This document shows, piece after piece, positions 1 through 64,000 of a DNA stretch of 64,000 nucleotides. Positions within the stretch are counted from its first letter, which is position 1. The number at the start of each line of letters is the position of its first letter. The translations under genes were made by a program, and so were the position numbers. The stretch spans positions 37,991-101,990 of the forward strand of contig URCH01000003.1 of the NCBI GenBank assembly GCA_900546275.1. Direction: 5' to 3'. Source of the stretch: an uncultured Mycoplasmatota bacterium (lineage in GTDB: Bacteria; Bacillota_I; Bacilli_A; RF39; UBA660). The notes beneath the pieces are model-generated. The model was not told the DNA's origin. It was given only the letters and a program-made list of their open reading frames with translations, and did not search any database.

Positions 1-762
1 ATGATATCCAGACAACCCACCGCCATTATACCCGCCAGCATTTTGTTTAATCGAAGTATCACTCTTACCCATACCTCCAACATAAACATATAATGTAGTA
101 TTTTGTTTTAAATATATAGTTCCCTTTGTGTAGGCTCCTTTTCCTCCTTGTATAGTTTCGGAATAAGAACCACCTTGAGCTCCCCATAATTCAACTTGAT
201 AATATGCATCGATTGGTGCGACAAAAGTTTGTACATCACCAGTATAATCAAATTCATATATTTTATTTAAAACATCGATTCTAAGAGTAGCATAAGTACC
301 ATCTTTAAAAGATACAACAATTCTATGATAACTTCCGCTATAATTGTTATTTATATATTTTATAAACTTTATCATTCCATTATCAAGTTGCGATAAATCA
401 GAGGCAACAGCAGATGTAACATCCTCACTTAATAATAATAATTGTTTTATTTCTAATTTTTCATATAATAATTTACACATTTTTACATCATTATAAGTTT
501 GTATATTACATTCTGTAATATCTAAATATTTATTTTGACTATTAGAAAGTAAATCAACAATATTGTTCTTAGCATCACTTTCTATAAAACTCTTAATTTC
601 ATTTGCTTTATATATTGATTCTACAGGATTATATTTTAATGTTTGGTAAAAACTATTATAAACGCTTCTAAACTGAGCATACATAAATATTAGAATACTA
701 AACACTATTGTAGACACTATTAAAACTTCAGTAATCATAAATCCTTTATTATTTTTTTGCAT
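1..762 (-). CDS. Prepilin-type N-terminal domain protein with C-terminal glycine-rich domain; 5' end present (ATG at 762), 3' end runs off the window
   Basis: Manual reverse-strand translation from 762 gives MQKNNKGFMITEVLIVSTIVFSIL..., a class III signal peptide with G-F-x-x-x-E and a hydrophobic helix. The C-terminal part, VELWGAQGGSYSETIQGGKGAYTKGTIYL...VGGMG...GGYNGGG, resembles the Gly_rich (PF12810-like) domain. It is not in the ORF track because it is truncated by the window edge. Confidence 0.6.
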   Translation of the reverse strand, partial: MQKNNKGFMITEVLIVSTIVFSILIFMYAQFRSVYNSFYQTLKYNPVESIYKANEIKSFIESDAKNNIVDLLSNSQNKYLDITECNIQTYNDVKMCKLLYEKLEIKQLLLLSEDVTSAVASDLSQLDNGMIKFIKYINNNYSGSYHRIVVSFKDGTYATLRIDVLNKIYEFDYTGDVQTFVAPIDAYYQVELWGAQGGSYSETIQGGKGAYTKGTIYLKQNTTLYVYVGGMGKSDTSIKQNAGGYNGGGLSGYH

Positions 763-860
763 AAAACAGGCCCCTTTATCTTGATATTATCATATTTCTA
801 TTATATAATATTTTTAGAATAAAGGCTAGTCCTTTAAGAGTAAAAAGGAGAGAAAACATT

Positions 861-2135
861 GTGATTAAAGTATTTGATTTTGAAAAAATGCCGGTTGTTG
901 AAATCGTTAATGATATATTAGTAGATGCTTCAAGAAGAGGTGCGAGTGATATTCACTTTGACCCACTTTCTGAATATATGAAAATAAGAATAAGAATCGA
1001 TGGAGCATTAATGGATTATGCAACTATACCAAATAGTATAAAGAAAAATCTTATAACTCGTATAAAAATAATAAGTGGAATGAACATAACAGAATCACGT
1101 CTACCACAAGATGGTGCAATAAAAACCACACTTCAAGACTTGAATTTAGACCTTCGTGTTTCTTCAATACCAACAAATGAAGGTGAAAAAATAGTTATAC
1201 GTATTTTAGACTATTCAAAAAGTTTAGCAGGACTTGAATCACTTGGTTTTAGTGAAGAAAATCTAAAAAAAGTTTTAAAAATGATTGAAGTTCCTAACGG
1301 TATAATATTGGTAACAGGTGCGACTGGTACTGGTAAATCTACTACTGTCTATTCAATAATACAAAAATTAAATCGTGAAGATACAAATATAATAACTGTA
1401 GAAGATCCAATCGAAATGGATATAGAAGGCGTTAACCAAATACAAACAAATAGTGAAATTGGTTTAACATTTGCAACTGCACTTCGTTCAATATTACGTC
1501 AAGACCCAAATATAATAATGGTTGGAGAAATTCGTGATACTGAAACTGCTAAAATAGCTGTTAGAGCTTCTATTACAGGACATTTAGTTTTATCAACACT
1601 ACATACTAACAACTCACTAAATACAATCGAACGTTTACTAGATATGGAAGTTGAAAGATACCTTCTTGCTAGTTCATTAACAGGAATTATATCACAGAAA
1701 TTGGCGCGTAAGCTTTGTAAGGAATGTGCTGAAAAAAGACCTACCAATGAATATGAGAAAAAATTATTAAAAAAAGTATTAGGTCGTGATATAGATTATG
1801 TATATACAACTGTTGGATGTGAAAAATGTGGAAATGGATATCATGGAAGAGTTGCTATACATGAAGTATTAATGATTAATCAAGAAATTAAAGATGCATT
1901 AAGTGCAAATATTCCAAGAGAAAAATTAAGAGAATTAGTTTACAAATCAGATGTTACTACCCTACTTCAAGATGGCCTTGAAAAAGTTGTAGCTGGTGAA
2001 ACAACAATTGAAGAAATATTAAAATTAATTGAACTTGATAATGATGAAAGATATGAAAGTACATCAGAATATGATTTAAAAACAGCAATAGATTTTACTA
2101 ATATATCTCATAAAGATAAAGAAAATATTAATTAA
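861..2135 (+). CDS. pilB: Type IV pilus assembly ATPase, PilB/GspE family
   Basis: Walker A VTGATGTGKSTT. The Asp box, His box and a C-terminal tetracysteine motif (CKEC...CEKCGNGY) typical of GspE/PilB are present. Length is 424 aa. Confidence 0.9.
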   Translation: MIKVFDFEKMPVVEIVNDILVDASRRGASDIHFDPLSEYMKIRIRIDGALMDYATIPNSIKKNLITRIKIISGMNITESRLPQDGAIKTTLQDLNLDLRVSSIPTNEGEKIVIRILDYSKSLAGLESLGFSEENLKKVLKMIEVPNGIILVTGATGTGKSTTVYSIIQKLNREDTNIITVEDPIEMDIEGVNQIQTNSEIGLTFATALRSILRQDPNIIMVGEIRDTETAKIAVRASITGHLVLSTLHTNNSLNTIERLLDMEVERYLLASSLTGIISQKLARKLCKECAEKRPTNEYEKKLLKKVLGRDIDYVYTTVGCEKCGNGYHGRVAIHEVLMINQEIKDALSANIPREKLRELVYKSDVTTLLQDGLEKVVAGETTIEEILKLIELDNDERYESTSEYDLKTAIDFTNISHKDKENIN

Positions 2136-2156
2136 AAATAAGCATGATTATCATGC

Positions 2157-2930
2157 TTATTTTATTATTGTAAAAAAATCTAGTATTTGATTTATATCAA
2201 CTTTTGAAAACAATATAAGTATTGCACCCACTCCTAAAAATGGTCCAAATGGTAATATATGTTCTTTTTTTCTTAAACAAATTAGAAGTGCAACAGGAAG
2301 TCCTACTATTGCGCCAACAAAAATGGATATAAGAGCAAGAGGCCATCCTAAAACTAAACCATGAATTGCTAAAAGTTTTATATCTCCTCCACCCATCGAT
2401 TCTTTTTTAAATAAAAAATCTCCAAGCTTTTTAAGTAAGAACATAATAAATGAAGCAATAATTGCACTCATAATTCTATATAATAATATCTTATAACCAT
2501 ATATAAGGAATATTTCAATAATTAAAACTATTGCAAAAAATATTAAAACTTCATCTGAAATAATCATGAAATTATAATCACTAATAGTTATTATTAAAAT
2601 TAATGATATAAATGTTAAGGCAATTAGTAATTCGTAACTAAACCCAAATATTAAGAAAGCTAACATAAATAAAAGTCCAGACACAGTTTCAAATATTGGA
2701 TAAAACCATGAAATTTTTTGTTTACATTTACTACATTTTCCTCCTAAAAATAAAAATGAAAATATAGGAACAAGTTCCCATGGCATTAATTTATGATTGC
2801 AATTAGTGCAATGAGAACTTGGATATAATAATGATTCTCCCTTTGGTAACCTATAACCTACTACATTATAAAATGAACCTAACACAGTTCCAAAAAGGAA
2901 AAAGCAAAAAGCATAATAAATCGTCATCAT
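2157..2930 (-). CDS. pilD: Prepilin peptidase (A24 family, PilD/ComC)
   Basis: Polytopic membrane protein with an N-terminal Cys-rich segment (CTNC...CSKC) and a GGGDIKLL aspartyl-protease motif characteristic of A24 prepilin peptidases. Confidence 0.85.
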   Translation of the reverse strand: MMTIYYAFCFFLFGTVLGSFYNVVGYRLPKGESLLYPSSHCTNCNHKLMPWELVPIFSFLFLGGKCSKCKQKISWFYPIFETVSGLLFMLAFLIFGFSYELLIALTFISLILIITISDYNFMIISDEVLIFFAIVLIIEIFLIYGYKILLYRIMSAIIASFIMFLLKKLGDFLFKKESMGGGDIKLLAIHGLVLGWPLALISIFVGAIVGLPVALLICLRKKEHILPFGPFLGVGAILILFSKVDINQILDFFTIIK

Positions 2931-2939
2931 GTCAACTCC

Positions 2940-5081
2940 TTAAATTTGTTGTATTGTTTCATATAAACTAAACATTGGAATTACTATTGATAAAACAATT
3001 ACACCAACTATTGCAGTTAAGAAAACAAGTAATATTGGTTCCATTAATGTTTTAATTTTAGTAACCATATCTTTATGTAAGTCTTGATAGTATACAGAGA
3101 CTTTCTGCATCATTTCTGCTAATTGACCAGTACTTTCACCAGTCACCAACATCTCATATGCTGGAATTGGGAAAGCCCAATGATCCTTGAATGCCAAAGA
3201 TATTTTTTCACCCCTAGCAAGATTTGCAACCGTATCAACTATTATCATCTTATATATTTCATTATTAGTTATTTTATTTAATATATCCATACTATCAGTT
3301 ATATAAACATTATGAAATAATAAGGATGAAAAAGTTTTTGTAAGCATTGTAACTTCATTATATATTATTACATTTCCAATAACAGGTAAATGCATTAAGA
3401 ACCATTGCATTATAGTTCTAAATGGAGTTACTTTTTTATATAAAACAATTATTAATATAATAAATAAAACAATACCAAGTACAATAAATAATATATTTGC
3501 TTTAATAAAATCACTGACTGCTATTACAAATCTAGTAAACGCAGGGATCTTAGATGCATCCATTGATTCATACATTTTAACAAATTGTGGTACAACAAAT
3601 ATTAATATAAAAGTAATTACTACTATTGAAATAAAAAATACAATAGATGGATACATCATAGCATTAACCATTTGTTTTTTAGTTTGGTTTGCTTCGGTAT
3701 AATATTCAGCCATATCATCAAGTGACTCAGTTAATTCACCAGTTAATTCTGAAGCTTTAACCATATTTACCAATAATTTTGGAAATGTATTTCCTTGTTT
3801 TGCCATGGCGCTACTAAAACTTTCACCAGTTGATAAATCATATATCATTGTTCTAAATATATTTTTATATTTTTTTTGTTTATATTGTCTAGAAAGTATT
3901 TTTAATGCTTCAACTAAAGTAATACCTGCTTTTAAATAAGTAGATAATTGAGTTAAAAAGAATACTAAGTCTTTTGTTTTAAATTTTGGATTACCAGCTT
4001 CTCTATATAAATTCTGAATAAGCCAGTTAGTTTTTATACTATATACTTCATAACCTTCACTAAGTAAAAATGAGTGAACTTCTACTTTTGAATATGCAGC
4101 AAATCGTTCTTTAACTATTTTCCCTTCAGGATTTTTAGCTTCATATACATATACTATTTTATTTGCACTTTTTTCAGCGTCTTTTCCATCAAATTCAAGC
4201 ATTAGAGCTTGTCTATTTATATCTCTTTTGTTTCTTGCATTCTTAACAAATGATATATTATAAAATGCATTTTTAATCTTTTTACCAATAAGAGAAGGTA
4301 TTGTAGGAAGCATTTTAAAGAAAGCAGCAAGTTTTTGACTAGAAGTCATTTGATTTCTTTGTTTCTTTAGTTCTTCTTTTGCTTGTCTAACTTTTTCTTT
4401 TTCTAATTTTCTTTCTTCTTGTTCTTCAAGTTTTTTTCTAAGTTTTTCTTCTCTTAATTTTTCTTTTTCTAATTCTTTTGCAGTTTGTTTCTCTAACTTT
4501 TCTTTTTTTAATTTTTCTTTTTCTTCTTGTTTTTTTATTCTTTGTAAATACTTATCATCATTTTGTTTTAATAATTTTCTTTGTTCACGTAATTCTTCTT
4601 TTCTTAATCTTTTTTCTTCTCTAGCTTTTTCTCTTTTAGCAATTAGTTCATTCTTTTTTTGAATTCTTTCTTGTTGTTTTAAAAGTTTTTCTGCTTGTAA
4701 TTTTTCTTTTTTCTCTTTTCTTAATAATTTTCTTTGTTCATATAATTCTTCTTTTTTTAATCTTTTTTCTTCTCTTATTTTTTCTTTTTTAGCAATTAAT
4801 TCATTTTTTCTTTGAATTCTTTCTTGTTTTCTTAAAGTTTTTTCGGCATTATCGACATTATCAACATTATGTTTTTTATTTTTTAATAACATTTTATATA
4901 AATAAATAAAAGGTGTTGCAATTAAATATAAAACATATAAAATTCCTTTTAATGAATACATAATAAATTTAAATATATTATAAAATACAAAAAGTAAACC
5001 TAGAAATGGATACTTTATAAATTTTAATATAGTTGACAAAATATTATTACTTTTATTCGCCATATATTCATGCACTCCCAT
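2940..5081 (-). CDS. pilC: Type IV pilus platform protein PilC/GspF with a ~300-aa N-terminal extension (TM helix plus K/E-rich coiled coil)
   Basis: The C-terminal ~400 aa carry two GspF-type domains, including the IVYVYEAKNPEGKIVKERF start-like motif and a polytopic membrane region. The N-terminus has one hydrophobic helix followed by a lysine/glutamate-rich repeat. The likely true start is the second Met (MANKS...), which is preceded by a GGGAG ribosome-binding site. Confidence 0.8.
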   Translation of the reverse strand: MGVHEYMANKSNNILSTILKFIKYPFLGLLFVFYNIFKFIMYSLKGILYVLYLIATPFIYLYKMLLKNKKHNVDNVDNAEKTLRKQERIQRKNELIAKKEKIREEKRLKKEELYEQRKLLRKEKKEKLQAEKLLKQQERIQKKNELIAKREKAREEKRLRKEELREQRKLLKQNDDKYLQRIKKQEEKEKLKKEKLEKQTAKELEKEKLREEKLRKKLEEQEERKLEKEKVRQAKEELKKQRNQMTSSQKLAAFFKMLPTIPSLIGKKIKNAFYNISFVKNARNKRDINRQALMLEFDGKDAEKSANKIVYVYEAKNPEGKIVKERFAAYSKVEVHSFLLSEGYEVYSIKTNWLIQNLYREAGNPKFKTKDLVFFLTQLSTYLKAGITLVEALKILSRQYKQKKYKNIFRTMIYDLSTGESFSSAMAKQGNTFPKLLVNMVKASELTGELTESLDDMAEYYTEANQTKKQMVNAMMYPSIVFFISIVVITFILIFVVPQFVKMYESMDASKIPAFTRFVIAVSDFIKANILFIVLGIVLFIILIIVLYKKVTPFRTIMQWFLMHLPVIGNVIIYNEVTMLTKTFSSLLFHNVYITDSMDILNKITNNEIYKMIIVDTVANLARGEKISLAFKDHWAFPIPAYEMLVTGESTGQLAEMMQKVSVYYQDLHKDMVTKIKTLMEPILLVFLTAIVGVIVLSIVIPMFSLYETIQQI
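4524..4840. repeat. ~150-bp tandem duplication inside pilC, encoding two copies of QERIQ(R/K)KNELIAK(K/R)EK(I/A)REEKRL(K/R)KEEL(Y/R)EQRKLL
   Basis: The DNA copies at ~4570-4690 and ~4721-4840 are about 90% identical with a ~151-153 bp period. The protein repeats are clear in the supplied translation. Confidence 0.7.
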
Positions 5082-5192
5082 TTCTACTCTAACATTATTA
5101 TTATAGCATAAAAATATATTTTGTAAAATATTTTTGTAAATAACTTAAAAAAAATAATAAATATTTAATTTATTAGTATTTATTACTTATAA

Positions 5193-5599
5193 TTAATCTT
5201 TTTTTCTTTTTTTATTCATTATATAACTAAATAGTTTTCTAAGTTCTGTTTTTGTTTGTGCATCCATTTTTATAAAGTTTAAACGTATTTGATATCCACT
5301 ATCAAACGATAATAATATAGCACCTGATGTTGCTTTAAAAAGAACTGCACCGGTTGAAATTGAATCATAAGGTATTATATGTATTTTTTGCTTTTACTTA
5401 TTGGATTACAATCAAAAAGTACCATTCTGTCATTAGTAAAAACTCCCCTATCACTTAATGTTTTATATGCCTTATATATTATTTCTCCTTCATCAACATA
5501 ATCCGTTACATATTTAGGTAAACTAGTTTTATCTATTTCTTTACTAAAATTAAAGTATTTTGTTAATTCTTTATATTTAACATATGCCATTTTCTTCAC
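5193..5599 (-). pseudogene. Bacterial PH-domain (bPH, YdbS/YdbT-like) protein interrupted by a frameshift
   Basis: The 74-aa ORF 5375-5599 ends ...CNPISKSKKYI*. The +2 frame continues in-register as IPYDSISTGAVLFKATSGAILLSFDSGYQIRLNFIKMDAQTKTELRKLFSYIMNKKRKKD*, the conserved core of bPH domains. The shift lies next to an A6 run (gcaaaaaatac). Confidence 0.5.
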
Positions 5600-5626
5600 A
5601 TCCTATTATAGGTATAACATAAAAAA

Positions 5627-5650
5627 GCATTTATACAATAGTATAAATGC
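5627..5650 (-). terminator. Rho-independent terminator downstream of the lepB remnant
   Basis: Perfect 10-bp inverted repeat GCATTTATAC-aata-GTATAAATGC. On the minus strand it is followed by TTTTTTAT. Confidence 0.5.
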
Positions 5651-5761
5651 AACTGACTACCATAGTACAACATATTGTACTTTAGGTTCTAGAGTTTTGC
5701 GTTATTACCTTTCAATAACTTTGCCTGTGATAATTTTATAAGATTTTAATTTAAATGTCAA

Positions 5762-6291
5762 TCATTTAACAATTTTTAATTTATTTAGTGGCCATAATCT
5801 TATCCATGCTTTACCAATTATATCTTCTTTTTTTATAAGTCCAAAATTTCTTCCATCCATAGAATTGTTTCTATTGTCTCCTAACACTAGATAATATCCT
5901 TCTGGAATAACATCATATCCAAGTTCTTTTATATCAAAATCATCTGTTGTTGTATCTATAAATTCTTCTTTTACAGGATTCCCATTTACATACATTACAT
6001 TATTATTATATGCAATATGTTCATTTGGAAGTCCTACAATTCTCTTAATTAATAATTTTTCGTCATACTTAAGAACACTACTTCATTTCTTTTAATTTCT
6101 CTAAATTTATATACTATTTTATTAACTATTAAAACATCCCCCTCTTTTAAAGTAGGGCTCATAGAGGGTCCAATAACTTGTTGAAATGATACAATGTATA
6201 TAACTATTATGAGTATAATTAAAATCATTATAATATATTTCAATGAATCTTTTAAAAATTCTTTAATATCACGAAAATCCATGACGATCAC
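5762..6291 (-). pseudogene. lepB: Signal peptidase I (LepB/SipS family), disrupted by a frameshift and three consecutive in-frame TAA codons
   Basis: The N-terminal ORF carries the TM helix and box B (GPSMSPTL). The C-terminal ORF carries box E (GDNRNNSMDGRNFG). Box D (LLIKRIVGLPNEHIA) is encoded between them in the C-terminal frame but is followed immediately by taa-taa-taa. The N-terminal part is in a different frame and ends ...KNY*. Confidence 0.65.
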
Positions 6292-6400
6292 CTATAGTTA
6301 GGTATAGCATAACTTTTAAATATTTAAAAGTTAAAACTACCAAAATATATTTTGTAAAATTTTAAGCTATAGCTCATATAATATTTTAGAGGTGTTATAA

Positions 6401-6760
6401 ATGAACTACTATTTTCCATATGGAATAACAGGCTATCCATATTTTAGTGTACCACGTACAAGTACAGGATTATTTAGTAGGATATTTAGAAATGGTATAA
6501 ACTGGAGTGGTATTTTAAATGGTACTCAACGAACATTAAATATTATTAATCAAACAATTCCTACTATAAAACAAATAACTCCTGTTGTAAGAAATGCGAA
6601 AACAATGTTTAAAGTTATGAATGAGTTTAAAAAAACAGATACTGTAAATAGTAATACAGTATCTACTAATAATGAAAGTACAAATAGTAACAATATAGAA
6701 AATATAAATACAGTAAATACAAATAATGTAGATAATGGTGGGCCTACATTCTTTGCTTAA
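6401..6760 (+). CDS. Hypothetical protein with an aromatic-rich N-terminus and an Asn/Thr-rich low-complexity tail
   Basis: ORF only; no recognisable domain. It could be a small secreted or spore-associated protein. Confidence 0.3.
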   Translation: MNYYFPYGITGYPYFSVPRTSTGLFSRIFRNGINWSGILNGTQRTLNIINQTIPTIKQITPVVRNAKTMFKVMNEFKKTDTVNSNTVSTNNESTNSNNIENINTVNTNNVDNGGPTFFA

Positions 6761-6772
6761 AAAAACTATTTT

Positions 6773-7396
6773 TTATAGTTCTTTTTTTATTATATTTAAT
6801 ATTTGAAGCTGTCTTTGTAATTTGTTTTCATCGTATTTAGTAATATTTTTTTCGATATTATTTTTTAACTCATTTAAATATTTAACATAAGTTTCATTTT
6901 TTTTAAGACTTAATATTGGACCTAACAACAACTCTTTTTCAGTATATTTTTTTAAACCTTTTTTAAATTTAATTATAATATAGTATTTATCTTCAAATAT
7001 AATTTCTTCATCTATTATAAAGTAACCTAACTTGCATACATTTTTTCTAAGTTCATATATATTTTTATTAGATTGACAAATTAAATTATCAATATTTTTT
7101 TTATTTATTATCTTAATTATATTTTTTGTACCCATACCACTTATTATAACTGTACTATCAGGTAAAATATTAATATTTTCAAGTCCATTATTTAAAATAA
7201 CTTTTACATTTGAATTATTTTTTTCAATGTTTTTTTTAGCTTTTAATACACATTCTTCACTTACATCTATTGCAATACAGTTTTTATTAAAATTATTTGA
7301 TAAATATATATCTAATAATGCATGATCACATCCTACATCATATACATTTTTTGTATCTACTAAGTTTGCAATTGTTTTTAATCTTTTAGATAACAT
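6773..7396 (-). CDS. trmK: tRNA (adenine22-N1)-methyltransferase TrmK (YqfN-like class I SAM-dependent methyltransferase)
   Basis: It lies immediately downstream of sigA, as in the B. subtilis dnaG-sigA-yqfN operon. SAM-binding motif VYDVGCDHALL. Length ~207 aa. Confidence 0.7.
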   Translation of the reverse strand: MLSKRLKTIANLVDTKNVYDVGCDHALLDIYLSNNFNKNCIAIDVSEECVLKAKKNIEKNNSNVKVILNNGLENINILPDSTVIISGMGTKNIIKIINKKNIDNLICQSNKNIYELRKNVCKLGYFIIDEEIIFEDKYYIIIKFKKGLKKYTEKELLLGPILSLKKNETYVKYLNELKNNIEKNITKYDENKLQRQLQILNIIKKEL

Positions 7397-8487
7397 TAGT
7401 CACCCATATAATCTTTTAGTTTTCTAGATCTTGATGGATGTCTAAGTTTTCTTAATGCTTTAGCCTCAATTTGTCTTATACGTTCTCTTGTTACACCAAA
7501 CATTTGACCAACTTCTTCAAGAGTTCTTGATTTTCCATCTTCAAGTCCAAATCTTAATCTTATTACTTTTTCTTCTCTTTCAGTAAGGGTTAATAAAACA
7601 TCAGCTATTTCATCTTTTAACATTTCATTTGTTGCATATTCTTCTGGACTCATATTTCTTTCATCTTTTATGAAATCACCTAAATGTGAATCATCTTCTT
7701 CGCCTATTGGTGTTTCTAAGCTTACAGGTTCTTGACTAATTTTATATATTTCACGTATTTTATCTATTGAAACATTCATTTTTTTAGCTAATTCTTGTTC
7801 AGTTGGTTCACGATTAAGTTCCAAAGTTAATTGTCTTTGAATACGAGCAAGTTTATTAATAGTTTCTACCATGTGAACTGGAACTCTTATTGTTCTTGCT
7901 TGATCTGCTATTGCTCTTGTTATAGCTTGTCTTATCCACCAAGTAGCATATGTAGAAAATTTATATCCTTTTGTAACATCAAATTTGTCTACTGCTTTCA
8001 TTAATCCTATATTACCTTCTTGAATTAAATCAAGAAATAACATTCCACGTCCAACATATCTTTTAGCTATACTAACAACTAAACGTAAATTTGCTTCTGC
8101 AAGAATTGTTTTAGCTTGTTCGTCACCTTCAAGTATTCTATCAGCTAAATCTAATTCTTCTTGCATTGTTAAAAGTTTTATTTGACCTATTTCTTTTAAA
8201 TACATTCTAACTGGGTCATTAATTGTTAAATCTTTTGTCAAAACTTCATCATCTAATAATAATTTGTCTCCATCATCTTCATTTGTTCCATCTTCGTTTG
8301 CATCTTCTGATACTATAGCTATATTATTTTCATTAAAGACGTTATATAAATCATCTAAGCTATCAGCATCTAAATCAAGACCTTTTAAACTAGAAGCTAA
8401 TTCTTCATAAGTTAAAAAACCTTTTTCTTTACCTTTTTTTACTAATTCTTGTTTTCTTTCTTCATAACCTTTTATTTCATTTATCAT
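7396..8487 (-). CDS. sigA: Primary RNA polymerase sigma factor SigA/RpoD
   Basis: Regions 1.2 through 4.2 are present ([53 protein letters not shown]). An acidic N-terminal region is also present. Confidence 0.95.
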
Positions 8488-8498
8488 AATATTTCTCC

Positions 8499-10268
8499 TT
8501 AATCTTGTTTTTTTAAATCTATAATTCTTTGTAATAATTTTGCTTTTTCTATAGGTGATAATTCATTATGTATTTTTTCACCTAAATTATTGCATTCTTT
8601 TTTTAAATTGAATTCATTAATTACATTTATGTAATCATCTATTTCATCTTGCGTAAATTCATCTTTCAAGCCTAAACTATTAATTTCACCTAACACATTA
8701 AGCAATTTTTCATTTTCACTTGACAAATGTGTAATAAAATCAGCTTCATTTATTCCATCAATTGAACTATTTCTTTTATAATAATAACTAATTTCATAAG
8801 CAAGTTTTCTATATTTTTCTGTTGGTATATAAGTAACCTTTCTATCGTATGCTTTAATTACACTAGGACTTTTTAACATATAATATATTAAGTACATTTG
8901 TGCTTTTTCGTATTTAGTGTATTTTTTCCTTTCTTTTTTTTCTACATTTTGTATGTTTTTTTCAACTGGTTTTATTTTACTTTTTAATAAATCTATATCT
9001 ATACCTGATTCATTACTTATTTTTTGTAGTGTTAATTCTTTTAATATATCATCATCAATTTTATTTAACTCCTCAATAACACTATTAATATAATTAGCTT
9101 TTTCTATATTGTTATTAAAGTTTTTGCCTTTTTTTAAGTACATTAATTTAAAGTCCATTACATTAATTGGATTATTTAATTTATATTCAAATCTTTCTTT
9201 TCCATATTTTTTTATATAATCGTCTGGATCTAAATCTTCTTCCAATCTAATTATTTTAGGAATTATTCCCATACTATTTAATTCAGTTGAACATGAAAAT
9301 GTAGCTTTTGCTCCTGCATCATCACCGTCAAAACATAAAATTATATTTTTTGCCATTCTTTTTATCAAATTAGCTTGAGTTTTTGTAACAGAAGTTCCCA
9401 TAGTAGCAACTACATTTTTAATTCCAACAGAATACAATCTAATAACATCCATGAACCCTTCAACTATTATTATTTGATCTTTTTTTCTAGCTTCATCTTT
9501 TGCTCTGTGATAATTATATAAAAGTTCCCCTTTTTTAAATATTTCTGTTTCCATTGTATTTATATATTTGGAATCTTTTTCACCATTATATATTCTACCA
9601 CTATATCCAACTATATTACCTTTAGTATCATAAAGGGGAAACATTATCCTGTTATAATAGATATCTGTATATCCTCTATCTCTTTTTACAACTAACCCGC
9701 TTTTAATCATGTTTTCTTTACTGTATTTTTTATTTGTAAGTAATCTTACCAACATAGTATCATCTTTTAAGGCTAGTCCAATTTGAAATTCTTTTATTAT
9801 TTCATCATCTATTTTTCTTGAATGTAGATATTCTTTAGCTTTTTTACCTTCAACTGTATTTATATTATTTTGATAAAATTTTGTGCTTATATCATATATA
9901 TCATATAATTCTTGGTTAGGTACTATTTTATTTTGTATTTTTCCAATGTTAACGCTTATACCAGCATAATCTGCAACTGTCTTTAATGCTTCTCTAAATG
10001 ATATATTTTGATAATCTTGAATAAATTTAAATACATTTCCTGTTGCTCCACAAGTAAAGCATGTATAAATCTGTTTTTCCTTAGAAACACTCATACTTGG
10101 AGAATGGTCATCGTGAAATGGACATACACCAAAGTAATTTTTACCTTTTTGTGTTAATGGAATATATTTAGATATTATATCTACAATATCTACACTACTT
10201 CTAATATTACTTATTTCCTCGTTTGTTAAAATGTCCATATACCACACCCTAATAATAATATACGACAA
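8499..10268 (-). CDS. dnaG: DNA primase DnaG
   Basis: Zinc-ribbon [13 protein letters not shown]...CFTCG, a TOPRIM domain (EGFMDV, DGDDAG) and a C-terminal helicase-interaction domain. The true start is probably the internal Met (MDILTNEEI...). Confidence 0.95.
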
Positions 10269-10340
10269 AAATTTCCAATTTCCTTTTTTTTATTCATTTT
10301 TTTTAATATTTTAACCATATTATTTAATAGAGGTGATTTT

Positions 10341-10883
10341 TTGAGTTTAAAAAAAATAAAAATAATATCAATTTTTGGTATTTTTGCTTTAAATTTTATT
10401 AGTCATTTTTTATATGAATGGATGCCAAATACCTTATTTTCAATATTTTTTCCTGTAAATGAAAGTATATTCGAACATATGAAAATGATTTCTACTTCAA
10501 TTCTTATATATAGTATTATAGAATATATAATTTTAAAGAAAACAAAAACTAATTATAACAATTATTTATTTAGTATATTTATATCTTGTATAGGAAATAT
10601 TATTATTTTTCTAATTATGTATTTACCTATATATTATAAAATTGGAGAAAAACTTATATTAACTATAATATTGTTATTTATATCAATTGTTATTACAGAA
10701 TTTATTTCATATAAAATTCTATGTACTAAAAAAAACTATACTTGGTTAAATATAGCTTCTTTGTTAATGATTATTATTTTATATATAATTTTTGGATATT
10801 TAACATATAATCCAATAATTTGTCCGTTATTTTTTGATCCATTAAATGAAAAATATGGAATAAATAACTACTTAATTACATAA
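10341..10883 (+). CDS. Hypothetical polytopic membrane protein
   Basis: Five or six predicted hydrophobic helices. No family recognised. Confidence 0.35.
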   Translation: MSLKKIKIISIFGIFALNFISHFLYEWMPNTLFSIFFPVNESIFEHMKMISTSILIYSIIEYIILKKTKTNYNNYLFSIFISCIGNIIIFLIMYLPIYYKIGEKLILTIILLFISIVITEFISYKILCTKKNYTWLNIASLLMIIILYIIFGYLTYNPIICPLFFDPLNEKYGINNYLIT

Positions 10884-11879
10884 TTATTTTACTATCCAAG
10901 CGGTAGGTAAATAACGCAATGTTGAAACATTATTAATAATTTTACCATTTTCATATAAAATAGAAGATCCACCACCATCTAGGTTTGCAGCATTATAAGC
11001 ATTGTAACGTGTAAATATATTTATTAGTTCTTGCATATCAACACCAACACTTGAACTACTTCTACCATCAACTACTAAAAGTAGAACGATACCATCTTTT
11101 CTTTGCGCAATTGCAGTTCTTGGTGCGATACCCCAACCGCCATTACCTTTTACTTCTGCTGGTTTTCCATTTACAATTAAATATGGCCCAAACTCTACTG
11201 CATCACGTATACCTTTACTTATTGCTTCTTCAGGTGTACCACTATAAAGCATCAAAATGTTATCATTAGTAAATCCTATAAAGTTTCCCTTAGAGCCAGT
11301 TGTCCAAATAGCTTTACCATCTTTTATTACATTACCACAAGGTATACTTCCTTTTCCTACACTTCTACCATCCGAAAAACCATTAGCATTTATTCCCAAA
11401 ATAGCGTCATTATTTTTAATTATTTGATCTATTGGTTCTCCACCCCTACCAAAACGCCTGGCAGGAGCTAAAGATATTCTAGAAGGATCATATATTACTG
11501 CCATGTAGCCTTTATAATTACTTCCAGATACTTCTATTATTTTATATAAATCGTTACCTTCATCTTTTTTTAATATTTGTTCTTCATATATTGAATCATA
11601 AGTATCGCTTTCTTTTATATTTCCAACTTCAATTACACTAGCATCAGTAGATTCCCCACTAACCTTAACATAATTTCCTGAAGTTATTTTATTAATAGTT
11701 TTATCATTAAAAAATGTTCTAGCTAAATACTTATGTGATTTAGTTGTCATAGCTGATGTTACCCATAAATCTCTAAAATATGAAAAAGGGCCATACATTA
11801 AGAATAAACATACTATAGCGAAAAAATCTAAAACAATTAATAATATAGTTGTTTTTTTTATCTTTTTTTTAGTTGTCAT
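10884..11879 (-). CDS. Phosphodiester glycosidase family protein (NAGPA/DUF2233-like), membrane-anchored
   Basis: N-terminal TM helix. The C-terminal region with GINANGFSD...NLDGGGSS motifs is typical of phosphodiester glycosidase-like proteins. Confidence 0.55.
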   Translation of the reverse strand: MTTKKKIKKTTILLIVLDFFAIVCLFLMYGPFSYFRDLWVTSAMTTKSHKYLARTFFNDKTINKITSGNYVKVSGESTDASVIEVGNIKESDTYDSIYEEQILKKDEGNDLYKIIEVSGSNYKGYMAVIYDPSRISLAPARRFGRGGEPIDQIIKNNDAILGINANGFSDGRSVGKGSIPCGNVIKDGKAIWTTGSKGNFIGFTNDNILMLYSGTPEEAISKGIRDAVEFGPYLIVNGKPAEVKGNGGWGIAPRTAIAQRKDGIVLLLVVDGRSSSSVGVDMQELINIFTRYNAYNAANLDGGGSSILYENGKIINNVSTLRYLPTAWIVK

Positions 11880-11883
11880 TTTA

Positions 11884-13170
11884 TTACCTCAATTCAAATG
11901 GATAACTTTCATCACCCATACCACCTTTTACTTCTGCTTTATTATCTAAATAAATAACTGGTTTAATACCTGATTCATAACTAATGAAATTATAGAATAA
12001 TGAGTTATTTTCATTTAATACAGGTATTGTATTATCATCAGTAACAGAACTTAATAAATACATATTTATATTTTGTGTTACAAAAATATCACCAACAGTT
12101 AATAATCCAACATAAGCATTAACTTTTTCATTATATAATTCTTCTAAATCATATGTATCAAATTTTCCAATGTAGAAATCTCCCTTTTTCAAATACTTTT
12201 TATCTTTTAAAGTATTATAGAATGTATGATTTAGGTAATAAGCTATTCCTGTACTATCATTTAAATTATAATAATTATATTTTTTAGAATATATTTTTTT
12301 AATTTCTTCATCATTAAGTTTTAATGGAGTAGATAAAACAACTTTAACACTTGTTTCATCTTTTGAAACTACTTTCCAAGTATATCCACTGTAATCAATA
12401 TAACTACCAAGTTCTATCTCACTTAAAGTATCGACTGGTTCATTAGATATGATATATGGAGAGCTTTTAGTACCATTTCCATATATATACTCTATATCAT
12501 TTAATACTATAACAGGTCTAACTCCATATATATGATTATTTGAATCTGTTTTTAAACCACCATTATCAAATACATACCAAGGTTCACTCCCATTTAAAGC
12601 TGAAAGCCAAAAATATGTATTATTATTTAAATAACTATTATTCGCACCTGCATCTATATAATCATTCATTGATAATAATGAAACATAATTTTTACTATTA
12701 TTACAATCAGATTTTTCTATTTTATCTACATTATTAACACAAGAATCAAATTCAGTAATAAATGAGTCAGGTTGCGTTAAATTGGATTTAAAGGTAGAAT
12801 TTAACCATTTAATTACATTCGATTCATCATAATTTTTTCCAAATGGTAAAACTGTAACGTTTTCATCGGAAACCAATTTTATTTTTCCATCATCAACTGA
12901 AACAATTCTCCATAAAATTCCTGAGTATGAAACATAATTATTTTCAACTAAATCTTTTAATATATATTTATTATCATTATATAAATAATTTTCTTTTTTT
13001 AAACTATTAATAATTTTAGTTGAAAGCATTCCATTATCAATTAATGAATTAGCCTTTTGTTCTTTCATATAATTATAAACAAGTCTAAAACTAAAGAATA
13101 TAAATAAAGAACTTAAAAAAATCACACTACAAAATCTAAATATTTTTTCTTTTTTTATTACCCTTTTCAT
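11884..13170 (-). CDS. Membrane-anchored hypothetical surface protein with G[IV][RK]PVI-motif repeats (DUF6273-like)
   Basis: N-terminal TM helix. Internal motifs GVRPVIVL and GIKPVIYL. The same motif also closes the pilin-like protein at 39241-40332. Confidence 0.4.
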   Translation of the reverse strand: MKRVIKKEKIFRFCSVIFLSSLFIFFSFRLVYNYMKEQKANSLIDNGMLSTKIINSLKKENYLYNDNKYILKDLVENNYVSYSGILWRIVSVDDGKIKLVSDENVTVLPFGKNYDESNVIKWLNSTFKSNLTQPDSFITEFDSCVNNVDKIEKSDCNNSKNYVSLLSMNDYIDAGANNSYLNNNTYFWLSALNGSEPWYVFDNGGLKTDSNNHIYGVRPVIVLNDIEYIYGNGTKSSPYIISNEPVDTLSEIELGSYIDYSGYTWKVVSKDETSVKVVLSTPLKLNDEEIKKIYSKKYNYYNLNDSTGIAYYLNHTFYNTLKDKKYLKKGDFYIGKFDTYDLEELYNEKVNAYVGLLTVGDIFVTQNINMYLLSSVTDDNTIPVLNENNSLFYNFISYESGIKPVIYLDNKAEVKGGMGDESYPFELR

Positions 13171-13206
13171 AACTTACTCCTTTAATACAAGTTAAAAAGT
13201 AAAAAA

Positions 13207-14277
13207 CTATTTTTTACTTTTTTTATCTTCTTTCATATCATCTATTATTTCTGAAATATCAGATTTGAAATATTTAACAGTAGTAACTGCAATTATTGAT
13301 AATGGAAGCGCTAAAATAATTCCTACCATACCAAATAATAACCCACCTGCAAATATTGCAAGTATTATCAATAATGGATGAATTTCATTAGATTTTCCAT
13401 ATACAAGTGGACTTATAACATTACCATCAAGAACAGATAATACTGCAACTGCTATTAATGTTTTTATAAAAAGTGCTGGACTAACAACAAAAGCAGTAAC
13501 CAAAGCAATAACATTAGTAAATATTCCTCCAAAATAAGGTACAAGTGATGCTACTGAAGCCATAAATCCTAAAAGTAGTGCATTAGGATGTCCTACTATA
13601 AAGAATGCAAATGAATACAAGAAGAAATTAATTATTAAAATTTTCATAAATCCAATCAAATATTTTTTCATTTGATCATCTAATAATTTAATATATCTAA
13701 ATGCTTTTTTAGATTTTTTCTTAACAATAACTTTAACTTCATTTCTTATTTTATCCATATCAATTAAGAAATATATAGCTGCCGATAAACATACTAAAGC
13801 TGCTGATAAGACACCAAGTGAAACTCCTATAAAGTTAATTGCTCCATTAGATACATAGTTACCAAGATCCGCTAAAATATTTGTAAATGTATCGTTTAAA
13901 GTTTGTTGAATGCTACCGAAATTTAAATCATATGTTGATGAAATTTCTTTAAAAAATGATATTATTCCAGTAAACAAGCTAGATAATTGTCCAAATAATA
14001 ATGGCCCTGCTATTATTATAATAGAAGCTAAAAGTCCAAGGACTACTAAAACAACTATTAATATACTTAACCATTTAGGAAATCCTTTATCTCTTAAAAA
14101 TCTAACACATGGATTAAGTGCATATGCAATTATAAATGCAAAGAAAAATGGTGCTATTATGGTTATTATCTTTGCAAGTATTCCTATCCATAATCCACTT
14201 GTTTGATACATTAAAAATACAATAAGTACAAATAGCGCTACATTAATCAATTTAAAATCAAGTTTATTTTTTATCAT
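13207..14277 (-). CDS. AI-2E family transporter (PerM/YhhT-like)
   Basis: Eight predicted TM helices with the characteristic spacing and conserved G/P pattern of UPF0118/AI-2E permeases. Confidence 0.8.
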   Translation of the reverse strand: MIKNKLDFKLINVALFVLIVFLMYQTSGLWIGILAKIITIIAPFFFAFIIAYALNPCVRFLRDKGFPKWLSILIVVLVVLGLLASIIIIAGPLLFGQLSSLFTGIISFFKEISSTYDLNFGSIQQTLNDTFTNILADLGNYVSNGAINFIGVSLGVLSAALVCLSAAIYFLIDMDKIRNEVKVIVKKKSKKAFRYIKLLDDQMKKYLIGFMKILIINFFLYSFAFFIVGHPNALLLGFMASVASLVPYFGGIFTNVIALVTAFVVSPALFIKTLIAVAVLSVLDGNVISPLVYGKSNEIHPLLIILAIFAGGLLFGMVGIILALPLSIIAVTTVKYFKSDISEIIDDMKEDKKSKK

Positions 14278-14280
14278 ATT

Positions 14281-14718
14281 TTACCTACTTTCTAAAATTA
14301 TTGTAACAGGTCCATCATTAATACTTTCTACTTCCATATCTTCACCAAACACACCTGTTGATACTTGAAGATATTTACTTAATTTTTCATTAAATAAATC
14401 ATAAAGTTTAATTGCTTCATCTGACTTTAATGCATTTACATAACTAGGTCTTCTTCCTTTTTTAGTATCTGCATATAAGGTAAATTGTGAAACAGATAAT
14501 ATTTGTTTGTTTAATTCTAAAGCTGATTTATTCATTACATTATTATTATCATTAAATATTCTTAAATTTATTATTTTATCTACCATATAATCTATATCTT
14601 TTATACTATCTTCATATGTAAAACCCACAAGTACAAGTAATCCTTCGTTTATACTTCCAACTATTTTTTTATTTATTTTTACACTTGCACTTTTACATCT
14701 TGTTACAACTGTTTTCAT
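14281..14718 (-). CDS. dtd: D-aminoacyl-tRNA deacylase
   Basis: Motifs SQFTLYAD and NDGPVTI, ~145 aa. A 4-nt overlap with relA reproduces the relA-dtd operon. Confidence 0.9.
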   Translation of the reverse strand: MKTVVTRCKSASVKINKKIVGSINEGLLVLVGFTYEDSIKDIDYMVDKIINLRIFNDNNNVMNKSALELNKQILSVSQFTLYADTKKGRRPSYVNALKSDEAIKLYDLFNEKLSKYLQVSTGVFGEDMEVESINDGPVTIILESR

Positions 14719-16886
14719 CCAATACTCCTTTGTACATCAACAACATGATTTAAAGTTTTAACTTCATTTATAAATTTAAGTAATTTATCTTTATTATCTA
14801 CTAATATTGTTATACTATAAATTGTTATATCATTATTATTTACTGTTCTTATACTTTTAACAGGTATATTAGATGAATTTGATTTTGAAATTATGTTAAG
14901 TAATATATCTTTATCATTTTTAGTATAAACTAAAATAGTTGCAGGATATTTTTTACTAGTAACTGGATTCCAATATACATTGATTAATCTTTCTTTTAAA
15001 TTAATTACATTTGAACAATTAATTTTATGTACTGAAATTCCTTTTCCTTTAGTAATATATCCAATTATTTTTTCACCAGGCACAGGTTTACAACATGAAG
15101 CAATATTTGTTTTTATGCTTGGAATACCTTCTACATAAATATCAGATGCTCCTACTTTAATATCTTTTATTTTATTATTAGTAGCATCTTTTAATATTTT
15201 TTCATTTTTTGTTTCTGATTCATTATAAATAATGTTATATACAGTTGAAGGTAAAATTTTATTATTAGAAAAATTAATATATAATTCTTTAATATCTTTT
15301 ATTTTTAATTCTTGTTTTATTTTTTTTACATTTTCAGGGCTTAAAAATTCATTAAAGCTGATTTTTCTTTTTCTTAATTCTTTTTGTAATATTTCTTCAC
15401 CTTGTCTAATATTTTCATCTTTATCAAGTTTATTAAAGAAAGCTCTTATTTTATTTCTTGCTTGTGGAGTTTTAACTATATTTAACCATTCATAGTTAGG
15501 TCCCATAGAATTTTTATTAGTATTTATTTTTACAACATCGTCATCTTTTAATTCATAATTAATTGGAACCAACATTTCATTTACAATAGCGCCTACCATA
15601 TGATCTCCAACATCACTATGTACTCTATAGGCAAAATCTATTGGAGTTGCACCTTTTGGAAGTTCTATTACATCTCCTTTAGGTGTGAATACATATATTA
15701 AATCTCTAAAAGAATCTTCTTTTACTGATTCAACAAAGTTTTTATCATCTGTTGCTTCTTCTCTCATTTCCATTATTGTTCTAAAGAATTGTAATTTTTG
15801 TTCCATTTCTTGATGCATATCTGCTTTTATATTACTTCCATGTTCCTTATAAGACCAATGTGATGCAATTCCATTTTCAGCTACTCTATCCATTTCATAT
15901 GTTCTAATTTGTATTTCAAATAAATAACCATCTATCCCAAATACTGTTGTATGAAGTGATTGATACATATTACTTTTTGGCATAGCAATATAATCTTTAA
16001 ATCTTTTAGGAATTGGTCTATATTTTGAATGTATGTATCCAAGAGCTTGGTAACATTCCCCTACTGTATCTACAAAAACTCTTAAAGCAAGTAAATCATA
16101 AATATCATTGAATTTTTTACCTTTATCCATTTTTTTATAAATACTAAATATACTTTTTGCTCTTCCTTTTATTTCATGTTTTATATTATTTTCATCAAGT
16201 ATTTTGCTTATATTATCTTTCATTTCTGATACAATAGCTTCTCTTTCAGCTTTTGTTTTATTTAGTTTTTCTGCTATATCAAAATAAATATCAGGTTTAT
16301 AATATCTAAGTGATAAATCTTCTAGTTCAGATTTAATTTTATTCATTCCAAGTCTATGAGCAATAGGAATTAATATATCTAATGTTTCTTTTGCTTTTTC
16401 TTTTTGCTTTTCCTTAGGTAATACGTAAAGTGTTCTCATATTATGAAGACGATCTGCAAGTTTTACAATAATAACTCTAACATCTTCTGAAAGGCCAACT
16501 AATATTTTTCTATGATTTGCAAGCATAGCTTCAGTAGCACCTTTAAAATTAAGTTTATTTATTTTTGTAACACCTTCCACTAATGACGTAATGTTTTCTC
16601 CAAATTCTTTTACCATTTCTTCTTTTGGAACACCACAATCTTCTAAAACATCGTGAAGAAGTGCAGCACACAAACACTCATAGTCTGCATATATCTCAGT
16701 TAATATTAAAGCTACATTTAATGGGTGAATTATATAATCTTCGCCAGTACGTCTTTTTTGACCAAAGTGTTTTTCATAAGCATATTTATATGCTTTAGTA
16801 ATCATTTTTAATTCTTCTTCATTATCTATATATGAACTTACTGCTTTATATAAAACATCATATGTTATATTGTCATGTTTTTTCAT
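14715..16886 (-). CDS. relA: Bifunctional (p)ppGpp synthetase/hydrolase RelA/SpoT (Rel)
   Basis: HD hydrolase motif (HRLHNMRTL, HD...ED), synthetase domain (YQSLHTTV), TGS and ACT domains. Length 723 aa. Confidence 0.95.
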   Translation of the reverse strand: MKKHDNITYDVLYKAVSSYIDNEEELKMITKAYKYAYEKHFGQKRRTGEDYIIHPLNVALILTEIYADYECLCAALLHDVLEDCGVPKEEMVKEFGENITSLVEGVTKINKLNFKGATEAMLANHRKILVGLSEDVRVIIVKLADRLHNMRTLYVLPKEKQKEKAKETLDILIPIAHRLGMNKIKSELEDLSLRYYKPDIYFDIAEKLNKTKAEREAIVSEMKDNISKILDENNIKHEIKGRAKSIFSIYKKMDKGKKFNDIYDLLALRVFVDTVGECYQALGYIHSKYRPIPKRFKDYIAMPKSNMYQSLHTTVFGIDGYLFEIQIRTYEMDRVAENGIASHWSYKEHGSNIKADMHQEMEQKLQFFRTIMEMREEATDDKNFVESVKEDSFRDLIYVFTPKGDVIELPKGATPIDFAYRVHSDVGDHMVGAIVNEMLVPINYELKDDDVVKINTNKNSMGPNYEWLNIVKTPQARNKIRAFFNKLDKDENIRQGEEILQKELRKRKISFNEFLSPENVKKIKQELKIKDIKELYINFSNNKILPSTVYNIIYNESETKNEKILKDATNNKIKDIKVGASDIYVEGIPSIKTNIASCCKPVPGEKIIGYITKGKGISVHKINCSNVINLKERLINVYWNPVTSKKYPATILVYTKNDKDILLNIISKSNSSNIPVKSIRTVNNNDITIYSITILVDNKDKLLKFINEVKTLNHVVDVQRSIG

Positions 16887-16896
16887 AAAAACTCTC

Positions 16897-17169
16897 CTAC
16901 TCTTCTAAATTTGGAATTCTTACTTCACGAGAAATTCTTTCCTTTACATATTCTTCAATAAAAATATTATCTGTATTTAATATATCTGAAACCATTTGAT
17001 ATAAAGATAAATTTGTTGCTTTAATCCATTTTGTTTCTTTAAAGTAATTCCATATATCTTCTTCTTTTACGTAATATATTCCAAGCCTTTTCATTTCTTC
17101 TCTTTTTGTTGTAAGTGCAGGTTTTACTCTTTCATACAATTCTTGCAAGCTATTAAATTTTATATCCAT
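16897..17169 (-). CDS. Putative post-transcriptional regulator (ComN/YrzD-like, 90 aa)
   Basis: Its size, the conserved EE(D)IW and SDI motifs, and its position upstream of relA (as yrzD lies near apt-relA in Bacillus) suggest the ComN family. This is inferred from remembered similarity only. Confidence 0.4.
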   Translation of the reverse strand: MDIKFNSLQELYERVKPALTTKREEMKRLGIYYVKEEDIWNYFKETKWIKATNLSLYQMVSDILNTDNIFIEEYVKERISREVRIPNLEE

Positions 17170-17247
17170 ATGGTCCTCCTAATAATAAAGTTTTATTATT
17201 TACATATATATTATATATGAAAAGTAAATAATTTTAAAGGAGAAATT

Positions 17248-18543
17248 ATGAAAAAAAGTAAATTTGTCAAATCTACTCTTATATTGATTGTTGGTGGTTT
17301 CATAACAAAAATTTTAGGAATGATTATTAAAATCGTGATGACAAGACTAGTTGGTACAGAAGGTATTGGAATATATATGATTTTATCGCCTACTTTTATG
17401 TTATTAATCGCACTTGCACAACTAGGTCTTCCAATAGCAATTTCAAAACTTGTTTCAGAAGATAAAAGAAATAATAAAGTTTTAGTTGCTTCTGCATTTC
17501 CTATAACTATCGTGGTAAATGTTTTAATTATTATCTTTTTATTTATATTTGGAAAAACACTTGCGAATAATTTACTACATGAACCAAGAGTATATCTAGG
17601 AATTTTATCAATTGGTTTTGTTTTGCCATTTATAAGTATATCTAGTATTATAAGAGGATATTTTTTTGGTAAACAAAAAATGTTTCCTCATGTTATTTCA
17701 AATATTTCAGAAGATATTGTAAGATTAATTGTTTTAATAGTTGGGATTCCTATTTTTTTAAAGTATGGAATTGAAGTAACTATTATGTTTATAGTACTTT
17801 CTAACATAGCAAGTGAACTTACTTCAATAATTATATTTTTCTTCTTTTTACCTAAAAAATTCAAAATTAGAAAAGAAGACATTAAACCTAACAAGGATAA
17901 TTTAAGAGAAATTCTTTCTATTAGTTTACCAACTACAAGTTCTAGAATAATTGGTAGTATTGGTTACTTTTTAGAACCAATTATACTTAGTTTTACACTA
18001 TTATTAGTTGGATACTCAAATGATTTTATAGTAAATGAATATGGAATAATTAATGGTTATGTTATGCCTCTTGTATTAATACCTTCTTTTTTTACAATGG
18101 CTATATCACAAGCACTTATACCAACACTTAGTTATAGTTATTCAAATAAGCAATATGATTATTCAAAAAAGAAAATAAAACAAGCTATTTTATTTTCTTT
18201 AATAATTGGTATTCCATCAACCATTATATTAGTTTTATTTCCATCTTTACTTTTAAAAATCGTTTATAATACAACAAGTGGAGTAAATTATATAAAAGTC
18301 ATTGCTCCTATATGTTTATTTCACTACATACAAGCTCCTTTAAGTAGTAGTTTACAAGCAATTGGAAAAGTAAAACAAGCTATGTATGGAACTTTAATTG
18401 CAATGTTCTTAAGAACTTTAGCTTTATTTGTTTTCTCACTTTTTAAAATAGGAATGTGGAGTCTTATTATAGCTACTTCGATAAATATTTTGTTTGTAAC
18501 TTTTTATGACATGTATAATGTAAAAAAATCTTTTAAATTATAA
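17248..18543 (+). CDS. MOP-superfamily polysaccharide/lipid II flippase (SpoVB/YtgP/MurJ-like)
   Basis: Fourteen TM helices. N-terminal pattern ILIVGGFITKILGMIIKIVMTRLVG typical of SpoVB/MurJ-type polysaccharide biosynthesis proteins. Confidence 0.7.
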   Translation: MKKSKFVKSTLILIVGGFITKILGMIIKIVMTRLVGTEGIGIYMILSPTFMLLIALAQLGLPIAISKLVSEDKRNNKVLVASAFPITIVVNVLIIIFLFIFGKTLANNLLHEPRVYLGILSIGFVLPFISISSIIRGYFFGKQKMFPHVISNISEDIVRLIVLIVGIPIFLKYGIEVTIMFIVLSNIASELTSIIIFFFFLPKKFKIRKEDIKPNKDNLREILSISLPTTSSRIIGSIGYFLEPIILSFTLLLVGYSNDFIVNEYGIINGYVMPLVLIPSFFTMAISQALIPTLSYSYSNKQYDYSKKKIKQAILFSLIIGIPSTIILVLFPSLLLKIVYNTTSGVNYIKVIAPICLFHYIQAPLSSSLQAIGKVKQAMYGTLIAMFLRTLALFVFSLFKIGMWSLIIATSINILFVTFYDMYNVKKSFKL

Positions 18544-19167
18544 AACATCTTGTTTTTTTATTATAAAGGTTTTTTCTTTTGTATAAAATGCATAAAAAAC
18601 ATTATTTAAATCTATATTATTTTTCTCTAATATTAAATTAAGCCATTTTTCATTTTTTTTGATTTCTTTTAAAACACTATAATCTATTTGACCATCTAGT
18701 ATTAGTGGTAATGGATAGTTTTTTTCTTCTTTAAAAACAGATAATTTCCCATTATTTTCTAAAACTGCATAGTTTACATCTTCGATATTCATAATTCCCT
18801 GTTCTCTAAGTTGACTTACTAAATCATCTAAACTATATCTTAATTTTACCATTTCTTTAAAATTAAGTTTTCCATTTTTTATAATAACAGCTGGTTTACC
18901 ATCTAATATGTTTCTAAGTTTACTACTTTTAAGACCAAAAAATCCAAATATTACTTGAACTACTACTAAACAAAGAATTGGTATAACTGATACTAAAATA
19001 GATCCATCATACTCTTCTATAGACAATGCTGCAAGTTCTGCTATTAAGATTGATACAATTAAATCTACAATTCCAAGTTTACCAACTTCTTTTTTACCCA
19101 TTATTCTATATACTAAGATTATAAAAAAATATAAAAACAATGTTTTTGAAATTATTTTTAAATACAT
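18538..19167 (-). CDS. DUF421 (YetF/YrbG-like) membrane protein
   Basis: Three N-terminal TM helices followed by a soluble YetF-type C-terminal domain. Confidence 0.65.
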   Translation of the reverse strand: MYLKIISKTLFLYFFIILVYRIMGKKEVGKLGIVDLIVSILIAELAALSIEEYDGSILVSVIPILCLVVVQVIFGFFGLKSSKLRNILDGKPAVIIKNGKLNFKEMVKLRYSLDDLVSQLREQGIMNIEDVNYAVLENNGKLSVFKEEKNYPLPLILDGQIDYSVLKEIKKNEKWLNLILEKNNIDLNNVFYAFYTKEKTFIIKKQDVL

Positions 19168-19241
19168 GTTATCACCTTTTTTTATTATGATAATAAGAAT
19201 AAAAAAATATTCAATTAATATATTTAATTAGGAGGATATAT

Positions 19242-19613
19242 ATGGAATATATTAAAAAACTTGGAATTTCTTTTATTTTTTCACTATCATTTTTAATTGG
19301 TTTAACTTTTATTTTTTCTTCTCTTTATTATATAAATTTTATAGGTAATGGTTTATTTAAATTTATAAAAATATTAATACCTATTATTTCTATATTTATT
19401 GGTAGTTTTATAATAGGAAAAAAATCTAATTCTAAAGGATGGCTTGAAGGATTAAAATTTGGTTCTATGATAATTTTATTATTGTTCTTAATAAGCATTA
19501 TTTTTTTTAGAAGCGAATTAAGTGCTAAAGTAATATTATATTACTTAATACTTCTTCTTACTTCTAGCCTTTCTTCAATGATAGGTATTAATTTTAAAGC
19601 AGTTGACAAATAG
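19242..19613 (+). CDS. Small four-helix membrane protein (TIGR04086/YrzE-like)
   Basis: 123 aa. Four hydrophobic helices with a KSNSKGWLEGLKFG loop. Confidence 0.45.
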   Translation: MEYIKKLGISFIFSLSFLIGLTFIFSSLYYINFIGNGLFKFIKILIPIISIFIGSFIIGKKSNSKGWLEGLKFGSMIILLLFLISIIFFRSELSAKVILYYLILLLTSSLSSMIGINFKAVDK

Positions 19614-19637
19614 AATTTATATTATATAATAATAAAC

Positions 19638-20387
19638 GTGATTTTTATGAAAGAAGTATATTTTAAAAGAAACGAAATTAAATATTTAATACCAATATTT
19701 GTAGATAAAGGTATAGAACATGATAGATATTTATATACTATTGATGACAAAAATTATGTTATAAATTTATTTAAAGATAATGATATAAATATAATAAAAA
19801 GAAAAGTTTATAAACTAGAAAAATTAAATGAATACAAATTTTCTAAAAATATTATAATTCCTGATGGCATTGTATATATAGACAAAACACCTTCTGGTTT
19901 CACTACAGAACTATTAAAAAAAAGTGTACCTTTTAATGATCATGCTTTTGATAGTACAAAGAATAAAATAAAGTTACTTTTAAAAGCTAAAGAATTGATA
20001 TTAGAATTGAATAATCAAAATATAATTCATTCTGATATTGGTGTACATAATTTTATAGTTAAAAATAACACACCTTATTTATTAGATATGATAAGTTGTG
20101 AATTTGATGAATTTAAAAATACTAATCAAAATGCTTTTTATTCATATTATAAAAAAAGAATTGGTAAAATAGATGAATATTTTGATATATATTCATTTAA
20201 TGCAATGACATATGGATTTTTAAATAAAATTGCCGGATTTAAAATAATTGATAATATAATTGAGGGTAATAATACAATACTTAAAAATAAAGAAATTACT
20301 GAAATGTATTATAATTTATTATTATTCAAAAATAAATACAATGATGATTTTATAATAGATCATATAAAACAAAAAAAGATCAAATGA
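19638..20387 (+). CDS. Hypothetical protein with a protein-kinase-like catalytic loop
   Basis: The motif IIHSDIGVHNFIV matches the HxDxxxxN catalytic loop of kinase-like phosphotransferases (CotS/APH-like). The remainder is unassigned. Confidence 0.3.
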   Translation: MIFMKEVYFKRNEIKYLIPIFVDKGIEHDRYLYTIDDKNYVINLFKDNDINIIKRKVYKLEKLNEYKFSKNIIIPDGIVYIDKTPSGFTTELLKKSVPFNDHAFDSTKNKIKLLLKAKELILELNNQNIIHSDIGVHNFIVKNNTPYLLDMISCEFDEFKNTNQNAFYSYYKKRIGKIDEYFDIYSFNAMTYGFLNKIAGFKIIDNIIEGNNTILKNKEITEMYYNLLLFKNKYNDDFIIDHIKQKKIK

Positions 20388-20393
20388 TCTTTT

Positions 20394-20957
20394 TTATTTT
20401 ACAACACCACTTAAAAGGGTACATTTGTTAGAACTATTAGAGAATGTTCCATTAATATAACTTCCATCTTCACTCGCCCATGTATATTTAGTTGAATAGC
20501 TACTCTTTTCAACTATAACACCATCAACATTTCCTAGATATGTTTTAAATTCATCATATGTAATTCCACTTTTTACTTTATCTTTTAATTCATTATATTT
20601 AGAAAAATCAACATTTTTAATAGCTATTTTACTTTTATCTATATCCAATTTAATTGTTCCTTTTGTGCTTGAATAATAAGCTACTTCAATTCCGACATCT
20701 TCTGATAATTTCCAATAATATTTATTATATTTTTCATCAATTAATTCGCCATTTATACCAATTATATTATTGATTTCTTCTACTGTATTTTCAACATTTA
20801 TTTGTTTAATGCATTCAACTGCTTTACATTTACCTTTTGTTTTTTCTTCTGCTTTATTTTCATTATTATCTGTTTTTTCAACTTCTTTATTACCACATCC
20901 TGTAAATAAACTTAAAGTAAGAACGCTACATATAAAACCAAATATTATTTTTTTCAT
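20394..20957 (-). CDS. Lipoprotein of unknown function
   Basis: Lipobox LSLFTGCGN after a signal peptide, then a K/E-rich linker. It is the last gene of the tgt-led co-directional string. Confidence 0.5.
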   Translation of the reverse strand: MKKIIFGFICSVLTLSLFTGCGNKEVEKTDNNENKAEEKTKGKCKAVECIKQINVENTVEEINNIIGINGELIDEKYNKYYWKLSEDVGIEVAYYSSTKGTIKLDIDKSKIAIKNVDFSKYNELKDKVKSGITYDEFKTYLGNVDGVIVEKSSYSTKYTWASEDGSYINGTFSNSSNKCTLLSGVVK

Positions 20958-20980
20958 TTTTTCTCCTCTTTCTATAAAAA

Positions 20981-21274
20981 CTAAAATAATTCATCAATAG
21001 TTGTTACATCTTCATTTATTAATGAAACAAATACGGGAATATTATAACCTGAAAACATTTTTACTATATCATTAACATTTTTTAAAAACAAATCTTCTTT
21101 ATAAATAATTAGTTGTTTAATATTTTTTATTCCATAAGACTTTAATAATTCAATATTTTTTTTTATCAATTCATAATTACATGATAAATTAAGTGCCGTA
21201 TCATATCCAAGTTCATCAATTATTTCATCAACTTCTTGTTCATTTAAACCAATATTATATAAATCTTTTATCAT
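20981..21274 (-). CDS. Hypothetical 97-aa helical protein (cassette member 3)
   Basis: Overlaps the upstream ORF by 20 nt. Leu-rich ~30-aa helical repeat character. No recognised domain. Confidence 0.4.
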   Translation of the reverse strand: MIKDLYNIGLNEQEVDEIIDELGYDTALNLSCNYELIKKNIELLKSYGIKNIKQLIIYKEDLFLKNVNDIVKMFSGYNIPVFVSLINEDVTTIDELF

Positions 21275-22970
21275 ATATTTTTGCCTCCAAATTTATTTTT
21301 TTTACGCAAGAAATTACATTATTTAATTCTTCTTGTTTTAGCATTGTATTAAATGTAACTATATAAATTAATAAATCTTCATTAATTTTTACACCTTCAG
21401 AGTTAAAAACTTGTAAATATCTTATAACTTTATTTCTCGATATAATTACACCATTAAAATTGTATATCAAATTGTTATCATTATCTAAAAACAAACTATC
21501 AAGTTGTTCAATAATTCCACTGCTGTAATTTAAACCAAATAAATTTGTGTTTTCATTTATTAATTTTAAATAATAATTTTCTTGTTCACTTTCATATTTA
21601 ACAGCATTATATAACCCATATGTATCTTCTTTTTTATTTCCAAAATTTGAAGTTGAAGTCGTAAATTCACCCATTAAAACTCTCTTTGTAATACCATTTT
21701 TAGCATTCATATATTTAAATGGATTTATTCCATTAGAAATAGCATATTTAACTCTATAAAAGTTAATATCAGAACAACTTAATCTAGATATATTATCAGA
21801 AATATACTCATAACATCCACATTCTATAGCATTATCAAGTCTTTCTAAAAGCAAATCATCTCTCGATCTAAAAACATGAAAACTAATCATATCAGATGTT
21901 TTATTTTCAAAAATATTTATACCATATTTTCTTAATATTAAATCTGCATGTGACGCAGAATGACTAAAGAAACTACTACATTTAAGAAAAACAGTAGAAG
22001 GATTTAAATTGTGTTGGTGTAAAAATTCAATATTCTTAAAAAATGTATTGTTTAACCCCACTCTATGATTCTTATTGATAACTTTTTTCTTCGCATTATT
22101 TTTTTTGACTCTTCCTTCAAAAAACGTATTTTTTATTCTTGGAATTAAAATAGTTGGATAAAGTTTTAAAAGTTCTAAAATATTGTTTTCTTCACATTCT
22201 TGTACGGTTTTTTCAATTATTTCAGAATTTGAATGAACTAAAATATTTATTAAGACTTCATATTTATTAAATAAAAATTCCAAATTATTTAATTTCATTG
22301 TTTCCAAGTTATTTTCTATTTTGTTATAATTTCCATTTGTTTTAAGATAATTAATTAATTCACCACTTATTTTATTATAATCTATATCATACTTACTGAA
22401 AATAGGAATTAATAATTCATCTTCTAATAAAACATTTTCTTGTAATGATTGAGTTTTTGTATATATTAATTCATTATAATTATTTACGTGTAAAAACAAA
22501 TTTATCTTTTTATTTAAAGATATATTTTCATTATTTAAAAGTTCATTTATAAAATCAAATTCATCTATTATTTCCTCTTGATCTTTTATTTTTTCAATTA
22601 ATAATTCAATATTAAATATTTCATTTTCAAGTTGCATTATTAAGTCTTTATCATTAGTTTCTTTTAATTTATTTATTTGATTTTTTAATAAATTAATGCA
22701 ATTAATTTGTTTGTCATCAAATCCAACATCAATTATAACTTTCTTTACACTATCATCTAATAAAAAGTAGTTGTTTAAAAATTCTAATGTTTCTTTGTCA
22801 AATTTAAATTCAAATGTTTGACAAAGTTTATTAAATAAATTGTAATCTAAAAAAAGAATATTTTCTAAATCACATTTTTTTAATAAATTATTTTTTTCAT
22901 TAATTTGTTTCATAATTTTGTTATCATTTTCTAAACGAAAGTTCAAATAATTTAATAATTCATTTCCCAT
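21255..22970 (-). CDS. Hypothetical 571-aa protein (cassette member 2)
   Basis: N-terminal half is coiled-coil/Asn-rich. C-terminal half has Cys/His-containing segments (CSSFFSHSASHAD, ECGCYEYISDNISRLSCSD). No known family recognised. Confidence 0.45.
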   Translation of the reverse strand: MGNELLNYLNFRLENDNKIMKQINEKNNLLKKCDLENILFLDYNLFNKLCQTFEFKFDKETLEFLNNYFLLDDSVKKVIIDVGFDDKQINCINLLKNQINKLKETNDKDLIMQLENEIFNIELLIEKIKDQEEIIDEFDFINELLNNENISLNKKINLFLHVNNYNELIYTKTQSLQENVLLEDELLIPIFSKYDIDYNKISGELINYLKTNGNYNKIENNLETMKLNNLEFLFNKYEVLINILVHSNSEIIEKTVQECEENNILELLKLYPTILIPRIKNTFFEGRVKKNNAKKKVINKNHRVGLNNTFFKNIEFLHQHNLNPSTVFLKCSSFFSHSASHADLILRKYGINIFENKTSDMISFHVFRSRDDLLLERLDNAIECGCYEYISDNISRLSCSDINFYRVKYAISNGINPFKYMNAKNGITKRVLMGEFTTSTSNFGNKKEDTYGLYNAVKYESEQENYYLKLINENTNLFGLNYSSGIIEQLDSLFLDNDNNLIYNFNGVIISRNKVIRYLQVFNSEGVKINEDLLIYIVTFNTMLKQEELNNVISCVKKINLEAKIYDKRFI

Positions 22971-22972
22971 AA

Positions 22973-24418
22973 TTATATCTTCCTTTCATTTGTATTTGAC
23001 AAGCAACTACTTTCTAAATTTTTTAACATTTCATTTTGATTTTCAACAAATAATTCTACTTTTTCTTCATATTTTTTCTTTTCATCAGTAGTTAATTGTT
23101 CATATTTTTGAGGTTGAATCTGTAAAAAATTCAATATCTCATCAATATAATCTGAATTGTCATAACATGTTTTTAAAGCTTTTTCAAAATTAAGCTTTTT
23201 ATCTTGTGGAGTACTCTTACATACACCAAACACTATAATAGCATGGTTAATATTTTCATATTTTTTAACATACTTGCCAAAATTTACTCCAAATCTAGAT
23301 AAAATAATTCTATTACTTCCATTCTTTATTTCTTTAACCATATATTTTTGCAAAAACTCTTTACTATAATTATCAGTTTTTAACTTATGAGGTTCTAACG
23401 AATCATATTCCTTTGGTAACATAGTGATAACTGACTTCATTTTTCCAATTGTATTAATACAGCTTGCTGGCATTTCATTTTCTAAGGTAGAATGGCCATT
23501 TTCACCTAAAAATATTAATAAAGTTTTAGCTTCTTTGTCATAAAAATTATCTTTCTTACTTTCTTCTATACTTGTTAATCTATAGTATAAATCATTAGCT
23601 TTATCTACAACATCTAATAACTCTTGATAATATTCATCTAAAGGTTCACCTAACAAACAAGCAGTTTCTAACGAGTCATAACATATTTTTAATTTTTTTT
23701 GAATTTCTATAACCTCACTAAAATCAGAAGAAGAAATATTTTTGCTATATCTGTACCCTTGTGTAATATAATAATCAAAATTTTCTCTTAGTATTTTTGC
23801 TTCATTTAAACATTCTCTACACATATCAGGAATTTCGTTTTCTGCGAATTCTTCTTTTTCCTCTATAAAATCTTCTTTTATTTCAGTTTTAATTAAATTA
23901 TCTTCTTTTGACTTTATTACATTTTTTAAATAATTAGCATTATCTTTTGCAAGTTCCATTGTTAATTCATATTGCATATTCTCATCACAATTTAATGAAT
24001 TTATTATTAAATCTATTTCATTGTTTGAAATAAATCTTTTAGAATGTTCATTTAAGATAGTTATTGTTTTTTTCTTATTTAAAATAATACTATTTAATTT
24101 TTCATATTGCAATTCTAGTTGATGTTTCTGATCTTTAATTGTATCTATAATTTTGTTAATTTTTTCTTTTATCCTTTTTATTTGCCCGGAAAATACATTT
24201 GCATCTAATTTTGGAAGTGTTTTTATTAAATTTAATAACTCAATTTTATCGTTTTCATTTAGATAACTAAAATTTTCCAATTTTACTTCATCTAACTCAT
24301 CAGCTTGATACATTTTAATAAATTTATTCAATGAATTTATTTCATTAATTATCTGTCTTAGTTGTGCTAATATATCATCTATTTGAGCCTTAGAGTTTTC
24401 TATTAATTTTTCTATCAT
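22973..24418 (-). CDS. Hypothetical 481-aa protein with a long N-terminal coiled coil (cassette member 1)
   Basis: Its stop is 2 nt from the downstream start, and its start is 2 nt after the tgt stop. Contains a CRECLNEAK segment and a C-terminal alpha/beta-looking region. No known family recognised. Confidence 0.45.
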   Translation of the reverse strand: MIEKLIENSKAQIDDILAQLRQIINEINSLNKFIKMYQADELDEVKLENFSYLNENDKIELLNLIKTLPKLDANVFSGQIKRIKEKINKIIDTIKDQKHQLELQYEKLNSIILNKKKTITILNEHSKRFISNNEIDLIINSLNCDENMQYELTMELAKDNANYLKNVIKSKEDNLIKTEIKEDFIEEKEEFAENEIPDMCRECLNEAKILRENFDYYITQGYRYSKNISSSDFSEVIEIQKKLKICYDSLETACLLGEPLDEYYQELLDVVDKANDLYYRLTSIEESKKDNFYDKEAKTLLIFLGENGHSTLENEMPASCINTIGKMKSVITMLPKEYDSLEPHKLKTDNYSKEFLQKYMVKEIKNGSNRIILSRFGVNFGKYVKKYENINHAIIVFGVCKSTPQDKKLNFEKALKTCYDNSDYIDEILNFLQIQPQKYEQLTTDEKKKYEEKVELFVENQNEMLKNLESSCLSNTNERKI

Positions 24419-24419
24419 T

Positions 24420-25544
<1,125 letters not shown>

Positions 25545-25581
25545 TTATAATTATATAATAATATATATATAAAAACAAGAT

Positions 25582-25609
25582 TTGACAAATTTATTTTTTT
25601 TTGTATAAT
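25582..25609 (+). promoter_or_regulatory. Near-consensus sigma-A promoter for the 25638-27349 operon
   Basis: TTGACA (25582-25587), a 16-nt spacer, then TGTATAAT (25602-25609). Confidence 0.55.
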
Positions 25610-25637
25610 ATATTGCATATCTGAAAGGGGAACGTTT

Positions 25638-26168
25638 ATGAAAATAAATTTAAATGCAATTGTTACAAGAGAGCAATTGGAAAAAATGGGAATCGAAAAG
25701 TATATGGAGATTTCAAAAAAAGGAAAAATGGAAAGAAATTATATAATTGATCATATTCCAACTATAACTGAAAATATATTACCAAAAAAAGCTCATGAGA
25801 TTTCTTTTACTTCTGCAAGAAATAAAGAACTTTCTAATATGGAAAAGAACATATTAACTTCTTTAATTACATATTCTAACAGTGAAACTTTTTGTAATTA
25901 TTTAAGTCAAGAATTTAGTAAAGATGAATTAATTCAAATTTCAAAAATTTTAACTAAATATGTGAATATAACAAAAACTTGTAGAATATTTAATAAGGAT
26001 GTTAACTTAGATTTAAGTATATTTGATCCTATTATTTCTAGAGCTGATTTAATTCACGGATTTACAGTTCCAAGTATTTATTTAAATAGATTAAATGGAA
26101 TTTTGGTATATGAAAGTGAATTATTAGATAATGAACTATCTAAAAAGAAAGAATTAATAATTAGATAA
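25638..26168 (+). CDS. Hypothetical protein
   Basis: ORF with GGGGA ribosome-binding site. No domain recognised. Co-transcribed with the ThyA-like gene. Confidence 0.4.
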   Translation: MKINLNAIVTREQLEKMGIEKYMEISKKGKMERNYIIDHIPTITENILPKKAHEISFTSARNKELSNMEKNILTSLITYSNSETFCNYLSQEFSKDELIQISKILTKYVNITKTCRIFNKDVNLDLSIFDPIISRADLIHGFTVPSIYLNRLNGILVYESELLDNELSKKKELIIR

Positions 26169-26221
26169 GCCTTTAATGGCTTTTTCTTTTTGTTTATGAT
26201 ACAATTATTACAGGTGATAAT

Positions 26222-27349
26222 ATGATAGATATAGATGGAAAAAAATATGAAATAAATAGAAAAACTGCTATTGTAACTAACTGGGATAAAATTTATTGTA
26301 ACATATTAAAAAGAATATTAAAAAAAGGAGAATTGTGCAAAAACAGAACAGGAATTGATACTTTATCTATTGAAGGAGTATATTTTAAATTAGATGTTGG
26401 TAAATCTTTTCCTATTCTTGAAACAAAAAAAGTAGCACTTGCTAATACAATTACAGAACTACTTTGGATATATCAAGCACAAACTAATGATGTAAAATGG
26501 CTTCATGATAGACAAAATCATATATGGGATGACTGGATGATAGATGATGATGGTATATATCGTATATATGAACCATATATTAATGAAAATAAAAAAAATA
26601 TTGTAAAAGTAAAAGACATATATGGAAATGATACTAATCTAACTGCTAGTAGTTTAAAGGAAAATAGAACCATAAAAGAAGCTATTTACTATGGACCTGA
26701 ATATGCTCATACCATTGGTACTGCTTATGGATATGTCGTTAAAGAAACAAAAGAATTTGATAATGTATTATATTCATTAAAAAATAATCCTACAAGTAGA
26801 AGAAATGTTGTATCATTAAGACAAGCTAATTTACTTAAAACTGGTGTATTAGAACCTTGTGTATGGGCAAGTACATATAAAGTTTCTAATGGAAAATTAA
26901 ATATTAATGTAGATGTAAGAAGTAATGATATGCCGATTGGCAATCCATTCAATGTAACACAATATGCAATTTTACTTAGTTTACTTGCAAAAGTATCTAA
27001 TTTAGAAGTTGGTAATTTAAACTGGACGATATCTGATTGTCATATATATGTTAATCAATTAGAACAAATTAAACTACAATTAAGTAGATTTGATAAATTA
27101 TTAAAATGGGAAAGTTTTATAAAAAATAATGATGATAAAGAAATAATTAAAGAATATAAAAAAATATTAGAAGGTTCTGATATTGAAGAATTAATGACAT
27201 TAAAGCACCTTATTACAAGAGAAAATCCAGAACTTTATTTAAGCAACAAAGATAATTTTTATGAATTTGATAATAAAAAAGAAAATGAAGATATAAAAGT
27301 TTTAAAATATAAGTCATTACCATATATAAAAATGCCAGTAGCCCAATAA
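26222..27349 (+). CDS. Thymidylate synthase (ThyA) family protein with insertions and an ~80-aa C-terminal extension
   Basis: Conserved ThyA residues are present: KNRTG (Arg21), ELLWIY...IWDDW folate-binding segment, SRRNVVSL (Arg126'/127'), EPC (catalytic Cys), RSND (Arg166), NPFNV (Asn177, uracil-specific) and SDCHIY (His207/Tyr209). The His after the catalytic Cys is replaced by Val. Length is 375 aa versus the usual 264-320. Confidence 0.7.
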   Translation: MIDIDGKKYEINRKTAIVTNWDKIYCNILKRILKKGELCKNRTGIDTLSIEGVYFKLDVGKSFPILETKKVALANTITELLWIYQAQTNDVKWLHDRQNHIWDDWMIDDDGIYRIYEPYINENKKNIVKVKDIYGNDTNLTASSLKENRTIKEAIYYGPEYAHTIGTAYGYVVKETKEFDNVLYSLKNNPTSRRNVVSLRQANLLKTGVLEPCVWASTYKVSNGKLNINVDVRSNDMPIGNPFNVTQYAILLSLLAKVSNLEVGNLNWTISDCHIYVNQLEQIKLQLSRFDKLLKWESFIKNNDDKEIIKEYKKILEGSDIEELMTLKHLITRENPELYLSNKDNFYEFDNKKENEDIKVLKYKSLPYIKMPVAQ

Positions 27350-27386
27350 AAAAAGCGCTGTTAAAGCGTTTTTATTTTGTTTTTAT
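27347..27386. terminator. Bidirectional terminator-like hairpin between convergent genes
   Basis: AAAAAGCGCtgttaaaGCGTTTTTATTTTGTTTTT. A short GC stem flanked by A and T runs. Confidence 0.4.
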
Positions 27387-27442
27387 ATTCACATCAATAA
27401 CCCAATGGTATCTTCTTTTATTTAAATTCTGTAACATATATA

Positions 27443-28324
27443 TTATAATCCAAGAAATTTATAAAATCCCTTTTTTATTTTTTTCTCTTTTTTATTATTA
27501 CTTGATTTTGCTTCTTCAAGTGAGCACATATAATCCAAATATTCTCTATCACACTTATCTAAATCTTTGTTTGTAGCTTCAGGATTATTTAAATAATCGA
27601 AATAGACACCTAACTTAATTTCATTGTTATCTTCATATCGATTACTTATAAGATCTGTTAAAACTTGTTTTTTTTCTTCTGCATCTACACAATTATGTAT
27701 ACTTGCTAAATTTATTAATATAATATTAATTTCAAGAGAAATTTCAAAATTAGAAAAATCATTTTGTGAATTTAATTTTTTTATTTCATAAAGACATTTA
27801 TACAAATTTGCTCCTTTTACATCTTTTGCAAATAAATATATATATTCAGCATCATTTGTTTCTATTATCGCATTTTCTAGTTTTTCTATGTTTGCTCCTT
27901 TTATATAACGAGCAAAATTATATATATTTTTAGCATTTTTTATTTCTATTATTGCATTTTCTAATTTTTCTTTATTTGTATTTATTGTTATACGAGCAAA
28001 ATTAAATAAAATAAATGCATTTTTCATATTTATTACTGCGTCTTCTAATTTTTGTATATTTACACCTTCTATATTATCTATTAATGCCCCAATACATACT
28101 TCATTATTAGTTTCTATTACTTTATTTTCTAAATTCTCTAAGTCTATATAATTTATAAACTCTTAGTCATCTTTAATCAAAGAAATAAAATTAACAACAT
28201 CATACATCAAATAATCACTACTAAAGGCATTTTTCATTAGAATTTCTGTTTGCCTTAAATTACTTTTTTCTTTAGCGTTTAAAAAAGCTTTTATTTTTTC
28301 ATTTAATTCTTTATTATTCAACAT
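27443..28324 (-). pseudogene. 33-aa helical-repeat protein interrupted by a single in-frame TAA
   Basis: Reverse translation from ATG at 28324 reads MLNNKELNEKIKAFLNAKEK...SLIKDD*EFINYIDLENLENKVIETNNEVCIGALIDNIEGVNIQKLEDAVINMKNAFILFNFARITIN.... It joins in-frame with the listed 194-aa ORF. The repeat unit (F/Y)A(R/K)xIKGANIEKLENAIIE is visible on both sides of the stop. Confidence 0.5.
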
Positions 28325-28406
28325 AATTTATTCTCCTTTTTTTCCAATTATTCTAATATATTATATAAATATTTTCAATAAAACTAATAACAAAAAAACT
28401 AGTTAA

Positions 28407-29747
28407 TTAACTAGCATCCTTTATAATCAAAGCATCCTTTATTTTTTCTAGATGCATTCCTCTAGAACCTTTAAGTAATATACAACAATCTGTAATATTT
28501 AAATCACTTAAAAATGTAATAACTTCTTCACTTGTATTAAAGCTTGAACAATTAACATATTTATTTATTAATTTCATATTTGTGCCTACTGTAATAACAG
28601 AAATATTATTTTTAATCTTATACTTTTTTAAAAATCGTCCTATTTTTAAATGGATTTTTTTTGAATAACTACCAAGTTCTAGAATATCACCTAATATAAT
28701 TATTTTTTTATCTTTAAAATTTTTAATCATATTTAAAGAACTTATTAATGATTCATAACTAGAATTATAACAATCATCAACCAAAATTATATTATCTTTT
28801 AATAATAAAATATTATTTCTTCCTGAAATTTGTTCAAACGTACTAATACGTTCTATTATATCTTCTATACTCATTCCATAAATTAAGCTTGTTTTAATAA
28901 CAAGTAATATATTGTTAATTAATGAACTGTTTGGAATATTAAATTTTATATTATAATTCTTATTTTTATAAATTATTGAAAAGAATAAATGTTCATATGT
29001 AGTAATTACATTATATACTTTAAACTCATTTATATTATATACAATATTATTTTTATTTTTTTTAATTTTCTTTAAATATTTATCTTTATTATTTAATAAC
29101 AATATACCATCATTAAGACCATCTGTTATTTCAAGTTTGGCTTTTAAAATATTTTTTTGACTTTTCAAATATCCAATATGTGAAGTTCCTATATTAGTTA
29201 TAATACATGTGTTTGGTAAAACCATTTTTGATAAATTACTTATTTCATTTAAATGATTCATACCCATTTCTAAAATTATTAAATTATAAATTTCATTTAA
29301 ATTAAAAATCGTCATAGGAACACCTATATTATTGTTATAATTTTTTTTAGTATATAATATTTTATATTTTTCATTTAATACATGATATAGTAATTCTTTA
29401 GTAGTAGTTTTTCCCACACTACCTGTGATTGCTATTAAAGGAATATTTATATATTTAAGTCGTATATAATTTGAAAGAGTTCCCATAAATGATATAGTAT
29501 CATCTACTTTTATTACTAAAACATCTGATGTGACAATAACATCTTTACTTACAATAATACAGCTACATTTATTTTCTATTTCCTTTATATAATTATGTCC
29601 ATCATCGTTTTTGCCTTTTATACATATAAATATATCATTTATTTCAACTTTTCTAGAATCTATTTGAATATTACCTATCTTTTGATCTAATATATTTCCA
29701 TTTATAATTTCACCATTACTTATTTTTAATATATCATGTAAATTCAC
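28407..29747 (-). CDS. murF: UDP-N-acetylmuramoyl-tripeptide--D-alanyl-D-alanine ligase
   Basis: MurF N-terminal domain (IDSRKVEINDIFICIKGKNDDGH) and Mur ligase P-loop GSVGKTTTKE. Confidence 0.8.
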   Translation of the reverse strand: MNLHDILKISNGEIINGNILDQKIGNIQIDSRKVEINDIFICIKGKNDDGHNYIKEIENKCSCIIVSKDVIVTSDVLVIKVDDTISFMGTLSNYIRLKYINIPLIAITGSVGKTTTKELLYHVLNEKYKILYTKKNYNNNIGVPMTIFNLNEIYNLIILEMGMNHLNEISNLSKMVLPNTCIITNIGTSHIGYLKSQKNILKAKLEITDGLNDGILLLNNKDKYLKKIKKNKNNIVYNINEFKVYNVITTYEHLFFSIIYKNKNYNIKFNIPNSSLINNILLVIKTSLIYGMSIEDIIERISTFEQISGRNNILLLKDNIILVDDCYNSSYESLISSLNMIKNFKDKKIIILGDILELGSYSKKIHLKIGRFLKKYKIKNNISVITVGTNMKLINKYVNCSSFNTSEEVITFLSDLNITDCCILLKGSRGMHLEKIKDALIIKDAS

Positions 29748-29749
29748 AC

Positions 29750-30340
29750 CTATTCCCCCTTACATGACTCTATAAAACTATCAAGTAATTGTTTTGATAC
29801 TATATCATATGAAATCATTGATTCGGGGTGCCACTGTACTCCTATAATATATTTTTTGTTTGGCACTTCAATTGCTTCAATAACATTATCTTGTGAATAT
29901 GCAGATATTTTTAAATCAGTATTTGATAACTTATATTTATGCCTACTATTAACCTTAATTTTAGAACGATTTAATATTTTAAAAATTTTTGATGATGAGT
30001 CTATGTTTACAAAATGATAATCACTTTTTGAATAATGATTATCAACTAGTTCCAAATTTCCATTAAAATATTTACCTAAACTTTGCATACCCATACATAT
30101 TCCAAGAAGAGATAAATCAAATTCATAAGCATACTTTATTACTAAAAAATCAATTGTTTCATAATCACCACCTGGTAATATAAAACCATCACAAAGTTTT
30201 AACAAAGAAATATCATAATTTATTAATGGAATAATTCTTACATTTTCAAGTATTAAATAATCACAAAGTTTTTTATTAAAAACATATACATCATTATTTT
30301 CAGTCTTATCTATTCTACATACAACTCCTATAGTTATCAT
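29750..30340 (-). CDS. Class I glutamine amidotransferase (gamma-glutamyl hydrolase/PuuD-like)
   Basis: GICMGMQ nucleophile elbow and GVQWHPE motif. Confidence 0.7.
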   Translation of the reverse strand: MITIGVVCRIDKTENNDVYVFNKKLCDYLILENVRIIPLINYDISLLKLCDGFILPGGDYETIDFLVIKYAYEFDLSLLGICMGMQSLGKYFNGNLELVDNHYSKSDYHFVNIDSSSKIFKILNRSKIKVNSRHKYKLSNTDLKISAYSQDNVIEAIEVPNKKYIIGVQWHPESMISYDIVSKQLLDSFIESCKGE

Positions 30341-30409
30341 AAAAAATCACCTATTTTATTGTATGCGACAAATAAAAATAGAATAAAAAAATATCAATTA
30401 AATGATATT

Positions 30410-30628
30410 TTAGTCCATATATTTACTCATTGATTTCATCATTTGATTAACTTGTTTTTGACTAGGTGTTCTACCCATTTGAGTCATCATAGCTTTAATC
30501 ATTTGTTCATTAATAGGTGGATTTTTCTTTAAATATTTTTTCATATAATTACGAGCTATAAAAAATCCTATAACTCCACCTGCTATTAATCCTACTAATA
30601 TTTTTAATATATCTAAAAATAATTCCAT
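30410..30628 (-). CDS. yneF: UPF0154 family small membrane protein (YneF-like)
   Basis: 72 aa. N-terminal TM helix [16 protein letters not shown] followed by a basic helix. Conserved neighbourhood with sirA and lexA. Confidence 0.7.
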
Positions 30629-30679
30629 TTTATTGCCTCCTAACTTACATTTTACTAAAATTAAGCAAATATTACAAGT

Positions 30680-31099
30680 CTATATTAATGTATATTTGTT
30701 TTTTATTACAATATGCTCATCTAACCAAAAATAGTCTTCATTTTTAAAATCAACTACAAAAATACACATATTACTTGAATATATACTTCCCATGGATTTT
30801 GGATAATTCATATTTGTATTATATAAAATACAAGAATTTTTAATTGTTACTAATGATTCTTCTTTTGTTTCATTTATTAAAAATTTATCATTATTTATTT
30901 TTATATATTCAAAAAAACAGTTTTCTACTTGTTTTTTTGGTATTCTATCACATATTTGATTGAAAAGAGAAACACCATATGATAAATTTTCTTTTTTTAA
31001 TTTATATAAATTTTCTAAAGTTTTATATAATACATAAGAATTGTTTTTATATACTAGGTAAAATTCTTTTCTTATGTTAAAAAGATAGTATTTTCTCAA
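30680..31099 (-). CDS. sirA: Sporulation inhibitor of replication SirA-like (YneE/DUF2522)
   Basis: N-terminus MRKYYLFNIRKEF resembles SirA MERHYYTYLIKEEF. Size 139 aa. It sits between yneF and lexA as in Bacillus. Confidence 0.5.
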   Translation of the reverse strand: MRKYYLFNIRKEFYLVYKNNSYVLYKTLENLYKLKKENLSYGVSLFNQICDRIPKKQVENCFFEYIKINNDKFLINETKEESLVTIKNSCILYNTNMNYPKSMGSIYSSNMCIFVVDFKNEDYFWLDEHIVIKNKYTLI

Positions 31100-31172
31100 A
31101 AAGTATCACCTTTATTTATTTTATAATTTATTATTAGCTTTTTTTGTCAAAAAATGTTTAAAATAAAAATAG

Positions 31173-31316
31173 TTATATAGTATTAAGAGCTACATAACTA
31201 TTTTCAATCTTATAACTTTCTTCCATTCTAACAGTTCCAATAGCATTAACATATGTAACTCCTAAGAATACCAATATAAATAATATTATTCCTTTACTTT
31301 TAATCATTTCTCTCAT
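31173..31316 (-). CDS. Unannotated 47-aa single-pass membrane protein divergent from lexA (candidate SOS-induced division inhibitor, YneA/SosA analogue)
   Basis: Reverse translation gives MREMIKSKGIILFILVFLGVTYVNAIGTVRMEESYKIENSYVALNTI*. A GAAGGAGAG ribosome-binding site lies 8 nt upstream. It was not in the ORF track, presumably because it is below the size cutoff. Confidence 0.4.
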   Translation of the reverse strand: MREMIKSKGIILFILVFLGVTYVNAIGTVRMEESYKIENSYVALNTI

Positions 31317-31350
31317 ACTATCTCTCCTTCACTAAAATAAGTTTATCACA

Positions 31351-31391
31351 AACAATTGTTCGTGTCAATTGTAATTACAAACATTTGTTTG
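31351..31391. promoter_or_regulatory. Two LexA (Cheo/SOS-box-like) palindromes in the lexA / small-ORF divergent promoter region
   Basis: AAACAATTGTTCG (31351-31363) and CAAACATTTGTTTG (31378-31391). Both fit the GAAC-N4-GTTC dyad with one or two mismatches. The second overlaps a TTGACT -35 (31390-31395). A -10 TAAACT is at 31413-31418. lexA uses a GTG start with an AAGGAGG ribosome-binding site. Confidence 0.55.
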
Positions 31392-31442
31392 ACTTTTTGT
31401 AAAAATAATGTTAAACTGTAAATGTAATAAAGGAGGTTACTT

Positions 31443-32060
31443 GTGAAAGAATTAACAAAACGACAAAATGAAATTCTTACATACATAAAAAAATATATGG
31501 TATCACATGGATACCCACCCACTATTAGAGAAATTGGAGCTGATCTTGGCGTATCATCACCTGCTACTATACATGCACATTTAGCTAATCTAGAAAGTAA
31601 AGGTTTTATTAAAAAAGAAGATACAAAAAATAGAGCTATTGAATTACTTGTAGAAAATGAATATGCTATAAAAGATGAGGAAGTAGTTTCTGTACCTTTA
31701 CTTGGTAAAATAACAGCAGGTAGTCCTATCGAAGCAATTGAAAGACCTGATGAATATTTTTCATTACCAGCTTACTTAATTCCAAATAACAAAGAAGTTT
31801 TTACTCTTCTTGTAAGTGGTACAAGTATGATTAATGCAGGAATATTAGATGGAGATATAGTTATAGTAGAAAGAAGAAACAGTGCGAGAAATGGTGAAAT
31901 AGTAGTCGCTATGACTGATGAAAATGAAGTTACTTTAAAAACATTCTATAAAGAATCAGGATATTTTAGATTACAACCTGAAAATGATACTATGGATCCA
32001 ATAATATTAAATAATGTTACAATATTGGGTAAAGCAATCGGATTATATAGAAAATTATAA
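31443..32060 (+). CDS. lexA: SOS repressor LexA
   Basis: N-terminal winged HTH (GYPPTIREIGADLGVSSPATIHAHL) and C-terminal S24 peptidase with Ser (GTSM) and Lys (TLKTF region). Confidence 0.95.
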   Translation: MKELTKRQNEILTYIKKYMVSHGYPPTIREIGADLGVSSPATIHAHLANLESKGFIKKEDTKNRAIELLVENEYAIKDEEVVSVPLLGKITAGSPIEAIERPDEYFSLPAYLIPNNKEVFTLLVSGTSMINAGILDGDIVIVERRNSARNGEIVVAMTDENEVTLKTFYKESGYFRLQPENDTMDPIILNNVTILGKAIGLYRKL

Positions 32061-32082
32061 AAAAAGGCAAATAAGTTATAAC

Positions 32083-34056
32083 TTATTTGCTTTTATTTTC
32101 TTTTATTTTATCAATAACTATATTTACTATGAAGAATACAACAAATATTAAACCAACTATTAATAAGTTTTGTAAAAGTAAAGAACTTTCAATTGAAACT
32201 ATAGTTTCTTTTATTAATTTTACAGTATATGTCATTGGTAAAATTGGGTTTAGGAATCTAAATCCTTTAGTTACTGTTTCTATTGGGAATGTACCACCTG
32301 ATGCTGCAAGTTGTAATACCAATATAATAAGTGCTACAAACTTACCTATATCACCAAAATTCATTATTAAGAATTCAATAATTGCTAAGAAACAATTTGA
32401 AACTAACACAATTACAAAGTAATATAAGAATATATTTGTAATACTAAAATCTAATAAGATTTGAAGTAAGAATGCTAATAAAACGCCAGACAATGTTGCA
32501 AGTCCATGATATGCAAGTGTTCTTTTAACTCTTTTTTCTGAATCAATTCCAAGTAATCCAAATCTTTCGTTTTTGTCATAGTAAAGAACTATAAACATCA
32601 TTAAACTTCCTACCCATAAAGCAATAGAAATGAATAATGGAGCAAATGCAGTACCATAACTTGATATTTCATTTACTGTTTTAGTTTCTATATTAACAGG
32701 TTCTTTAGCATATTCGGATAAAGAATCTACTTTTTTTAATTCCTCTTTTGTTTCAGATATTTTATTATCTAATTCTTTTTTAGCACTTGAAACGCTACTA
32801 TTTAATGTAACAGTACCATTTTCTAAAGTTGTAATTCCTGTATAAAGTGAAGTTGAACCTTCATTTAATTTATATAATCCATCTGTTAATGAACTTATTC
32901 CAGAATTTAAAGTTGTAAGTGATTCTATTGATTTTTCAGTTGCTTGTTTTTTTGCACTTGTTGCAACACTCTTAGCTACATTTTCACTAACTGTATTTGC
33001 AGTTTGTACTGAAGCAGTATAAGAAGCTTCAACAGCTGTATTATATATAGACATATATAGTATACTAGAAGAATCATTTAATTGACTTACTAAAGTATCT
33101 AATTGTATATATGAATTACAATAATTTTTTAAAGCTTCATTAACTGTTGAACTACTACAATAAGCTTTTACATCTGTAACACCATATGCAGATAATTGAT
33201 TAAGTAATCCTTGTTCTATTTGTTTCATTTTTGCTTGATATGTTGATTTAACTGAAGCAACTGCTTTAACACCTATTACTTTTTTATAATCATCAGTAAA
33301 TGTAGAGTTTACACTTCCATTAACTTGTTTTTTTATTGTATTAAGTGTTGCATTATCGATTGCTGCTGTATTATCATTTTTTAAACTTTCAATTGAAGCA
33401 CTAAGTTTATCATTAATAGTTTTACTACCATTATAAGCACTTTCTATTCCTGATTTTAATGTTTCAGTACCTGTTTTAATTTCAGTTACTCCATTTTTTA
33501 ATTTATTTGTTCCTTCTAACAAATTTCCAAAACCATCACTTATAGTATTTAAACTATCTGGAACTTCTTTTAGTTTATCTTCTAAAGAAGCAATGATTCC
33601 TGAATTTATTTCATTATCTAAACTTTTTTCAGCTGTTATAACAACTGTATTAATTATTTGACTAGATAAATAATTTGATTTTTGATTTGGAGAATATGTA
33701 ATTGTAGGATGTACTTTTTCTACTTCTCCTGCACTTTCTATATTCTTTGAAAAATCTGATGGAATATTAATAACTGCATAGTATTTGCCATCGTTAAGAC
33801 CATCTGTTGCATCTTTTTCATTAACTACGTCTAGTTTTAATTTTTTAGAATCTTTAATACTGTTAACTAATGATTCACCTTTTTCTCCTTCGTCACTATT
33901 TATAATTGCTACTGGTAAATTATCGATGTTACCTTCACCATATGGATTCCAGTAAGCTTTCAAATAGAAAAAACTGTACATAAAAGGTATTATTAATACT
34001 GCACATATTATAATGTTTCTAAATAATTTGTTTTCTTTTGCTTTTTTCTTTTTCAT
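32083..34056 (-). CDS. YhgE/Pip domain membrane protein (phage infection protein-like)
   Basis: N-terminal TM helix, a long extracellular coiled-coil or low-complexity Ser/Thr-rich region, and a C-terminal ABC-2-like six-TM domain. Confidence 0.8.
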   Translation of the reverse strand: MKKKKAKENKLFRNIIICAVLIIPFMYSFFYLKAYWNPYGEGNIDNLPVAIINSDEGEKGESLVNSIKDSKKLKLDVVNEKDATDGLNDGKYYAVINIPSDFSKNIESAGEVEKVHPTITYSPNQKSNYLSSQIINTVVITAEKSLDNEINSGIIASLEDKLKEVPDSLNTISDGFGNLLEGTNKLKNGVTEIKTGTETLKSGIESAYNGSKTINDKLSASIESLKNDNTAAIDNATLNTIKKQVNGSVNSTFTDDYKKVIGVKAVASVKSTYQAKMKQIEQGLLNQLSAYGVTDVKAYCSSSTVNEALKNYCNSYIQLDTLVSQLNDSSSILYMSIYNTAVEASYTASVQTANTVSENVAKSVATSAKKQATEKSIESLTTLNSGISSLTDGLYKLNEGSTSLYTGITTLENGTVTLNSSVSSAKKELDNKISETKEELKKVDSLSEYAKEPVNIETKTVNEISSYGTAFAPLFISIALWVGSLMMFIVLYYDKNERFGLLGIDSEKRVKRTLAYHGLATLSGVLLAFLLQILLDFSITNIFLYYFVIVLVSNCFLAIIEFLIMNFGDIGKFVALIILVLQLAASGGTFPIETVTKGFRFLNPILPMTYTVKLIKETIVSIESSLLLQNLLIVGLIFVVFFIVNIVIDKIKENKSK

Positions 34057-34068
34057 TATAAACCCTCC

Positions 34069-34614
34069 CTATTTAATTAATCCATTTTTTAGTATAGAAG
34101 TAATTTCTTTAGCAACTTTTTCTTCATTAATTTCTTCTCCATACTCAAATAAAACTGTTACAAATACTTTATATATTACAAATGCTGTTAAATCTACATC
34201 GCATTCTATAATATCACCTTTATTTATTTCTTCTGTTAATACATCTTTAATATATTTAATAATATCATCATCATATAGTTTTAAAAATGAAATATTTTGT
34301 AAATCATTTTTATCTTTTATTAAATTTCTTACTATTCCACTTTCTTTTCTAACTTTTAACATAACGATAATACTATTAGATAAATTATCTATAAAAGAAC
34401 CTTTTTTCTTTTGTTTTTCTATTTTGTTTTTTATATCTAATAGTTCTTCTTCTATAAAGTATTTAAATAGTTCTTCTTTGTCTTTAAAGTAAGAATAAAT
34501 TGTTTTTTTTGTAACATTTGCTTGTTTTGCAAGTTCATCCATTGACACTTTTTTATAGCCATATGAATTAAATAATTTTCGTGCTTCTTCAATTATTACA
34601 TCTTTTTTATTCAT
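34069..34614 (-). CDS. TetR/AcrR family transcriptional regulator
   Basis: N-terminal HTH YGYKKVSMDELAKQANVTKKTIYSYF. Confidence 0.85.
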   Translation of the reverse strand: MNKKDVIIEEARKLFNSYGYKKVSMDELAKQANVTKKTIYSYFKDKEELFKYFIEEELLDIKNKIEKQKKKGSFIDNLSNSIIVMLKVRKESGIVRNLIKDKNDLQNISFLKLYDDDIIKYIKDVLTEEINKGDIIECDVDLTAFVIYKVFVTVLFEYGEEINEEKVAKEITSILKNGLIK

Positions 34615-34629
34615 ATTAAAGCCTCCTAT

Positions 34630-34695
34630 ACTACTATACCAACTAGGTATACCAGTATAGTATATGCTTCTTGTAGAATTTTGTCAAGTTTTTTT
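34630..34695 (-). promoter_or_regulatory. Promoter plus palindromic operator of the tetR-yhgE operon
   Basis: On the minus strand: TTGACA (complement of 34682-34687), a 17-nt spacer, then TATACT, followed by the dyad TATACCaactaGGTATA overlapping the transcript start. Confidence 0.4.
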
Positions 34696-34708
34696 AAATA
34701 AAATAAAA

Positions 34709-34733
34709 AAATTACTAACATAATTAGTAATTT
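34709..34733 (-). terminator. Rho-independent terminator of the pilin-like gene
   Basis: AAATTACTAA-cataa-TTAGTAATTT hairpin. On the minus strand it is followed by TTTTTTTATTTTATTT. Confidence 0.6.
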
Positions 34734-34745
34734 TTATATAACATT

Positions 34746-35615
34746 TTAATCATTTACTACTGTTATTACTCTTTTTGCATTAGTTGTATTTCCTGATGGA
34801 TCTTTTGCTGTATAAAGTATAACATGCTTGCCTGGTACGTTACTTAATGAAGATACATTAGTAACCTTAATACCTATATTTGAATTATCAATAGCATATA
34901 CTCCTTTGTTAACATAAGATCCATTAAGTTCTGATACCTTTACGATATTATCTTCTGGAAAATATATTACAGGTGGAATTGTATCTCTTACAACAACAGT
35001 TCTTATGTTTGTAGTAGTTAATCCCTTATCAGTGACAGAATATATTAATTTATATGTTCCTAACTTTGAAGTATCAATTTTTTCCCCCTCATTATCATTT
35101 AATTTAATTTGAGGAGGATTCAGTGTCAAAGGACTACCTGTATTTGAATATGCTGTACCGCCTTTTTCTACATATTCTGTATTTATTTCAACATATTCTA
35201 CATAATTACCATTTAATCTAATAACAGGTGCATTCTCATTATTTTCTGTACTTTCTTCTTCTAAATCTATTATGTTTACATCATAACTATAAGAATTATT
35301 TTCTCTTGATATAACAACAGTGGATTCATTGGAAATTGTTAATTTTGTTTTAGCATTTATCATTTTTATTGGTAAAAGACCTTTTCTTTTTAGTTCTCCT
35401 ACATAAAGCGTAATACTTTGTTTATCAGGTATAACAACATATTCTTTTATTACCATATCTTTTGCGGCAGCTACTATTTGTTCTTTTTGAAGATTGAAAG
35501 CTTTTTCTTCTGATTTTCTTATATTATCCGTAACTAAAGGAAACGTAATAGCAAAAATCGCTCCAAGAATTATTATAACAGCCAGTAATTCTACTAAAGT
35601 AAATCCTTTCTTCAT
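34746..35615 (-). CDS. Type IV pilin-like protein with two C-terminal Ig-like (DUF5011-type) domains
   Basis: Class III signal peptide MKKGFTLVELLAVIIILG. The C-terminal repeats ...YVE(K/N)G(G)(T/V)YA(Y/I)(S/D)N... TY(K/-)LIY(S/T)(V/A)(T/K)D are DUF5011-like. Confidence 0.7.
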   Translation of the reverse strand: MKKGFTLVELLAVIIILGAIFAITFPLVTDNIRKSEEKAFNLQKEQIVAAAKDMVIKEYVVIPDKQSITLYVGELKRKGLLPIKMINAKTKLTISNESTVVISRENNSYSYDVNIIDLEEESTENNENAPVIRLNGNYVEYVEINTEYVEKGGTAYSNTGSPLTLNPPQIKLNDNEGEKIDTSKLGTYKLIYSVTDKGLTTTNIRTVVVRDTIPPVIYFPEDNIVKVSELNGSYVNKGVYAIDNSNIGIKVTNVSSLSNVPGKHVILYTAKDPSGNTTNAKRVITVVND

Positions 35616-35691
35616 ATTATACCTACTTTCTTTAATAATTATAACAAACTAGGATTTTTTTTACAATATAAAACACATATAAAATATGTGC

Positions 35692-35985
35692 TTATCTATT
35701 TTCTTCTATCCAAGAATTAATCATTTCAAGTGGTATATAACCATTTTTTTTAGAAATCATTTTACCATTTTTAAATATCATTAAAGTTGGTACACTCATG
35801 ATTGCATATTGTTTGCAAAGGTTTGGTGATTCATCTACATCTACTTTTACTATTTTAACATCTTTTATTTGATCTAAAACTAAAGAAAGCATTTTACAAG
35901 GACCACACCAAGTTGCAAAAAAATCCACTAAAACAAAATCTTCATTAACTACTTCATTAAAATTATTATCATTAGCTATTATCAT
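35692..35985 (-). CDS. trxA: Thioredoxin
   Basis: WCGPCK active site. Length 97 aa. Confidence 0.9.
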   Translation of the reverse strand: MIIANDNNFNEVVNEDFVLVDFFATWCGPCKMLSLVLDQIKDVKIVKVDVDESPNLCKQYAIMSVPTLMIFKNGKMISKKNGYIPLEMINSWIEENR

Positions 35986-36712
35986 TATTATTCACCCTAT
36001 ATTTATTTAATATTTCTATTAACCTTTCTTGATTATTTGTTTTTATTTTTCCTTTTTCTACTAATCTATCTGCTGATTGTACGGAAATAATATTATATTT
36101 TAAGAACAAATCTAATGTATCTAAATTAAAATCATCAGAACTTGTACTAGAATTATAATTATCTTTTAGTTCAATAAATTCATTCATAACAGATACTGTG
36201 TTATCAGCAAATTTATTTAAAATCGGAGTATTATTAAGTATTACATTTTTAAATTTTGATTCTTGTAATAATTGGACATTAAATATTGGTAATGAAATTA
36301 TATATAAAACTATAAATACTATTATATAATTTTGGACTAACCCAACTACAGCTCCACCAATTTTAGATGGTATACTTAATACTACAGTGGCTGCAAGTAT
36401 TTTTTCAAATAATGATGTTACTATTAGCAATACTTTAAGTACAATCATAAATAAAGCAAGTAAAACTAGGAACGCAATTAATTCATATAAAGCTATATTT
36501 AGTACAGTCATTCCTTTAAATATTCCATCAAAATTAAAGAATGGTAAATTATTATATAAAACACTAGCTAAGCCATTTTTAAATAAGAAAGCCAAAACAA
36601 CCGCAACTATAAAACCTAAAGTCTTTACAACTGACTTAGTAAATCCTCTTTTAAAACCTAACACAGCTCCAAACAAGACTATAATAATTATAGCTACATC
36701 TACTACATTCAT
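35972..36712 (-). CDS. cvpA: CvpA family membrane protein
   Basis: N-terminal pattern DVAIIIIVLFGAVLGFKRGF and four TM helices typical of CvpA. Confidence 0.7.
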   Translation of the reverse strand: MNVVDVAIIIIVLFGAVLGFKRGFTKSVVKTLGFIVAVVLAFLFKNGLASVLYNNLPFFNFDGIFKGMTVLNIALYELIAFLVLLALFMIVLKVLLIVTSLFEKILAATVVLSIPSKIGGAVVGLVQNYIIVFIVLYIISLPIFNVQLLQESKFKNVILNNTPILNKFADNTVSVMNEFIELKDNYNSSTSSDDFNLDTLDLFLKYNIISVQSADRLVEKGKIKTNNQERLIEILNKYRVNNNDNS

Positions 36713-36791
36713 AAACTACCTCCTATTAAATTATATTATAAATATAAAAAAAAATAAAGTAATTTGTTTTCTTTTATGGTAAAATAAAAAT

Positions 36792-37748
36792 GTGGAGGTT
36801 ATTATGACTATAACATTAAAAGTAAGTGATAACACTAAGAAAAAAATGATTGAATATTTTGAAGATAAAAAAAGAGAAAAGACACCTCAGTATGCTGTTT
36901 TTCAAGCAGATGAAGCTGATACAGTAGTTACTTTATATGAGTCTGGAAAAGCAGTTTTTCAAGGAATTTCTGCTGATATAGATGCGAATATGTGGAAAGA
37001 AGTTGAATCTCATTTAAATCCTAACAAGAAAATAGATATAACTAATAGTGAAAACAAAAAGAAAAAAGAAGAAGCAAAAAAAGATCCTAAAGTTTACTAT
37101 TGTAATTCAATTGGTTCTGATGAAGTAGGAACTGGTGATTACTTTGGTCCAATTGTTGTTACTGCATCTTTTGTTTCAAAAGAAAATATACCTTTTCTAG
37201 AAGAATTAGGCGTTAGAGATTCTAAAAAACTAACTGATGAAAAAATATTAGAGATTGTTCCTAAATTAATCAAAGTTATTCCATATGAAAGTATAATTCT
37301 TTCTAACAAGGAATACAATGAAAAATACAGTCATAATATTAATATGAACAAAATAAAGGCTATTATGCATAATAAAGTTCTATCAAAAGTTAAAAATAAA
37401 AACTTTAACTATGATTATATTGTAGTAGATCAATTCGCACAACCATATGTATATTTTAATTACTTAAAAGAAAGTACAAATGTTATAAGAAATATTACAT
37501 TTATAACTAAAGCTGAAGATAAATGTTTAAGTGTTGCTTGTTCTTCTATAATTAGTAGATATATTTTTTTAAAGGAATTTGATAAATTAAGTAAAAATCT
37601 AAATCTTTTACTTCTTAAGGGAGCAAGTGATAAAGTCGATGAAATAGGAGTTAAAATTGTTAATAAATATGGATTTGATAAATTAAATGAAATTGCTAAG
37701 TTAAACTTTAAAAATACTGAAAAGATTAAAGAATTAATTTCAAAATAA
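36792..37748 (+). CDS. rnhC: Ribonuclease HIII
   Basis: N-terminal DUF3378-type domain and an RNase HII-fold catalytic motif IGSDEVGTGDYFGPIVV. Confidence 0.85.
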   Translation: MEVIMTITLKVSDNTKKKMIEYFEDKKREKTPQYAVFQADEADTVVTLYESGKAVFQGISADIDANMWKEVESHLNPNKKIDITNSENKKKKEEAKKDPKVYYCNSIGSDEVGTGDYFGPIVVTASFVSKENIPFLEELGVRDSKKLTDEKILEIVPKLIKVIPYESIILSNKEYNEKYSHNINMNKIKAIMHNKVLSKVKNKNFNYDYIVVDQFAQPYVYFNYLKESTNVIRNITFITKAEDKCLSVACSSIISRYIFLKEFDKLSKNLNLLLLKGASDKVDEIGVKIVNKYGFDKLNEIAKLNFKNTEKIKELISK

Positions 37749-37768
37749 AACAGACAAAAGTCTGTTTT
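37749..37768. terminator. Bidirectional terminator hairpin (rnhC / murC convergent pair)
   Basis: AACAGACaaaaGTCTGTT followed by a T-run. Confidence 0.5.
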
Positions 37769-39093
37769 TAATTTATACCTAGTTTTTCTTTTAATAATTT
37801 TTCATATCTTTCCTGTAATAAATATATTTCTTTACTACTCATAAATAGTATTACTGCATTATCATACTCAAGTAACTTTTCTTCCATACCCTGCTCTATA
37901 TATTCACCATTATCTAATTTATCAATTATAGTATAAGGTGTTATACCAGGATAATCGTTTGGGTCTTCTCTATCATAATTAATATCCATTACATAAGCTT
38001 TATCAGCTAAATTAAGGGCTTTGGCAAAATCGTCTGCGAATTCTTGTACTCTAGAAAAAGTATGTGCCTTAAATACAGCAATTATTTTTTTATCTGGGTA
38101 CTTTTGTCGTGCAGCTTTAATTGTTACCTTTACTTCTGTTGGATGATGTGCATAATCATCTACAGTAACTATATTTCCAATGAACTTTTCTTTAAATCTT
38201 CTTTCAGCACCTTTAAACGTTTTAAGTGATTTAGCAACTTCTTTTGAATCCATTCTTTCATAATGACATACAGCAATTACAGCAAGTGCATTAAGAAGCA
38301 TATGTTTTCCATAAAGTGGTAAATCAAAGTGTCCATAATACTCATCTTCGATAAATACATCAAATTCTGTACCATCATTCCTATACTCAACATTTCTTGC
38401 TTGAATATCATTATCATCCTCTAAACCGTAATAATATATTTGAGGATTAACTTGTAATGTATGCATATATGGATCATCACCACAGGCTATAACCATTTTT
38501 GAAGCTTTATTAGCAAATTCATTATAAGCACTTATTATGTCATCTATTCCTTTAAAATAATCAGTATGATCTAAATCAATATTTGTTATTATAACATATT
38601 CTGGTTCATAAGCTAGAAAATGTCTTCTATATTCACATGATTCAAGCACAAATTTTTTGCTTTCTTTATTTGCTTTTCCTACTCCATCACCTATTATATA
38701 ACTACAACCAACTGTGTCTTCCAAAACTTTACTTAGCATTGCAGTAGTAGTAGTTTTTCCATGACATCCTGATATACAAATCGTTTCAAATTTCTTTGTT
38801 AATTTTCCAAGCATCTCTTGATATTCATATATTTCAAGTCCCATTTGATTTGCTTTTATTAATTCTGGATGAACATTTAATTTTAAAGCTGGAGAATATA
38901 CAACTATAGTATTTTTATCCATTGCATCATTAGGCCCTGTGTAAATTTTTATGTTACGCGCAACTAATTTATCTTCTGTAAACCTATGATCTTTGGCATC
39001 GTCGTAACCTATTACTTCGTAACCTAAATCATTTAAAAAAAGTGCAAGAGCACTCATTCCAGCTCCTTTTATACCTGCTAAATAATATTTCAT
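37768..39093 (-). CDS. murC: UDP-N-acetylmuramate--L-alanine ligase
   Basis: N-terminal GIKGAGMSALA, P-loop GCHGKTTTT and the DLDH motif. Confidence 0.85.
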   Translation of the reverse strand: MKYYLAGIKGAGMSALALFLNDLGYEVIGYDDAKDHRFTEDKLVARNIKIYTGPNDAMDKNTIVVYSPALKLNVHPELIKANQMGLEIYEYQEMLGKLTKKFETICISGCHGKTTTTAMLSKVLEDTVGCSYIIGDGVGKANKESKKFVLESCEYRRHFLAYEPEYVIITNIDLDHTDYFKGIDDIISAYNEFANKASKMVIACGDDPYMHTLQVNPQIYYYGLEDDNDIQARNVEYRNDGTEFDVFIEDEYYGHFDLPLYGKHMLLNALAVIAVCHYERMDSKEVAKSLKTFKGAERRFKEKFIGNIVTVDDYAHHPTEVKVTIKAARQKYPDKKIIAVFKAHTFSRVQEFADDFAKALNLADKAYVMDINYDREDPNDYPGITPYTIIDKLDNGEYIEQGMEEKLLEYDNAVILFMSSKEIYLLQERYEKLLKEKLGIN

Positions 39094-39211
39094 ATCATTA
39101 CTCTCCTTAAAACATTTTATGTAGTCAAGATCAATATATTACTATCGTTACATACTACATATAGTATATAATTTTTAGATGTATAAAGTCAATTATGGAA
39201 ATAAAAGTTTT

Positions 39212-39234
39212 AAAAAAAATAGTCTAAGACTATT
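39212..39234 (-). terminator. Terminator hairpin downstream of the pilin-like gene
   Basis: AATAGTCtaaGACTATT. On the minus strand it is followed by an 8-nt T-run. Confidence 0.5.
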
Positions 39235-39240
39235 TTCAAA

Positions 39241-40332
39241 TTATTTAAATAATGATTGTGAAACTGTTATAACTGGTCTAATACCAAATGAAAGTGACAT
39301 ATAAACTGTATTTTCTGAAATTCTACCAGAATTATCTATAGCCCAAGCCGAAACTTGTGAATTAACACCAGCACTCTTTGTACTTGTCCAATACCCATAA
39401 ACTGATGCACCCATCTCAAACGAATCGTTAAATTCATTATTGCAGCCATTTTTAACACAACCTTTTGTATAATCAAATAACCAAGAATATTTACTTTCAC
39501 CCTTAGCTTTTGCAACTTGAGTTTGCCAATCTTTAACCGTACTACCTTTTCCATCTAAATAAAAATATTCAGACTCATTTTTAGAACTCCAATTTATTTT
39601 ACTATCTGCACCTACTATATGTGCAATTTCATCTGCTGTAATAAGTCTAGATTGTTGTTGCCAACTACTTTCTATGACTAAATCATCCAATTCCTTTTGT
39701 GCGCCGTTCATTCCATCAGAAACATTATTTGTAATATTCCAAGCAACATATTTAGTGGTATTGTGATCAAGTATCATTGTATAACTTTTATTATCATTTA
39801 TTTTATATACATACCATTTCATACATCCAGTTTTTGTTCCTGTTTCACTTGTTGAATTTGAAGAATCACATTTTTTAGTAAAATCAGTAGGGTCCAAATA
39901 AACAACTGCTTTATATGTTTTATCATTATTATTCAATTCCTCTATAGTTGGACCATATATGTCATTACAATCATCACTAATTTTTTTAGATTTTCCATCT
40001 ACATATTCAATTTTTTTACCGTCTATACAAAAAATTGCTGATTTAACATAACCATTATTTACATTATATATTCCATTTGTTGGTTTTGTTCCACTAACTT
40101 CTGGATTTAAATAATCATAAGAGTATACTCCATTAGATATTTCATCTTTATCTACCATACCTTTTAATATTTTATTTTCTATTGCCTTTACATATCCTGT
40201 AGAGCTTTGTTCTGCAGCACCTACTCTTGAGTTATCTATAACTTTAAGCACAATTGGGGTTGCGATTAATGCAATGATAGCTAATATTACTATGACAGCT
40301 AATAATTCTACTAATGTAAAACCTTTTTTCAT
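39241..40332 (-). CDS. Type IV pilin-like protein with a large C-terminal passenger domain ending in a GIRPVI motif
   Basis: Class III signal peptide MKKGFTLVELLAVIVILAIIALIA. C-terminus ...SLSFGIRPVITVSQSLFK. Confidence 0.65.
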   Translation of the reverse strand: MKKGFTLVELLAVIVILAIIALIATPIVLKVIDNSRVGAAEQSSTGYVKAIENKILKGMVDKDEISNGVYSYDYLNPEVSGTKPTNGIYNVNNGYVKSAIFCIDGKKIEYVDGKSKKISDDCNDIYGPTIEELNNNDKTYKAVVYLDPTDFTKKCDSSNSTSETGTKTGCMKWYVYKINDNKSYTMILDHNTTKYVAWNITNNVSDGMNGAQKELDDLVIESSWQQQSRLITADEIAHIVGADSKINWSSKNESEYFYLDGKGSTVKDWQTQVAKAKGESKYSWLFDYTKGCVKNGCNNEFNDSFEMGASVYGYWTSTKSAGVNSQVSAWAIDNSGRISENTVYMSLSFGIRPVITVSQSLFK

Positions 40333-40452
40333 TTTATCACTCCTTTAGTATGTTTACATTTAAATAATATCATAATCAAAAAAAGCTTTCAATAAGAACT
40401 TAAATATATATTTATAAGTTTACATTAGTTATTACAAAAAAAGTTATATTTA

Positions 40453-42273
40453 TTATAACTTATTTTCAAAACCACTTCTTTTAAATAATTTTTCTAAATC
40501 ATAATTTGAATAAAATATAATTGTGGGTCTGCCATGTGGACAATTAAATGGATTATCACATTTTCTCAAATCATTTATTAAACTTTCCATTTCTTCCATA
40601 GTAATATTCATATTTGCTTTAATAGCCATTTTACACGATAACATAGTTGCTATTTTTTCATTAAATTTAACTATTGAAAAATCTTTTTCTTTTTGAAGTA
40701 TAACTTCTATTATTTTCCTTGTTTGTTCTTGTTCATAGTTTTTAAGAAGCCAAGTTGGATGAGCTTTTACTATAATTGAATTTATTCCAAATTCTTCTAT
40801 TTTAAAGCCAATATTTCTAAGTAAATCTAAATTTTCTTTAAGTAAAACAAATTCATCATTTGAAAATTCAAGTGTCATAGGTATTAATAAATCTATTGAA
40901 CTTTGTGTAGGATTTCCAAGTTTTTCTTTATACATTTCATAATTTACTCTTTCTTTTGCTGCATGTTGATCTATCATATACATACCTTTTTCATTTTGGC
41001 AGATTATATATGTACCATGCACTAATCCTACAGGATATAATTCTGGAAGCCTATTTTCTTTTTCTACTTCTTCTTGTTCTATAAAGCTATCATTTATAAC
41101 AAGTGTTTCAGGTTCGTTTGCATATATATTTTCACTAGTTAATTCATCGTTTGAATCAAATAAATTAAATTTAGTTTCACTTTTATATTCAGTTTGAACA
41201 TCTTTAACTCTATCCAAATCTAGTTTGATTTCTTCATATATTTTTTTAGGTTCAACTTCTTCTTTATTTACTTCTATATGTGGAATCAAATTTCTTTTGT
41301 GTAACTTTTCTTTTATCATGTTGCTTATTAATGAAGTAAGTTCCTCTAATTTAGAAAATTTTATATCCATCTTAGTTGGATGAATATTTACATCAACTAA
41401 TATTGGATCTACTGTTATACTAAGAACAACTATAGGGTATCTATTATCAGGTTTAAATGAATGATAACTATCATTTATAATTCTATTTATTTCAGCATTT
41501 TTTACAACTCTGTTATTTACAAGTGTAATCATATTTGTCCTACTAGAACGATGAACCTCCGGTAGACTTATATATCCTTCTACTATATAATCAGCATTTT
41601 CTGCATTTACTTTTATCATTTTTTTAGCAACTTCTACACCATATATATCTTTTATTGTCTTAAGTAAATTTGATGAACCATCAGTTGTTAACAAAATATT
41701 TCCATTATTTATTAAAGTAAAACGTATGTCAGGATGAGAAAGTGATAATTTATTTATATACTCCGTCACATTTGCAAGTTCAGTATATAGACTTTTCATA
41801 TGCTTTAAACGTGCAGGTGTATTATAAAATAAGTTTCTTACTGAAATTGATGTGCCTTTTTTTGAATCAGATGGTTTTACTTCCAATATTTTACCACCAC
41901 TTATTTCAACAATTGTACCAACTTCACCAGTTGATGTTTTAAGTGTTACATTACTAACACTGCATATTGCTGCTAAAGCCTCTCCTCTAAATCCTAGTGT
42001 TTCTATATGATATAAATCATCTTCACATCTTATTTTACTTGTTGCATGTCGTGAAAAAGCTAATACAGCATCATCTTTATCCATCCCTTTTCCGTTATCC
42101 GTAATTTTAATTTCTTTTGTTCCTGCATCTGTTAATTCAACTTTAATTTCATTTGCCCCTGCATCAATACTATTTTCTACTAATTCTTTTACTACTGATG
42201 AGCATCTTTCAACAACTTCACCAGCAGCTATTTTATTTGCAAGTAATTCATCCATTACTTTTATTACTGCCAT
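40453..42273 (-). CDS. mutL: DNA mismatch repair protein MutL
   Basis: GHKL ATPase motifs (ELVENSIDAG, DNGKGM, GFRGEAL) and a C-terminal dimerisation/endonuclease domain. Confidence 0.95.
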   Translation of the reverse strand: MAVIKVMDELLANKIAAGEVVERCSSVVKELVENSIDAGANEIKVELTDAGTKEIKITDNGKGMDKDDAVLAFSRHATSKIRCEDDLYHIETLGFRGEALAAICSVSNVTLKTSTGEVGTIVEISGGKILEVKPSDSKKGTSISVRNLFYNTPARLKHMKSLYTELANVTEYINKLSLSHPDIRFTLINNGNILLTTDGSSNLLKTIKDIYGVEVAKKMIKVNAENADYIVEGYISLPEVHRSSRTNMITLVNNRVVKNAEINRIINDSYHSFKPDNRYPIVVLSITVDPILVDVNIHPTKMDIKFSKLEELTSLISNMIKEKLHKRNLIPHIEVNKEEVEPKKIYEEIKLDLDRVKDVQTEYKSETKFNLFDSNDELTSENIYANEPETLVINDSFIEQEEVEKENRLPELYPVGLVHGTYIICQNEKGMYMIDQHAAKERVNYEMYKEKLGNPTQSSIDLLIPMTLEFSNDEFVLLKENLDLLRNIGFKIEEFGINSIIVKAHPTWLLKNYEQEQTRKIIEVILQKEKDFSIVKFNEKIATMLSCKMAIKANMNITMEEMESLINDLRKCDNPFNCPHGRPTIIFYSNYDLEKLFKRSGFENKL

Positions 42274-42329
42274 ACTATCACCTACTATTTTAATTACATA
42301 TATATTTTAGCATTTTTTATTTTTTTTCA

Positions 42330-43025
42330 CTATATCTTTTTTATTAGTTGTTTAAAGGTTTTTATCTCATATGTAGGTATATAACATGTATCATTTACTA
42401 TACCTTTCTTGTTATACCAACATGTATCTATACCATATAAATTTCCACCCTTTATATCAGAATGTAATGAGTCTCCTATTATTAATACTTCTTCTTTATT
42501 TTTTAAGTTTAACTTTTTAAATAAATAATCATAATATTCTATAGATGATTTTGAATAGCCACAATCTTGTGCTGATACAATATCTAAAACAATATGTAAT
42601 ATTTTTATTTGTTGTAGTTTTTTTATAGCTTGTTTTCTATTTCCATTTGTTGAAATAATAATATCTGAAAATTTATTTAAAAGAATTAAGTTATTATCAT
42701 AATTTTCTGTTTTTTTTACTTTTTCTGCTAACATACTTTCATAATATAAATACATTTTATAAGCAAAATTATAATTAATATCAAAAAAGCTTTTAATTAG
42801 CTCTATCCTTAATAATTCAATTTTATCTATTGAAGAAATATTTGAATTCTCATTTTTTTCTTTGGTTATATTTTCCCAATAATAAAGCTCATATTTTTTA
42901 AAATCTTCATATGTTAAATTTGTTTTAAATTTAAATTTTTTTAACATTTGATTAAATGCATAACTTGTTGAATAATCATATTCTATTAATGTATCATCTA
43001 TATCCAATAATAAATATTTATACAT
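42330..43025 (-). CDS. HAD-superfamily hydrolase
   Basis: Motif I LLDIDDTLIEY and a C-terminal GDSLHSDIKGG motif. Confidence 0.6.
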   Translation of the reverse strand: MYKYLLLDIDDTLIEYDYSTSYAFNQMLKKFKFKTNLTYEDFKKYELYYWENITKEKNENSNISSIDKIELLRIELIKSFFDINYNFAYKMYLYYESMLAEKVKKTENYDNNLILLNKFSDIIISTNGNRKQAIKKLQQIKILHIVLDIVSAQDCGYSKSSIEYYDYLFKKLNLKNKEEVLIIGDSLHSDIKGGNLYGIDTCWYNKKGIVNDTCYIPTYEIKTFKQLIKKI

Positions 43026-43033
43026 ATTTCCCC

Positions 43034-44800
43034 CTAGTTATTCAAATTATTTAAAAAATTTTTTAAGTTTTTTGAAACATTCATAGGAAGTATTTCAGAT
43101 AATTCTTCTATAGAAGCCTGTTTCATTTTTGAAATAGTTTTGTATTTTTTTATAAGCAGATTCCTTCTCTTTTGACCTATTCCCTCAATATTATCAAGTA
43201 TTCCTTCTAATGAACCTTTACTCCTAATTTGTTTATGATAATTTATTGTATAGTTATGTACTTCATCTTGCATTCTTTCTAAGTAATAAAATAAATTACT
43301 TTTTTTATTAATTTTTATTTCTTCTATTGGATCGTTTGCAAGTAAAGCCGATGTTGCATGTTTATCATCTTTTTTTAAACCTATTACTTTTATATTTAAA
43401 TTAAGTGATTTTATAACTTCACGTGCTACATGCATCTGTCCTATACCACCATCCACTATTATTAAATCAGGTCGTTCTAAATTATCTTTTAATACTCTAA
43501 AATATCTTCTATAAATTACTTCTCTCATTGTATTATAATCATCATTTTTATCAAAACTTATTTTAAACTTTCTATAATCGTTTTTACTTGGAATACCATT
43601 TTTATATACTACCATACCTGAAACGTTGTAATTTCCAAAAAGATTTGAATTATCAAATAATTCTATTCTATCTAATTTTTCTAGTTTTAATATATTTTTT
43701 AATTCTTCATTTGCTTGATATGTTCTTTGTTCATTTTTTTCTATTAAATCAAACTCTTCATTAAGTGCGATTTCTGCATTCTCATTTGCCATTTTTATTA
43801 AATTTAATTTTTCTCCTTTTAATGGAACTCTAACATTTACTTTAAGAAATGATTCTAGTAATTCTTGATTTGCTTCACTAGGTACAAGTATTTCTTTTGG
43901 AAGTATTACTCCGCTTTGATAAAAATTAGCTATATAACGTGTTAATTCCTCATCTTCATTATCTATTAGTGGAAATATTGATTTATGTCTTTCAAGTATT
44001 TTACCACTTCTTATAAAAAATACTTGTATACTAATATATCCTTTATTAACATAAAAACCAAATATATCTCTATCTATATTATCTTTTATTTCTACTTTTT
44101 GTTTTTTTAATGTAATATTTATATAATCAAGTAATTCTTTTAATTCTTGAGCTTTTTCAAATCTTAAATTGTCACTTTCTGTTTTCATTTCTTTTTTTAT
44201 TTCTTCTATTACTTCAGAATCATCACCTCTTAAAAATTTTATTATATCTGTTTTCATGTCTTTAATTTTTTCTTCATCTATAGTATTTGTACAATAACCT
44301 AGGCATTGACCTATGTGATAATAAAGGCAAGGTTTTTTATTATAAGTTTTACATTTTCTAAGTGGATATATTCTATTTAATAATTCAACTGTTTTTTTAG
44401 CAGCATACACATTTGGATATGGTCCATATAAATTGTTATGATTTTTTTTTCTATTTACATTTCTAACTACAAGTAATCTAGGAACCTTTTCGTTTGTAAG
44501 TTCAATATATGGATAGCTTTTATCATCTCTTAATAATATATTATATTTAGGATCATATTTTTTTATTAAATTAAGTTCTAGTATTAATGATTCTGTTTCA
44601 CTACCAACTACTATATATTCAAAATCAACTATTTCACTTACTAGTTTTCCTGTTTTTCCAGTATGTGTTCCTCTAAAATATGAACTAAGTCTATTTTTTA
44701 ATTTTTTTGCTTTACCAACATATATTATTACATTATCTTTATTTTTCATTAAGTAACATCCAGGTTTGTTTGGTACTAATGAAAGTTTTTCTTTTATCAT
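43034..44800 (-). CDS. uvrC: Excinuclease ABC subunit C
   Basis: GIY-YIG domain (GCYLMKN...IIYVGKAKKLKNR), UvrBC interaction region, RNase H-like endonuclease domain and a C-terminal HhH. Confidence 0.95.
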   Translation of the reverse strand: MIKEKLSLVPNKPGCYLMKNKDNVIIYVGKAKKLKNRLSSYFRGTHTGKTGKLVSEIVDFEYIVVGSETESLILELNLIKKYDPKYNILLRDDKSYPYIELTNEKVPRLLVVRNVNRKKNHNNLYGPYPNVYAAKKTVELLNRIYPLRKCKTYNKKPCLYYHIGQCLGYCTNTIDEEKIKDMKTDIIKFLRGDDSEVIEEIKKEMKTESDNLRFEKAQELKELLDYINITLKKQKVEIKDNIDRDIFGFYVNKGYISIQVFFIRSGKILERHKSIFPLIDNEDEELTRYIANFYQSGVILPKEILVPSEANQELLESFLKVNVRVPLKGEKLNLIKMANENAEIALNEEFDLIEKNEQRTYQANEELKNILKLEKLDRIELFDNSNLFGNYNVSGMVVYKNGIPSKNDYRKFKISFDKNDDYNTMREVIYRRYFRVLKDNLERPDLIIVDGGIGQMHVAREVIKSLNLNIKVIGLKKDDKHATSALLANDPIEEIKINKKSNLFYYLERMQDEVHNYTINYHKQIRSKGSLEGILDNIEGIGQKRRNLLIKKYKTISKMKQASIEELSEILPMNVSKNLKNFLNNLNN

Positions 44801-44825
44801 GCTATCACCTCATTTTTGTTAATGC

Positions 44826-46001
44826 TTAATACATTTTAATTACAAATAATAATATTATTATAAATATAGAAATAGTTATTATATTATTTTTAATAAAATT
44901 TATTAGTGAAAAATTTACATCTTCATCTAATACTACATCTACTTTTTTATATATTTTATTTTTATATGATATATCTATATATCCTATTTTTGTATCTTTT
45001 TTCATACCATAGTTTAACTTTTCTATACCATTATAATTAATTTTAATTTCATTTTTATCATAATCGTTTGGCAAATATAATAATATTGGTTCTTTTGCTT
45101 TTATTTTTTTTACAGTTTTTGGATCGTTTTTTATTTTTAATTCTACTAAGGTATCATCTTTTTTTATTATTTCTTGATATTTATAATTTTGAAAATAATA
45201 ATTATATATATTTATTGCATCTTTTACATGATTGCTACCATTTATATCTGCATTTGTAGTAACTAATAAATATTTTATATTATTGTTTCCATCAAGTGCT
45301 ATAGAAGCTAAACATCTACCTGCACCATATGTAAATCCAGTTTTACCACCTAATATATAGTTAACACTTGAATCTATAGAAGTTGCTATAGAAAATACTG
45401 TACTATAAACAGTTTTTGATTTATCTTTAAATGTATACGATTTAGAAAAAAATATTTCTTTAAATTTTTCATTTTTCATAGCCTCATTTAATAATATAGC
45501 AACTTCATCTACTGTAGAATGTTGTTTTTCATCATCTAAACCTATTGGATTTTCAAAAACTGTATTTTTTAAATTTAGTTGTTGAGCCTTTTTATTCATT
45601 AATTTAACAAAGTCTTCTTCATTTCCTGATATAGAATATGTAAGTCCTCGTACTGCATCTGCTCCACTAGCTAAAAAAGCTGCATATAATAAATCGTTAT
45701 ATGTTACATTTTGATTTTCTTTTAATCCAACAACTGCTAAATTTTGTTCTCTTAAACCTGAAAGCATATTTGATGTAATAGTAACATTTTTATCATAATC
45801 TGAAATATTTTCTATTGCAACTAAAACAGTCATTATTTTAGTAAGACTTGCTATGCTTGTTACTTGATCTTTATTTTTTTCAAATACTACTGTATTATCA
45901 TTTAAATTATACATTACGGCATTTTTACTATTTATATCAAGTCCATATGTATTTGATATAAATGTAATAAACGTTACAAATAATAAAATTATTTTTTTCA
46001 T
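44826..46001 (-). CDS. Serine-type D-Ala-D-Ala carboxypeptidase (DacB/PBP5-like)
   Basis: Signal peptide, SLTKIMT (SxxK), an SGN-like motif and a KTG motif (GKTGFT). C-terminal TM anchor. Confidence 0.8.
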   Translation of the reverse strand: MKKIILLFVTFITFISNTYGLDINSKNAVMYNLNDNTVVFEKNKDQVTSIASLTKIMTVLVAIENISDYDKNVTITSNMLSGLREQNLAVVGLKENQNVTYNDLLYAAFLASGADAVRGLTYSISGNEEDFVKLMNKKAQQLNLKNTVFENPIGLDDEKQHSTVDEVAILLNEAMKNEKFKEIFFSKSYTFKDKSKTVYSTVFSIATSIDSSVNYILGGKTGFTYGAGRCLASIALDGNNNIKYLLVTTNADINGSNHVKDAINIYNYYFQNYKYQEIIKKDDTLVELKIKNDPKTVKKIKAKEPILLYLPNDYDKNEIKINYNGIEKLNYGMKKDTKIGYIDISYKNKIYKKVDVVLDEDVNFSLINFIKNNIITISIFIIILLFVIKMY

Positions 46002-46159
46002 ATTTTCTCCATTTACATTTTTATTTAATATTACTAAATTAATTATACTCTATATAAGATAATTTTTATAAGTTATGTAAAAAAGTTTACTTGTAAATCA
46101 AAATTATCTTTTAATTAAATGATATTCATTTCATTTAATTTTAAAGCTAAAAGATTAAA

Positions 46160-46666
46160 TTAAATGTTTGTATTATATTCAATACATTTTTCTTCTAATA
46201 ATTTAAAATTGCAACACCTTTTTGCAATACTTTCATTTAAAGTACCATTAATATATTTATCATATAACTTTTTAGATCTACCATATAACTTATCATCATT
46301 ACGATTTAACCAAAATATTTGTTCCTTTAACATTTTAGTATATTTTTCTTCAGTTTTAGTTAAACATTCTTTATCTAAATCTAATTTGATAATATTTTTA
46401 TTTGTTACAGGTAACATATTATTAAAGTTAATTGCTCCCAAATCACCATTTGCAATTTTCAAAAAATCTAATGTTGTTTTCATAGTTTTATGTTTTGGTT
46501 TAGGACTTGATAACGGGGCAAAATATTTACAATCATTAACTTCAAATAGTACACCAATAAATGGTCTTAATTCTTTTTTATCATAATTATATGGAACTCT
46601 TTTATCAAATTGTCTTAAATAATCACAATATTTTGAATCCAGTCTAACTAAAATCAAGCTTTCCAT
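46160..46666 (-). CDS. toxN: Type III toxin-antitoxin toxin, ToxN/AbiQ family endoribonuclease
   Basis: Family-typical N-terminus ...YxxYLxxFDKRVP...RPFIGVLFEV...KYFAPLSSPKPKH. Length 168 aa. GAGGGTG ribosome-binding site. Immediately preceded by terminator and tandem repeats. Confidence 0.75.
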   Translation of the reverse strand: MESLILVRLDSKYCDYLRQFDKRVPYNYDKKELRPFIGVLFEVNDCKYFAPLSSPKPKHKTMKTTLDFLKIANGDLGAINFNNMLPVTNKNIIKLDLDKECLTKTEEKYTKMLKEQIFWLNRNDDKLYGRSKKLYDKYINGTLNESIAKRCCNFKLLEEKCIEYNTNI

Positions 46667-46710
46667 AGCATCACCCTCGAAAAATATTATATACTAAAAA
46701 ACAAAATAAA

Positions 46711-46730
46711 ACTAGAGTTTGCTCTCTAGT
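46711..46730 (-). terminator. Intrinsic terminator between the antitoxin repeats and toxN
   Basis: ACTAGAG-tttgct-CTCTAGT 7-bp stem. On the minus strand it is followed by TTTTATTTTGTTTTTT. Confidence 0.6.
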
Positions 46731-46733
46731 CTC

Positions 46734-46837
46734 TTTTTTAAGTTCACTGTTATGGCCGGAATCGCCACTTTTTTAAGTTCCTGTTAAAGCCGGAATCGCT
46801 TCTTTTTTAAGTTCCTCTTATAGTGGGAATCACTAGC
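46734..46837 (-). ncRNA. toxI: ToxI-like type III antitoxin RNA: three tandem 34-35-nt repeats
   Basis: Minus-strand units are gctagtgattcccactataagaggaacttaaaaaa, gaagcgattccggctttaacaggaacttaaaaaa and gtggcgattccggccataacagtgaacttaaaaaa. A candidate -10 TATAAT lies on the minus strand at 46871-46866. The units are GC-rich islands in an AT-rich intergenic region. Confidence 0.65.
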
Positions 46838-46994
46838 TTTTTTTGTGCTACTATGTAGCATTATTATTATATGCATAAATGCACAACATAATCACTTATG
46901 TGCCAATAATATACCATAAATATATTAAAATGTCTAGTTTTCTCAAAAAAGTTTTATATTTTTTTATTATATAAAATAAAATTCAAATATGTTT

Positions 46995-47583
46995 TTATAT
47001 ATCCCCAGTATATATTTTTTTCATTATTAAGTTAACACTTGATACTACAACATTTGATGTGCCTTCTTCACCCAATATATCAACTGTAGCTTGTAGAATT
47101 GTTGCTTCTTCAAATCTGAAAAGTATAGTTTGGGAAAAGCTCATTTGTTTTCCATCTCCGGCCTCTAATTTAAATACAGTATCTTTAAGTGCTGCCCCTT
47201 CACCTGTTTTAATGTAAAAAGTTGCACCATGTGTATCGTCTGCTTTTTCTATTAGACCTGAAAAAGTAATTTCATAAATTCCTGGTTGTACTTCTATTTG
47301 ACTTTCACTTGGTAAAGAAAAATATGGAGATACGCTAGGAATAAACCAAGTATTTTCAAGATTCATTTCACCAGATATAACTGAATCTTGAAAACTTGTA
47401 AAAAATATACCCTCGTTTGAAGATACAGCAATGGGCCCAATTGGCCCTTGCATTCCTTGAGGGCCTGTCATACCCGTTGGACATTGAGGTCAAGTTGGTC
47501 CAACTGTTTGATATTCCAGCACATAATAATTTATTTCTAAGTTTTATATTTTCTTCCAATTCTTGATATTTATCTAAAGACAT
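46995..47583 (-). pseudogene. BclA-like collagen-repeat (exosporium/surface) protein with a frameshift and interrupted GXX triplets
   Basis: The N-terminal ORF (MSLDKYQELEENIK...) and the C-terminal ORF (MTGPQGMQGPIGP... plus a BclA_C/C1q-like globular domain) are in different frames. Upstream in the C-terminal frame reads VGPT*PQCPTGMTGPQ, where TGA and TGT occupy Gly positions of the GXX repeat. Confidence 0.5.
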
Positions 47584-47650
47584 AAAAAAATACCTCCTAT
47601 CATAATATATAAGAAAGTATTTTTATTGTATAAATCAAATGTTTGATATA

Positions 47651-48649
47651 TTATTTATTTTTTAATATAAAATTATATGAATCTTTACACATTTCTTCAA
47701 TAGTTTTAGTCGTTTTAAAATTTAGCTCTTTTAATGCATAAGATGTATCTGCATAACATGCATCAATATCTCCAGGTCTTCTATTTGTAATTTTATATTT
47801 TACATCTATATTATTTACTTTAGAAAATGCATTTACAAGTTCTAAAACACTGTAACCTTTTCCAGTACCTAAGTTATATGCATCACAAATATTTTCTTTT
47901 AATATTTTTTCTATTGCTTTTATATGTCCATTAGCTAGATCAACAACATGTATGTAATCTCTTACACCTGTTCCATCAATGGTGTTATAATCATTACCAA
48001 ATATATTTAAGCATTCCAATTCTTTGTTAGCTACTTTTACAATATATGGCATTAAATTATTTGGTATATCATTTGGATTTTCTCCAAGTAATCCTGATGG
48101 ATGTGCACCTATAGGATTAAAATATCTAAGTATAGCTATACTCCATGTATTATCTGATTTATATAAATCTCTTAGTATTCCTTCAATCATTAATTTTGTT
48201 GTTCCATATGGGTTAGTTGTTGAAAGTGGAAAATCTTCTTTAATGGGTAATGAATTAGGTTTACCATAAACAGTCGCACTAGATGAAAAAGCTATTTTTT
48301 TGCAATTATATTCATTCATAACTTCTAATAAAGAAAGGGTTGAATCTATATTATTTCTATAATACATAAGTGGTTTTTTTACTGATTCTCCAACAGCTTT
48401 GTATCCAGCAAAATGTATAACGGCATTTATTCGATTTTCACTAAATATTTTATTTAATATTTGCTTATCACAGACATCTCCTTCGTAAAATTTAAAATCT
48501 TTTTTTGTTATTGTTTTTATTTTTTCAATAACATCTTTTTTAGAATTTGAAAAGTTATCTATTACTACAACTTCATAATTATTATTTAAAAGCTCAACAA
48601 CAGTATGGCTTCCAATATATCCAGTTCCACCAGTCACTAATATTTTCAT
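47651..48649 (-). CDS. galE: UDP-glucose 4-epimerase
   Basis: Rossmann motif VTGGTGYIGSH, the YxxxK catalytic dyad region and 332 aa. Confidence 0.9.
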   Translation of the reverse strand: MKILVTGGTGYIGSHTVVELLNNNYEVVVIDNFSNSKKDVIEKIKTITKKDFKFYEGDVCDKQILNKIFSENRINAVIHFAGYKAVGESVKKPLMYYRNNIDSTLSLLEVMNEYNCKKIAFSSSATVYGKPNSLPIKEDFPLSTTNPYGTTKLMIEGILRDLYKSDNTWSIAILRYFNPIGAHPSGLLGENPNDIPNNLMPYIVKVANKELECLNIFGNDYNTIDGTGVRDYIHVVDLANGHIKAIEKILKENICDAYNLGTGKGYSVLELVNAFSKVNNIDVKYKITNRRPGDIDACYADTSYALKELNFKTTKTIEEMCKDSYNFILKNK

Positions 48650-48657
48650 AATACCTC

Positions 48658-49722
48658 CTATAAATTATCAATTTGATCTTTTAAAGTATGAACTTTATTT
48701 AAACTTTCTTTTTTACCAATTATAATTAAATTGTCAGAATCTATACAAAAAATATCTTCAACATCCAATAATACAATCTTTTTATTATTGCAATAAACTA
48801 TATTATTATTTGAATCGATTATTTGAACATTCCCTTTAACAATATTATTATTTTCATCTTTTGGTAGATAACGTTCAATCGAATTCCAAGTACCAATATC
48901 ATCCCAACCAATATTAGTAGGTATTGTATATACATTTTTTGATTTTTCCATAATTGCATAGTCAATTGATATTTTTGTACAATCGTTATATGCCTTATTC
49001 AAAAATTCATAATATTTTGGATTTGAAAAATCTGGTAAATTTATTAGCAAATTATACTCATTTGGTATATTAACTTTACATTCTTCTAGCATATTTTTAA
49101 CATTAAAAATGAACATTCCAGCATTCCACAAATATTTTTTACTTTGATAATATTCATTTGCTAATTCCAAATTTGGTTTTTCAACAAACTTAGAAACCTT
49201 TAATACTTTACTACTGCCTGGTTCAAATTTTATATATCCATAACCAGTTTCAGCTCTCGTAGGTTCTATTCCTATAGTAACAATTGCGTTTGTATTATTA
49301 TTTACAAACTCATTGGCCAAAACTATATCATTTATAAATTTTTCTTCATTTTTTATATAACTGTCTGAAGAAATACAAACAACATTTGCATTTTTATAAA
49401 TGTTCTTAATATATATGGTAGACAGCAAAATACATGGTGCAGTATTCTTAGAACAAGGCTCAGTTATAATATTTAAATCTTTTATATCAGGTATTTGTTT
49501 TTTTATTTTATCTATATAATCATAATTTGTTATTATAAATATTCTATCACTAGGAATCAATTTATTGATTCTTTCATATGTCATTTGCAACATAGATTTT
49601 TCATTTAACAGCGATAAAAATTGTTTTGGATTGTCAGATGTAGACTGAGGCCAAAATCTAGTACCAATCCCACCTGCCATTATTAAGGCACATAACATAC
49701 TATTTCTCCTTCTTTTTAACAA
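48658..49722 (-). CDS. manC: Mannose-1-phosphate guanylyltransferase (NTP-transferase domain only)
   Basis: LIMAGGIGTRFWP nucleotide-binding motif. Length 354 aa. No cupin/PMI domain. Confidence 0.75.
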   Translation of the reverse strand: MLKRRRNSMLCALIMAGGIGTRFWPQSTSDNPKQFLSLLNEKSMLQMTYERINKLIPSDRIFIITNYDYIDKIKKQIPDIKDLNIITEPCSKNTAPCILLSTIYIKNIYKNANVVCISSDSYIKNEEKFINDIVLANEFVNNNTNAIVTIGIEPTRAETGYGYIKFEPGSSKVLKVSKFVEKPNLELANEYYQSKKYLWNAGMFIFNVKNMLEECKVNIPNEYNLLINLPDFSNPKYYEFLNKAYNDCTKISIDYAIMEKSKNVYTIPTNIGWDDIGTWNSIERYLPKDENNNIVKGNVQIIDSNNNIVYCNNKKIVLLDVEDIFCIDSDNLIIIGKKESLNKVHTLKDQIDNL

Positions 49723-50446
49723 ATGATGGTTTTCCGTTTATATATTTAAAGAAACCAAACGAATAAATTATTCTCTTAAATCTTGCTTTATTAAATTGTT
49801 TAAATAGACGATATATTCCTTCTAATCCCAATTTACTGATTTTTTCTGGTGCTCTTTTAATTTTACCAGAAACGAAGTCAACAGTTCCACCACTTCCAAT
49901 AGCAAATTTAACACCTAACTGTGTCAATTCTTTTAAATTATCTCTCATAAAGAATTCCTGTTTTGGAGCACCAAATCCGACAAAAATTATATCTGGTTTT
50001 GACTTTTTTATATGAGACATACAATCATCTACAAATTTTTTAGAAAATGGATAATCTTCATATGAAGGTGAATAGCCATCTGCTTTTATTCCATATTTTT
50101 CCTTTACATTTACTACTGCCTGGGCATTTGAATCTTCTTTTCCCCCCAAGAAGTACAATTTCATGTTATTTTTTTTCGCATATTCACAAAAATCATATAC
50201 AATTTCACTGCCAGATAATTTTTCTACTTTTTTAAATTTCTTATCTTTTAATCTAGCAAATTTTAATGGAACTTGTCCATCTATAGTAGCATAATTAGAA
50301 TTAACAAAATCATACAAATCTTTATTAGTATTTGCCAATCTAATAATCTGTGCATTTAATGTTACAATACACTTAGTTTTTTCATTATCTATTTCAAATA
50401 AATCTTTTTTATTTTTAATATTTATATTTAAATTACAATATTTCAT
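49700..50446 (-). CDS. WecB/TagA/CpsF family (GT26) glycosyltransferase
   Basis: Family-like motifs TIDGQVPLKFARL and FLGGKED. Confidence 0.7.
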   Translation of the reverse strand: MKYCNLNINIKNKKDLFEIDNEKTKCIVTLNAQIIRLANTNKDLYDFVNSNYATIDGQVPLKFARLKDKKFKKVEKLSGSEIVYDFCEYAKKNNMKLYFLGGKEDSNAQAVVNVKEKYGIKADGYSPSYEDYPFSKKFVDDCMSHIKKSKPDIIFVGFGAPKQEFFMRDNLKELTQLGVKFAIGSGGTVDFVSGKIKRAPEKISKLGLEGIYRLFKQFNKARFKRIIYSFGFFKYINGKPSFVKKKEK

Positions 50447-50538
50447 AACTCTATCATAATGAAATTATATTTCATTATACCTCCCTTACCATATAAAAAT
50501 TAAGATTTTTTATACTATAATAATCTTTTCCAATTATA

Positions 50539-51957
50539 TTAAAATCTAAAATATATAAATGGATTAAAATTTGAACTTATTAAATACATAACGCAAACAA
50601 GAAATAACCCCAAATAAACTGCATTTAAAGCATAATTTAATATTGGCTTTTTAATGCATAAATTTTCTATTTTCTTATATATAGGAAACATAAATAAAAT
50701 AGATGGAATAATAAACAAAATTGGAATAATTAAATTATTGCTTGCGAATATTTCAATATAATTAGTAGAAGAAAAATCAAATAATTTTTTTATAAAGTAA
50801 AATACTTCACTTATATTTTCAACTCTAAAAATTACCCAGCCTATAATTATTAATATAATGGAATATAACCAACGTACAACTGAAGGCCACTTATCAATAA
50901 ACTTCTTTAAAAATATTTTTTCTAATATAAGCAAAAAGCAGAAATACAAGCCCCATATAATAAAATTCCAACTAGCGCCGTGCCATAAACCAGTCAAGGC
51001 CCAAACAACTAATAGATTCAAAATCCACCTAAATTTGCTAACCCTATTACCTCCTAATGGAATATACACATAATCCCTAAACCAACTAGAAAGAGAAATA
51101 TGCCATCTTCTCCAAAATTCAGTAATAGATCTTGATATATATGGATAATTAAAGTTTTCCAAAAAATGAAATCCAAAAATTTGACCTAACCCAATTGCCA
51201 TATCACTATATCCACTAAAATCATAATATATTTGCAAAGAATATGCAATAGCACCAAGCCAAATTATTGAACTACCATATCCTGATTGATGTATATATGA
51301 ATTATCAAATATAAAATCAGCAAGTAACGCAACATTATTAGCTAAAATAATTTTTTTAGATAATCCAATTATAAATCTTTTTACTCCAGAGATAATGTCG
51401 TTTAAATTTTCTTTTCTGTTTTCTAATTCGTCTTGTACAGTTTCGTATCTAACAATTGGACCAGCAACTAATTGAGGAAACAAAGTCACATACAATGACA
51501 AATCAAGAATATTTTTTTGTACAGGTATCTTTTTTCTATAGACATCAATTATATATGATAATATTTGAAATGTATAAAAACTTATACCTATAGGTAAAAC
51601 TATCGCTTTAATTGATATATTTAATTTAAATATATTATTAATATTATCAACTATAAAATTAGCGTATTTGAAATATATTAAATTTCCAATAATAAGGATT
51701 AAACTCAATATAAAAGTAATATTTTTCAAAAGAGTTTTATTTTTAGTTTCTAATTTGTCTATTAATATCCCTGCAATATATGAAATTAATATCACTAAAA
51801 ACATTAAAAATATATATTTTGGTTCTCCCCAAGCGTAAAACAATATTGAAAACAACAGTAAAATGAAATTTCTATACCATCTTTTTTTTAATAAAAAATA
51901 TAGAAAAAGTAATAATGGTAAAAAAGCAAATATAAATGTTAAACTACTAAACAGCAT
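50539..51957 (-). CDS. MBOAT family O-acyltransferase (AlgI/DltB-like)
   Basis: Polytopic membrane protein with the conserved His region ...WRRWHISLSSWFRDYVYIPLGGN.... Confidence 0.85.
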   Translation of the reverse strand: MLFSSLTFIFAFLPLLLFLYFLLKKRWYRNFILLLFSILFYAWGEPKYIFLMFLVILISYIAGILIDKLETKNKTLLKNITFILSLILIIGNLIYFKYANFIVDNINNIFKLNISIKAIVLPIGISFYTFQILSYIIDVYRKKIPVQKNILDLSLYVTLFPQLVAGPIVRYETVQDELENRKENLNDIISGVKRFIIGLSKKIILANNVALLADFIFDNSYIHQSGYGSSIIWLGAIAYSLQIYYDFSGYSDMAIGLGQIFGFHFLENFNYPYISRSITEFWRRWHISLSSWFRDYVYIPLGGNRVSKFRWILNLLVVWALTGLWHGASWNFIIWGLYFCFLLILEKIFLKKFIDKWPSVVRWLYSIILIIIGWVIFRVENISEVFYFIKKLFDFSSTNYIEIFASNNLIIPILFIIPSILFMFPIYKKIENLCIKKPILNYALNAVYLGLFLVCVMYLISSNFNPFIYFRF

Positions 51958-51959
51958 TG

Positions 51960-53177
51960 TTATACCTCCATATCAAAATCTTGAGATCTGTAAAAATCAA
52001 TATTTCCAATCAACAAAGTTTTGTTTATATTGTTCTTTTTTATATATTCGAGATAATTAAATTTTTTCCCAAATTGTCTTTCATAATGTCTTAAATCGAT
52101 TGAAAATGTTTTATTGTAATGAGTTGATATCAATTTAAGAATTGCATTATCATAAGATTCGCCTATTATCAAAATATTTTCTTTTGTTGGATTATTATAG
52201 TCAAAAATGATTTCTGCTCCATCTCCTCCATAATATGAGGCATAATTAATACTATTACCAGCGAATTGATTTTGAGAGCCATAATCATCTACTTTTTCAC
52301 CATTCAAATAAGTAATGTGGTCAGGGAAATCAAATACATATGCGCAAAAATCTTCTTTATATATATAACTTGCACCTGTCATACTAGCTTTTGATCCTAA
52401 AAACTTACCAGAACTACATTTTGTATCAATAGGTTTAATAATATTGTCCAAATTTAATATTTTAGCCAATTCGGTATAAGCTTTATATGAGCCTTTATAA
52501 TTCCAATGATGATCAGTTTTATAAAAATAATTTTGAAATTCATTAAAATTATTTATTTGAAATACATTAAAATTACTTTTATTCGATATATTTTCATGTA
52601 TATAATTTGATATATTTGTTTTTTCATTATTTTTAAAATTAATATCAGTATCTTTTTCTATATAATATGTATATACTGGGATTGGACTTTTATTAATTAA
52701 ATTATTAATATTATTAATCCTATAGCTAAATGAAGAATTATCATCAGATAAATATACAGGATCATAAACAAAGTTTCCTTCACATCCAAAAGTAGTTAAA
52801 GCTGAAGTTACTTTAATATAATTATTATTACAATAATCTTTAAGAATTACTTTTGAAAATGTAGCATTTATATAATTAGTAGAAAAATTATAAATCTTTT
52901 TAATTTTTGATGACATTAAAAGTTGATCAGACAAAGCAAGCTCAAACGACTGTTGAAATTCACCTGAATTAATTGTTTTAACTGTTGGCTTAGTAAAATA
53001 ATATGCACTTCTATTTTCATAATTATTTATATTTTTTTTAAAAAACACGAAACTCATTATTCCAACAAATACTATTATTATTAAAAAAAACAAAAACAAA
53101 AAATCATAAAACATACATTTTTTTATGACACAAAAATTAGTACGGTTTTCTTTTATTTTTTTCTTCACAATACCCAC
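51960..53177 (-). CDS. DHHW family protein (MBOAT partner, AlgX/PatB-like)
   Basis: Eponymous motif YKTDHHWNYKGSYKAY. N-terminal signal anchor. Adjacent to MBOAT. Confidence 0.75.
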   Translation of the reverse strand: MGIVKKKIKENRTNFCVIKKCMFYDFLFLFFLIIIVFVGIMSFVFFKKNINNYENRSAYYFTKPTVKTINSGEFQQSFELALSDQLLMSSKIKKIYNFSTNYINATFSKVILKDYCNNNYIKVTSALTTFGCEGNFVYDPVYLSDDNSSFSYRINNINNLINKSPIPVYTYYIEKDTDINFKNNEKTNISNYIHENISNKSNFNVFQINNFNEFQNYFYKTDHHWNYKGSYKAYTELAKILNLDNIIKPIDTKCSSGKFLGSKASMTGASYIYKEDFCAYVFDFPDHITYLNGEKVDDYGSQNQFAGNSINYASYYGGDGAEIIFDYNNPTKENILIIGESYDNAILKLISTHYNKTFSIDLRHYERQFGKKFNYLEYIKKNNINKTLLIGNIDFYRSQDFDMEV

Positions 53178-53237
53178 ATCCTATACACAACCATTATAAC
53201 AAAAAAAATATATATTTAAAATATATATTTTGAATTT

Positions 53238-54194
53238 TTATTTAATAAACCAAATTACTTTTGCAAATAAAGAATTAAAATGTTTTAAATAAAAATTTTT
53301 AAAAGTTATTTTCCTTAAATATTTGTTTTTCTTGTAGTTTGGAAACTTTTTGTTTACATTTTGCCTAGCCAATTCAACACCATATATATACTTTTTTTTA
53401 TCATTTGTTTTAGATAATCCTTTAATCATTGTAGCATATATATGTCTAACATATGAATATTCCAATTCATAATAATACTCATTAAATAAATTATTTTCTT
53501 TATAAAAATTAATCAACCCATTAAAATTATATATATAATCAAATATTTTATCATTAAAAGTACTAGATATTGCTCCTTGTCTTTGAACATATTGATAAAA
53601 AGGTTTATTAATTACTCCAATACTATCTGCATACGGCAAAATTCTATACATAAATTCTACATCTTCATACCAAATTCCTTTTTTAAATTGAAATTTATTT
53701 ATAAGTGATTTCTTGTATATCTTATTCCAAGCAGTAGGATAGATATTTATCATTTTATCTTTTATTTGTTTTTTATTTAGTAAATCTTTTGTTACATTGC
53801 AAGAACAAAACTTTATTTTTTCGTCATAAACATAATTAAGGTCACACATTACAATATCAAAATCAGACGATATAGCTTTTTCATACATAACCTCAAACAT
53901 TTTTTCATCGACATAGTCATCACTATCTACAAATGCAATATACTTACCAGTAGCATACTTCAATCCATAATTTCTAGCATCAGATAATCCCCCATTTTCT
54001 TTTATATAAGATTTTATTAGTTTTGGATATTTTACTTTAAATTCATCGATTATTTGCTGAGAATTATCCTTGGTACCATCATTTACAATTATGATTTCTA
54101 TATCTTTTAATGTTTGATTTACCAAACTATTTAAACATTTTTTTAAATATTTTTCTACATTATATACTGGAACAATTACACTAATCTTTATCAT
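53238..54194 (-). CDS. Family 2 glycosyltransferase
   Basis: SVIVPVYN...VNDGTKD...FVDSDD (DXD) motifs. Confidence 0.85.
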   Translation of the reverse strand: MIKISVIVPVYNVEKYLKKCLNSLVNQTLKDIEIIIVNDGTKDNSQQIIDEFKVKYPKLIKSYIKENGGLSDARNYGLKYATGKYIAFVDSDDYVDEKMFEVMYEKAISSDFDIVMCDLNYVYDEKIKFCSCNVTKDLLNKKQIKDKMINIYPTAWNKIYKKSLINKFQFKKGIWYEDVEFMYRILPYADSIGVINKPFYQYVQRQGAISSTFNDKIFDYIYNFNGLINFYKENNLFNEYYYELEYSYVRHIYATMIKGLSKTNDKKKYIYGVELARQNVNKKFPNYKKNKYLRKITFKNFYLKHFNSLFAKVIWFIK

Positions 54195-55692
54195 CTAAAA
54201 CACCACTATCTTTTCTTATATCAACTAAAATCATACCACAAACCATGCTCATTATAAACATATATAACCATGAATCAAATGAATTACCACTTAAGTAAGA
54301 AACAGCAAAAGCTAAAACTATTGTTACTGGAAGTAATGCTTTTTCGAGTGTCATATTAATAAAAGCCTTTTTAAAACCTAAAAATGCAATTATTAGATAT
54401 GGAAGTAAGTAAATAATTATACCAAAAATTCCAAGTGTATAATATTGCCACAATATATCATTTTCTAAATAAACCTTTGAATTATGTAAATTAGTTCTTC
54501 CTATACCAAATAATTCATCAAAATTAGCTTTATTCAAAATAGAAACACGTTTTATAATTAATGCCTGTATTTTCCTTCCGTCATCTTTCTTTTCAAATTC
54601 TAACTTTCCATAATTCAACCAAAATTCAACATCGCTTTCACATTTATAATTATCGCTGAAATACACCAGTTGGTAACCATATATATTATACTTCTTTCTA
54701 ATTAGGTTGCATACATTTACTTTTTCTTCATCATTCATATTTTCATCATAATCAATTTTTATAGATGGATCATTATTATTTTCAATGTTAGCATTACCAG
54801 CATTATTACCAGCATATTTATTTCTATTTGCGCCAGGAGAAAAAAACATTAAAACAACACTAACAAACAAAACAATAAAATATTTTATAAAAAAATTAAT
54901 ACTAAACTTTTGTTTTTTCATAAAAATCGAAAGGAAATAGAATAAAACATACCCCGCTTCTATTATTAACCAAATGTAAGTTCCGACTCTAGTCCCCAAC
55001 ATCATACTGCAGATGTTTAATAAGGTTATAATAAAAAGTAATTTAGAATTTTTATATTTGAAATAACAATAATTAACTAAAGAAATCATAATCGCTAATG
55101 TAGCGCCTAAAGGATTGGCCTGATAAAATATACCTTTAACTCCTATTTTTTCGTAAGGAACAGTAACAAATATTCCTTTAAACCAATCTAAAATACTGTA
55201 CATAGAATATTCTTGCTTACCACCATAAGATAGAATTGAAAATCCAAATAAACTAGGAATTATAATCATAAGTATTATTTCAATAGCAAGAATAGTAATT
55301 ACTATTTTGTTTATTTTAAAATTTTTGAGCACATAATATGAAATAAAAATAAATAATAAAGGAACAAACATTTTCATCAAATATGATATTTCTCCCATTA
55401 ATGAAAATGTTTTTGAAAGTGAAACTACATTAAAATTATTTGAAACTGATATATGTAAAATTGAATATATTACATTAATAAAAACAAACAGAAAAAAATA
55501 TTTATATTTATTATCCCATCTTTTAAAGCATAATACGAACAAAATTAATACTAAAAATGTCCTTATTATTGTTGAAATAGACAAACCAAAGAATTTATAA
55601 TTGTCCATATATAAATAATATATTTCTAAAAATGGATGTAATACTATAAATATAATATATAAATATAAAATTAATTTATTTTCTTTTTTCAT
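54181..55692 (-). CDS. Wzy/O-antigen ligase-like polytopic membrane protein (putative polymerase)
   Basis: More than ten TM helices with a large periplasmic loop. Sits between glycosyltransferases in the locus. Confidence 0.5.
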   Translation of the reverse strand: MKKENKLILYLYIIFIVLHPFLEIYYLYMDNYKFFGLSISTIIRTFLVLILFVLCFKRWDNKYKYFFLFVFINVIYSILHISVSNNFNVVSLSKTFSLMGEISYLMKMFVPLLFIFISYYVLKNFKINKIVITILAIEIILMIIIPSLFGFSILSYGGKQEYSMYSILDWFKGIFVTVPYEKIGVKGIFYQANPLGATLAIMISLVNYCYFKYKNSKLLFIITLLNICSMMLGTRVGTYIWLIIEAGYVLFYFLSIFMKKQKFSINFFIKYFIVLFVSVVLMFFSPGANRNKYAGNNAGNANIENNNDPSIKIDYDENMNDEEKVNVCNLIRKKYNIYGYQLVYFSDNYKCESDVEFWLNYGKLEFEKKDDGRKIQALIIKRVSILNKANFDELFGIGRTNLHNSKVYLENDILWQYYTLGIFGIIIYLLPYLIIAFLGFKKAFINMTLEKALLPVTIVLAFAVSYLSGNSFDSWLYMFIMSMVCGMILVDIRKDSGVLDDKD

Positions 55693-55701
55693 ATTTTCAC
55701 C

Positions 55702-56865
55702 TTACTTTATTAATGAATAAAATTCATTCATCTTAACATCATTTTTACAACTATAATTTTCTAAATTTTTTTCAAATTTTTTCATTTTGTCTTTTTCAGT
55801 CAATACTTTTTTTAATCCTTGATAAATAGATTCTTCATCGTTATTTACAATAATACCATATTTTCCATCATCTAACAAATATTTTGTTCCAGCAACTTCT
55901 GTTGTAAAAACTGGTTTGCCTAACACAAGCGACTCCGAAATAACAGTTGGCATTCCCTCGTATCTAGAAACTAGTAAAGTAAAGTCACCTTTTAGAAAAT
56001 ACGGATATGGATTATTTCTTTTTCCCAATAGAATTAAACTATTTTCAACATGATTTTTGCTAATTTCGTTCAATAACATTTCTTTATCTATTCCATCCCC
56101 AATAATATATACTTTAAATTTAAAACCATCATCAATTAGTTTTTTATGAATTGGTACATATCTATCATAACCTTTTTGATAATCAAGTCTACCTACTGAA
56201 ATAATATTAATTACATCATTATCAAAATCCTCATCAGGAATTGTTTCTTTTGACTTTAATATAATTTCACTTTCATTTATAATATTTAAAATCACTTTAG
56301 GTTCATTATCTAAATTATAATATTTTCTAAAAGCGATTGCTGCTTCTTTTGATACGGAAACATTAGTATTTATTAAACTCAAAGCTTTTTTCATTGTACG
56401 CAAATATTTTGAAGATGAATTAATAGTTGTAACATCAACATGATTCCAATTTATTTTATTAGCTGAGTCTCCAAAAGCACAAAACAAAGTACAAAAACCA
56501 TCATTATAAGAAATTTCATTATCATATTTTCTAAATAATGTTTTTTTTCTTTCTTTAATAATTTTATATTTAATTAATCCAGTTTTAATAAGAAAAGAAA
56601 AATATATTTTTTTTAATGCTTTTAAATACATTTTATTTTTAATTAATTGCTTAAATGAGGAATCTACAACATCAAATGTTTTCGTTCCCTTAATTATATT
56701 TACATCCTTTGGAATTAAATTTTTCATATCACCATGATAATGTAAAACAAGCAAATCGATTTCATAATTTGAATAATCTATTTTGGAAAGTAAATTAGAA
56801 AGGACCTTTGAAACTCCACCCATAACTAGACCATCCATCACAAATAAAATATTCTTTTTTTTCAT
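55702..56865 (-). CDS. Family 4 (GT-B) glycosyltransferase
   Basis: C-terminal SRYEGMPTVISESLVLGKPVFTTEVAG (EX7E region). Confidence 0.8.
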   Translation of the reverse strand: MKKKNILFVMDGLVMGGVSKVLSNLLSKIDYSNYEIDLLVLHYHGDMKNLIPKDVNIIKGTKTFDVVDSSFKQLIKNKMYLKALKKIYFSFLIKTGLIKYKIIKERKKTLFRKYDNEISYNDGFCTLFCAFGDSANKINWNHVDVTTINSSSKYLRTMKKALSLINTNVSVSKEAAIAFRKYYNLDNEPKVILNIINESEIILKSKETIPDEDFDNDVINIISVGRLDYQKGYDRYVPIHKKLIDDGFKFKVYIIGDGIDKEMLLNEISKNHVENSLILLGKRNNPYPYFLKGDFTLLVSRYEGMPTVISESLVLGKPVFTTEVAGTKYLLDDGKYGIIVNNDEESIYQGLKKVLTEKDKMKKFEKNLENYSCKNDVKMNEFYSLIK

Positions 56866-57815
56866 AACTTACCTCCAAAAATAATTCTTAATAATTTTAT
56901 CTTATTATGAATAACTAAATAACACATGATTTTAAATTTTATTTTTTGCTTTTTAAAATACTTATTTTTATACCATAATGGAAATTTTTCTAACAAAATA
57001 TTCCTATTTTTCTTTATTAGTTCATCAGTATTGTTAAACTTTAAAAATCTCAATGTAGCACCATGTATTAAGTGTTCCAGATACATAAATTCTAATTCTT
57101 TATCAAAAGAGTTTGTATATTTTTTTGTATTATTTTCCAAATATTCCAAAGCAATATAAATATTTTCCAATTTTTCATTATATTTTTTTTGACGCATTGA
57201 GGAACCACCACGTATAATATAATTATATAGTGGAACTTTAATGTAGCCTATCTTATCAGTATAAAATGTAGTTAGTGGAATTGTAGCTAAATCTTCATAT
57301 ATATACCCTACCAAAAACTTGAAATTCTGTTGCTTCAAAATACTAGTTTTAAAAATTTTATTCCATGGGCAAGGATTTGATAAATAATAATTTATTTTTA
57401 TATTATCAGAATAAGGTTGGATAGAAAACTCACGTTTTTTTAAATCATCAATAACAGAGTAATAATCAAAACATAATATATCATCTTTAGTTTCACTTAT
57501 TTTTTCTACAAGTAAAGTTACTGCATCATCCTCTATATAATCATCACTATCTACAAACATCAAATAATCGCCTGTTGAAACATCAATACCAATATTTCTG
57601 CAATCGGCTTGTCCACTATTTTTTTTATCAATCAATACTAATCTATCATCTTTATGCTTATACTCATTGATTATCTGTAACGAATTATCAGTAGATCCAT
57701 CATTAATAATAATTAATTCGATATTTTTATATTTTTGATTTAATATACTATCCAAACATTTTTTTAAGTACTTTGAAGTATTATATACGGGTACTATAAT
57801 ACTAACCTTCACCAT
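56862..57815 (-). CDS. Family 2 glycosyltransferase
   Basis: VSIIVPVYN, INDGSTD and FVDSDD motifs. Confidence 0.85.
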   Translation of the reverse strand: MVKVSIIVPVYNTSKYLKKCLDSILNQKYKNIELIIINDGSTDNSLQIINEYKHKDDRLVLIDKKNSGQADCRNIGIDVSTGDYLMFVDSDDYIEDDAVTLLVEKISETKDDILCFDYYSVIDDLKKREFSIQPYSDNIKINYYLSNPCPWNKIFKTSILKQQNFKFLVGYIYEDLATIPLTTFYTDKIGYIKVPLYNYIIRGGSSMRQKKYNEKLENIYIALEYLENNTKKYTNSFDKELEFMYLEHLIHGATLRFLKFNNTDELIKKNRNILLEKFPLWYKNKYFKKQKIKFKIMCYLVIHNKIKLLRIIFGGKL

Positions 57816-57834
57816 AATATCATCCCAACTTTCA

Positions 57835-58785
57835 TTATTTTGAAGTAATAATCAAATATAATTTATAATTAAAAAACAAACAAATCTTTTTTATGAATCG
57901 TTTAATACTGTTTTGAGGAATATTTTTATATATTTTATTTTTCTTTAATAATTTGACATAATCTTTTTTTGTTTGACCAGAAAGTATATTAGTTTTTCTA
58001 ACTACAGAATCAGTTAAAAAAATCTTAACAATATCCTTTTCTTCATTTAATCCTTTTATTTGATTAATAATTGAAACTTCATTCAAATATAATTCTAAAA
58101 AATCAAATGCCTTTTTTCTATTTTTTTGTTCATCATTACAATTGATAATACTACCATCACGTTGAACATAATTCAAACCAATATAATCAATTGAAATTAT
58201 TTTTTCTGCTTTCATGATAATAAATGGAGTTAATCCAAAATCTTCATGATACTTTCCCTTAGAATACATAAACCTATTTTTGATAAAGAAGTCCCTTTTA
58301 TAAGCATATAACCATGCAGGTTCTATCATTTCATCAGTAAATATTGATTTAATTGCATTCAATTTTAATTCATTGCAAAAAGGTTTGCTTATATACTTAT
58401 GTAAAACTTTTCCATGTAAATTTACAGTTTGACAACTAAATTTTACAAGATCTGGTTCATTATTTTTCTTGATCTTAGCATTTATCTTTTCCAATAATCT
58501 GCTTTCAAAGTAATCATCTGAATCCAAAAATAAAATATAATCACCATTTGCTTTTTTTACTCCATAATTTCTTGCATCAGATAATCCACCATTTGTTTTT
58601 ATAAAAGAAATAAATCTTTTATCTTTAGACACAAACTTATCAATTATTTTTTGACTACCATCTTTAGAGCCATCGTTTACAATAATAACTTCATAATTAC
58701 CATATGTTTGATTTTCGACGCTTGATAGACACTTATCAATATAATCTTGTACATTATATACTGGTATAATAATGCTAAATTTCAT
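57835..58785 (-). CDS. Family 2 glycosyltransferase
   Basis: FSIIIPVYN, VNDGSKD and FLDSDD motifs. Confidence 0.85.
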   Translation of the reverse strand: MKFSIIIPVYNVQDYIDKCLSSVENQTYGNYEVIIVNDGSKDGSQKIIDKFVSKDKRFISFIKTNGGLSDARNYGVKKANGDYILFLDSDDYFESRLLEKINAKIKKNNEPDLVKFSCQTVNLHGKVLHKYISKPFCNELKLNAIKSIFTDEMIEPAWLYAYKRDFFIKNRFMYSKGKYHEDFGLTPFIIMKAEKIISIDYIGLNYVQRDGSIINCNDEQKNRKKAFDFLELYLNEVSIINQIKGLNEEKDIVKIFLTDSVVRKTNILSGQTKKDYVKLLKKNKIYKNIPQNSIKRFIKKICLFFNYKLYLIITSK

Positions 58786-60373
58786 GATATGTCTCCAAAA
58801 TTTTGTTATATCTTGAATTAGTCAACAATTTAATTTTTTGTTTTTTTGTAATTTCTGTCAAACCCTCTAGAATTGCTTCGTTCTTTTCATGTTCTTTATT
58901 TAATATATTATAATAATCTCCTTCATTATAACCATCAAAGCCTGCCAAAAAAACCTCGTTAGACATATTCAAATCAAATAATTTTAATAACATAAGTAAT
59001 GCATTATCAGACACAATTGAATTTCCGTTAAGATAATTTGAATATTCAATAATATAACAATTATCTAAATTTTTATAATTAATGTTAGATGTAATTAACA
59101 AAGGTTTGTTATAAACTTTATTTTCGCCAAATCTCTTGTTACTATTTATAAAAATCATATCAACATCATAATCTTCAGGAACAAAATTTACACTTATTAC
59201 AAAAGGAGATTCATTATGTATAAATCTTTTGATTTTTTCACTTTCATCTAAAATTCTTTTTCCTGGACCTAAAAGCAATACTTTTTTATTTCCTATTATC
59301 TCTCTTAGTTTTTTTATATCCTCAAAATCATTTACTTTTGTTTCTTGATAATCTATATATTTTTTTTCTATATATTCTTTATCAAAAATCATTTTTTTAT
59401 CTTCAGGAATACTTTTTAATATCTTACCTATTGTACTAATTGATAAAGTGTTCTTTTCAACTAAATATGAAGCATAATTTGGATGGCAACAATTAATAGC
59501 TGAAAAATAATATGGTAAAGAATAACCCCAACTATTTTTTCTATAAATAGAATATAAAACATCATCTATTATTTCAAATAAATAATCTGTATTATACTTA
59601 TAATTTTCTATTTTATTTAGTTGTCCTAAAAAAAGCTCAGTGTTAAGATTTCCAGCACCTCTCCCCATACCATAAATTGAAGAATCAATTATCATTTTAT
59701 CATTTCCATATTTTTTCAATAGCATCAAAGCATTAGAATAAGATAATTGCAAATTATTATGGGAATGAAATCCAATATTTATATTGCTATTTAAATTGTT
59801 CTTTGTTAAATCATAATATCTGACTAAATCTTCTGCATCCATTGATCCAAAACTATCTACAATATAAAATGCAAATGGATCAATTTCATTAGCTAGCATT
59901 ATTAATTGAACAAATTCCTCATCACTATAACTTAATGAAAGCATAGGTTGAAGAAAAACCTTATATCCTTTATCCTTTATTTGTTTTGATAACTTTAGTG
60001 CTTCAAATCTATCTTTTTTGTGAAAAGCTATTCTTATTCCACCTATTTTATTGTCTGCTTTCAACGATAAATCTGATACATTATATTCACCAAAATTCAT
60101 CATACAAACAGCTAGTCCCTTATAATCAGAAGGTATAAAACTATTAAATTCTTCTATAGTATTAAATTTAGTATGATTATCATCATATGTTTTTTTATTT
60201 GAAATAAATCCACATTCTATTATATCTATATTTGCTTTAGATAATTTATCAATTATTTTTTTTATATTTTCTTTTCCAAAATTCCAATCATTTATATATC
60301 CGCCATCTCTTAATGTACAATCCAAAACTTTAATATTATCCATTTTTCCTCCTTCTAAAATTATAAATTGCAT
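58775..60373 (-). CDS. HMGL-like (pyruvate carboxyltransferase / DmpG-type class II aldolase) domain fused to a C-terminal uncharacterised alpha/beta domain
   Basis: N-terminal motif VLDCTLRDGGY and metal-binding motif GFHSHNNLQL of the HMGL-like TIM barrel. The C-terminal ~170 aa (KKVLLLGPGK...FVISVN...) could be a Maf/DUF115-like Rossmann domain, but this is unverified. Confidence 0.55.
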   Translation of the reverse strand: MQFIILEGGKMDNIKVLDCTLRDGGYINDWNFGKENIKKIIDKLSKANIDIIECGFISNKKTYDDNHTKFNTIEEFNSFIPSDYKGLAVCMMNFGEYNVSDLSLKADNKIGGIRIAFHKKDRFEALKLSKQIKDKGYKVFLQPMLSLSYSDEEFVQLIMLANEIDPFAFYIVDSFGSMDAEDLVRYYDLTKNNLNSNINIGFHSHNNLQLSYSNALMLLKKYGNDKMIIDSSIYGMGRGAGNLNTELFLGQLNKIENYKYNTDYLFEIIDDVLYSIYRKNSWGYSLPYYFSAINCCHPNYASYLVEKNTLSISTIGKILKSIPEDKKMIFDKEYIEKKYIDYQETKVNDFEDIKKLREIIGNKKVLLLGPGKRILDESEKIKRFIHNESPFVISVNFVPEDYDVDMIFINSNKRFGENKVYNKPLLITSNINYKNLDNCYIIEYSNYLNGNSIVSDNALLMLLKLFDLNMSNEVFLAGFDGYNEGDYYNILNKEHEKNEAILEGLTEITKKQKIKLLTNSRYNKILETYHEI

Positions 60374-60995
60374 TAGCTATTTCAAAATCATCTGCTTCAT
60401 CTATATCAATTGCTTCTACTTTTGACACCACTTTCAAATAAGGATTATTACCTATCCTTCTATTCAATTCTAAAATAGTTTGTTTTGAATATACATAAAA
60501 TCCACTTGTTTCTGAATATATAAATGGTAAATCCTGAGTTCTAGGAATAGCAGATAAATTATAATTAAGAGGTTCACCATTTTTCCATAAAAATTCTTGA
60601 AGTAATTGAACTGAAAATGAAGAATCATATTCACCACTCAAAACGTGCTCAATGCCATCAGATATACTACTTTCAGTAATAAATGGAGCAGTAACATGAG
60701 CTAAAACATATAAATCTGAGTCAACTTTATTTGCAAAACTTTGTAAAATTTCATTCATTTTTGTAGTTGAACTATCTAGATTTTCACTTCTTTTTAAAAA
60801 TTTTATTCCATCAGGAATATAATCTTTTATTGTTTCGTTACTACAATAAACGTATATTTCATCTATTTTTTTTACTTTCTTTAGTGTATTTAACAGATAT
60901 GTACATAAAGGCTCTCCATTGTCAAATTTTTTAATATTCTTATTTTTTAGTCGCTCATTATTAAGTTTTATAGGGACTACTGCAACTACTTTCAT
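60336..60995 (-). CDS. Cytidylyltransferase (NeuA/KdsB/PseF CTP_transf_3 family)
   Basis: N-terminal AVVPIKLNNERLKNKN matches the acylneuraminate cytidylyltransferase signature (IPAR.GSK...NKN). Confidence 0.7.
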   Translation of the reverse strand: MKVVAVVPIKLNNERLKNKNIKKFDNGEPLCTYLLNTLKKVKKIDEIYVYCSNETIKDYIPDGIKFLKRSENLDSSTTKMNEILQSFANKVDSDLYVLAHVTAPFITESSISDGIEHVLSGEYDSSFSVQLLQEFLWKNGEPLNYNLSAIPRTQDLPFIYSETSGFYVYSKQTILELNRRIGNNPYLKVVSKVEAIDIDEADDFEIANAIYNFRRRKNG

Positions 60996-62086
60996 ATTTT
61001 TTCCTCCAAATCATTTAACATTTTACTTAGTTGTTTTTTATCAGAAACAACTTTTATATTGTTATCATTTCTACAAATATTTTGAAAAAATTTTTCAAAA
61101 TATTTTTCATGCATTATCAAAAATTTTCCTTTTAAAAGTTTATACAATAAAATAATCTTAGCATTATTATCAAAAATTGTTTTTGTATTAACTGCTGCTG
61201 AAGAACTTATTGTAAATAGAACTTTATCATCAAGATTGTTATTAATGCAAAATATTTCCCAAGAAACATTAGTATTTAAGAGTTTAATTTTAGAATTAGG
61301 AAATTGTTTTGTATTTCTTGGATGTCTTTTAACAATAAAATTTTCGTAACCAACACATTTTGCAATATCATCTATTAAATTCATATACTCATCAATATCA
61401 TCTATAAACTCGAAAGCTTCTTCGAAAAAAATATATTTTTCTTTGATAGTTAAACCTTTAAAATCAAAAGCATTGTTAATACTAGTAACTAAAGATTTAT
61501 TATTAACGTCGATTAATTCAATATTCTTTATATCTCTATTTGAATCTCCAACAAAAAGTTTTGGTCTATAAAAATACATATCATAATCAATATAACTTAA
61601 ATCACAATTATATATAAATTTAATTAATTTTGTATATTTTCCTTTTGTATATACTTTAGGTAATTCTCTTAAATAACTTATAACACCCTCTTCATATAAA
61701 TGGAATTTTATATTTTTATTTCTTTTACATTGATACTTATATATTTCATAAAAAATTTCATTATTATTAAAGAAAAATATTTCATCATATACGTCCAATT
61801 TCTCACCTAACATAATTTTAACATTTTTTGTATTATTAAAAATTTGTTTTATATTAGATGTTTTACTATTCTTATTTTTTGGTAACTTCGAACTATCTGC
61901 ATAATATACTTTATTAAAAACATCATTTAATTTTTTATTTTTATATAAATAATTCAAATATTTTGTTTTATCACTAACCATAATATCAACAACATCTATA
62001 TCTGATAAAAGTGTTTTTCTTAAATTTATAGAATTTAACAATTGATATAAAGTATGAACTATCATTAAAATTCTTTTATTTTTCAT
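60992..62086 (-). CDS. Putative GT52-like (lipooligosaccharide sialyltransferase Lst-type) glycosyltransferase
   Basis: The segment IVKRHPRNTKQF...LNTNVSWEIF resembles, from memory, the VAPHPRQTYG...LNSPYVIEDYI region of Neisseria Lst. It is adjacent to the cytidylyltransferase. Confidence 0.4.
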   Translation of the reverse strand: MKNKRILMIVHTLYQLLNSINLRKTLLSDIDVVDIMVSDKTKYLNYLYKNKKLNDVFNKVYYADSSKLPKNKNSKTSNIKQIFNNTKNVKIMLGEKLDVYDEIFFFNNNEIFYEIYKYQCKRNKNIKFHLYEEGVISYLRELPKVYTKGKYTKLIKFIYNCDLSYIDYDMYFYRPKLFVGDSNRDIKNIELIDVNNKSLVTSINNAFDFKGLTIKEKYIFFEEAFEFIDDIDEYMNLIDDIAKCVGYENFIVKRHPRNTKQFPNSKIKLLNTNVSWEIFCINNNLDDKVLFTISSSAAVNTKTIFDNNAKIILLYKLLKGKFLIMHEKYFEKFFQNICRNDNNIKVVSDKKQLSKMLNDLEEKI

Positions 62087-63624
62087 TATACTACCACCTT
62101 TTTCTTAAAAATTTTACTTTTTATCATAATTATAAATTGATCTCTTTCTGTTTTGTTAAATAAAACAATAAAGTTTATTATTAATCCAATTACGCCAGAA
62201 ATTCCACATATAGCAATTAAGTAAAGCCAATTTGTTATTTTGAAAATACTACCAATAAAAGTAAAACAAACTATTAATAATACTGAAGAAAAAAGACATT
62301 TAAAAATGGTAGGATAAAAAGTTTTTTTAGATATATTTAAGCACTTGGAAGCATATATAGGTGTAAATGTCAAATTTTTAATAGTTCCAACCAATATACT
62401 AATTCCTGCAATAGCATATATACCTAAATTAGTAAATTTTAAAACAAAAAATAATAATAATACATTCAAGAAACCTAAACATATAGTAACAATTGAATTT
62501 ACTTTTAATTTATTGGTAATTGTAAAAGTATCAAATAAACTATTTATTGCAGCTGAAACAATTCCTCCGGCAATTGTTATAACTGTTAAATGATATATTA
62601 ATAATACATTTTGATTAGGTAACCACAAATTAATAAATTGATATCCAAATGCAATCAATCCACAAATAACAATATTAGAAAAAAAAGTTGTTAATTTCAT
62701 TGAAAAAATCATTTCTTTTACAAAAGCGGAAATATTATTTTTTGCATAGTGAATTGTAAGTTGAGGTTGAAACACAGCAGTAACAGTACAAATTAAGTTA
62801 TTTACAATAGTAGATAATGTTTTTGCTACAGCTAACTGTCCCATAGCAACAGAATCTATAAAAATATTACTTAATAACAAGTCCAAGCCATCAGATAATA
62901 TTTGACCCAATTTCGTAATTGTATTCCAAATCCCTGAAGCAATAATTTGAACTACTTTTTTAAAATCATAATATATTTTTTTTATCTTAATATTTGGTAA
63001 TAATTTTTTAGTATATATAATATTAAAAATCAAAACATATAATGAGGAAATACAAGTTGCAACACCTATAAATGAAACTGAGGTTCCTAAAAATGAAAAG
63101 AACAAAATTAAAAATACAACCCTTATAATATTGGACTCTAAATTTCTAAGTGAACTGATATCCAATCTATTTGCAGCATATGTCGAAACGGAAAACACCG
63201 AGTTCATAATTCCTATAAAAAAATTTATAAAAACCAATAAAAATAGGATTTTAACGTCATTTGTAATAAATGTAGGAATTGAAATAAACTTATCCAAAAA
63301 TATTACACATATTATTGATGGAATAAGTAAAATTAAAGATAAAAAAGCATTTGCTGCAAAAATAGATGTAAAATATTTGTTTGCCTCTTCAATATTATCT
63401 TGATGTATATATATTGTAATATATCTCCCAGCCATAGAATTTAAAGCGATTGTAAGCAATGAAGCATAATTAACAAAATTATTTGCTAATGAAATAAAAC
63501 CGTATGCTTCAACTCCTACATTTTCAGTAACATAAGGGGTCAAGAAAAAGCTTATTCCCAAATTAATAACAAACATCATCAATGATAAAAACATATTTAT
63601 TGATAATCTTTTTTTATTAGTCAT
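62086..63624 (-). CDS. MOP-family oligosaccharide flippase (Wzx-like)
   Basis: 512 aa, ~14 TM helices and a typical Wzx N-terminus. Confidence 0.8.
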   Translation of the reverse strand: MTNKKRLSINMFLSLMMFVINLGISFFLTPYVTENVGVEAYGFISLANNFVNYASLLTIALNSMAGRYITIYIHQDNIEEANKYFTSIFAANAFLSLILLIPSIICVIFLDKFISIPTFITNDVKILFLLVFINFFIGIMNSVFSVSTYAANRLDISSLRNLESNIIRVVFLILFFSFLGTSVSFIGVATCISSLYVLIFNIIYTKKLLPNIKIKKIYYDFKKVVQIIASGIWNTITKLGQILSDGLDLLLSNIFIDSVAMGQLAVAKTLSTIVNNLICTVTAVFQPQLTIHYAKNNISAFVKEMIFSMKLTTFFSNIVICGLIAFGYQFINLWLPNQNVLLIYHLTVITIAGGIVSAAINSLFDTFTITNKLKVNSIVTICLGFLNVLLLFFVLKFTNLGIYAIAGISILVGTIKNLTFTPIYASKCLNISKKTFYPTIFKCLFSSVLLIVCFTFIGSIFKITNWLYLIAICGISGVIGLIINFIVLFNKTERDQFIIMIKSKIFKKKVVV

Positions 63625-64000
63625 TATTGTTGCTCCTTTTTTTTAGTATTTCAACAAAACCATCATAGTATTTTTCTAAAGTGAATTTTTTAGACTGTTT
63701 TACACTTTCATTAGACATACTTGCTTTTTTTTCTTTATCATTATATAAACTATCAATAGCGGAAGAAATATTATCTACTAAATTATCATTTCGTTCTAAT
63801 AAAATTGCGTTCTTAGATGTTACTTGTTCAACAATTCCTCCAGAATACGTTGAAATAATTGGTAAACCGCTTGCCATAGCCTCTAAAACAGATAAAGGAA
63901 ATGCGTCCTCACATAATGACGGTGCCACAAATACATCAGCTATATTGTAATATTTATAAATTTCAGTATTTGGAACATAACCTGTAAAAACGACATCCTG
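63617..64000 (-). CDS. Family 4 glycosyltransferase, C-terminal part only (gene continues beyond the window end)
   Basis: Motif CEDAFPLSVLEAMASGLPIIST (E-X7-E). The reading frame stays open to position 64000 (...QDVVFTGYVPNTEIYKYYNIADVFVAPS). Confidence 0.75.
   Translation of the reverse strand, partial: QDVVFTGYVPNTEIYKYYNIADVFVAPSLCEDAFPLSVLEAMASGLPIISTYSGGIVEQVTSKNAILLERNDNLVDNISSAIDSLYNDKEKKASMSNESVKQSKKFTLEKYYDGFVEILKKRSNNND

Follow-up and report, generated by a model that had tools for sequence, protein, structure and literature searches.

The closest described relatives of the protein analyzed here are the canonical platform proteins PilC, GspF (PulF, EpsF) and HofC. These are about 400 aa long, have a cytoplasmic N-terminus in their canonical topology (PMC10191384), and are regarded as dimers or trimers (PMC10191384, PMC10790770); in current models, the ATPase drives the rotation of a platform-protein trimer (PMC10191384). 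The PilC protein encoded in our window, a stretch of 64,000 nucleotides from an uncultured Mycoplasmatota bacterium, shares with them two T2SSF domains, the Cyt1 fold, a neighboring pilD gene and a nearby gene for a GspE-type ATPase. It differs from them by 304 additional N-terminal residues, which form a putative amphipathic anchor, followed by a basic helical tract and then a linker. The literature that we searched contained no description of such an N-terminal extension.

Two further systems invite comparison. The locus is like that of ComGB in that the host is monoderm and the set of neighboring genes is minimal, and its ATPase is devoid of the N1 domain, like ComGA. However, PilC scores 140.7 bits against the ComGB model (NCBIfam NF041012), for which the cut-off is 240, and its match to this model is limited to aa 367-700, while its matches to the PilC and GspF models begin near aa 300. 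The large pilins encoded within the window (289 and 363 aa) are not ComGC-like either. The likeness to GspL and PilM-PilN is one of functional analogy only, in that a membrane-anchored element has a cytoplasmic part beside the interface of ATPase and platform (PMC10191384). The arm has no sequence or fold similarity to these proteins, contains no actin-like domain, and is attached in cis to the platform protein.

A 304-residue N-terminal arm on a platform protein

The T2SSF domain (PF00482 / IPR018076) was detected by Pfam in two stretches of a single polypeptide (E = 1.6e-47), the first of which spans aa 375-498. Residues 305-703 of the 707-aa protein correspond to positions 1-400 of 401 in the full GspF model and, since the model begins at aa 305, the preceding 304 residues are extra and the N-terminus does not lead straight into Cyt1. 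This platform protein of an AT-rich gut bacterium thus has a real N-terminal arm, as the first-pass annotation had recognized when it counted some 300 extra residues. In a Foldseek search against the PDB, the protein matched 2whn, 3c1q, 5nbg, and 4hhx (target-normalised TM-score, TMt, 0.79-0.90; rmsd 1.3-2.3 Å), as well as 3jc8, and the six-helix-bundle fold of Cyt1 was present. The matches were confined to the PilC core; nothing in the PDB search resembled the N-terminal arm. None of the NCBIfam equivalog cut-offs was reached, with 264 bits versus 424 for GspF, 243 versus 401 for HofC, and 235 versus 700 for PilC. The protein is a T2SSF family member by domain and an equivalog of none of these named subfamilies, and its scores below all of the cut-offs mark it as part of a divergent clade.

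The genomic association typical of platform proteins is present, as pilC is accompanied by pilD and by a gene for a GspE/PilB ATPase (Table 1). The pilD gene adjoins pilC in all 80 related loci. The ATPase aligns with positions 106-484 of the GspE model and 177-560 of the PilB model. To see whether the arm might make up for the missing N1 domain, ATPase length was compared with that of the PilC extension; among the 32 loci that show both genes, ATPase ORFs range from 394 to 557 aa, and their length does not track the extension.

The reading that we favor, with a probability of roughly 0.55, is that the arm is a lineage-specific addition to an ordinary PilC, in which a membrane anchor, a basic spacer, and a linker act as a tether.

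Table 1. Features of the pilC locus, in positions of the window; residues are numbered from Met7 of the open frame.
Feature	Coordinates	Strand	Description and evidence
PilB/GspE-type ATPase	861..2135	(+)	424 aa, without N1 domain; convergent; T2SSE
Prepilin peptidase pilD	2157..2930	(-)	10 nt downstream of pilC; Pfam A24_N_bact, Peptidase_A24
pilC gene	2940..5063	(-)	707 aa from Met7; ORF list, two T2SSF
Canonical PilC/GspF body	2943..4151	(-)	aa 305-707: Cyt1, TM, Cyt2, TM; GspF model, Foldseek
Conserved linker	4152..4343	(-)	aa 241-304; amphipathic helix FFKxIPTIPxLI, then N-x-R-D-I-N-R-x-A-L-M just before Cyt1
Basic K/E/R/Q/L low-complexity helical tract	4344..4847	(-)	aa 73-240; net charge +25; composition, AF2
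Duplication copy 2	4569..4694	(-)	aa 124-165; TRF, alignment, shuffles, strain comparison
Duplication copy 1	4722..4847	(-)	aa 73-114; TRF, alignment, shuffles, strain comparison
9-bp in-frame microrepeat (NVD NVD N..)	4843..4870	(-)	TRF period 9, 3.1 copies
N-module	4872..5042	(-)	aa 8-64; Tyr/Lys-lined amphipathic hydrophobic helix; AF2, periodicity, self-score, homologue alignment
Promoter-like site TTTACA-16-(TG)TATAAT	5100..5127	(-)	just upstream of pilC; consensus scan 11/12, pattern match only

Conservation, length, and tandem duplication of the arm

The arm is conserved, at variable length, throughout a whole clade of uncultured Bacilli. The best 120 homologues were mainly 583-900 aa long, and the few shorter ones were fragments. 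Across 78 species-level genomes, the median length of the extension was 226 aa, and the longest one measured 480 aa. Its frame was unbroken in 77 of the 78 non-edge species loci against a background of 24% GC; the exception (L037) is interrupted by a run of N, to which the apparent split of this locus is due, and no separate upstream gene was found in relatives with short extensions. The charged tract reached at least 30 aa in 61 of the 78 species, measuring 31-320 aa in those loci and carrying a net positive charge in every one of them, and was absent in some others. Homologue alignments showed conserved motifs flanking unconserved tract sequence; among the closest relatives, the tract is conserved in its C-terminal half.

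Within the tract, the tandem duplication of about 51 aa proposed by the first-pass annotation was confirmed. TRF placed it at 4568-4842 (period 153, 1.8 copies, 89% matches, score 459). An alignment of the two core copies shows 111 identities over 126 nt (88%) and 34 over 42 aa; the other 27 nt in each 153-nt period show no likeness, and a unique 27-nt linker (4695-4721) separates the cores. When the codons of the tract were shuffled 500 times, the best self-identity over 126 nt averaged 63% ± 2% and never exceeded 71%, so the repeat lies far above chance.

The same annotation had called the duplication recent and taken it for a sign of ongoing expansion or contraction; neither reading held. 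All 7 distinct full-length variants from the same species, found on about 69 contigs, contain exactly two copies, which speaks against a copy-number-variable (contingency) repeat among these variants. Between strains, copy 1 is 94% identical to copy 1 and copy 2 is 99% identical to copy 2, compared with 88% between the copies within a strain. As orthologous copies are closer than paralogous ones, the duplication predates the strain split; it is old and fixed in the species. A 595-aa cluster member was rejected as a one-copy allele, because its gene call is truncated by a contig end inside the repeat; unrelated GH1 proteins listed in that cluster were set aside as an artefact. A metagenome scan for further strains added a single same-species locus (L081).

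A length polymorphism does exist, although not at the 153-bp unit to which it had been ascribed. When pilC length was compared among relatives, as the first reading had proposed, it varied between species with the tract, and within the species between 710 and 713 aa. The latter difference is that of the 9-bp NVD repeat, at which strain variants read RNVDNAEK, RNVDNVGNAEK, and RNVANAEK. Of the 78 species, 7 carry other tandem repeats that preserve the reading frame, the periods of which are 30-66 nt.

These patterns bear on the best placed of the rival explanations, namely that the tract is a functionless, neutral product of low-complexity slippage in a genome of 24% GC, and that only the N-module and the linker before Cyt1 matter. 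It would account for a tract that ranges from absent to 320 aa, is almost lacking in some relatives, and is not conserved in sequence, as well as for its cryptic short repeats (a period of about 6 residues, and 54-nt and 12-nt TRF rows) and a composition such as A-rich DNA would encode; the net basic charge, too, may mirror nothing more than a codon bias toward A. A length under such weak constraint would be expected of a tolerated insertion no less than of a functional tether. However, a tract of at least 30 aa has been kept, always net basic, in most of the species, its copy number is fixed within the species, its C-terminal half is conserved in the closest relatives, and AF2 is confident in its helix. 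On balance, we consider a neutral origin without function unlikely, if still worth weighing.

The N-module, the linker, and the charged tract

The N-terminal end of the arm had been described as one TM helix. Instead, the N-module is an amphipathic helix of 53 residues, in which a unit of 18 residues occurs three times (aa 14-31, 32-49, and 50-67). Its self-score at offset 18 was 47, versus 10.5 ± 7.8 in shuffled sequences, a value reached by none of 2000. Residues 8-60 showed a phase-coherent periodicity of 3.6 residues (P = 7.0 versus 0.76 after shuffling; reached by 0 of 500), with every Lys, Tyr, and Gly contained in a polar arc of 260-40 degrees. Compared with the TM helices of the core, the module has a lower mean hydrophobicity and a higher hydrophobic moment. 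In a single-chain AF2 model, read for secondary structure, it is one unbroken helix (residues 7-64, pLDDT 74-80).

The module contains the clade-conserved motif K-Y-x-F-x-G, and the residues K, Y, P, F, G, F, Y, G, and Y are invariant in it among close homologues. In the more general form K/R-Y-x-phi-x-G, the motif was found in 1-4 copies in 63 of 78 extensions, versus 4 of 78 cores. The best self-offsets in the family were 18, 22, and 11 residues, each near a whole number of helical turns. HMMER, run with the N-module alone as a 67-residue hydrophobic query, and hence at low sensitivity, returned from 1.84 billion representatives no more than a fragment from the same species and a repetitive protein unrelated to it, and so gave no evidence for the module in other proteins. 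Membrane binding by amphipathic helices is known from the 11/22-mer repeats of apolipoproteins or perilipins and from the targeting helices of MinD or FtsA. The N-module family resembles these in its repeats of whole helical turns (11, 18, and 22 residues), in the Lys residues at the boundary of the polar and apolar faces, and in a broad hydrophobic face. It is far more hydrophobic and aromatic, however, and has no homology to them, and its own binding to the membrane is a prediction.

With a mean hydrophobicity of 0.5-0.7, the module lies at the border between the in-plane and TM classes of helix, and, rather than an in-plane helix, it may form a TM hairpin or belong to an oligomeric bundle. 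The first of these options would make it a two-pass hairpin, with the N-terminus inside, an SLKG loop outside, and the C-terminus inside, and would leave the rest of the favored explanation as it stands. Uncharged stretches of 14 and 17 residues with K-G between them, Lys at both flanks in agreement with the positive-inside rule, and a best self-offset of 22 residues in 12 relatives would suit such a hairpin. As TM spans, however, the two stretches would be short, the supposed turn keeps the amphipathic phase, the helix in AF2 is unbroken, and the 18- and 11-residue repeats of relatives are too short to be separate spans. The hairpin seems rather improbable to us.

At the other end of the arm, the N-x-R-D-I-N-R-x-A-L-M motif of the linker was invariant in an alignment of 8 sequences of close homologues. 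AF2 placed two helices in the linker (241-268 and 271-284), and its hydrophobic moment reached 0.49.

The tract between these conserved parts had been read as a K/E/R/Q heptad-like sequence. The composition agrees with this (K 27%, E 23%, L 14%, R 12%, Q 10%), but the heptad does not: P(3.5) was 0.156, with shuffled sequences averaging 0.157 (p = 0.39) and a tropomyosin control at 1.82. Hydrophobic residues are mainly spaced by 5-6, with a single 3 and a single 4, and the dominant period is about 6.2 residues. In AF2, the tract forms two helices (75-165 and 175-236), interrupted at KQNDDKY, with pLDDT up to 91. Its location had been left as either cytoplasmic or periplasmic. The tract has a net charge of +25 and is joined to the cytoplasmic Cyt1 domain with no intervening hydrophobic span, which makes it cytoplasmic by connectivity; a periplasmic placement was rejected, the linker helix being too polar to span the membrane.

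It is quite improbable, then, that the arm is a canonical coiled coil that dimerizes or trimerizes behind one TM helix and contacts PilB, along the lines of the first reading. The long helices in AF2 would be compatible with this, as would the share of Leu, Ile, and other hydrophobics (about 20% of tract residues) and the view of platform proteins as dimers or trimers (PMC10191384, PMC10790770). The heptad signal is nevertheless absent, being 12-fold higher in the control, the 3/4 spacing of hydrophobics is nearly missing, parallel chains at a net charge of +25 would repel each other, and the N-module is amphipathic and periodic rather than a plain TM segment. The lack of a heptad pattern argues for a spacer or single-helix-like rod, and the spacer role that had also been suggested is plausible.

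ER/K single alpha-helices (SAH) serve as spacers in, for example, myosins. The tract is comparable in that 62% of its residues are K, E, or R, and in that it is predicted to form a long isolated helix, plausibly a rigid spacer. It differs in its 14% Leu, its net charge of +25, and its opposite-charge pairs at i to i+4, which are not enriched (0.19 observed versus about 0.18 expected from composition). As such pairing is typical of ER/K single helices, the rigidity of the tract is uncertain.

Translation as one protein and a putative tether function

The arm and the PilC body are translated as one protein. The frame 2940..5081(-) is open across 713 codons, and an in-frame ATG at 5081 would yield 713 aa; the probable start is Met7 at 5063, with GGAG 11 nt upstream, and homologues begin at the equivalent Met. 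That the upstream tract belongs to another gene or is left untranslated, with the true PilC start at Met245 or later, is very improbable: a Met is indeed present at 4349, and gene callers report truncated products of 408 and 512 aa on short contigs, but these trace to contig ends, Met245 lacks a Shine-Dalgarno sequence and is replaced by Leu in the closest relatives, no such sequence precedes Met257 or Met294 either (neighboring genes have AAGGAG), N-module residues are invariant in homologues down to 60% identity, and the roughly 300 codons of the extension, intact in nearly all species, are free of stops, where random frames at 24% GC would meet one about every 11 codons (base-composition estimate). 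The internal start, which the first-pass annotation had named as the finding that would overturn its reading, was thus rejected.

In the tether that we favor, the anchor would be an amphipathic helix of about 55 residues, in which each 18-residue repeat makes 5 helical turns. Its narrow face of Lys, Tyr, and Gly would be set against a remainder of Phe, Leu, and Ile, and it would most likely lie in, or dip into, the cytoplasmic leaflet. The spacer would be the net-basic K/E/R/Q/L tract, a rod-like alpha-helix of about 170 residues in the cytoplasm. The amphipathic linker, with its conserved end, would then lead into Cyt1, the docking domain of the assembly ATPase. In-frame slippage and duplication of A-rich DNA may have altered the spacer under weak constraint on its length; the 153-bp duplication would have doubled the first helix (about 51 aa, or some 7.5 nm if helical) before it became fixed in the species. 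In-plane membrane binding, the rod-like helix, and the tether function are what we infer from these features, and an arm of this kind may position or stabilize the complex of platform and ATPase in a minimal monoderm pilus machine.

A bolder and doubtful extension of this idea is that the arm is a built-in substitute for a subcomplex of the PilM/N/O or GspL type. In that case, each of the three subunits of a PilC trimer would contribute an in-plane anchor and a rigid basic helix to a cage or tether that holds the N1-less ATPase under the platform, and repeat-driven changes in helix length would tune it. If so, a tether or stator encoded in cis on the platform protein would be a first among type IV filament machines.

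For annotation, the practical consequence is that the 600-900 aa PilC proteins of this clade should not be trimmed by gene callers or annotators to an internal Met. The arm also provides a clean example of how in-frame duplication can lengthen proteins when the genome is AT-rich. No other core component of type IV filament machines is as poorly understood as the platform protein, and a clade of gut Bacilli with reduced genomes, in which this protein carries an arm, offers a natural experiment on what a minimal machine needs at its cytoplasmic face.

A PilC core behind a 304-residue arm

The window has a GC content of 24%. In it, a gap of 10 nt separates pilC from the downstream prepilin peptidase gene pilD, and a convergent gene for a GspE/PilB-type ATPase comes next. 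Translation of pilC most likely begins with the third ATG (5063; MANKSNN...), which has GGAG 11 nt upstream and is equivalent to the Met at which the closest homologues begin; residues are numbered from this codon, giving a protein of 707 aa. The product contains two T2SSF domains (Pfam), and positions 1-400 of the 401 of the NCBIfam GspF model map to aa 305-703. In an AlphaFold2 model built with 104 homologues as input (mean pLDDT 80.9), the core matched the solved Cyt1 domains of PilC, EpsF, OutF, and TcpE with target-normalised TM-scores of 0.79-0.90. By domain and fold the protein belongs to the PilC/GspF family; it reached none of the curated equivalog cut-offs, ComGB included. These features, together with the pilus neighbours, identify the product as a genuine PilC platform protein extended at its N-terminus by 304 residues, in agreement with the roughly 300 counted in the first-pass annotation. 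This arm comprises an N-module, a charged tract (aa 73-240), and a linker.

The arm between species and strains

The three-module cytoplasmic arm is part of PilC, and its architecture, not its length, is conserved across a clade of uncultured gut Bacilli. Tracts of at least 30 aa were found in 61 of 78 genomes, with lengths of 31-320 aa (median 71), and all 61 carry a positive net charge. Only towards its C-terminal end, and only among the closest relatives, is the tract conserved in sequence. Seven species carry further tandem repeats that keep the frame (periods 30-66 nt). The main rival explanation, under which the tract arose by slippage and is tolerated without contributing any function itself, we consider rather unlikely.

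Within the tract, Tandem Repeats Finder reported a repeat at 4568-4842 (period 153, 1.8 copies, 89% matches). The two duplication cores are identical at 111 of 126 nt (88%) and 34 of 42 aa, with 11 differing codons (3 synonymous and 8 nonsynonymous, 4 of the latter K<->R), while the remaining 27 nt per period are unrelated between copies. When the codons of the tract were shuffled 500 times, the best 126-nt self-match was 63% +/- 2% (maximum 71%); this is therefore a true duplication, as had been proposed for a ~51-aa unit at ~90% DNA identity, rather than low-complexity noise. The duplicated units together correspond to the modelled helix 75-165, which was therefore roughly doubled.

The same annotation had called the duplication recent and subject to ongoing expansion or contraction, a view that same-species sequences do not support. 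The 153-bp repeat is present twice in all seven distinct full-length sequences (90% cluster, ~69 contigs; JGI, ENA, and Logan human-gut assemblies). Between the window and strain L081, whose pilC cores diverge by 1.75%, copy 1 is 94% and copy 2 is 99% identical, versus 87-88% between the two copies inside either strain. The duplication is thus fixed and much older than the strain split, and neither the seven variants nor the comparison with L081 gave any hint that the copies of this unit evolve in concert or that their number is still changing. It is missing from the nearest other species (68% identity). Length polymorphism does exist (710 vs 713 aa, the sole length difference among the variants), but it resides in a 9-bp NVD repeat and not in the 153-bp unit. 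The 90% PilC cluster also includes 479-aa proteins of glycoside hydrolase family 1, which are unrelated and probably owe their place there to an indexing artefact rather than to biology.

Helices and translation of the arm

Five helices are predicted ahead of the core (7-64, 75-165, 175-236, 241-268, and 271-284), with low-confidence breaks at 65-74 and 166-174 (KQNDDKY). The N-module, previously taken for one TM helix, has a lower Eisenberg mean hydrophobicity (0.5-0.7) and a higher moment (0.3-0.47) than the core TM helices (0.7-1.0 and about 0.1). Its hydrophobic period is exactly 3.6 residues across all 53 residues (P = 7.0 vs 0.76 shuffled, 0/500 as high), and its Lys, Tyr, and Gly all fall within one ~140-degree arc. 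It consists of three 18-residue repeats, KFIKYPFLGLLFVFYNIF, KFIMYSLKGILYVLYLIA, and TPFIYLYKMLLKNKKHNV (self-score 47 vs 10.5 +/- 7.8 in shuffles, 0/2000 as high), 18 residues being five helical turns. The best internal offsets in relatives, 18 (20 species), 22 (12 species), and 11 (9 species), are likewise near whole turns, and a K/R-Y-x-phi-x-G motif occurs 1-4 times in 63 of 78 extensions. Such features are more in keeping with an amphipathic anchor, in-plane or shallowly inserted, than with a single TM span; a TM hairpin is conceivable.

The tract (K 27%, E 23%, L 14%, R 12%, Q 10%; net charge +25) is confidently modelled as helical (pLDDT up to 91). That it forms the heptad-like coiled coil suggested earlier is improbable: at the heptad period its power is the same as the shuffle mean (p = 0.39), tropomyosin as a control scored 12-fold higher, and hydrophobic residues are mostly spaced by 5-6, so that the tract is not a canonical coiled coil. 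Its dominant period of ~6.2 residues stems from cryptic KEKLEK-like units. Nor is the tract a textbook ER/K helix, since it shows no excess of i->i+4 charge pairs. The linker is amphipathic and too polar for membrane crossing. In canonical platform proteins the N-terminus and Cyt1 lie in the cytoplasm (PMC10191384); connectivity to Cyt1 and the positive-inside rule place the whole tract there.

Even less probable than the coiled coil is that PilC begins at Met245 (4349), the alternative start named in the first-pass annotation, and that the upstream tract is separate, since this Met lacks a Shine-Dalgarno sequence (neighbouring genes have AAGGAG) and is Leu in the closest relatives. Most of the best 120 homologues in a collection of 5.8 billion proteins measure 583-900 aa, and the few below that length are fragments. 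Among 80 species-representative genomes with a relative, 78 loci are uncut at a contig edge, and 77 of these have a continuous frame through the extension (median 226 aa, maximum 480 aa). The remaining locus is interrupted by a masked stretch of N. The extreme N-terminus (K-Y-P-F-x-G...F..Y...G...Y) and the pre-Cyt1 motif N-x-R-D-I-N-R-x-A-L-M are invariant in an 8-sequence alignment of close homologues, down to 60% identity. Taken together, these observations indicate that the extension is translated with PilC.

The pilus locus and a proposed role

Features of the pilus locus and of pilC (window coordinates)
Feature	Position	Strand	Remarks
PilB/GspE-type ATPase	861..2135	plus	424 aa; GspE model positions 106-484, PilB positions 177-560
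pilC ORF	2940..5081	minus	713 codons open
Duplication core copy 2	4694..4569	minus	126 nt (42 aa), hand alignment
Duplication core copy 1	4847..4722	minus	126 nt (42 aa), hand alignment
9-bp in-frame NVD microrepeat	4843..4870	minus	adjoins 153-bp duplication; strain-variable site
bPH_1, frameshifted	5195..5599	minus	one A missing near 5389 (A6 vs A7 in L081)
Terminator-like hairpin	5627..5650	minus	downstream of riboswitch
c-di-GMP-I riboswitch (RF01051)	5645..5735	minus	61.9 bits
Promoter-like site	5733..5761	minus	upstream of riboswitch
lepB (signal peptidase I)	5762..5995 + 6049..6291	minus	split in two ORFs, 77 and 80 aa
Large prepilin	34746..35615	minus	289 aa; MKKGFTLVELL class III signal
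Large prepilin	39241..40332	minus	363 aa; MKKGFTLVELL class III signal

Because it aligns only to the listed parts of the GspE and PilB models, the ATPase lacks an N1 domain; its C-terminal tail is short and polar. Both prepilin genes, unusually large, are distant from pilBCD and adjoin mutL/murC and other housekeeping genes. The order rpoD - trmK - yqfQ-like (opposite strand) - pilC - pilD (L001-L080 and window 6401..8487) is conserved in those relatives whose upstream genes were compared; in the window species, lepB, the riboswitch, and bPH are inserted between yqfQ and pilC. The riboswitch lies directly ahead of bPH and ~560 nt upstream of pilC; c-di-GMP may therefore control some of the pilus locus. 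In other strains (L081, L087, L088) the gene directly behind the riboswitch encodes a variable, surface-protein-like product of 441-588 aa, and bPH, pilC, and pilD come next. The window strain is without this large gene (site about 5626), and homology to L081 restarts exactly at the T-run behind the riboswitch terminator. The bPH_1 gene is intact in L081 (132 aa); in the window, either its homopolymer run was misread in sequencing or the gene has become a pseudogene. The lepB gene, intact in other strains (173 aa), is also frameshifted; as bPH misses an A in a homopolymer run, such errors are one possible cause.

No solved structure matched the arm, and full-text literature searches turned up no description of such a PilC extension. 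The closest parallels among known systems are purely functional: GspL and PilM-PilN as membrane tethers for the arm, ER/K helices as spacers for the tract, and apolipoprotein-like amphipathic repeats as membrane binders for the N-module. We give the overall picture of the arm a probability of about 0.55; the tether function itself is put forward tentatively. The N-module would hold the PilC N-terminus at the inner leaflet, the basic helix would act as a spacer of weakly constrained length, and the conserved linker would position Cyt1. The whole arm may thereby act as a tether, anchored in the membrane, by which the platform-ATPase complex of a minimal monoderm machine is stabilised or positioned.

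Follow-up and report, generated by a model that had tools for sequence, protein, structure and literature searches.

Type I signal peptidase (SPase I) is normally an essential enzyme, and a locus in an uncultured RF39-type bacterium raises the question of whether its gene for this enzyme has been lost, by what lesion, and how such a loss could be tolerated. The locus lies in a 64-kb stretch of DNA (64,000 nucleotides, hereafter the window). The preliminary description placed an SPase I gene at positions 5762-6291, with its catalytic boxes spread across two reading frames, and considered it to be inactivated by a frameshift together with three consecutive in-frame TAA codons. Frame translations and Pfam matches bear out both the location and the division between two frames, and show that the gene is encoded on the minus strand. 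The parts of the gene are as follows:

5762..6282, minus strand: disrupted type I signal peptidase gene (S26A, TIGR02227 type), from profile matches and translated frames
6280..6282, minus strand: start codon ATG of the gene, with a Shine-Dalgarno sequence AGGTGA at 6293-6288
5762..5764, minus strand: natural stop codon TGA of the gene
6049..6282, minus strand: N-terminal ORF of 77 aa, comprising the membrane anchor and box B with Ser40 (TCT, 6165-6163)
5762..6082, minus strand: C-terminal frame of 106 codons and a stop, with box D including Lys80 (AAG, 6046-6044) and box E (GDNRNNSMDGR)
6076..6078, minus strand: codon Val69 with a 1-nt deletion, from alignment (GTAG-TGTT in the window against GTAGTTGTT in all intact relatives)
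5999..6007, minus strand: AAT AAT AAT, encoding Asn93-Asn95 of a YNNNV loop, from frame translation

The N-terminal ORF (MDFRD...GPSMSPT...RNEVVFLSMTKNY) ends out of frame in ...EVVFLSMTKNY before a TAA codon at 6051-6049, and the frame that is open from 6082 to the TGA at 5764-5762 encodes SSVLKYDEKLLIKRIVGLPNEHIAYNNNVMYVNG...GDNRNNSMDGRNFG...KLKIVK. Each piece matches its own part of the Pfam Peptidase_S26 profile (positions 8-67 and 70-168, respectively), and the two pieces joined give a single Peptidase_S26 match (PF10502, 146 bits). When the missing T is restored, the gene encodes a 173-aa SPase that matches TIGR02227 with 156.5 bits (cut-off 47) over profile positions 6-162 of 162, and that also matches the structure PDB 4NV4 (E=5e-29) and the SpsB protein of Staphylococcus aureus (E=7e-23). 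The repaired protein has one N-terminal membrane anchor, box B (GPSMSPT, Ser40), box D (LLIKRIVGLP, Lys80) and box E (GDNRNNSMDGR). Ser40 (GPSMSPT) and Lys80 (LLIKRIVG) align with the corresponding motifs in 4NV4 and SpsB, and we take them to be the nucleophile and the general base, respectively, as assigned from the known SpsB and LepB enzymes. By its sequence, the repaired protein is thus a canonical bacterial SPase I of the Ser/Lys P-type. The window locus itself, as read from its frames, is a pseudogene or null allele of the TIGR02227 family, with Ser40 and Lys80 not contained in one translatable ORF.

The base that is missing is the T at window position 6077, within GTAG[T]TGTT, as determined against 20 intact orthologues. 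The relatives read GAA GTA GTT GTT CTT AAG (E V V V L K) at this site, where the window has GAAGTAG-TGTTCTTAAG. When the joined sequence was used in a protein search, intact proteins of 173 aa with 97-98 % identity (P0001-P0004) were retrieved, and alignment of ten intact loci with the window showed approximately 2 % SNPs and one gap (~98 % nucleotide identity). When compared with ten further orthologues with an otherwise identical protein, the deleted T was again the sole difference. The comparison with the orthologous locus in relatives, which the preliminary description had proposed, thus uncovered an extra T in all 20 intact orthologues, and the SPase gene carries exactly one lesion, a deletion of 1 nt. 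This deletion shifts Lys80 into the -1 frame, while Ser40 remains in the N-terminal ORF. No ATG, GTG or TTG codon occurs before Lys80 in the C-terminal frame, the first being the ATG at 5995, past box D. Following the loss of the T in codon 69, translation would end after 77 residues, which include the anchor and the nucleophile Ser40, and Lys80 and the remainder of the catalytic domain would lie in a -1 frame that has no canonical start ahead of Lys80, so that an active enzyme is not expected. Inactivation by a frameshift, as originally suggested, is supported by the separation of these two residues through the loss of one T.

The three consecutive TAA codons, which were said to follow box D directly, derive from a misreading of the frame. 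In the frame of box D (LLIKRIVGLPNEHIA) the DNA reads GCA TAT AAT AAT AAT GTA ATG (6013..5993), or A-Y-N-N-N-V-M, in which the A is the last residue of ...NEHIA and the remaining codons occupy 6010..5993, and the YNN-type loop that had been expected at this place is present as Y-N-N-N-V-M. The string TAATAATAA does occur at 6008..6000, where it represents the same DNA one base out of register and translates as I-stop-stop-stop-C, but the C-terminal frame has no in-frame stop until its natural TGA. The preliminary description had further attributed the supposed stops to an expansion of a (TAA)n trinucleotide repeat. However, the AAT-AAT-AAT codons are unchanged in all intact SPase orthologues that were aligned and YNNN is retained in the sister species at 71 % identity, and therefore no repeat expansion took place. 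Likewise, TAATAATAA occurs 26 times in the window, which has a GC content of 24 %, against 18.9 ± 5 occurrences expected from shuffles, a frequency close to chance. Three-frame translation and the comparison with relatives thus rule out both the in-frame stops and the expansion, to which we assign no probability at all.

An altered genetic code was also considered and rejected, as the long ORFs in the window end in TAA (42), TAG (9) and TGA (4) and the C-terminus of the SPase at TGA matches those of its orthologues. The standard code is thus supported, in agreement with the earlier argument that TAA terminates genes in this DNA. Two public gene calls of 192 aa (P0004 and P0134) carry 19 extra residues (…KIVKWLTFELKSY…), with the TGA at 5762-5764 read as Trp. 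These variants are code-4 gene calls of 'Tenericutes-like' bins, and TGA is a stop codon here.

The distribution of the broken allele is informative as to whether it is real. The exact 77-aa N-terminal fragment (P0121) is found on at least 23 contigs and in 43 collection blocks, derived from at least 13 independent gut metagenomes (ERR414324, SRR20608016, ERR11564768, SRR28454882, ERR9190663, ERR14023372, ERZ1310599, SRR28455040, ERZ28564145, ERZ1310670, SRR28454979, ERR11284012 and SRR27538981) and assembled with MEGAHIT, SPAdes or Logan, and the identical deletion is present on every P0121 contig. The window SPase with the base restored and an otherwise identical protein sequence (P0129) occurs on 34 contigs (72 blocks), while the commonest SPase allele of the species (P0131) occurs on 529 contigs, and TT stands at the deletion site in more than 700 contigs of the species. 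On these rough counts, which are not unbiased frequencies, the broken allele is a minority in the species (a few percent of contigs) and is approximately as common as the intact allele within its own sub-clade. The locus L022/L093 shares 99.8 % DNA identity with the window across 1.8 kb and has both the SPase gene and the neighbouring bPH gene intact. A comparison of approximately 16 kb of the window with ten intact relatives yields 42 SNPs and only two indels, namely the SPase deletion and a frameshift in the bPH gene, which is described below. The preliminary description had raised the concern of an assembly error, in which case the true sequence would read TT and the gene would be a contiguous ORF of 173 aa. 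In favour of such an artefact, only one base of a short T run is deleted and some carrier contigs are of low coverage (e.g. cov 3-5 in L017 and L020). Against it stand the recurrence of the same deletion across independent samples and three assembly pipelines, the more than 700 TT contigs of the same species, the occurrence of the deletion on several SNP haplotypes, and the fact that the sole other indel in the 16 kb, the bPH frameshift, is itself replicated in independent contigs. An artefact is thus effectively refuted, and we consider it extremely improbable.

The SNPs in the flanks of the gene (6250, 6427 and 5727) occur in all four allele combinations with the deletion, and in neighbour-joining trees of the flanks the broken strains are scattered among the intact ones, at 0.1-0.4 % divergence. 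Monophyly of the frameshifted strains was not found in these flank trees, the flanks being mosaic. The four gametes and the interleaved trees indicate that the deletion is a polymorphism in a recombining population, where a single deletion event would be segregating; recurrent deletion at a non-repetitive TT appears less likely. The frameshifted alleles carry few private mutations and no further degenerative ones, which fits a young allele and does not show relaxed constraint. Other rare truncated SPase alleles are found in the species (P0122, P0123 and P0128), all on short contigs, for example one with an A5-to-A4 contraction in GACGAAAAATTA that leads to ...KYDENY-stop; these could be genuine independent knockouts or low-coverage errors. 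Among the frameshift strains, L012 has an in-frame deletion of 21 bp in the yqfQ-like gene (equivalent to window 6422-6442), while L017 and L020 are rearranged past bPH (equivalent to window ~5132 and beyond), with a transposase of the rve family and pgk replacing pilC (L020 3670-6022).

A real deletion might nonetheless leave a functional enzyme if the two frames were joined during translation or the two products after it. The frames overlap by 12 codons (6082-6049), and a -1 ribosomal frameshift in this overlap, for example at G_AAA_AAU (6061-6055) ahead of the TAA, would produce a full-length SPase of 173 residues in which at most seven, in the loop linking boxes C and D, are substituted, and a junction peptide ...EVVFLSMTKNLLIKR.... 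The exact wild-type length is regained by a -1 slip anywhere from 6082 to 6052, the A-rich near-slippery site has a hairpin downstream (-16.9 kcal/mol; z = -2.7), and the allele persists at an appreciable frequency. However, the codons at 6084-6049 include no X_XXY_YYZ heptamer, with G_AAA_AAU the only near match, and the hairpin starts approximately 15 nt past the site, while a spacing of 5-9 nt between slippery site and structure is usual (dnaX and IS911-type sites). The same sequence is furthermore present in intact alleles, which argues that nothing here evolved for frameshifting, and the uninterrupted gene is both ancestral and in the overwhelming majority, being uninterrupted in the other clades of the species and in 40-odd related species. 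Recoding therefore has little support and is very unlikely. Alternatively, the halves might be made separately and reassemble as an active peptidase, given that gene callers predict two ORFs of 77 aa that each match Peptidase_S26. The second of these, however, begins at Met97, past box D, and thus lacks Lys80; its frame has no canonical start upstream of that residue, and on inspection of its sequence the C-terminal piece has no signal or anchor with which to reach the outer face of the membrane. The absence of both a start codon and an export signal excludes a split enzyme, for which we see practically no likelihood. The explanation that we regard as probable is that of a genuine and recent null allele of SPase I, which is tolerated as redundant or dispensable and forms part of a stepwise decay of three genes. 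The species concerned is an uncultured member of the Bacilli from the human gut, of the RF39 or 'Tenericutes bacterium' type and with a GC content of 24 %, in whose natural populations the null allele is segregating.

The surroundings of the gene bear on this decay. As the preliminary description stated, the locus lies between pilus genes (pilC (T2SSF), a prepilin peptidase and pilB (T2SSE)) on one flank and dnaG, sigA, trmK and a yqfQ-like gene on the other. The following features lie on the pilus-gene side of the SPase gene:

5733..5761, minus strand: promoter-like site (TTGACA, 17-nt spacer, TAAAAT), a consensus match only, just upstream of the riboswitch
5645..5735, minus strand: c-di-GMP-I riboswitch aptamer (RF01051), 61.9 bits against a gathering threshold of 35, E=1.1e-9, model positions 1-87 of 87
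5619..5650, minus strand: predicted intrinsic terminator (stem 5650-5627, T-tract 5626-5619), the riboswitch expression platform
5193..5590, minus strand: bPH_1 (bacterial PH domain) gene, frameshifted by an A7-to-A6 run contraction at 5389-5384

The c-di-GMP-I riboswitch is situated directly past the SPase stop codon. In the sister species (L027) the same riboswitch is found past the SPase gene (7541-7625), and it is absent from the eight loci of more distant relatives that were tested. Between the riboswitch and bPH, the other clade of the species (L001 and L009) and the sister species (L027) carry the gene of a secreted repeat protein. This adhesin reaches up to 796 aa in the relatives and incorporates GA-like, GA and DUF1542 repeats, with the signal peptide MKKKIIGIAVFLFAALFMFTFANPA. 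The short-read contigs of adhesin-bearing strains often break within its repeats of ~74 aa, with L002-L008 ending there and L001 containing an N gap. The adhesin-bearing arrangement, which is present in L027, L001 and L009, is the ancestral one, and the adhesin gene (1.4-1.6 kb) is missing through a clean deletion in all strains of the window sub-clade. The junction of this deletion is the nonamer CTTTTTTAT (5627-5619), which occurs both in the terminator of the riboswitch and in that of the adhesin gene; in L001 the two CTTTTTTAT T-tracts are located at 5657-5665 and 7289-7297. As a result, the riboswitch and its terminator in the window now abut the bPH pseudogene and the pilC-pilD genes.

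The frameshift that had been noted in the neighbouring bPH gene was confirmed as the A7-to-A6 contraction. It is carried by the window, L011, L014, L018 and L023, and by none of the remaining SPase-frameshift contigs, and every contig that has it also has the SPase frameshift. The bPH gene is intact (132 aa) in most relatives, among them many with the SPase frameshift. The proposal of a small zone of gene decay comprising SPase and bPH is supported by the restriction of indels to these two genes in the 16 kb compared with the ten close relatives, and the zone is larger than was first recognised, as the whole adhesin gene between them has also been deleted. The lesions are nested, with the adhesin deletion in the whole sub-clade, the SPase frameshift in part of it and the bPH frameshift in part of those strains. 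The decaying neighbourhood would thus comprise SPase I, the secreted adhesin under control of the c-di-GMP riboswitch, and bPH. From this nestedness it can be suggested that the adhesin deletion came before the SPase I frameshift, and that the bPH frameshift followed in a subset of strains. Against this reading, about 16 related species have no gene between SPase and bPH and both are intact, and the link with the loss of the adhesin rests on a single historical sequence of events.

The loss is unexpected, as SPase I is usually essential and the orthologous gene is uninterrupted in all of the approximately 45 RF39-type species representatives examined, among which the nearest SPase of those scanned is that of UMGS1045 (71 % identity). 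Its tolerance suggests that this lineage either can dispense with SPase I or has a redundant enzyme. In favour of dispensability, the null allele has persisted in many hosts, the SPase-bPH pair accounts for both indels in the 16 kb, and the other rare truncated alleles (P0122, P0123 and P0128), some of which are possibly errors, occur in the species. Against it, the SPase gene is conserved throughout the order, and the window still has an intact gene for a D-Ala-D-Ala carboxypeptidase, the leader of which is of the typical cleavable kind. A tblastn search of the 64-kb window detected no second S26 gene, and an HMM search of 63 related loci detected extra S26-like ORFs only immediately beside the main SPase (L029 and L071). 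These are short (103-145 aa; L029 10566-10877 and L071 10696-11133), lack box E and are located immediately downstream of the main gene. Weaker S26 matches in L085 (1363-4427) and L086 (9884-14395), from low-GC Bacilli MAGs of Hadza samples, were rejected as paralogues; they are SipA-type SPase homologues with 'SDERD' for GDNR, encoded inside sortase-type pilus loci with a vWA tip adhesin and LPXTG pilins, and are unrelated to the window's gene and not housekeeping enzymes.

The pairing of the two flanking genes extends well beyond the species. The bPH_1 gene is found on the same strand and 3' of SPase in at least 27 of approximately 45 RF39-type species, despite different outer flanks (module loci L027-L073; e.g. 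L030 10001-10908, L037 8721-13314 and L071 5928-12458). The gap between SPase and bPH is 10-70 bp in about 16 species and otherwise contains 0.4-4 kb of intervening genes. In 13-14 loci these genes encode large secreted proteins with a signal peptide ending in (T/V)F(T/V)FA(N/D/G)P, some of which have Ig-like surface domains. The association of SPase, surface proteins and bPH is conserved and may reflect some functional link. Both flanking genes are also intact in the species where nothing intervenes, and a dedicated peptidase is therefore not demonstrated.

Two further readings of the loss are unlikely. The frameshifted gene might be the sole SPase I of a bacterium with a reduced genome, in which case a lineage present in many human guts would live without SPase I, as some Mollicutes do, or be rescued by low-level -1 frameshifting within the 12-codon overlap. 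In a milder variant, the SPase would be dedicated, as part of an SPase-adhesin-bPH module, to adhesins with the conserved ...FTFA(N)P signal peptide and would decay once the c-di-GMP-controlled adhesin was lost. The recent null allele of a redundant or dispensable SPase I is the preferred explanation. It represents a natural knockout of a usually essential gene, at appreciable frequency, in an uncultured gut commensal; the frameshift is useful as a sublineage marker and hints that the enzyme is dispensable or redundant there. If the complete genome had no second SPase I, the organism would be a natural test case for SPase-independent secretion. Through the SPase module, a bacterial PH-domain protein of unknown function could furthermore be tested for a connection with protein export. 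A literature search found no description of the SPase-surface protein-bPH arrangement in RF39, no paper combining RF39 with signal peptidase and nothing relevant on SPase I pseudogenes.

Several known systems share features with this locus. The repaired SPase resembles the SPase I of Gram-positive bacteria (S. aureus SpsB, PDB 4WVG; PDB 4NV4; Bacillus subtilis SipS type; MEROPS S26A) over the full length of TIGR02227. Unlike these, the window gene is interrupted after codon 69 and its Ser and Lys do not occur in one polypeptide. Signal peptidases dedicated to neighbouring substrates are encoded in the tapA-sipW-tasA operon of B. subtilis and in streptococcal pilus loci (SipA/LepA; PDB 4N31 and 4K8W). 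The RF39-type loci are similar in that the SPase gene is followed by those of large secreted surface proteins, and then by bPH, and decay of the SPase appears to have followed once the window lineage had lost its adjacent adhesin. In contrast to the ER-type SipW or the catalytically dead SipA, however, the enzyme of the window is of the canonical Ser/Lys P-type, its dedication is only putative, and in about 16 related species both SPase and bPH are retained with nothing between them. In S. aureus, SpsA is an inactive full-length SPase I paralogue without the catalytic residues, fixed beside the active SpsB. The window likewise shows an SPase I copy without function in a Firmicute, where another enzyme presumably does the work, but here the copy is a frameshifted minority allele with only a presumed active partner. 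The c-di-GMP-I (GEMM-I) riboswitches (RF01051) of Clostridia precede adhesin and type IV pilus genes, similar to the 61.9-bit aptamer and terminator platform found here upstream of bPH-pilC-pilD and, in the relatives, of the adhesin. The window, however, has lost the regulated adhesin, and its riboswitch is joined directly to the bPH pseudogene. The SPase of the window is a pseudogene-type allele of a well-known family, and its disruption is an ordinary recent gene loss.

What the first reader, a model, noticed from the sequence alone, without database searches (positions are those of the whole stretch)
25582..27349. Divergent, orphan thymidylate-synthase-family enzyme with a C-terminal tail, behind a consensus promoter
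The 375-aa protein keeps every ThyA catalytic residue (Arg21, Cys146, Arg166, Asn177 (uracil-specific), His207, Tyr209, RR'). The PCH His is replaced by Val (EPCVW). It has large insertions after the folate-binding helix and an ~80-aa K/E-rich C-terminal extension. It is co-transcribed with a 176-aa unknown protein rather than with dfrA/folA, the usual thyA partner. TS-fold enzymes also include dUMP/dCMP hydroxymethylases used in nucleotide hypermodification. The Asn177 equivalent argues for a uracil substrate, but the unusual architecture and partner leave open a non-canonical role (for example, dUMP hydroxymethylation or a moonlighting RNA-binding tail).
Basis: partly seen in the sequence, partly recalled or inferred. 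Interest (0 to 1): 0.5.

Follow-up and report, generated by a model that had tools for sequence, protein, structure and literature searches.

The report
Ordinary thymidylate synthase with lineage-specific insertions
This gene encodes the normal housekeeping enzyme that makes thymidine nucleotides, in a longer form that is shared by hundreds of uncultured gut Bacilli; the supposed C-terminal tail is really an internal insertion, so the finding is largely ordinary.

Summary
The 375-aa ORF at 26222-27349 (+) is real and is a folate-dependent thymidylate synthase (ThyA). It matches Pfam PF00303 at 9.8e-65 and scores 178 bits on the TIGR03284 equivalog (cut-off 108). All catalytic and ligand-binding residues are present, including Asn at the uracil-specificity position.

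1. It is not an orphan. At least 574 species-level genomes of uncultured Bacilli encode relatives, at about 36-65% identity in the 80 loci listed. In 59 of 80 loci examined, a DHFR gene lies directly beside it, as in a classic thyA-folA operon.
2. There is no C-terminal tail. The K/E-rich stretch is a 41-aa helical insertion inside the large domain, and the canonical C-terminus (IKMPVAQ) follows it.
3. PCV in place of PCH also occurs in the solved B. subtilis ThyA, the closest solved structure.

The SPO1 dUMP hydroxymethylase and the T4 dCMP hydroxymethylase are distant (about 23% core identity).

What is particular to this species: thyA sits away from folA, next to tgt. It lies behind a species-restricted 176-aa orphan ORF with a perfect promoter match, and a terminator-like hairpin separates the two genes. 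No folA, thyX or second thyA lies in the 64-kb window, and I could not examine the rest of the genome.

Verdict: a new member of a known kind, of low interest.

The parts
25582..25609 (+). Sigma-70-type promoter match, TTGACA-16 nt-TATAAT. It lies upstream of the 176-aa ORF, not directly upstream of thyA.
   Evidence: 12 of 12 positions match. The window holds 2 perfect sites against 0.30 expected.
25638..26168 (+). 176-aa ORF of unknown function, a species-restricted orphan. An SD-like AAGGGGA lies 7 nt upstream.
   Evidence: It has no significant Pfam match (one weak hit below the curated cut-off) and no NCBIfam, PHROG or PADLOC match. Its only homologues are three clusters at 87-98% identity, two of them shorter fragments. 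The single-sequence AF2 model is uninformative, pLDDT 39.7. Against a same-species contig there are 4 synonymous and 5 non-synonymous codon differences.
26167..26192 (+). Terminator-like hairpin (AAGCC-loop-GGCTT) plus a T-run, between the 176-aa ORF and thyA.
   Evidence: -7.9 kcal/mol, z-score -2.7.
26212..26217 (+). Shine-Dalgarno AGGTGA, 4 nt before the thyA ATG.
   Evidence: Read directly from the sequence.
26222..27349 (+). thyA, a folate-dependent thymidylate synthase of 375 aa. The catalytic Cys213 codon is at 26858-26860.
   Evidence: PF00303 at 9.8e-65. TIGR03284 scores 178.3 bits against a cut-off of 108.35. The AF2 model has pLDDT 93.8. All top 50 Foldseek PDB hits are TS, the best being B. 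subtilis ThyA 1b02.
26222..26284 (+). N-terminal extension of about 21 aa relative to E. coli TS, with two short predicted strands (residues 2-4 and 7-9).
26546..26704 (+). Insertion 1: 53 aa at the variable small-domain site (query about 109-161), with four predicted beta-strands.
   Evidence: Across the family its size varies from 21 to 85 aa.
27092..27214 (+). Insertion 2: a 41-aa K/E-rich helical insertion (query about 291-331) between the QLSR helix and the C-terminal strands.
   Evidence: The listed closest relatives (L015-L024) carry 58-64 aa here; across the family the size varies from 4 to 97 aa.
27215..27346 (+). Canonical TS C-terminal segment, ending in IKMPVAQ.
   Evidence: It aligns with E. 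coli 227-264 and L. casei 279-316. A terminal Q is typical of the family.
27351..27383 (+). Intrinsic-terminator-like hairpin plus a T-run after thyA.
   Evidence: Nine pairs; -10.4 kcal/mol, z-score -2.4.

Best explanation
The gene encodes the organism's housekeeping folate-dependent thymidylate synthase (ThyA, EC 2.1.1.45).

Inferred mechanism. Cys213 attacks C6 of dUMP. The substrate is held by Arg42, Arg233 and Arg193'/Arg194' from the partner subunit, and is read as uracil by Asn244. The methylene of 5,10-methylene-tetrahydrofolate is transferred to C5. A hydride from the cofactor then completes the reaction under the closed C-terminus, giving dTMP and dihydrofolate.

Family. The protein belongs to a clade-specific 'long' ThyA subfamily of uncultured, mostly gut or rumen Bacilli. 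The subfamily is marked by PCV instead of PCH, a C-terminal Gln, an N-terminal extension of 4-24 aa, an enlarged small domain and a helical insertion before the C-terminal strands. The insertions vary greatly in length between species, so they are most likely surface decorations rather than a new catalytic function.

This species. thyA has been separated from folA. It lies next to tgt, downstream of an orphan 176-aa ORF with a consensus promoter. thyA is probably expressed by read-through of a weak terminator or from its own weak promoter.

Shown here: family membership, residue conservation, fold, and synteny of orthologues. Inferred: enzyme activity and transcription.
For: - Pfam PF00303 matches at 9.8e-65.
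- TIGR03284 thym_sym, an equivalog model, scores 178.3 bits against its cut-off of 108.35. Family members P0006, P0066 and P0117 also pass it.
- The query carries every one of the 15 catalytic and binding positions checked, apart from His147 to Val. About 65 family sequences from different species carry the same set, and these positions are invariant or nearly invariant in a 45-sequence family alignment.
- The canonical C-terminus is retained.
- The AF2 model has pLDDT 93.8 and pTM 0.92. Foldseek against the PDB returns only TS in the top 50. The best hit is B. subtilis ThyA 1b02, and target-normalised TM-scores reach 0.84-0.90.
- Core identity is 39.8% to B. subtilis ThyA, 36.6% to L. casei TS and 35.7% to E. 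coli TS. It is 23.2% to SPO1 gp29 and 22.7% to T4 gp42. In a rough NJ tree the family is monophyletic in 40 of 50 bootstraps and sits with the canonical TS.
- The closest relatives have a DHFR gene that abuts or overlaps thyA, in a conserved housekeeping neighbourhood. DHFR is adjacent in 59 of 80 species loci.
- The window context is chromosomal housekeeping: relA, tgt, murF, lexA, RNase HIII, mutL.
- G+C of the 2-kb bins spanning thyA is 23-25%, within the window's range of 20-29%.
- Four nearly identical proteins from independent samples show the shortened insertion is real.
Against: - There is no biochemical or genetic test.
- No DHFR, ThyX or second ThyA lies in the 64-kb window. I could not locate this species' folA, so the DHF-recycling partner is unverified.
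- The terminal residue is Gln, not the hydrophobic Ile or Val that packs on the cofactor in studied TS. It is unstudied in this context, although it is the usual ending across the family.
- The solved TS and viral structure models searched cover no more than about two-thirds of the model (query-normalised TM-score at most 0.67). About 110 residues of insertions therefore have no characterised counterpart, and an added function cannot be excluded.
- The NJ tree is crude and has few reference sequences.
Confidence: 0.86

Rival explanations
1. It is a dUMP hydroxymethylase (SPO1 gp29-like), or another TS-fold enzyme that supplies a modified pyrimidine for DNA or nucleotide hypermodification.
For: - The TS fold with Asn at position 177 is compatible with a dUMP substrate.
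- Its length of 375 aa is close to the 383 aa of SPO1 gp29.
- Position 147 is not His. That position is one of two found to differ most between modifying and non-modifying TS homologues in PMC8670742.
- In this species the gene is not next to folA.
Against: - Identity to gp29 is only 23%, and the alignment stops before the C-terminal region.
- gp29 owes its length to a different C-terminal region and lacks the TS C-terminus. In the alignment it also lacks W80, W83 and Y94, all of which the query keeps.
- gp29 scores 58 bits on TIGR03284, below the cut-off, against 178 bits for the query.
- The gene context is chromosomal housekeeping, with no phage or modification genes nearby.
- No phage record shows even 60% identity, and the listed hits are about 25-35% identical.
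- Orthologues are coupled to DHFR. That makes sense only if dihydrofolate is produced, which is the thymidylate synthase reaction; this link rests on established knowledge of the TS and DHFR cycle.
- Val at position 147 also occurs in the solved B. subtilis ThyA.
Confidence: 0.03
2. It is a genuine ThyA whose lineage-specific insertions add a second function. One option is docking of DHFR or other dNTP-synthesis enzymes, a non-covalent analogue of protozoan DHFR-TS. Another is binding of its own mRNA. In this species the orphan 176-aa ORF might be a functional partner.
For: - The insertions are predicted with high confidence as folded elements: four strands, plus helices 277-302, 305-317 and 321-332, with pLDDT mostly above 90.
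- They are kept, with conserved motifs, across the 45-sequence family alignment and in the species loci examined.
- No solved TS or viral TS model has them.
- The 176-aa ORF and thyA keep the same arrangement in all same-species contigs.
Against: - Insertion lengths vary widely within the clade: insertion 1 from 21 to 85 aa and insertion 2 from 4 to 97 aa. Some members have almost no insertion 2 yet still have an adjacent DHFR.
- Long insertion 2 forms also occur without an adjacent DHFR (L025-L029), so there is no correlation.
- The small domain of TS is known to be highly variable in size and structure (PMC6479881).
- The 176-aa ORF has no homologues outside the species and shows relaxed-looking variation, 4 synonymous to 5 non-synonymous differences.
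- A terminator-like hairpin separates it from thyA.
Confidence: 0.07
3. It is a recently acquired gene from a phage or mobile element, a phi3T- or B. subtilis ThyA-type 'foreign' TS, rather than the native housekeeping copy.
For: - The gene has moved relative to the conserved thyA-folA locus of its relatives.
- It sits next to a strain-variable region: a 3.44-kb insert upstream of tgt, and a disrupted gene plus 86 extra bases downstream.
- Its nearest solved relative is B. subtilis ThyA. From my own knowledge, that enzyme is closely related to the phage phi3T TS.
Against: - It is nested in the tree among the chromosomal thyA-folA orthologues of related Bacilli.
- Its G+C equals that of its surroundings.
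- No phage record reaches 60% identity and the listed hits are about 25-35% identical.
- No integrase or phage genes are adjacent.
- The 3.44-kb strain-variable insert does not include thyA.
Confidence: 0.04

Closest known systems
Bacillus subtilis thymidylate synthase A (ThyA; PDB 1B02, 1BKO)
   Same: It is the best structural match (Foldseek E 9e-27, target-normalised TM-score 0.84) and the most similar reference, at 39.8% core identity. It shares Val in the PCV motif, the RSNDM-GNPFN motif and the 'WI.Q' helix. NCBIfam's best-scoring model, NF002495, has a 279-position profile, the same length as this protein.
   Different: The query has a 21-aa N-terminal extension, a 53-aa small-domain insertion and a 41-aa helical insertion. 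It lacks a 9-residue loop after Tyr94 and ends in PVAQ rather than EVAV. It scores below NF002495's own cut-off, 187 against 327 bits.
Lactobacillus casei and Enterococcus faecalis 'long' thymidylate synthases (PDB 1LCA, 3UWL)
   Same: These are Firmicute ThyA with an insertion of about 50 aa at the same small-domain site. All catalytic residues and the C-terminus are shared, with 36.6% core identity.
   Different: The inserted sequences are not alignable. The E. faecalis small domain is five alpha-helices (PMC6479881), whereas four beta-strands are predicted here. These enzymes have PCH and no insertion before the C-terminal strands.
Bacillus phage SPO1 gp29, a dUMP hydroxymethylase
   Same: It has a TS fold, a uracil nucleotide substrate with Asn at position 177, and a similar length of 383 aa.
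   Different: Identity is 23%, limited to the N-terminal 230 residues or so. The extra length lies in an unrelated C-terminal region and there is no TS C-terminus. W80, W83 and Y94 are not conserved in the alignment. It fails the TIGR03284 cut-off and sits in a phage context.
Phage T4 gp42, a dCMP hydroxymethylase (PDB 1B5D)
   Same: It has a TS fold and the catalytic Cys, Glu58 and Arg residues.
   Different: It has Asp at the position 177 equivalent (cytosine specificity), where the query has Asn. Core identity is 22.7%, and it has no TS C-terminus.

Membership tests
Folate-dependent thymidylate synthase (ThyA, EC 2.1.1.45) | The sequence matches the family models above their curated thresholds. 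| tested here: met
   PF00303 scores 218.8 bits against 24.3. The TIGR03284 equivalog scores 178.3 bits against 108.35. The narrower NF0024xx sub-models are not reached.
Folate-dependent thymidylate synthase (ThyA, EC 2.1.1.45) | A catalytic nucleophile Cys in the P-C-[HV] loop, plus the dUMP phosphate-binding arginines (R21, R166, R126', R127'). | tested here: met
   C213, R42, R233, R193 and R194 are present. C213, R42, R193 and R194 are invariant and R233 nearly invariant in the family.
Folate-dependent thymidylate synthase (ThyA, EC 2.1.1.45) | Asn177, the determinant of uracil specificity. Its role is described in PMC8670742, citing Hardy & Nalivaika 1992. | tested here: met
   N244 lies in the GNPFN motif.
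Folate-dependent thymidylate synthase (ThyA, EC 2.1.1.45) | The general acid/base and cofactor-site residues E58, W80, W83, Y94, D169, H207 and Y209. | tested here: met
   E79, W102, W105, Y169, D236, H274 and Y276 are present.
Folate-dependent thymidylate synthase (ThyA, EC 2.1.1.45) | The C-terminal segment that closes over the ternary complex (..K-A-P-V-A-[IV]-COOH). | tested here: met
   The query ends in IKMPVAQ, aligned to the end of E. coli and L. casei TS. The terminal residue is Gln rather than Ile or Val in nearly all family members. The functional effect was not tested.
Folate-dependent thymidylate synthase (ThyA, EC 2.1.1.45) | The TS fold. | tested here: met
   The AF2 model has pLDDT 93.8. 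All top 50 PDB matches are TS, with target-normalised TM-scores up to 0.90.
Folate-dependent thymidylate synthase (ThyA, EC 2.1.1.45) | Genomic coupling to dihydrofolate reductase. This is typical of the family, not defining. | tested here: inconclusive
   There is no DHFR in the 64-kb window. DHFR is adjacent in 59 of 80 orthologous loci, including all the closest relatives. The rest of this genome could not be examined.
Folate-dependent thymidylate synthase (ThyA, EC 2.1.1.45) | The enzyme converts dUMP and CH2-H4folate to dTMP and H2folate. | not testable with these tools
   This needs an enzyme assay or thyA complementation.
dUMP hydroxymethylase (SPO1 gp29 type) | Closer sequence relationship to gp29 than to TS, and a gp29-type C-terminal region in place of the TS C-terminus. 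| tested here: not met
   Identity to gp29 is 23%, against 36-40% to TS. The TS C-terminus is present. gp29 fails TIGR03284 and the query passes it.
dUMP hydroxymethylase (SPO1 gp29 type) | A phage or hypermodification gene context. | tested here: not met
   The neighbours are tgt, murF, relA and lexA. The neighbours have no PHROG matches beyond TS itself.
dCMP hydroxymethylase (T4 gp42 type) | Asp at the position equivalent to E. coli TS 177 (Asp179 in T4). | tested here: not met
   The query has Asn (N244) and T4 gp42 has Asp in the same alignment column.

The most novel reading that the evidence does not exclude
The three lineage-specific modules (N-terminal extension, beta-rich small domain and helical insertion) may not be neutral decorations. 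They could give this ThyA subfamily an extra function, such as non-covalent docking of DHFR or other dNTP-synthesis enzymes, or RNA binding. In this species, thyA is unlinked from folA and the helical insertion is trimmed by about 23 residues, so the orphan 176-aa ORF might be a new partner.
Probability: 0.07. Interest if true: 0.45.

Novelty: new member of a known kind. Interest (0 to 1): 0.14.

Why it matters
Its significance is mainly as a correction. This gene should be annotated as ordinary thyA, not flagged as a candidate nucleotide-modification enzyme.

The modest point of interest is structural. A large clade of uncultured gut Bacilli carries a ThyA with about 110 extra residues in three modules, and none of the solved TS or viral TS models searched shows them. 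The modules expand and contract between species. This makes the clade a natural series for studying how a highly conserved drug-target enzyme tolerates insertions.

The separation of thyA from folA in this species, and the orphan ORF upstream, are minor points of genome evolution.

Tried and rejected
- dUMP and dCMP hydroxymethylase: rejected on identity, HMM scores, C-terminus, residue pattern and context.
- Prophage or mobile origin: no phage record shows even 60% identity and the listed hits are about 25-35% identical. The neighbours have no PHROG or PADLOC hits. The strain-variable 3.44-kb insert does not contain thyA.
- The 176-aa ORF as a divergent DHFR or other known family: no significant Pfam match (one weak hit below the curated cut-off) and no NCBIfam, PHROG or PADLOC match. 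tblastn with three DHFR queries (two from relatives, one from E. coli) finds nothing in the window. The single-sequence AF2 model was too poor to use, pLDDT 39.7.
- A riboswitch or leader RNA upstream of thyA: Rfam at gathering thresholds finds only a c-di-GMP-I riboswitch elsewhere in the window.
- A separate thyA promoter: an extended -10-like TGATACAAT lies at 26197-26205. It sits only 16 nt before the ATG, so a transcript from it would begin within or just upstream of the Shine-Dalgarno sequence. I judged it doubtful.
- Locating this species' folA: a DHFR homologue search gave over 1,100 hits with no way to tie one to this species. One candidate, P0185, sits in a different context. I abandoned this.
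- The window's own species is not among the GTDB representative genomes matched; the best is 65% identical.
- Foldseek against afdb50 was unavailable.
Full report
**1. What is at the coordinates**

The window is very A+T-rich, with G+C of 20-29% per 2-kb bin. Between 25582 and 27349 on the + strand lie the following features:
- a perfect TTGACA-16 nt-TATAAT match at 25582-25609;
- a 176-aa ORF at 25638-26168;
- a 53-nt spacer;
- a 375-aa ORF at 26222-27349;
- a terminator-like hairpin at 27351-27373.

The perfect promoter match is one of two in the 64-kb window, against 0.30 expected; 5 of 100 shuffles reach two. The count of looser promoter-like sites in the region is not above chance (27 found, 30.8 expected).

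The spacer between the two ORFs holds a hairpin of -7.9 kcal/mol (z-score -2.7) followed by UUUUUCUUUUU. Co-transcription is therefore possible by read-through but is not established. thyA has its own AGGTGA ribosome-binding site 4 nt before the ATG.

**2. The protein is a thymidylate synthase**

- It matches Pfam PF00303 at 9.8e-65.
- It passes the curated cut-off of the NCBIfam equivalog TIGR03284, 178.3 against 108.35 bits.
- All significant PDB sequence hits shown are thymidylate synthases. The best are C. glutamicum TS and B. subtilis ThyA.

I aligned it with E. coli, L. casei and B. subtilis TS. I had typed those sequences from memory and then verified them as identical to PDB chains 1aob, 1lca and 1b02. 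These correspond to E. coli R21, E58, W80, W83, Y94, R126, R127, C146, R166, S167, D169, N177, H207 and Y209. His147 is indeed replaced by Val. The same PCV motif is seen in the solved B. subtilis ThyA.

**3. The 'C-terminal tail' is an internal insertion**

The Pfam match stops at profile position 227 of 266, which may be why the end of the protein looked like an extension. In the alignments, the last 44 residues or so (ENPELYLSNKDNFYEF...EDIKVLKYKSLPYIKMPVAQ) align with the end of canonical TS (E. coli PLPKLIIKRKPESIFDY...[20 protein letters not shown]). The extra K/E-rich residues form a 41-aa insertion, query about 291-331, between the QLSR helix and the final strands.

Relative to E. coli, the protein also has:
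- a 21-aa N-terminal extension;
- a 53-aa insertion at the small-domain site, the same site as the L. casei insertion but not alignable with it;
- a 9-residue deletion after Tyr94.

An AlphaFold2 model built on a 45-sequence family alignment is confident (pLDDT 93.8, pTM 0.92). It predicts two short strands (residues 2-4 and 7-9) in the N-terminal extension, four strands for insertion 1, and helices 277-302, 305-317 and 321-332 for insertion 2.

Foldseek against the PDB returns only TS in the top 50. B. subtilis ThyA 1b02 comes first, and target-normalised TM-scores are 0.84-0.90. Query-normalised TM-scores are about 0.63, because no solved TS has the insertions. No viral model covers them either. 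[quoted passage not shown]

**4. It is not an orphan**

The protein database holds four clusters at 99% identity from independent samples. It also holds more than 100 clusters at 50-66% identity and 363-411 aa, some named 'thymidylate synthase [Bacilli bacterium]'.

A scan of GTDB species representatives found 574 genomes that encode relatives. Almost all are uncultured Bacilli, 'Tenericutes' UMGS bins or Firmicutes CAG bins from gut and rumen.

About 65 full-length sequences from different species all keep the complete catalytic set with Val147. Nearly all of them end in Gln, typically ..P[VIL][AT]Q.

The insertions behave as variable modules: insertion 1 spans 21-85 aa, insertion 2 spans 4-97 aa, and the N-terminal extension spans 4-24 aa. 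The query's insertion 2 is about 23 residues shorter than in its nearest relatives.

An exhaustive HMMER search of cluster representatives shows a continuum from this clade into ordinary TS. There are 9,538 representatives at E <= 0.001, and the query's own cluster representative is 63% identical.

**5. The orthologues are housekeeping thyA coupled to folA**

The closest relatives are P0006, P0007, P0011 and P0047, at 59-65% identity. They lie in a conserved neighbourhood, rlmN-PP2C-pknB-rsgA-rpe-HIT-thyA-folA-cotE, and the DHFR gene abuts or overlaps thyA.

Of 80 species loci, 59 have DHFR directly adjacent: 58 within about 65 nt downstream (most within 30 nt) and one upstream. Coupling to DHFR is what is expected of an enzyme that produces dihydrofolate, and that is the thymidylate synthase reaction rather than hydroxymethylation. 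This last step is an inference from established pathway knowledge.

About a quarter of family members are not next to folA, so the window's arrangement is not unique. Among those members, long and short insertion 2 forms both occur, so insertion 2 length does not track DHFR adjacency.

**6. Hydroxymethylase alternatives**

I retrieved SPO1 gp29, which is annotated as a dUMP hydroxymethylase.
- It is only 23% identical to the query, over its N-terminal 230 residues or so.
- It gets its 383-aa length from an unrelated C-terminal region.
- In the alignment it lacks W80, W83, Y94 and the TS C-terminus.
- It scores 58 bits on TIGR03284, below the cut-off.

T4 gp42, whose sequence I verified against PDB 1b49, has Asp at the specificity position where the query has Asn.

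A rough NJ tree on 285 well-aligned columns puts the Bacilli clade with B. subtilis, L. casei and E. coli TS; the clade is monophyletic in 40 of 50 bootstraps. Both hydroxymethylases fall far outside. Core identities are 36-40% to the TS references and 23% to the hydroxymethylases.

In phage genomes no record shows even 60% identity; the listed hits are about 25-35% identical and nearly all annotated as TS.

**7. What is specific to this species**

The window is a chromosomal housekeeping region carrying relA, tgt, murF, lexA, RNase HIII, mutL and murC-like genes. No DHFR, ThyX or second ThyA is detectable in it by tblastn (ThyX query verified).

Same-species contigs L010, L011 and L095 are about 98% identical and keep the tgt / 176-aa ORF / thyA arrangement. 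thyA has therefore moved away from the ancestral thyA-folA locus in this lineage.

The upstream 176-aa ORF is the real orphan:
- it has no family matches;
- its only homologues are three clusters at 87-98% identity, two of them shorter fragments;
- its structure model is uninformative;
- between strains it shows 4 synonymous and 5 non-synonymous codon differences, against 19 and 3 for tgt and 10 and 5 for thyA. The numbers are small, but they do not suggest a strongly constrained partner enzyme.

I could not find this species' folA, and its genome is not among the GTDB representatives matched.

**8. Conclusion**

The ORFs, the promoter match, the catalytic residues, the PCV motif and the small-domain insertion are real. 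The C-terminal tail, the orphan status and the co-transcription claim are not supported as stated.

The best explanation is an ordinary housekeeping ThyA that belongs to a clade-specific long subfamily. The residual novelty is three uncharacterised insertion modules whose size varies between species. They are most likely tolerated surface decorations. An added function cannot be excluded, and I put that at about 7%.

Interest is low. The decisive tests are thyA complementation, a dTMP-versus-hm-dUMP assay, and a search of the complete genome for folA and thyX.

Noticed in passing
window 20973-24416 (ORFs 21255-22970 on the - strand, 571 aa; 22973-24418 on the - strand, 481 aa): This is a 3.44-kb strain-variable insertion between a 187-aa ORF and tgt. 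It is absent from the same-species contig L010, which is otherwise collinear and 98% identical. The two large ORFs have no significant Pfam match (one weak hit below the curated cut-off) and no PHROG or PADLOC match. It could be an uncharacterised accessory or defence module.
   Followed up: partly
window 5645-5735 (- strand): A c-di-GMP-I riboswitch aptamer (Rfam RF01051, 61.9 bits against a gathering score of 35). It lies upstream of small ORFs and of a 713-aa gene at 2940-5081 on the - strand.
   Followed up: no
window 27386-28324 (- strand ORFs 27443-28027 and 28163-28324): The gene downstream of thyA is an intact 283-aa ORF in same-species contigs L010, L011 and L095. In the window it is split into ORFs of 194 aa and 53 aa, which suggests a pseudogene or a sequencing error. 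The window also has 86 extra bases (27386-27471) flanked by a repeat of about 17 bp.
   Followed up: partly
window 19603-19649 (+ strand): This is the second perfect TTGACA-16 nt-TATAAT in the window. It ends 7 nt before the GTG at 19638 and 16 nt before the ATG at 19647 of an unknown 249-aa ORF, with no evident Shine-Dalgarno sequence. The mRNA may have a very short leader or none.
   Followed up: no
window 25638-26168 (+ strand): The 176-aa ORF upstream of thyA is restricted to this species: only three homologous clusters at 87-98% identity, two of them shorter fragments. Its ratio of non-synonymous to synonymous differences between strains is higher than for its neighbours (4 synonymous to 5 non-synonymous). 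It might be a young or fast-evolving gene.
   Followed up: partly
loci L015-L094 (genome contigs): Within the Bacilli ThyA clade, total protein length runs from about 290 to 470 aa. The range comes from independent expansion and contraction at the same three sites. One locus, L087, has DHFR upstream of thyA instead of downstream.
   Followed up: partly
window 34746-35615 and 39241-40332 (- strand): Two proteins carry the prokaryotic N-terminal methylation motif, so they are pilin- or pseudopilin-like. One of them also has bacterial Ig-like surface domains.
   Followed up: no

Follow-up and report, generated by a model that had tools for sequence, protein, structure and literature searches.

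The DNA analyzed here is a 64-kb stretch, which we call the window, and the locus of interest within it consists of two divergent genes separated by a 126-nt intergenic region. On the plus strand lies lexA (31443–32060), which encodes a protein of 205 aa and starts with a GTG preceded by AAGGAGG. It is a genuine lexA gene: the product matches TIGR00498 over its full length (E = 1.3e–67) and contains both Pfam domains of the family, LexA_DNA_bind (PF01726) and Peptidase_S24 (PF00717). A bidirectional terminator (32063–32094) follows it. On the minus strand, an ORF of 47 codons with an ATG start (31173–31316) encodes the product MREMIKSKGIILFILVFLGVTYVNAIGTVRMEESYKIENSYVALNTI, and a ribosome-binding site, GAAGGAGAG (31322–31330, minus strand), is found 5 nt before the ATG. 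A preliminary description of the locus had reported a 47-codon ORF divergent from lexA, with a strong ribosome-binding site and a single transmembrane (TM) helix, and all of its sequence-level statements were upheld. It had also called the gene unannotated and expected it to be missed, which is only partly right: public gene callers predict the gene and its relatives, and metagenome gene callers do call it, although the product is named 'hypothetical protein' at most.

The encoded protein begins with a short basic N-terminus (MREMIKSK), followed by a hydrophobic helix at approximately residues 9–29 and by a tail of 18 residues that is acidic, rich in Asn and has YVALNTI at its end. There is one hydrophobic segment (Kyte-Doolittle 18-residue mean 2.3). 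In an AF2 model based on a 98-sequence alignment the protein forms one long helix, and the model is confident in the membrane segment only (approximately residues 10–30; pLDDT > 87 for residues 11–30). The same model is uninformative on the tail. In 64 of 72 family members the net charge of the N-terminal segment is positive, and in 63 of the 72 it exceeds that of the tail; the tails are rich in N, E, S and D. Members of the family are thus predicted to have a single TM helix, with the N-terminus in the cytoplasm and the C-terminus outside. Conservation is strongest in the cytoplasmic MKEMLKSK motif and at helix positions I11, F13, G19 and Y22. The tail is the least conserved part, except for a terminal hydrophobic-x-hydrophobic-Asn motif.

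A consensus scan places the promoter of the small gene at 31340–31368 on the minus strand. It comprises a –35 element TTGACA (31363–31368), a 17-nt spacer and a TG-extended –10 element TAAACT (31340–31345), i.e. 10 of 12 consensus matches plus the TG, and we infer from its position a leader of only ∼15–20 nt. The lexA promoter (31389–31417, plus strand) has the –35 element TTGACT (31389–31394), a 17-nt spacer and a TG-extended –10 element TAAACT. Each promoter is associated with a putative LexA operator. Operator 1, CAAACAATTGTTCG (31349–31362), reads CGAACAATTGTTTG on the minus strand (CGAAC-N4-GTTTG) and takes up 14 bases of the 17-nt spacer in the promoter of the small gene. Operator 2, CAAACATTTGTTTG (31378–31391), shares 3 nt with the –35 element of lexA, in agreement with the overlap noted in the preliminary description, and is presumably the site of lexA autoregulation. 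Both are 14-base palindromes of the Cheo type. That two Cheo-box-like dyads lie between the genes had been recognized before; they are also the sole matches to CRAAYN4GTTYG in the 64-kb window (4 strand-matches versus 0.63 expected; 4 matches were reached in 0 of 100 shuffles). With 8 matches versus 4.7 expected, the looser 12-mer RAAC-N4-GTTY shows no enrichment in the window; only the 14-mer with its flanking C/G is informative. Neither uvrC nor mutL, both present in the window, has a CRAAYN4GTTYG box, so the window offers no second regulon member with which the motif could be calibrated.

Downstream of the small gene lies a homolog of sirA (yneE) (30680–31099, minus strand; PF10747, E = 4.8e–4). 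A profile made from 16 sirA-like homologs matches B. subtilis SirA (PDB 4tps_A, E = 5.8e–9); a phmmer search of PDB with the sirA-like protein alone returned nothing. The sirA homolog has its own promoter-like TTGACA (31145–31150), an element that is also conserved in relatives, and our scan detected no terminator between the small gene and sirA in the window. Further downstream, a homolog of yneF (UPF0154; 30410–30628, minus strand; PF03672, E = 2.9e–31) makes the yne block complete as in B. subtilis. Among the NCBIfam models it matches the YneF model NF002503 best (E = 6.7e–30; 102.8 bits, under the curated cut-off of 135). The gene order in relatives is lexA <> small ORF – tkt – sirA – yneF. 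The gene that directly follows the small ORF differs between loci (tkt, sirA, yneF and others), being sirA in the window and tkt in many relatives. This arrangement follows the B. subtilis order, lexA <> yneA yneB ynzC – tkt – sirA – yneF, and the small gene therefore sits in the yneA slot. The preliminary description had assigned it to the genomic position of yneA/sosA-type genes, and the flanking tkt-sirA-yneF genes support that assignment. Among the other genes of the window are several for cell-wall functions (murC, a D-Ala-D-Ala carboxypeptidase and a Mur-ligase/GATase pair), and a cell wall is predicted for most RF39 species (PMC10868615). Neither FtsW nor a CtpA-type protease was found within the 64-kb window.

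We compared the locus with those of 80 related species, in which LexA is 66–85% identical to LexA of the window. The window DNA groups with uncultured gut Bacilli, and two named relatives belong to the GTDB order RF39. Five close homologs of the small protein (62–98% identity) are each encoded divergently from lexA; four are exactly 47 aa long, whereas the fifth was called at 57 aa and has an aberrant end. Across the whole set, the slot beside lexA contains an ORF for a single-helix protein of 28–57 aa in ∼72 of the 80 species, and in nearly all relatives the start codon assigned to the ORF has a GGAG-type Shine-Dalgarno sequence in front of it. The preliminary description had let its case depend on conservation of the ORF in relatives, and conservation is what we found: the length is 42–57 aa in most related species, dN/dS is 0.24–0.38, and third-position changes are in excess. 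Comparative evidence of this kind shows the small gene to be real and under purifying selection. It is absent from 7 of the 80 loci, in five of which another gene follows lexA, and is therefore dispensable.

The regulatory region is conserved together with the ORF. The composite element TTGACA-CGAAy-N4-GTTCG-TG-TAnnAT is kept in 67 of the 69 related promoters examined, the distance from TTGACA to the ATG is fixed at 51–59 nt (66 of 67 loci), and 54 of 67 relatives differ from CGAAC-N4-GTTCG by no more than one base at the position of operator 1. A CAAAC-N4-GTTyG box is also present ∼50–60 nt upstream of the lexA start in most of the 80 loci, while the sequence between the two boxes diverges freely across relatives. 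The comparison thus shows that the operator-in-promoter architecture is conserved.

When 1.84 billion representatives were searched exhaustively with a family profile (E ≤ 0.001), 197 clusters at 50% identity were obtained; the best 150 of these 197 are 33–84 aa long and are all RF39-type proteins. Longer homologs that could bridge to other families were also considered, and those above ∼57 aa that were read turned out to be N-terminal over-calls through the operator, or to carry frameshifted or contig-end tails, so that no truly longer homolog was among them. Searches with the window protein and 64 members against Pfam, NCBIfam and PHROGs gave only scattered sub-threshold matches, each common to at most 2 of the 64. 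No LysM domain (PF01476) was found in the window protein at E ≤ 1 or in any of the 64 members at E ≤ 0.1, and the YneA model NF010723 is matched by 0 of the 64. As a control we used a YneA-like sequence, which NF010723 validates (93.5 bits versus a cut-off of 60); aligned to this control with hhalign, the family profile reached a probability of 0.8%. The idea that the protein is a truncated YneA was rejected, since the family profile shows no similarity to the validated control. An interpretation of the C-terminal Y-V-x-L-N as a relic of the first LysM strand was likewise dropped, as only six residues are concerned. The earlier proposal of a protein without a LysM domain that possibly forms a distinct family is thus supported by the lack of LysM, of any known family and of YneA homology, and by the 197 clusters themselves. 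As a sequence family it is new; the kind of checkpoint protein that it probably represents is known already.

We consider it reasonably likely that LexA represses the small gene and that the product of this gene is a bitopic, SOS-induced division inhibitor, analogous to YneA and SosA. By this analogy we infer LexA binding, damage induction, division arrest, FtsW as the target, and proteolytic turnover of the small protein. In uninduced cells, LexA would occupy operator 1 between the –35 and –10 elements of the small gene and operator 2 over the –35 element of its own gene, and both genes would thereby be shut. Upon DNA damage, RecA-stimulated self-cleavage of LexA would free the strong promoter, and the short leader with its strong Shine-Dalgarno sequence would permit immediate translation. 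The protein would then enter the membrane, with its N-terminus in the cytoplasm, one TM helix and a tail of ∼18 residues outside, and a late step of cell division would be stalled until repair is finished, as with YneA in Bacillus, SosA in Staphylococcus and SidA in Caulobacter. The most likely target would be the septal peptidoglycan synthase FtsW and its class B PBP, bound via the helix. Removal of the inhibitor would probably proceed via extracytoplasmic proteolysis that recognizes the C-terminal tail.

Gram-positive SOS division inhibitors are single-TM proteins that are co-localized with lexA and mutually non-homologous in sequence (PMC6851548). ChiZ/Rv2719c of Mycobacterium and DivS of Corynebacterium are, like the product of the small gene, SOS-regulated inhibitors encoded beside lexA (PMC6851548); however, they belong to Actinobacteria and are much larger than the proteins described here, and ChiZ has a LysM domain, which our family lacks, and is a reported cell wall hydrolase. 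SosA has no LysM domain, and its membrane-proximal region and extreme C-terminus are conserved (PMC6851548). It resembles the family in being a small N-in/C-out single-pass protein without LysM, and the RF39 proteins have this layout too, but SosA is longer (77 aa with ∼47 external residues, versus 47 aa and ∼18 external residues for the window protein). A further difference is that the best-conserved parts of the RF39 family are the N-terminus and the helix and not the external part. SosA is reported to be restricted to staphylococci, whereas the matches listed in our search were all of RF39 type. YneA, which is ∼105 aa long, shares with the small gene the slot beside lexA, the LexA-operator logic and the bitopic topology, but it has an essential LysM domain, whereas the family has no LysM and no match to NF010723.

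The YneA helix binds TM7 of FtsW, and AF3 models also put SosA, ChiZ and SidA on FtsW (PMC13396833). The YneA helix alone confers septal localization but no division block, for which LysM is required (PMC13396833). A protein with a poorly conserved tail of 18 residues must therefore act differently, more like the 29-aa SidA. SidA, a minimal membrane peptide under LexA control that has hardly any external domain, acts on FtsW/FtsN late in division. It is the best functional model for a protein so small, although it is alphaproteobacterial (Caulobacter crescentus) and unrelated to the family in sequence. We know of no linkage of sidA to lexA. AF3 places SidA on the opposite face of FtsW TM7 (PMC13396833). 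A more specific version of our proposal, which we regard as unlikely, is a minimal Gram-positive SOS checkpoint. Here the helix, the conserved MKEMLKSK motif of eight residues and the ∼18-residue tail would suffice to stop the FtsW-PBP septal synthase without a peptidoglycan-binding domain, and read-through into sirA would add a DnaA-dependent block of initiation, all from a single promoter. If this were true, the mechanism would be unlike that of the LysM-requiring YneA.

Other explanations of the locus can be weighed against an SOS-induced division inhibitor. The ORF is short and belongs to no database family, as would be expected of a chance open frame in AT-rich intergenic DNA where the lexA operators alone are functional. 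However, the probability of a 47-codon open frame arising by chance at the 24% G+C of the window is ∼0.007–0.02, and yet the frame, its start and its Shine-Dalgarno sequence persist in ∼72 of the 80 species, under purifying selection and behind a promoter of their own with an embedded operator. We regard this explanation as effectively refuted and its residual probability as negligible. An SOS-induced membrane toxin or persistence peptide, whose action would abolish the proton-motive force and lead to dormancy and would not be specific to the divisome, is a more serious candidate, though still improbable. Small LexA-controlled hydrophobic peptides can indeed be toxins, as TisB and DinQ of E. 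coli illustrate, and the protein described here is likewise a small peptide with a single helix (also in the AF2 model), a short, poorly conserved external tail and apparent LexA control. TisB and DinQ are LexA-controlled type I toxins with antisense-RNA partners and long structured leaders, and a long structured 5′ UTR is typical of type I toxin mRNAs in general, but neither an antisense-RNA partner nor a long leader is seen at the small-gene locus. The predicted leader of ∼15–20 nt exposes a strong Shine-Dalgarno sequence, and the fixed distance between promoter and ATG leaves no room for a long structured leader. A search of the whole window against Rfam, permissive at the locus, found no known RNA family there on either strand, and the only antisense promoter-like match is the palindromic TTGACA in the promoter of the downstream gene, read in reverse. 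The strict single-copy place beside lexA in a vertically inherited block is typical of division inhibitors (PMC6851548) and not of type I toxins. Moreover, the conserved Gly, Ser/Thr and Tyr of the helix and the cytoplasmic motif suggest a specific protein partner.

The hydrophobic segment could also be read as a Sec signal peptide cut after VNA(25), so that a peptide of ∼22 residues, IGTVRMEESYKIENSYVALNTI, would be freed as a signal or as a wall-active or bacteriocin-like factor. The N-terminal part shows the n-h-c organization typical of signal peptides. In about two thirds of members A/S/G is found at the position aligned with A25 and I/L/V at –3, and such small –1 and aliphatic –3 residues at the helix end make a cleavable signal peptide possible; at least one site obeying the –3/–1 rule is present in 52 of 64 members, but this simple rule is easily satisfied by chance, and among the distant members many carry F at –3 or lack a site altogether. 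Conservation also runs against a secreted product, with the supposed mature part the least conserved and the supposed signal part the most, which is the reverse of what is usual. The precedent of YneA points both ways: overexpressed YneA was released into the medium, but the full-length membrane form was reported as the active one (PMC6051672). On balance we rate secretion as rather improbable. We are equally skeptical of other SOS-linked roles, in which the small gene would serve as a short first cistron, with transcription continuing into tkt, sirA and yneF and linking these genes to DNA damage, or its product as an anchor or regulator of a membrane protease or of competence. Such roles would fit the identity of the next gene, which is sirA in the window and, in many relatives, tkt. 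They would also fit the terminator search, which detected nothing intrinsic behind the small ORF either in the window or in 55 of 68 relatives but is crude for DNA of 24% G+C. Against them, a promoter-like TTGACA of its own is conserved in front of the downstream gene, the small gene and its operator are constant whereas the downstream partner changes between loci, and the peptide sequence itself is conserved in its motifs with dN/dS < 0.4.

The current view is that bacteria in general implement the damage checkpoint through small SOS-induced membrane proteins that inhibit late division. Each lineage, however, has its own unrelated inhibitor, and only a handful are known. To these our analysis adds a well-delimited family of 197 clusters from small-genome uncultured gut Bacilli related to the GTDB order RF39. 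No cell-cycle control factor appears to be known, to our knowledge, for these Bacilli. The evidence for the gene and its operator is an unusually clean case of phylogenetic footprinting. The Bacillus lexA-yneA-tkt-sirA-yneF block persists in this reduced lineage, where the gene in the yneA slot has been either replaced or remodeled beyond recognition. With 42–57 residues and no wall-binding domain, the protein offers a natural and compact candidate for a ligand of the FtsW-PBP synthase and could therefore help to define the minimal determinants of SEDS inhibition.

The small gene lies at 31173–31316 (minus strand) of the window, whose G+C content is 24%, and is divergent from a full-length lexA (31443–32060, plus strand; TIGR00498, E = 1.3e–67; LexA_DNA_bind and Peptidase_S24 domains). 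Its 47 codons encode MREMIKSKGIILFILVFLGVTYVNAIGTVRMEESYKIENSYVALNTI, and the Shine-Dalgarno sequence GAAGGAGAG stands 5 bases 5' of the ATG, so the strong ribosome-binding site named in the preliminary description is present; the factual statements made there were all correct when checked against the sequence. Surrounding genes form an ordinary chromosomal set (sigA, dnaG, relA, tgt, thyA, murC, mutL, uvrC, D-Ala-D-Ala carboxypeptidase, type IV pilus genes), and hence the locus is not on a mobile element. The thymidylate synthase ORF (26222–27349, plus strand; 375 aa) is apparently longer than typical ThyA, and several NCBIfam models each match it in two separate stretches, suggesting an insertion or extension. 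A c-di-GMP-I riboswitch (RF01051, 61.9 bits; 5645–5735, minus strand) precedes a set of type IV pilus/T2SS genes (PilC-like T2SSF protein, 713 aa, 2940–5081; prepilin peptidase, 2157–2930; T2SSE ATPase, 861–2135). Four large adjacent ORFs of 571, 481, 364 and 512 aa are found at 21255–24418 and 60992–63624 (both minus strand); the 571- and 481-aa ORFs have no Pfam or NCBIfam matches, and the 364- and 512-aa ORFs none in a Pfam scan.

Conservation of the small ORF had been named as a test that could refute it. Among 5.8 billion proteins, a word-indexed search found five homologues with 62–98% identity, four of them exactly 47 aa long and the fifth a 57-aa call with an identical first 46 residues and an aberrant end. 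All five lie on contigs assembled from human gut metagenomes, Hadza samples among them, with the gene divergent from lexA in each. Most changes among the window and two related loci (L001, L004) fall in third positions (dN/dS 0.24–0.38, Nei-Gojobori). We then compared 80 loci with LexA 66–85% identical (LexA protein scan, one genome per species), all from uncultured 'Bacilli', 'Mycoplasmatota' or 'Tenericutes' MAGs. A single-helix ORF is the first gene divergent from lexA in ~72 of them, mostly of 42–57 residues (28–34 in three apparently truncated cases), nearly always with a Shine-Dalgarno sequence and an ATG start (one GTG); one further locus stops at a contig edge directly past the conserved promoter. 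At the window base composition, 47 codons stay open by chance with a probability of 0.007–0.02, and the recurrence of the frame in ~72 of 80 loci refutes a chance ORF. It is virtually certain that the small ORF is a real gene. An exhaustive HMMER search of the family profile against 1.84 billion cluster representatives gave 197 clusters at E ≤ 0.001; among the 150 listed, length was 33–84 aa, and the longer hits that were read were upstream over-calls translating the operator region or frameshifted tails. Where a source gives family proteins any name, it is 'hypothetical protein'. Thus the expectation that the gene would be missed as unannotated holds for functional annotation, but gene finders do call it.

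The slot itself varies. The small gene is absent from 7 of the 80 loci, and a different gene follows lexA in five of these, e.g. a 3-methyladenine glycosylase (PF03352, E = 6e–36; L040 ~3870, minus strand). In L059 (~3900), the slot is taken by an unassigned ORF behind LexA-like boxes. In three species, the ORFs upstream of lexA stop directly after the hydrophobic helix (L071, 28 aa; L042, 32 aa; L082, 34 aa), and may represent either naturally tail-less forms or genes in decay. In a Candidatus Faecisoma-like lineage, an extra ORF of 60–73 aa (MEYYTIKDIQLLTGYS...) separates lexA from the small membrane gene, whose start codon it overlaps (L047 3678–3893, L048 3677–3898, L053 838–1050, L055 1353–1574; all minus strand). 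It has no Pfam match, and a strict LexA-box pattern gave no box upstream of lexA in these four loci.

The 126-nt region between lexA and the small gene contains two promoter-like elements with a TG-extended –10, one per gene. The two dyads reported there are 14-base palindromes, CAAACAATTGTTCG (31349–31362; box 1) within the small-gene promoter and CAAACATTTGTTTG (31378–31391; box 2) at the lexA –35, which the latter does overlap, by three bases. Box 1 takes up 14 of the 17 nt that separate the small-gene TTGACA from TAAACT, and a repressor bound to an operator in a promoter spacer excludes RNA polymerase. Within the 64 kb, CRAAY-N4-GTTYG is confined to these two boxes (4 strand-matches versus 0.63 expected; 0 of 100 shuffles reach 4); a looser 12-mer pattern is not enriched by itself in the window. 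When the 95 nt 5' of the start codon were aligned across relatives, 67 of 69 promoters carried TTGACA-C-GAA(C/T)-N4-GTTC-G-TG-n-TAnnAT. In 54 of these 67 the operator departs from CGAAC-N4-GTTCG at no more than one position, and in 66 the –35 hexamer keeps a fixed distance of 51–59 nt from the ATG. A lexA-proximal box, CAAAC-N4-GTT(T/C)G, is also kept ~50–60 nt upstream of lexA, and the 15–25 nt separating the two boxes diverge freely. This conserved operator-in-promoter footprint strongly supports LexA control at the sequence level, and the small gene is very probably a LexA target.

Two genes follow the small gene in the window: a homologue of SirA (YneE), the sporulation inhibitor of replication, here in a small-genome uncultured gut bacterium (139 aa; 30680–31099, minus strand), and a YneF/UPF0154 homologue. 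The SirA match is sub-threshold for the single sequence (Pfam E = 4.8e–4), and a profile of 16 homologues matches B. subtilis SirA (PDB 4tps_A) over nearly its full length with E = 5.8e–9. Many relatives have a transketolase gene between the small gene and sirA, giving a combined order lexA <> small ORF - tkt - sirA - yneF. It matches the B. subtilis order, lexA <> yneA yneB ynzC - tkt - sirA(yneE) - yneF, so the small gene occupies the position of yneA in a gene block ancestral to the Bacilli, in line with the positional equivalence proposed earlier. On the minus strand, a conserved palindromic TTTTTTGACAAAAAA between the small gene and sirA (31130–31160, likewise in L001–L005) has the form of a –35 for sirA; read on the plus strand, it gives the weaker TTGTCA. 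In one relative (L021 3356–3730), a MazG-type pyrophosphohydrolase is immediately 3' of the small gene.

The encoded proteins share an architecture. Averaged over 72 members, the most hydrophobic 18-residue window has a hydropathy of 2.3. The N-terminal segment has a median of 8 residues and is net positive in 64; the tail, with a median of 19 residues and enriched in N, E, S and D, is net negative in 50; and the former is more positive than the latter in 63. By the positive-inside rule, this asymmetry predicts an N-in, C-out topology. The best-conserved parts are the cytoplasmic motif M-K-E-M-L-K-S-K and, in the helix, residues I11, F13, G19 and Y22; the tail is poorly conserved, apart from its terminal hydrophobic-x-hydrophobic-Asn motif (V/I42, N45). 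A basic, then a hydrophobic, then an acidic residue are frequent just outside the membrane. An AF2 model (98 sequences) is a single helix, confident only at residues ~10–30. The conserved Gly, Ser/Thr and Tyr of the helix would be consistent with the helix packing specifically against a helix of some partner protein in the membrane.

The window protein has no match in Pfam, NCBIfam or PHROGs, and 64 members gave at most scattered sub-threshold hits, none common to more than two. None of the 64 matches the NCBIfam YneA model NF010723, for which a YneA-like control sequence scores 93.5 bits (cut-off 60); hhalign of the family profile against this control gives a probability of 0.8%. A LysM domain is absent from all 64, as had been noted for the window protein. 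By every testable criterion the family is therefore not YneA, which agrees with the earlier suggestion of a distinct family.

Other roles can be envisaged for the small gene. A toxin of the TisB/DinQ type is disfavoured by strict vertical synteny, by the lack of any known RNA family at the locus, and by a short, unstructured leader: its inferred 15–20 nt, with a strong Shine-Dalgarno sequence, leave no room for post-transcriptional gating. A second, less likely reading is a signal peptide whose cleavage would release a ~22-residue peptide. It is suggested by residues compatible with –3/–1 in about two thirds of members and by the reported release of YneA into the medium (PMC6051672), but conservation is lowest in what would be the mature part. 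Finally, the gene might serve as a first cistron. The search for terminators gave none between it and sirA in the window, making SOS read-through into sirA conceivable, and none in 55 of 68 loci; however, the peptide sequence itself is conserved and the downstream gene varies among relatives.

The SOS division inhibitors of Gram-positive bacteria cross the membrane once, are encoded beside lexA and share no sequence homology with one another (PMC6851548), and by analogy the small-gene protein is probably one of them. Upon LexA cleavage the gene would be derepressed, and the peptide would insert N-in/C-out, dock its helix on the FtsW-PBP synthase, stall septation and later be cleared by extracytoplasmic proteolysis. 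Wall-synthesis genes are present, and a cell wall is predicted for most RF39 species (PMC10868615). A Mur-ligase-domain protein (446 aa) immediately followed by a class I glutamine amidotransferase (196 aa; 28407–30340, minus strand) resembles the MurT/GatD lipid II amidation pair, and together with murC and the DD-carboxypeptidase indicates a walled organism. FtsW is a tentative choice of target, drawn from known inhibitors: the YneA helix binds FtsW TM7 and blocks septal peptidoglycan synthesis, and AF3 models also place SosA, ChiZ and SidA on FtsW (PMC13396833). The YneA helix alone localises without inhibiting and needs LysM (PMC13396833), whereas the family protein is tail-poor and lacks LysM, and so must act more like the 29-aa SidA. 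SosA (77 aa) also lacks LysM; its activity requires the external part, and its extreme C-terminus is required for CtpA-dependent turnover (PMC6851548). Clearance of YneA is the work of two proteases, CtpA and DdcP.

The host group is uncultured gut Bacilli whose two named relatives, Candidatus Faecisoma (one of the 80 loci) and Candidatus Faecimonas (the source label of a family member), sit in GTDB order RF39. Overall, the small gene defines a new sequence family, a candidate member of the already known class of SOS checkpoint proteins that are membrane-bound and linked to lexA; it is unsurprising to a specialist yet clean, compact and experimentally tractable through heterologous expression.
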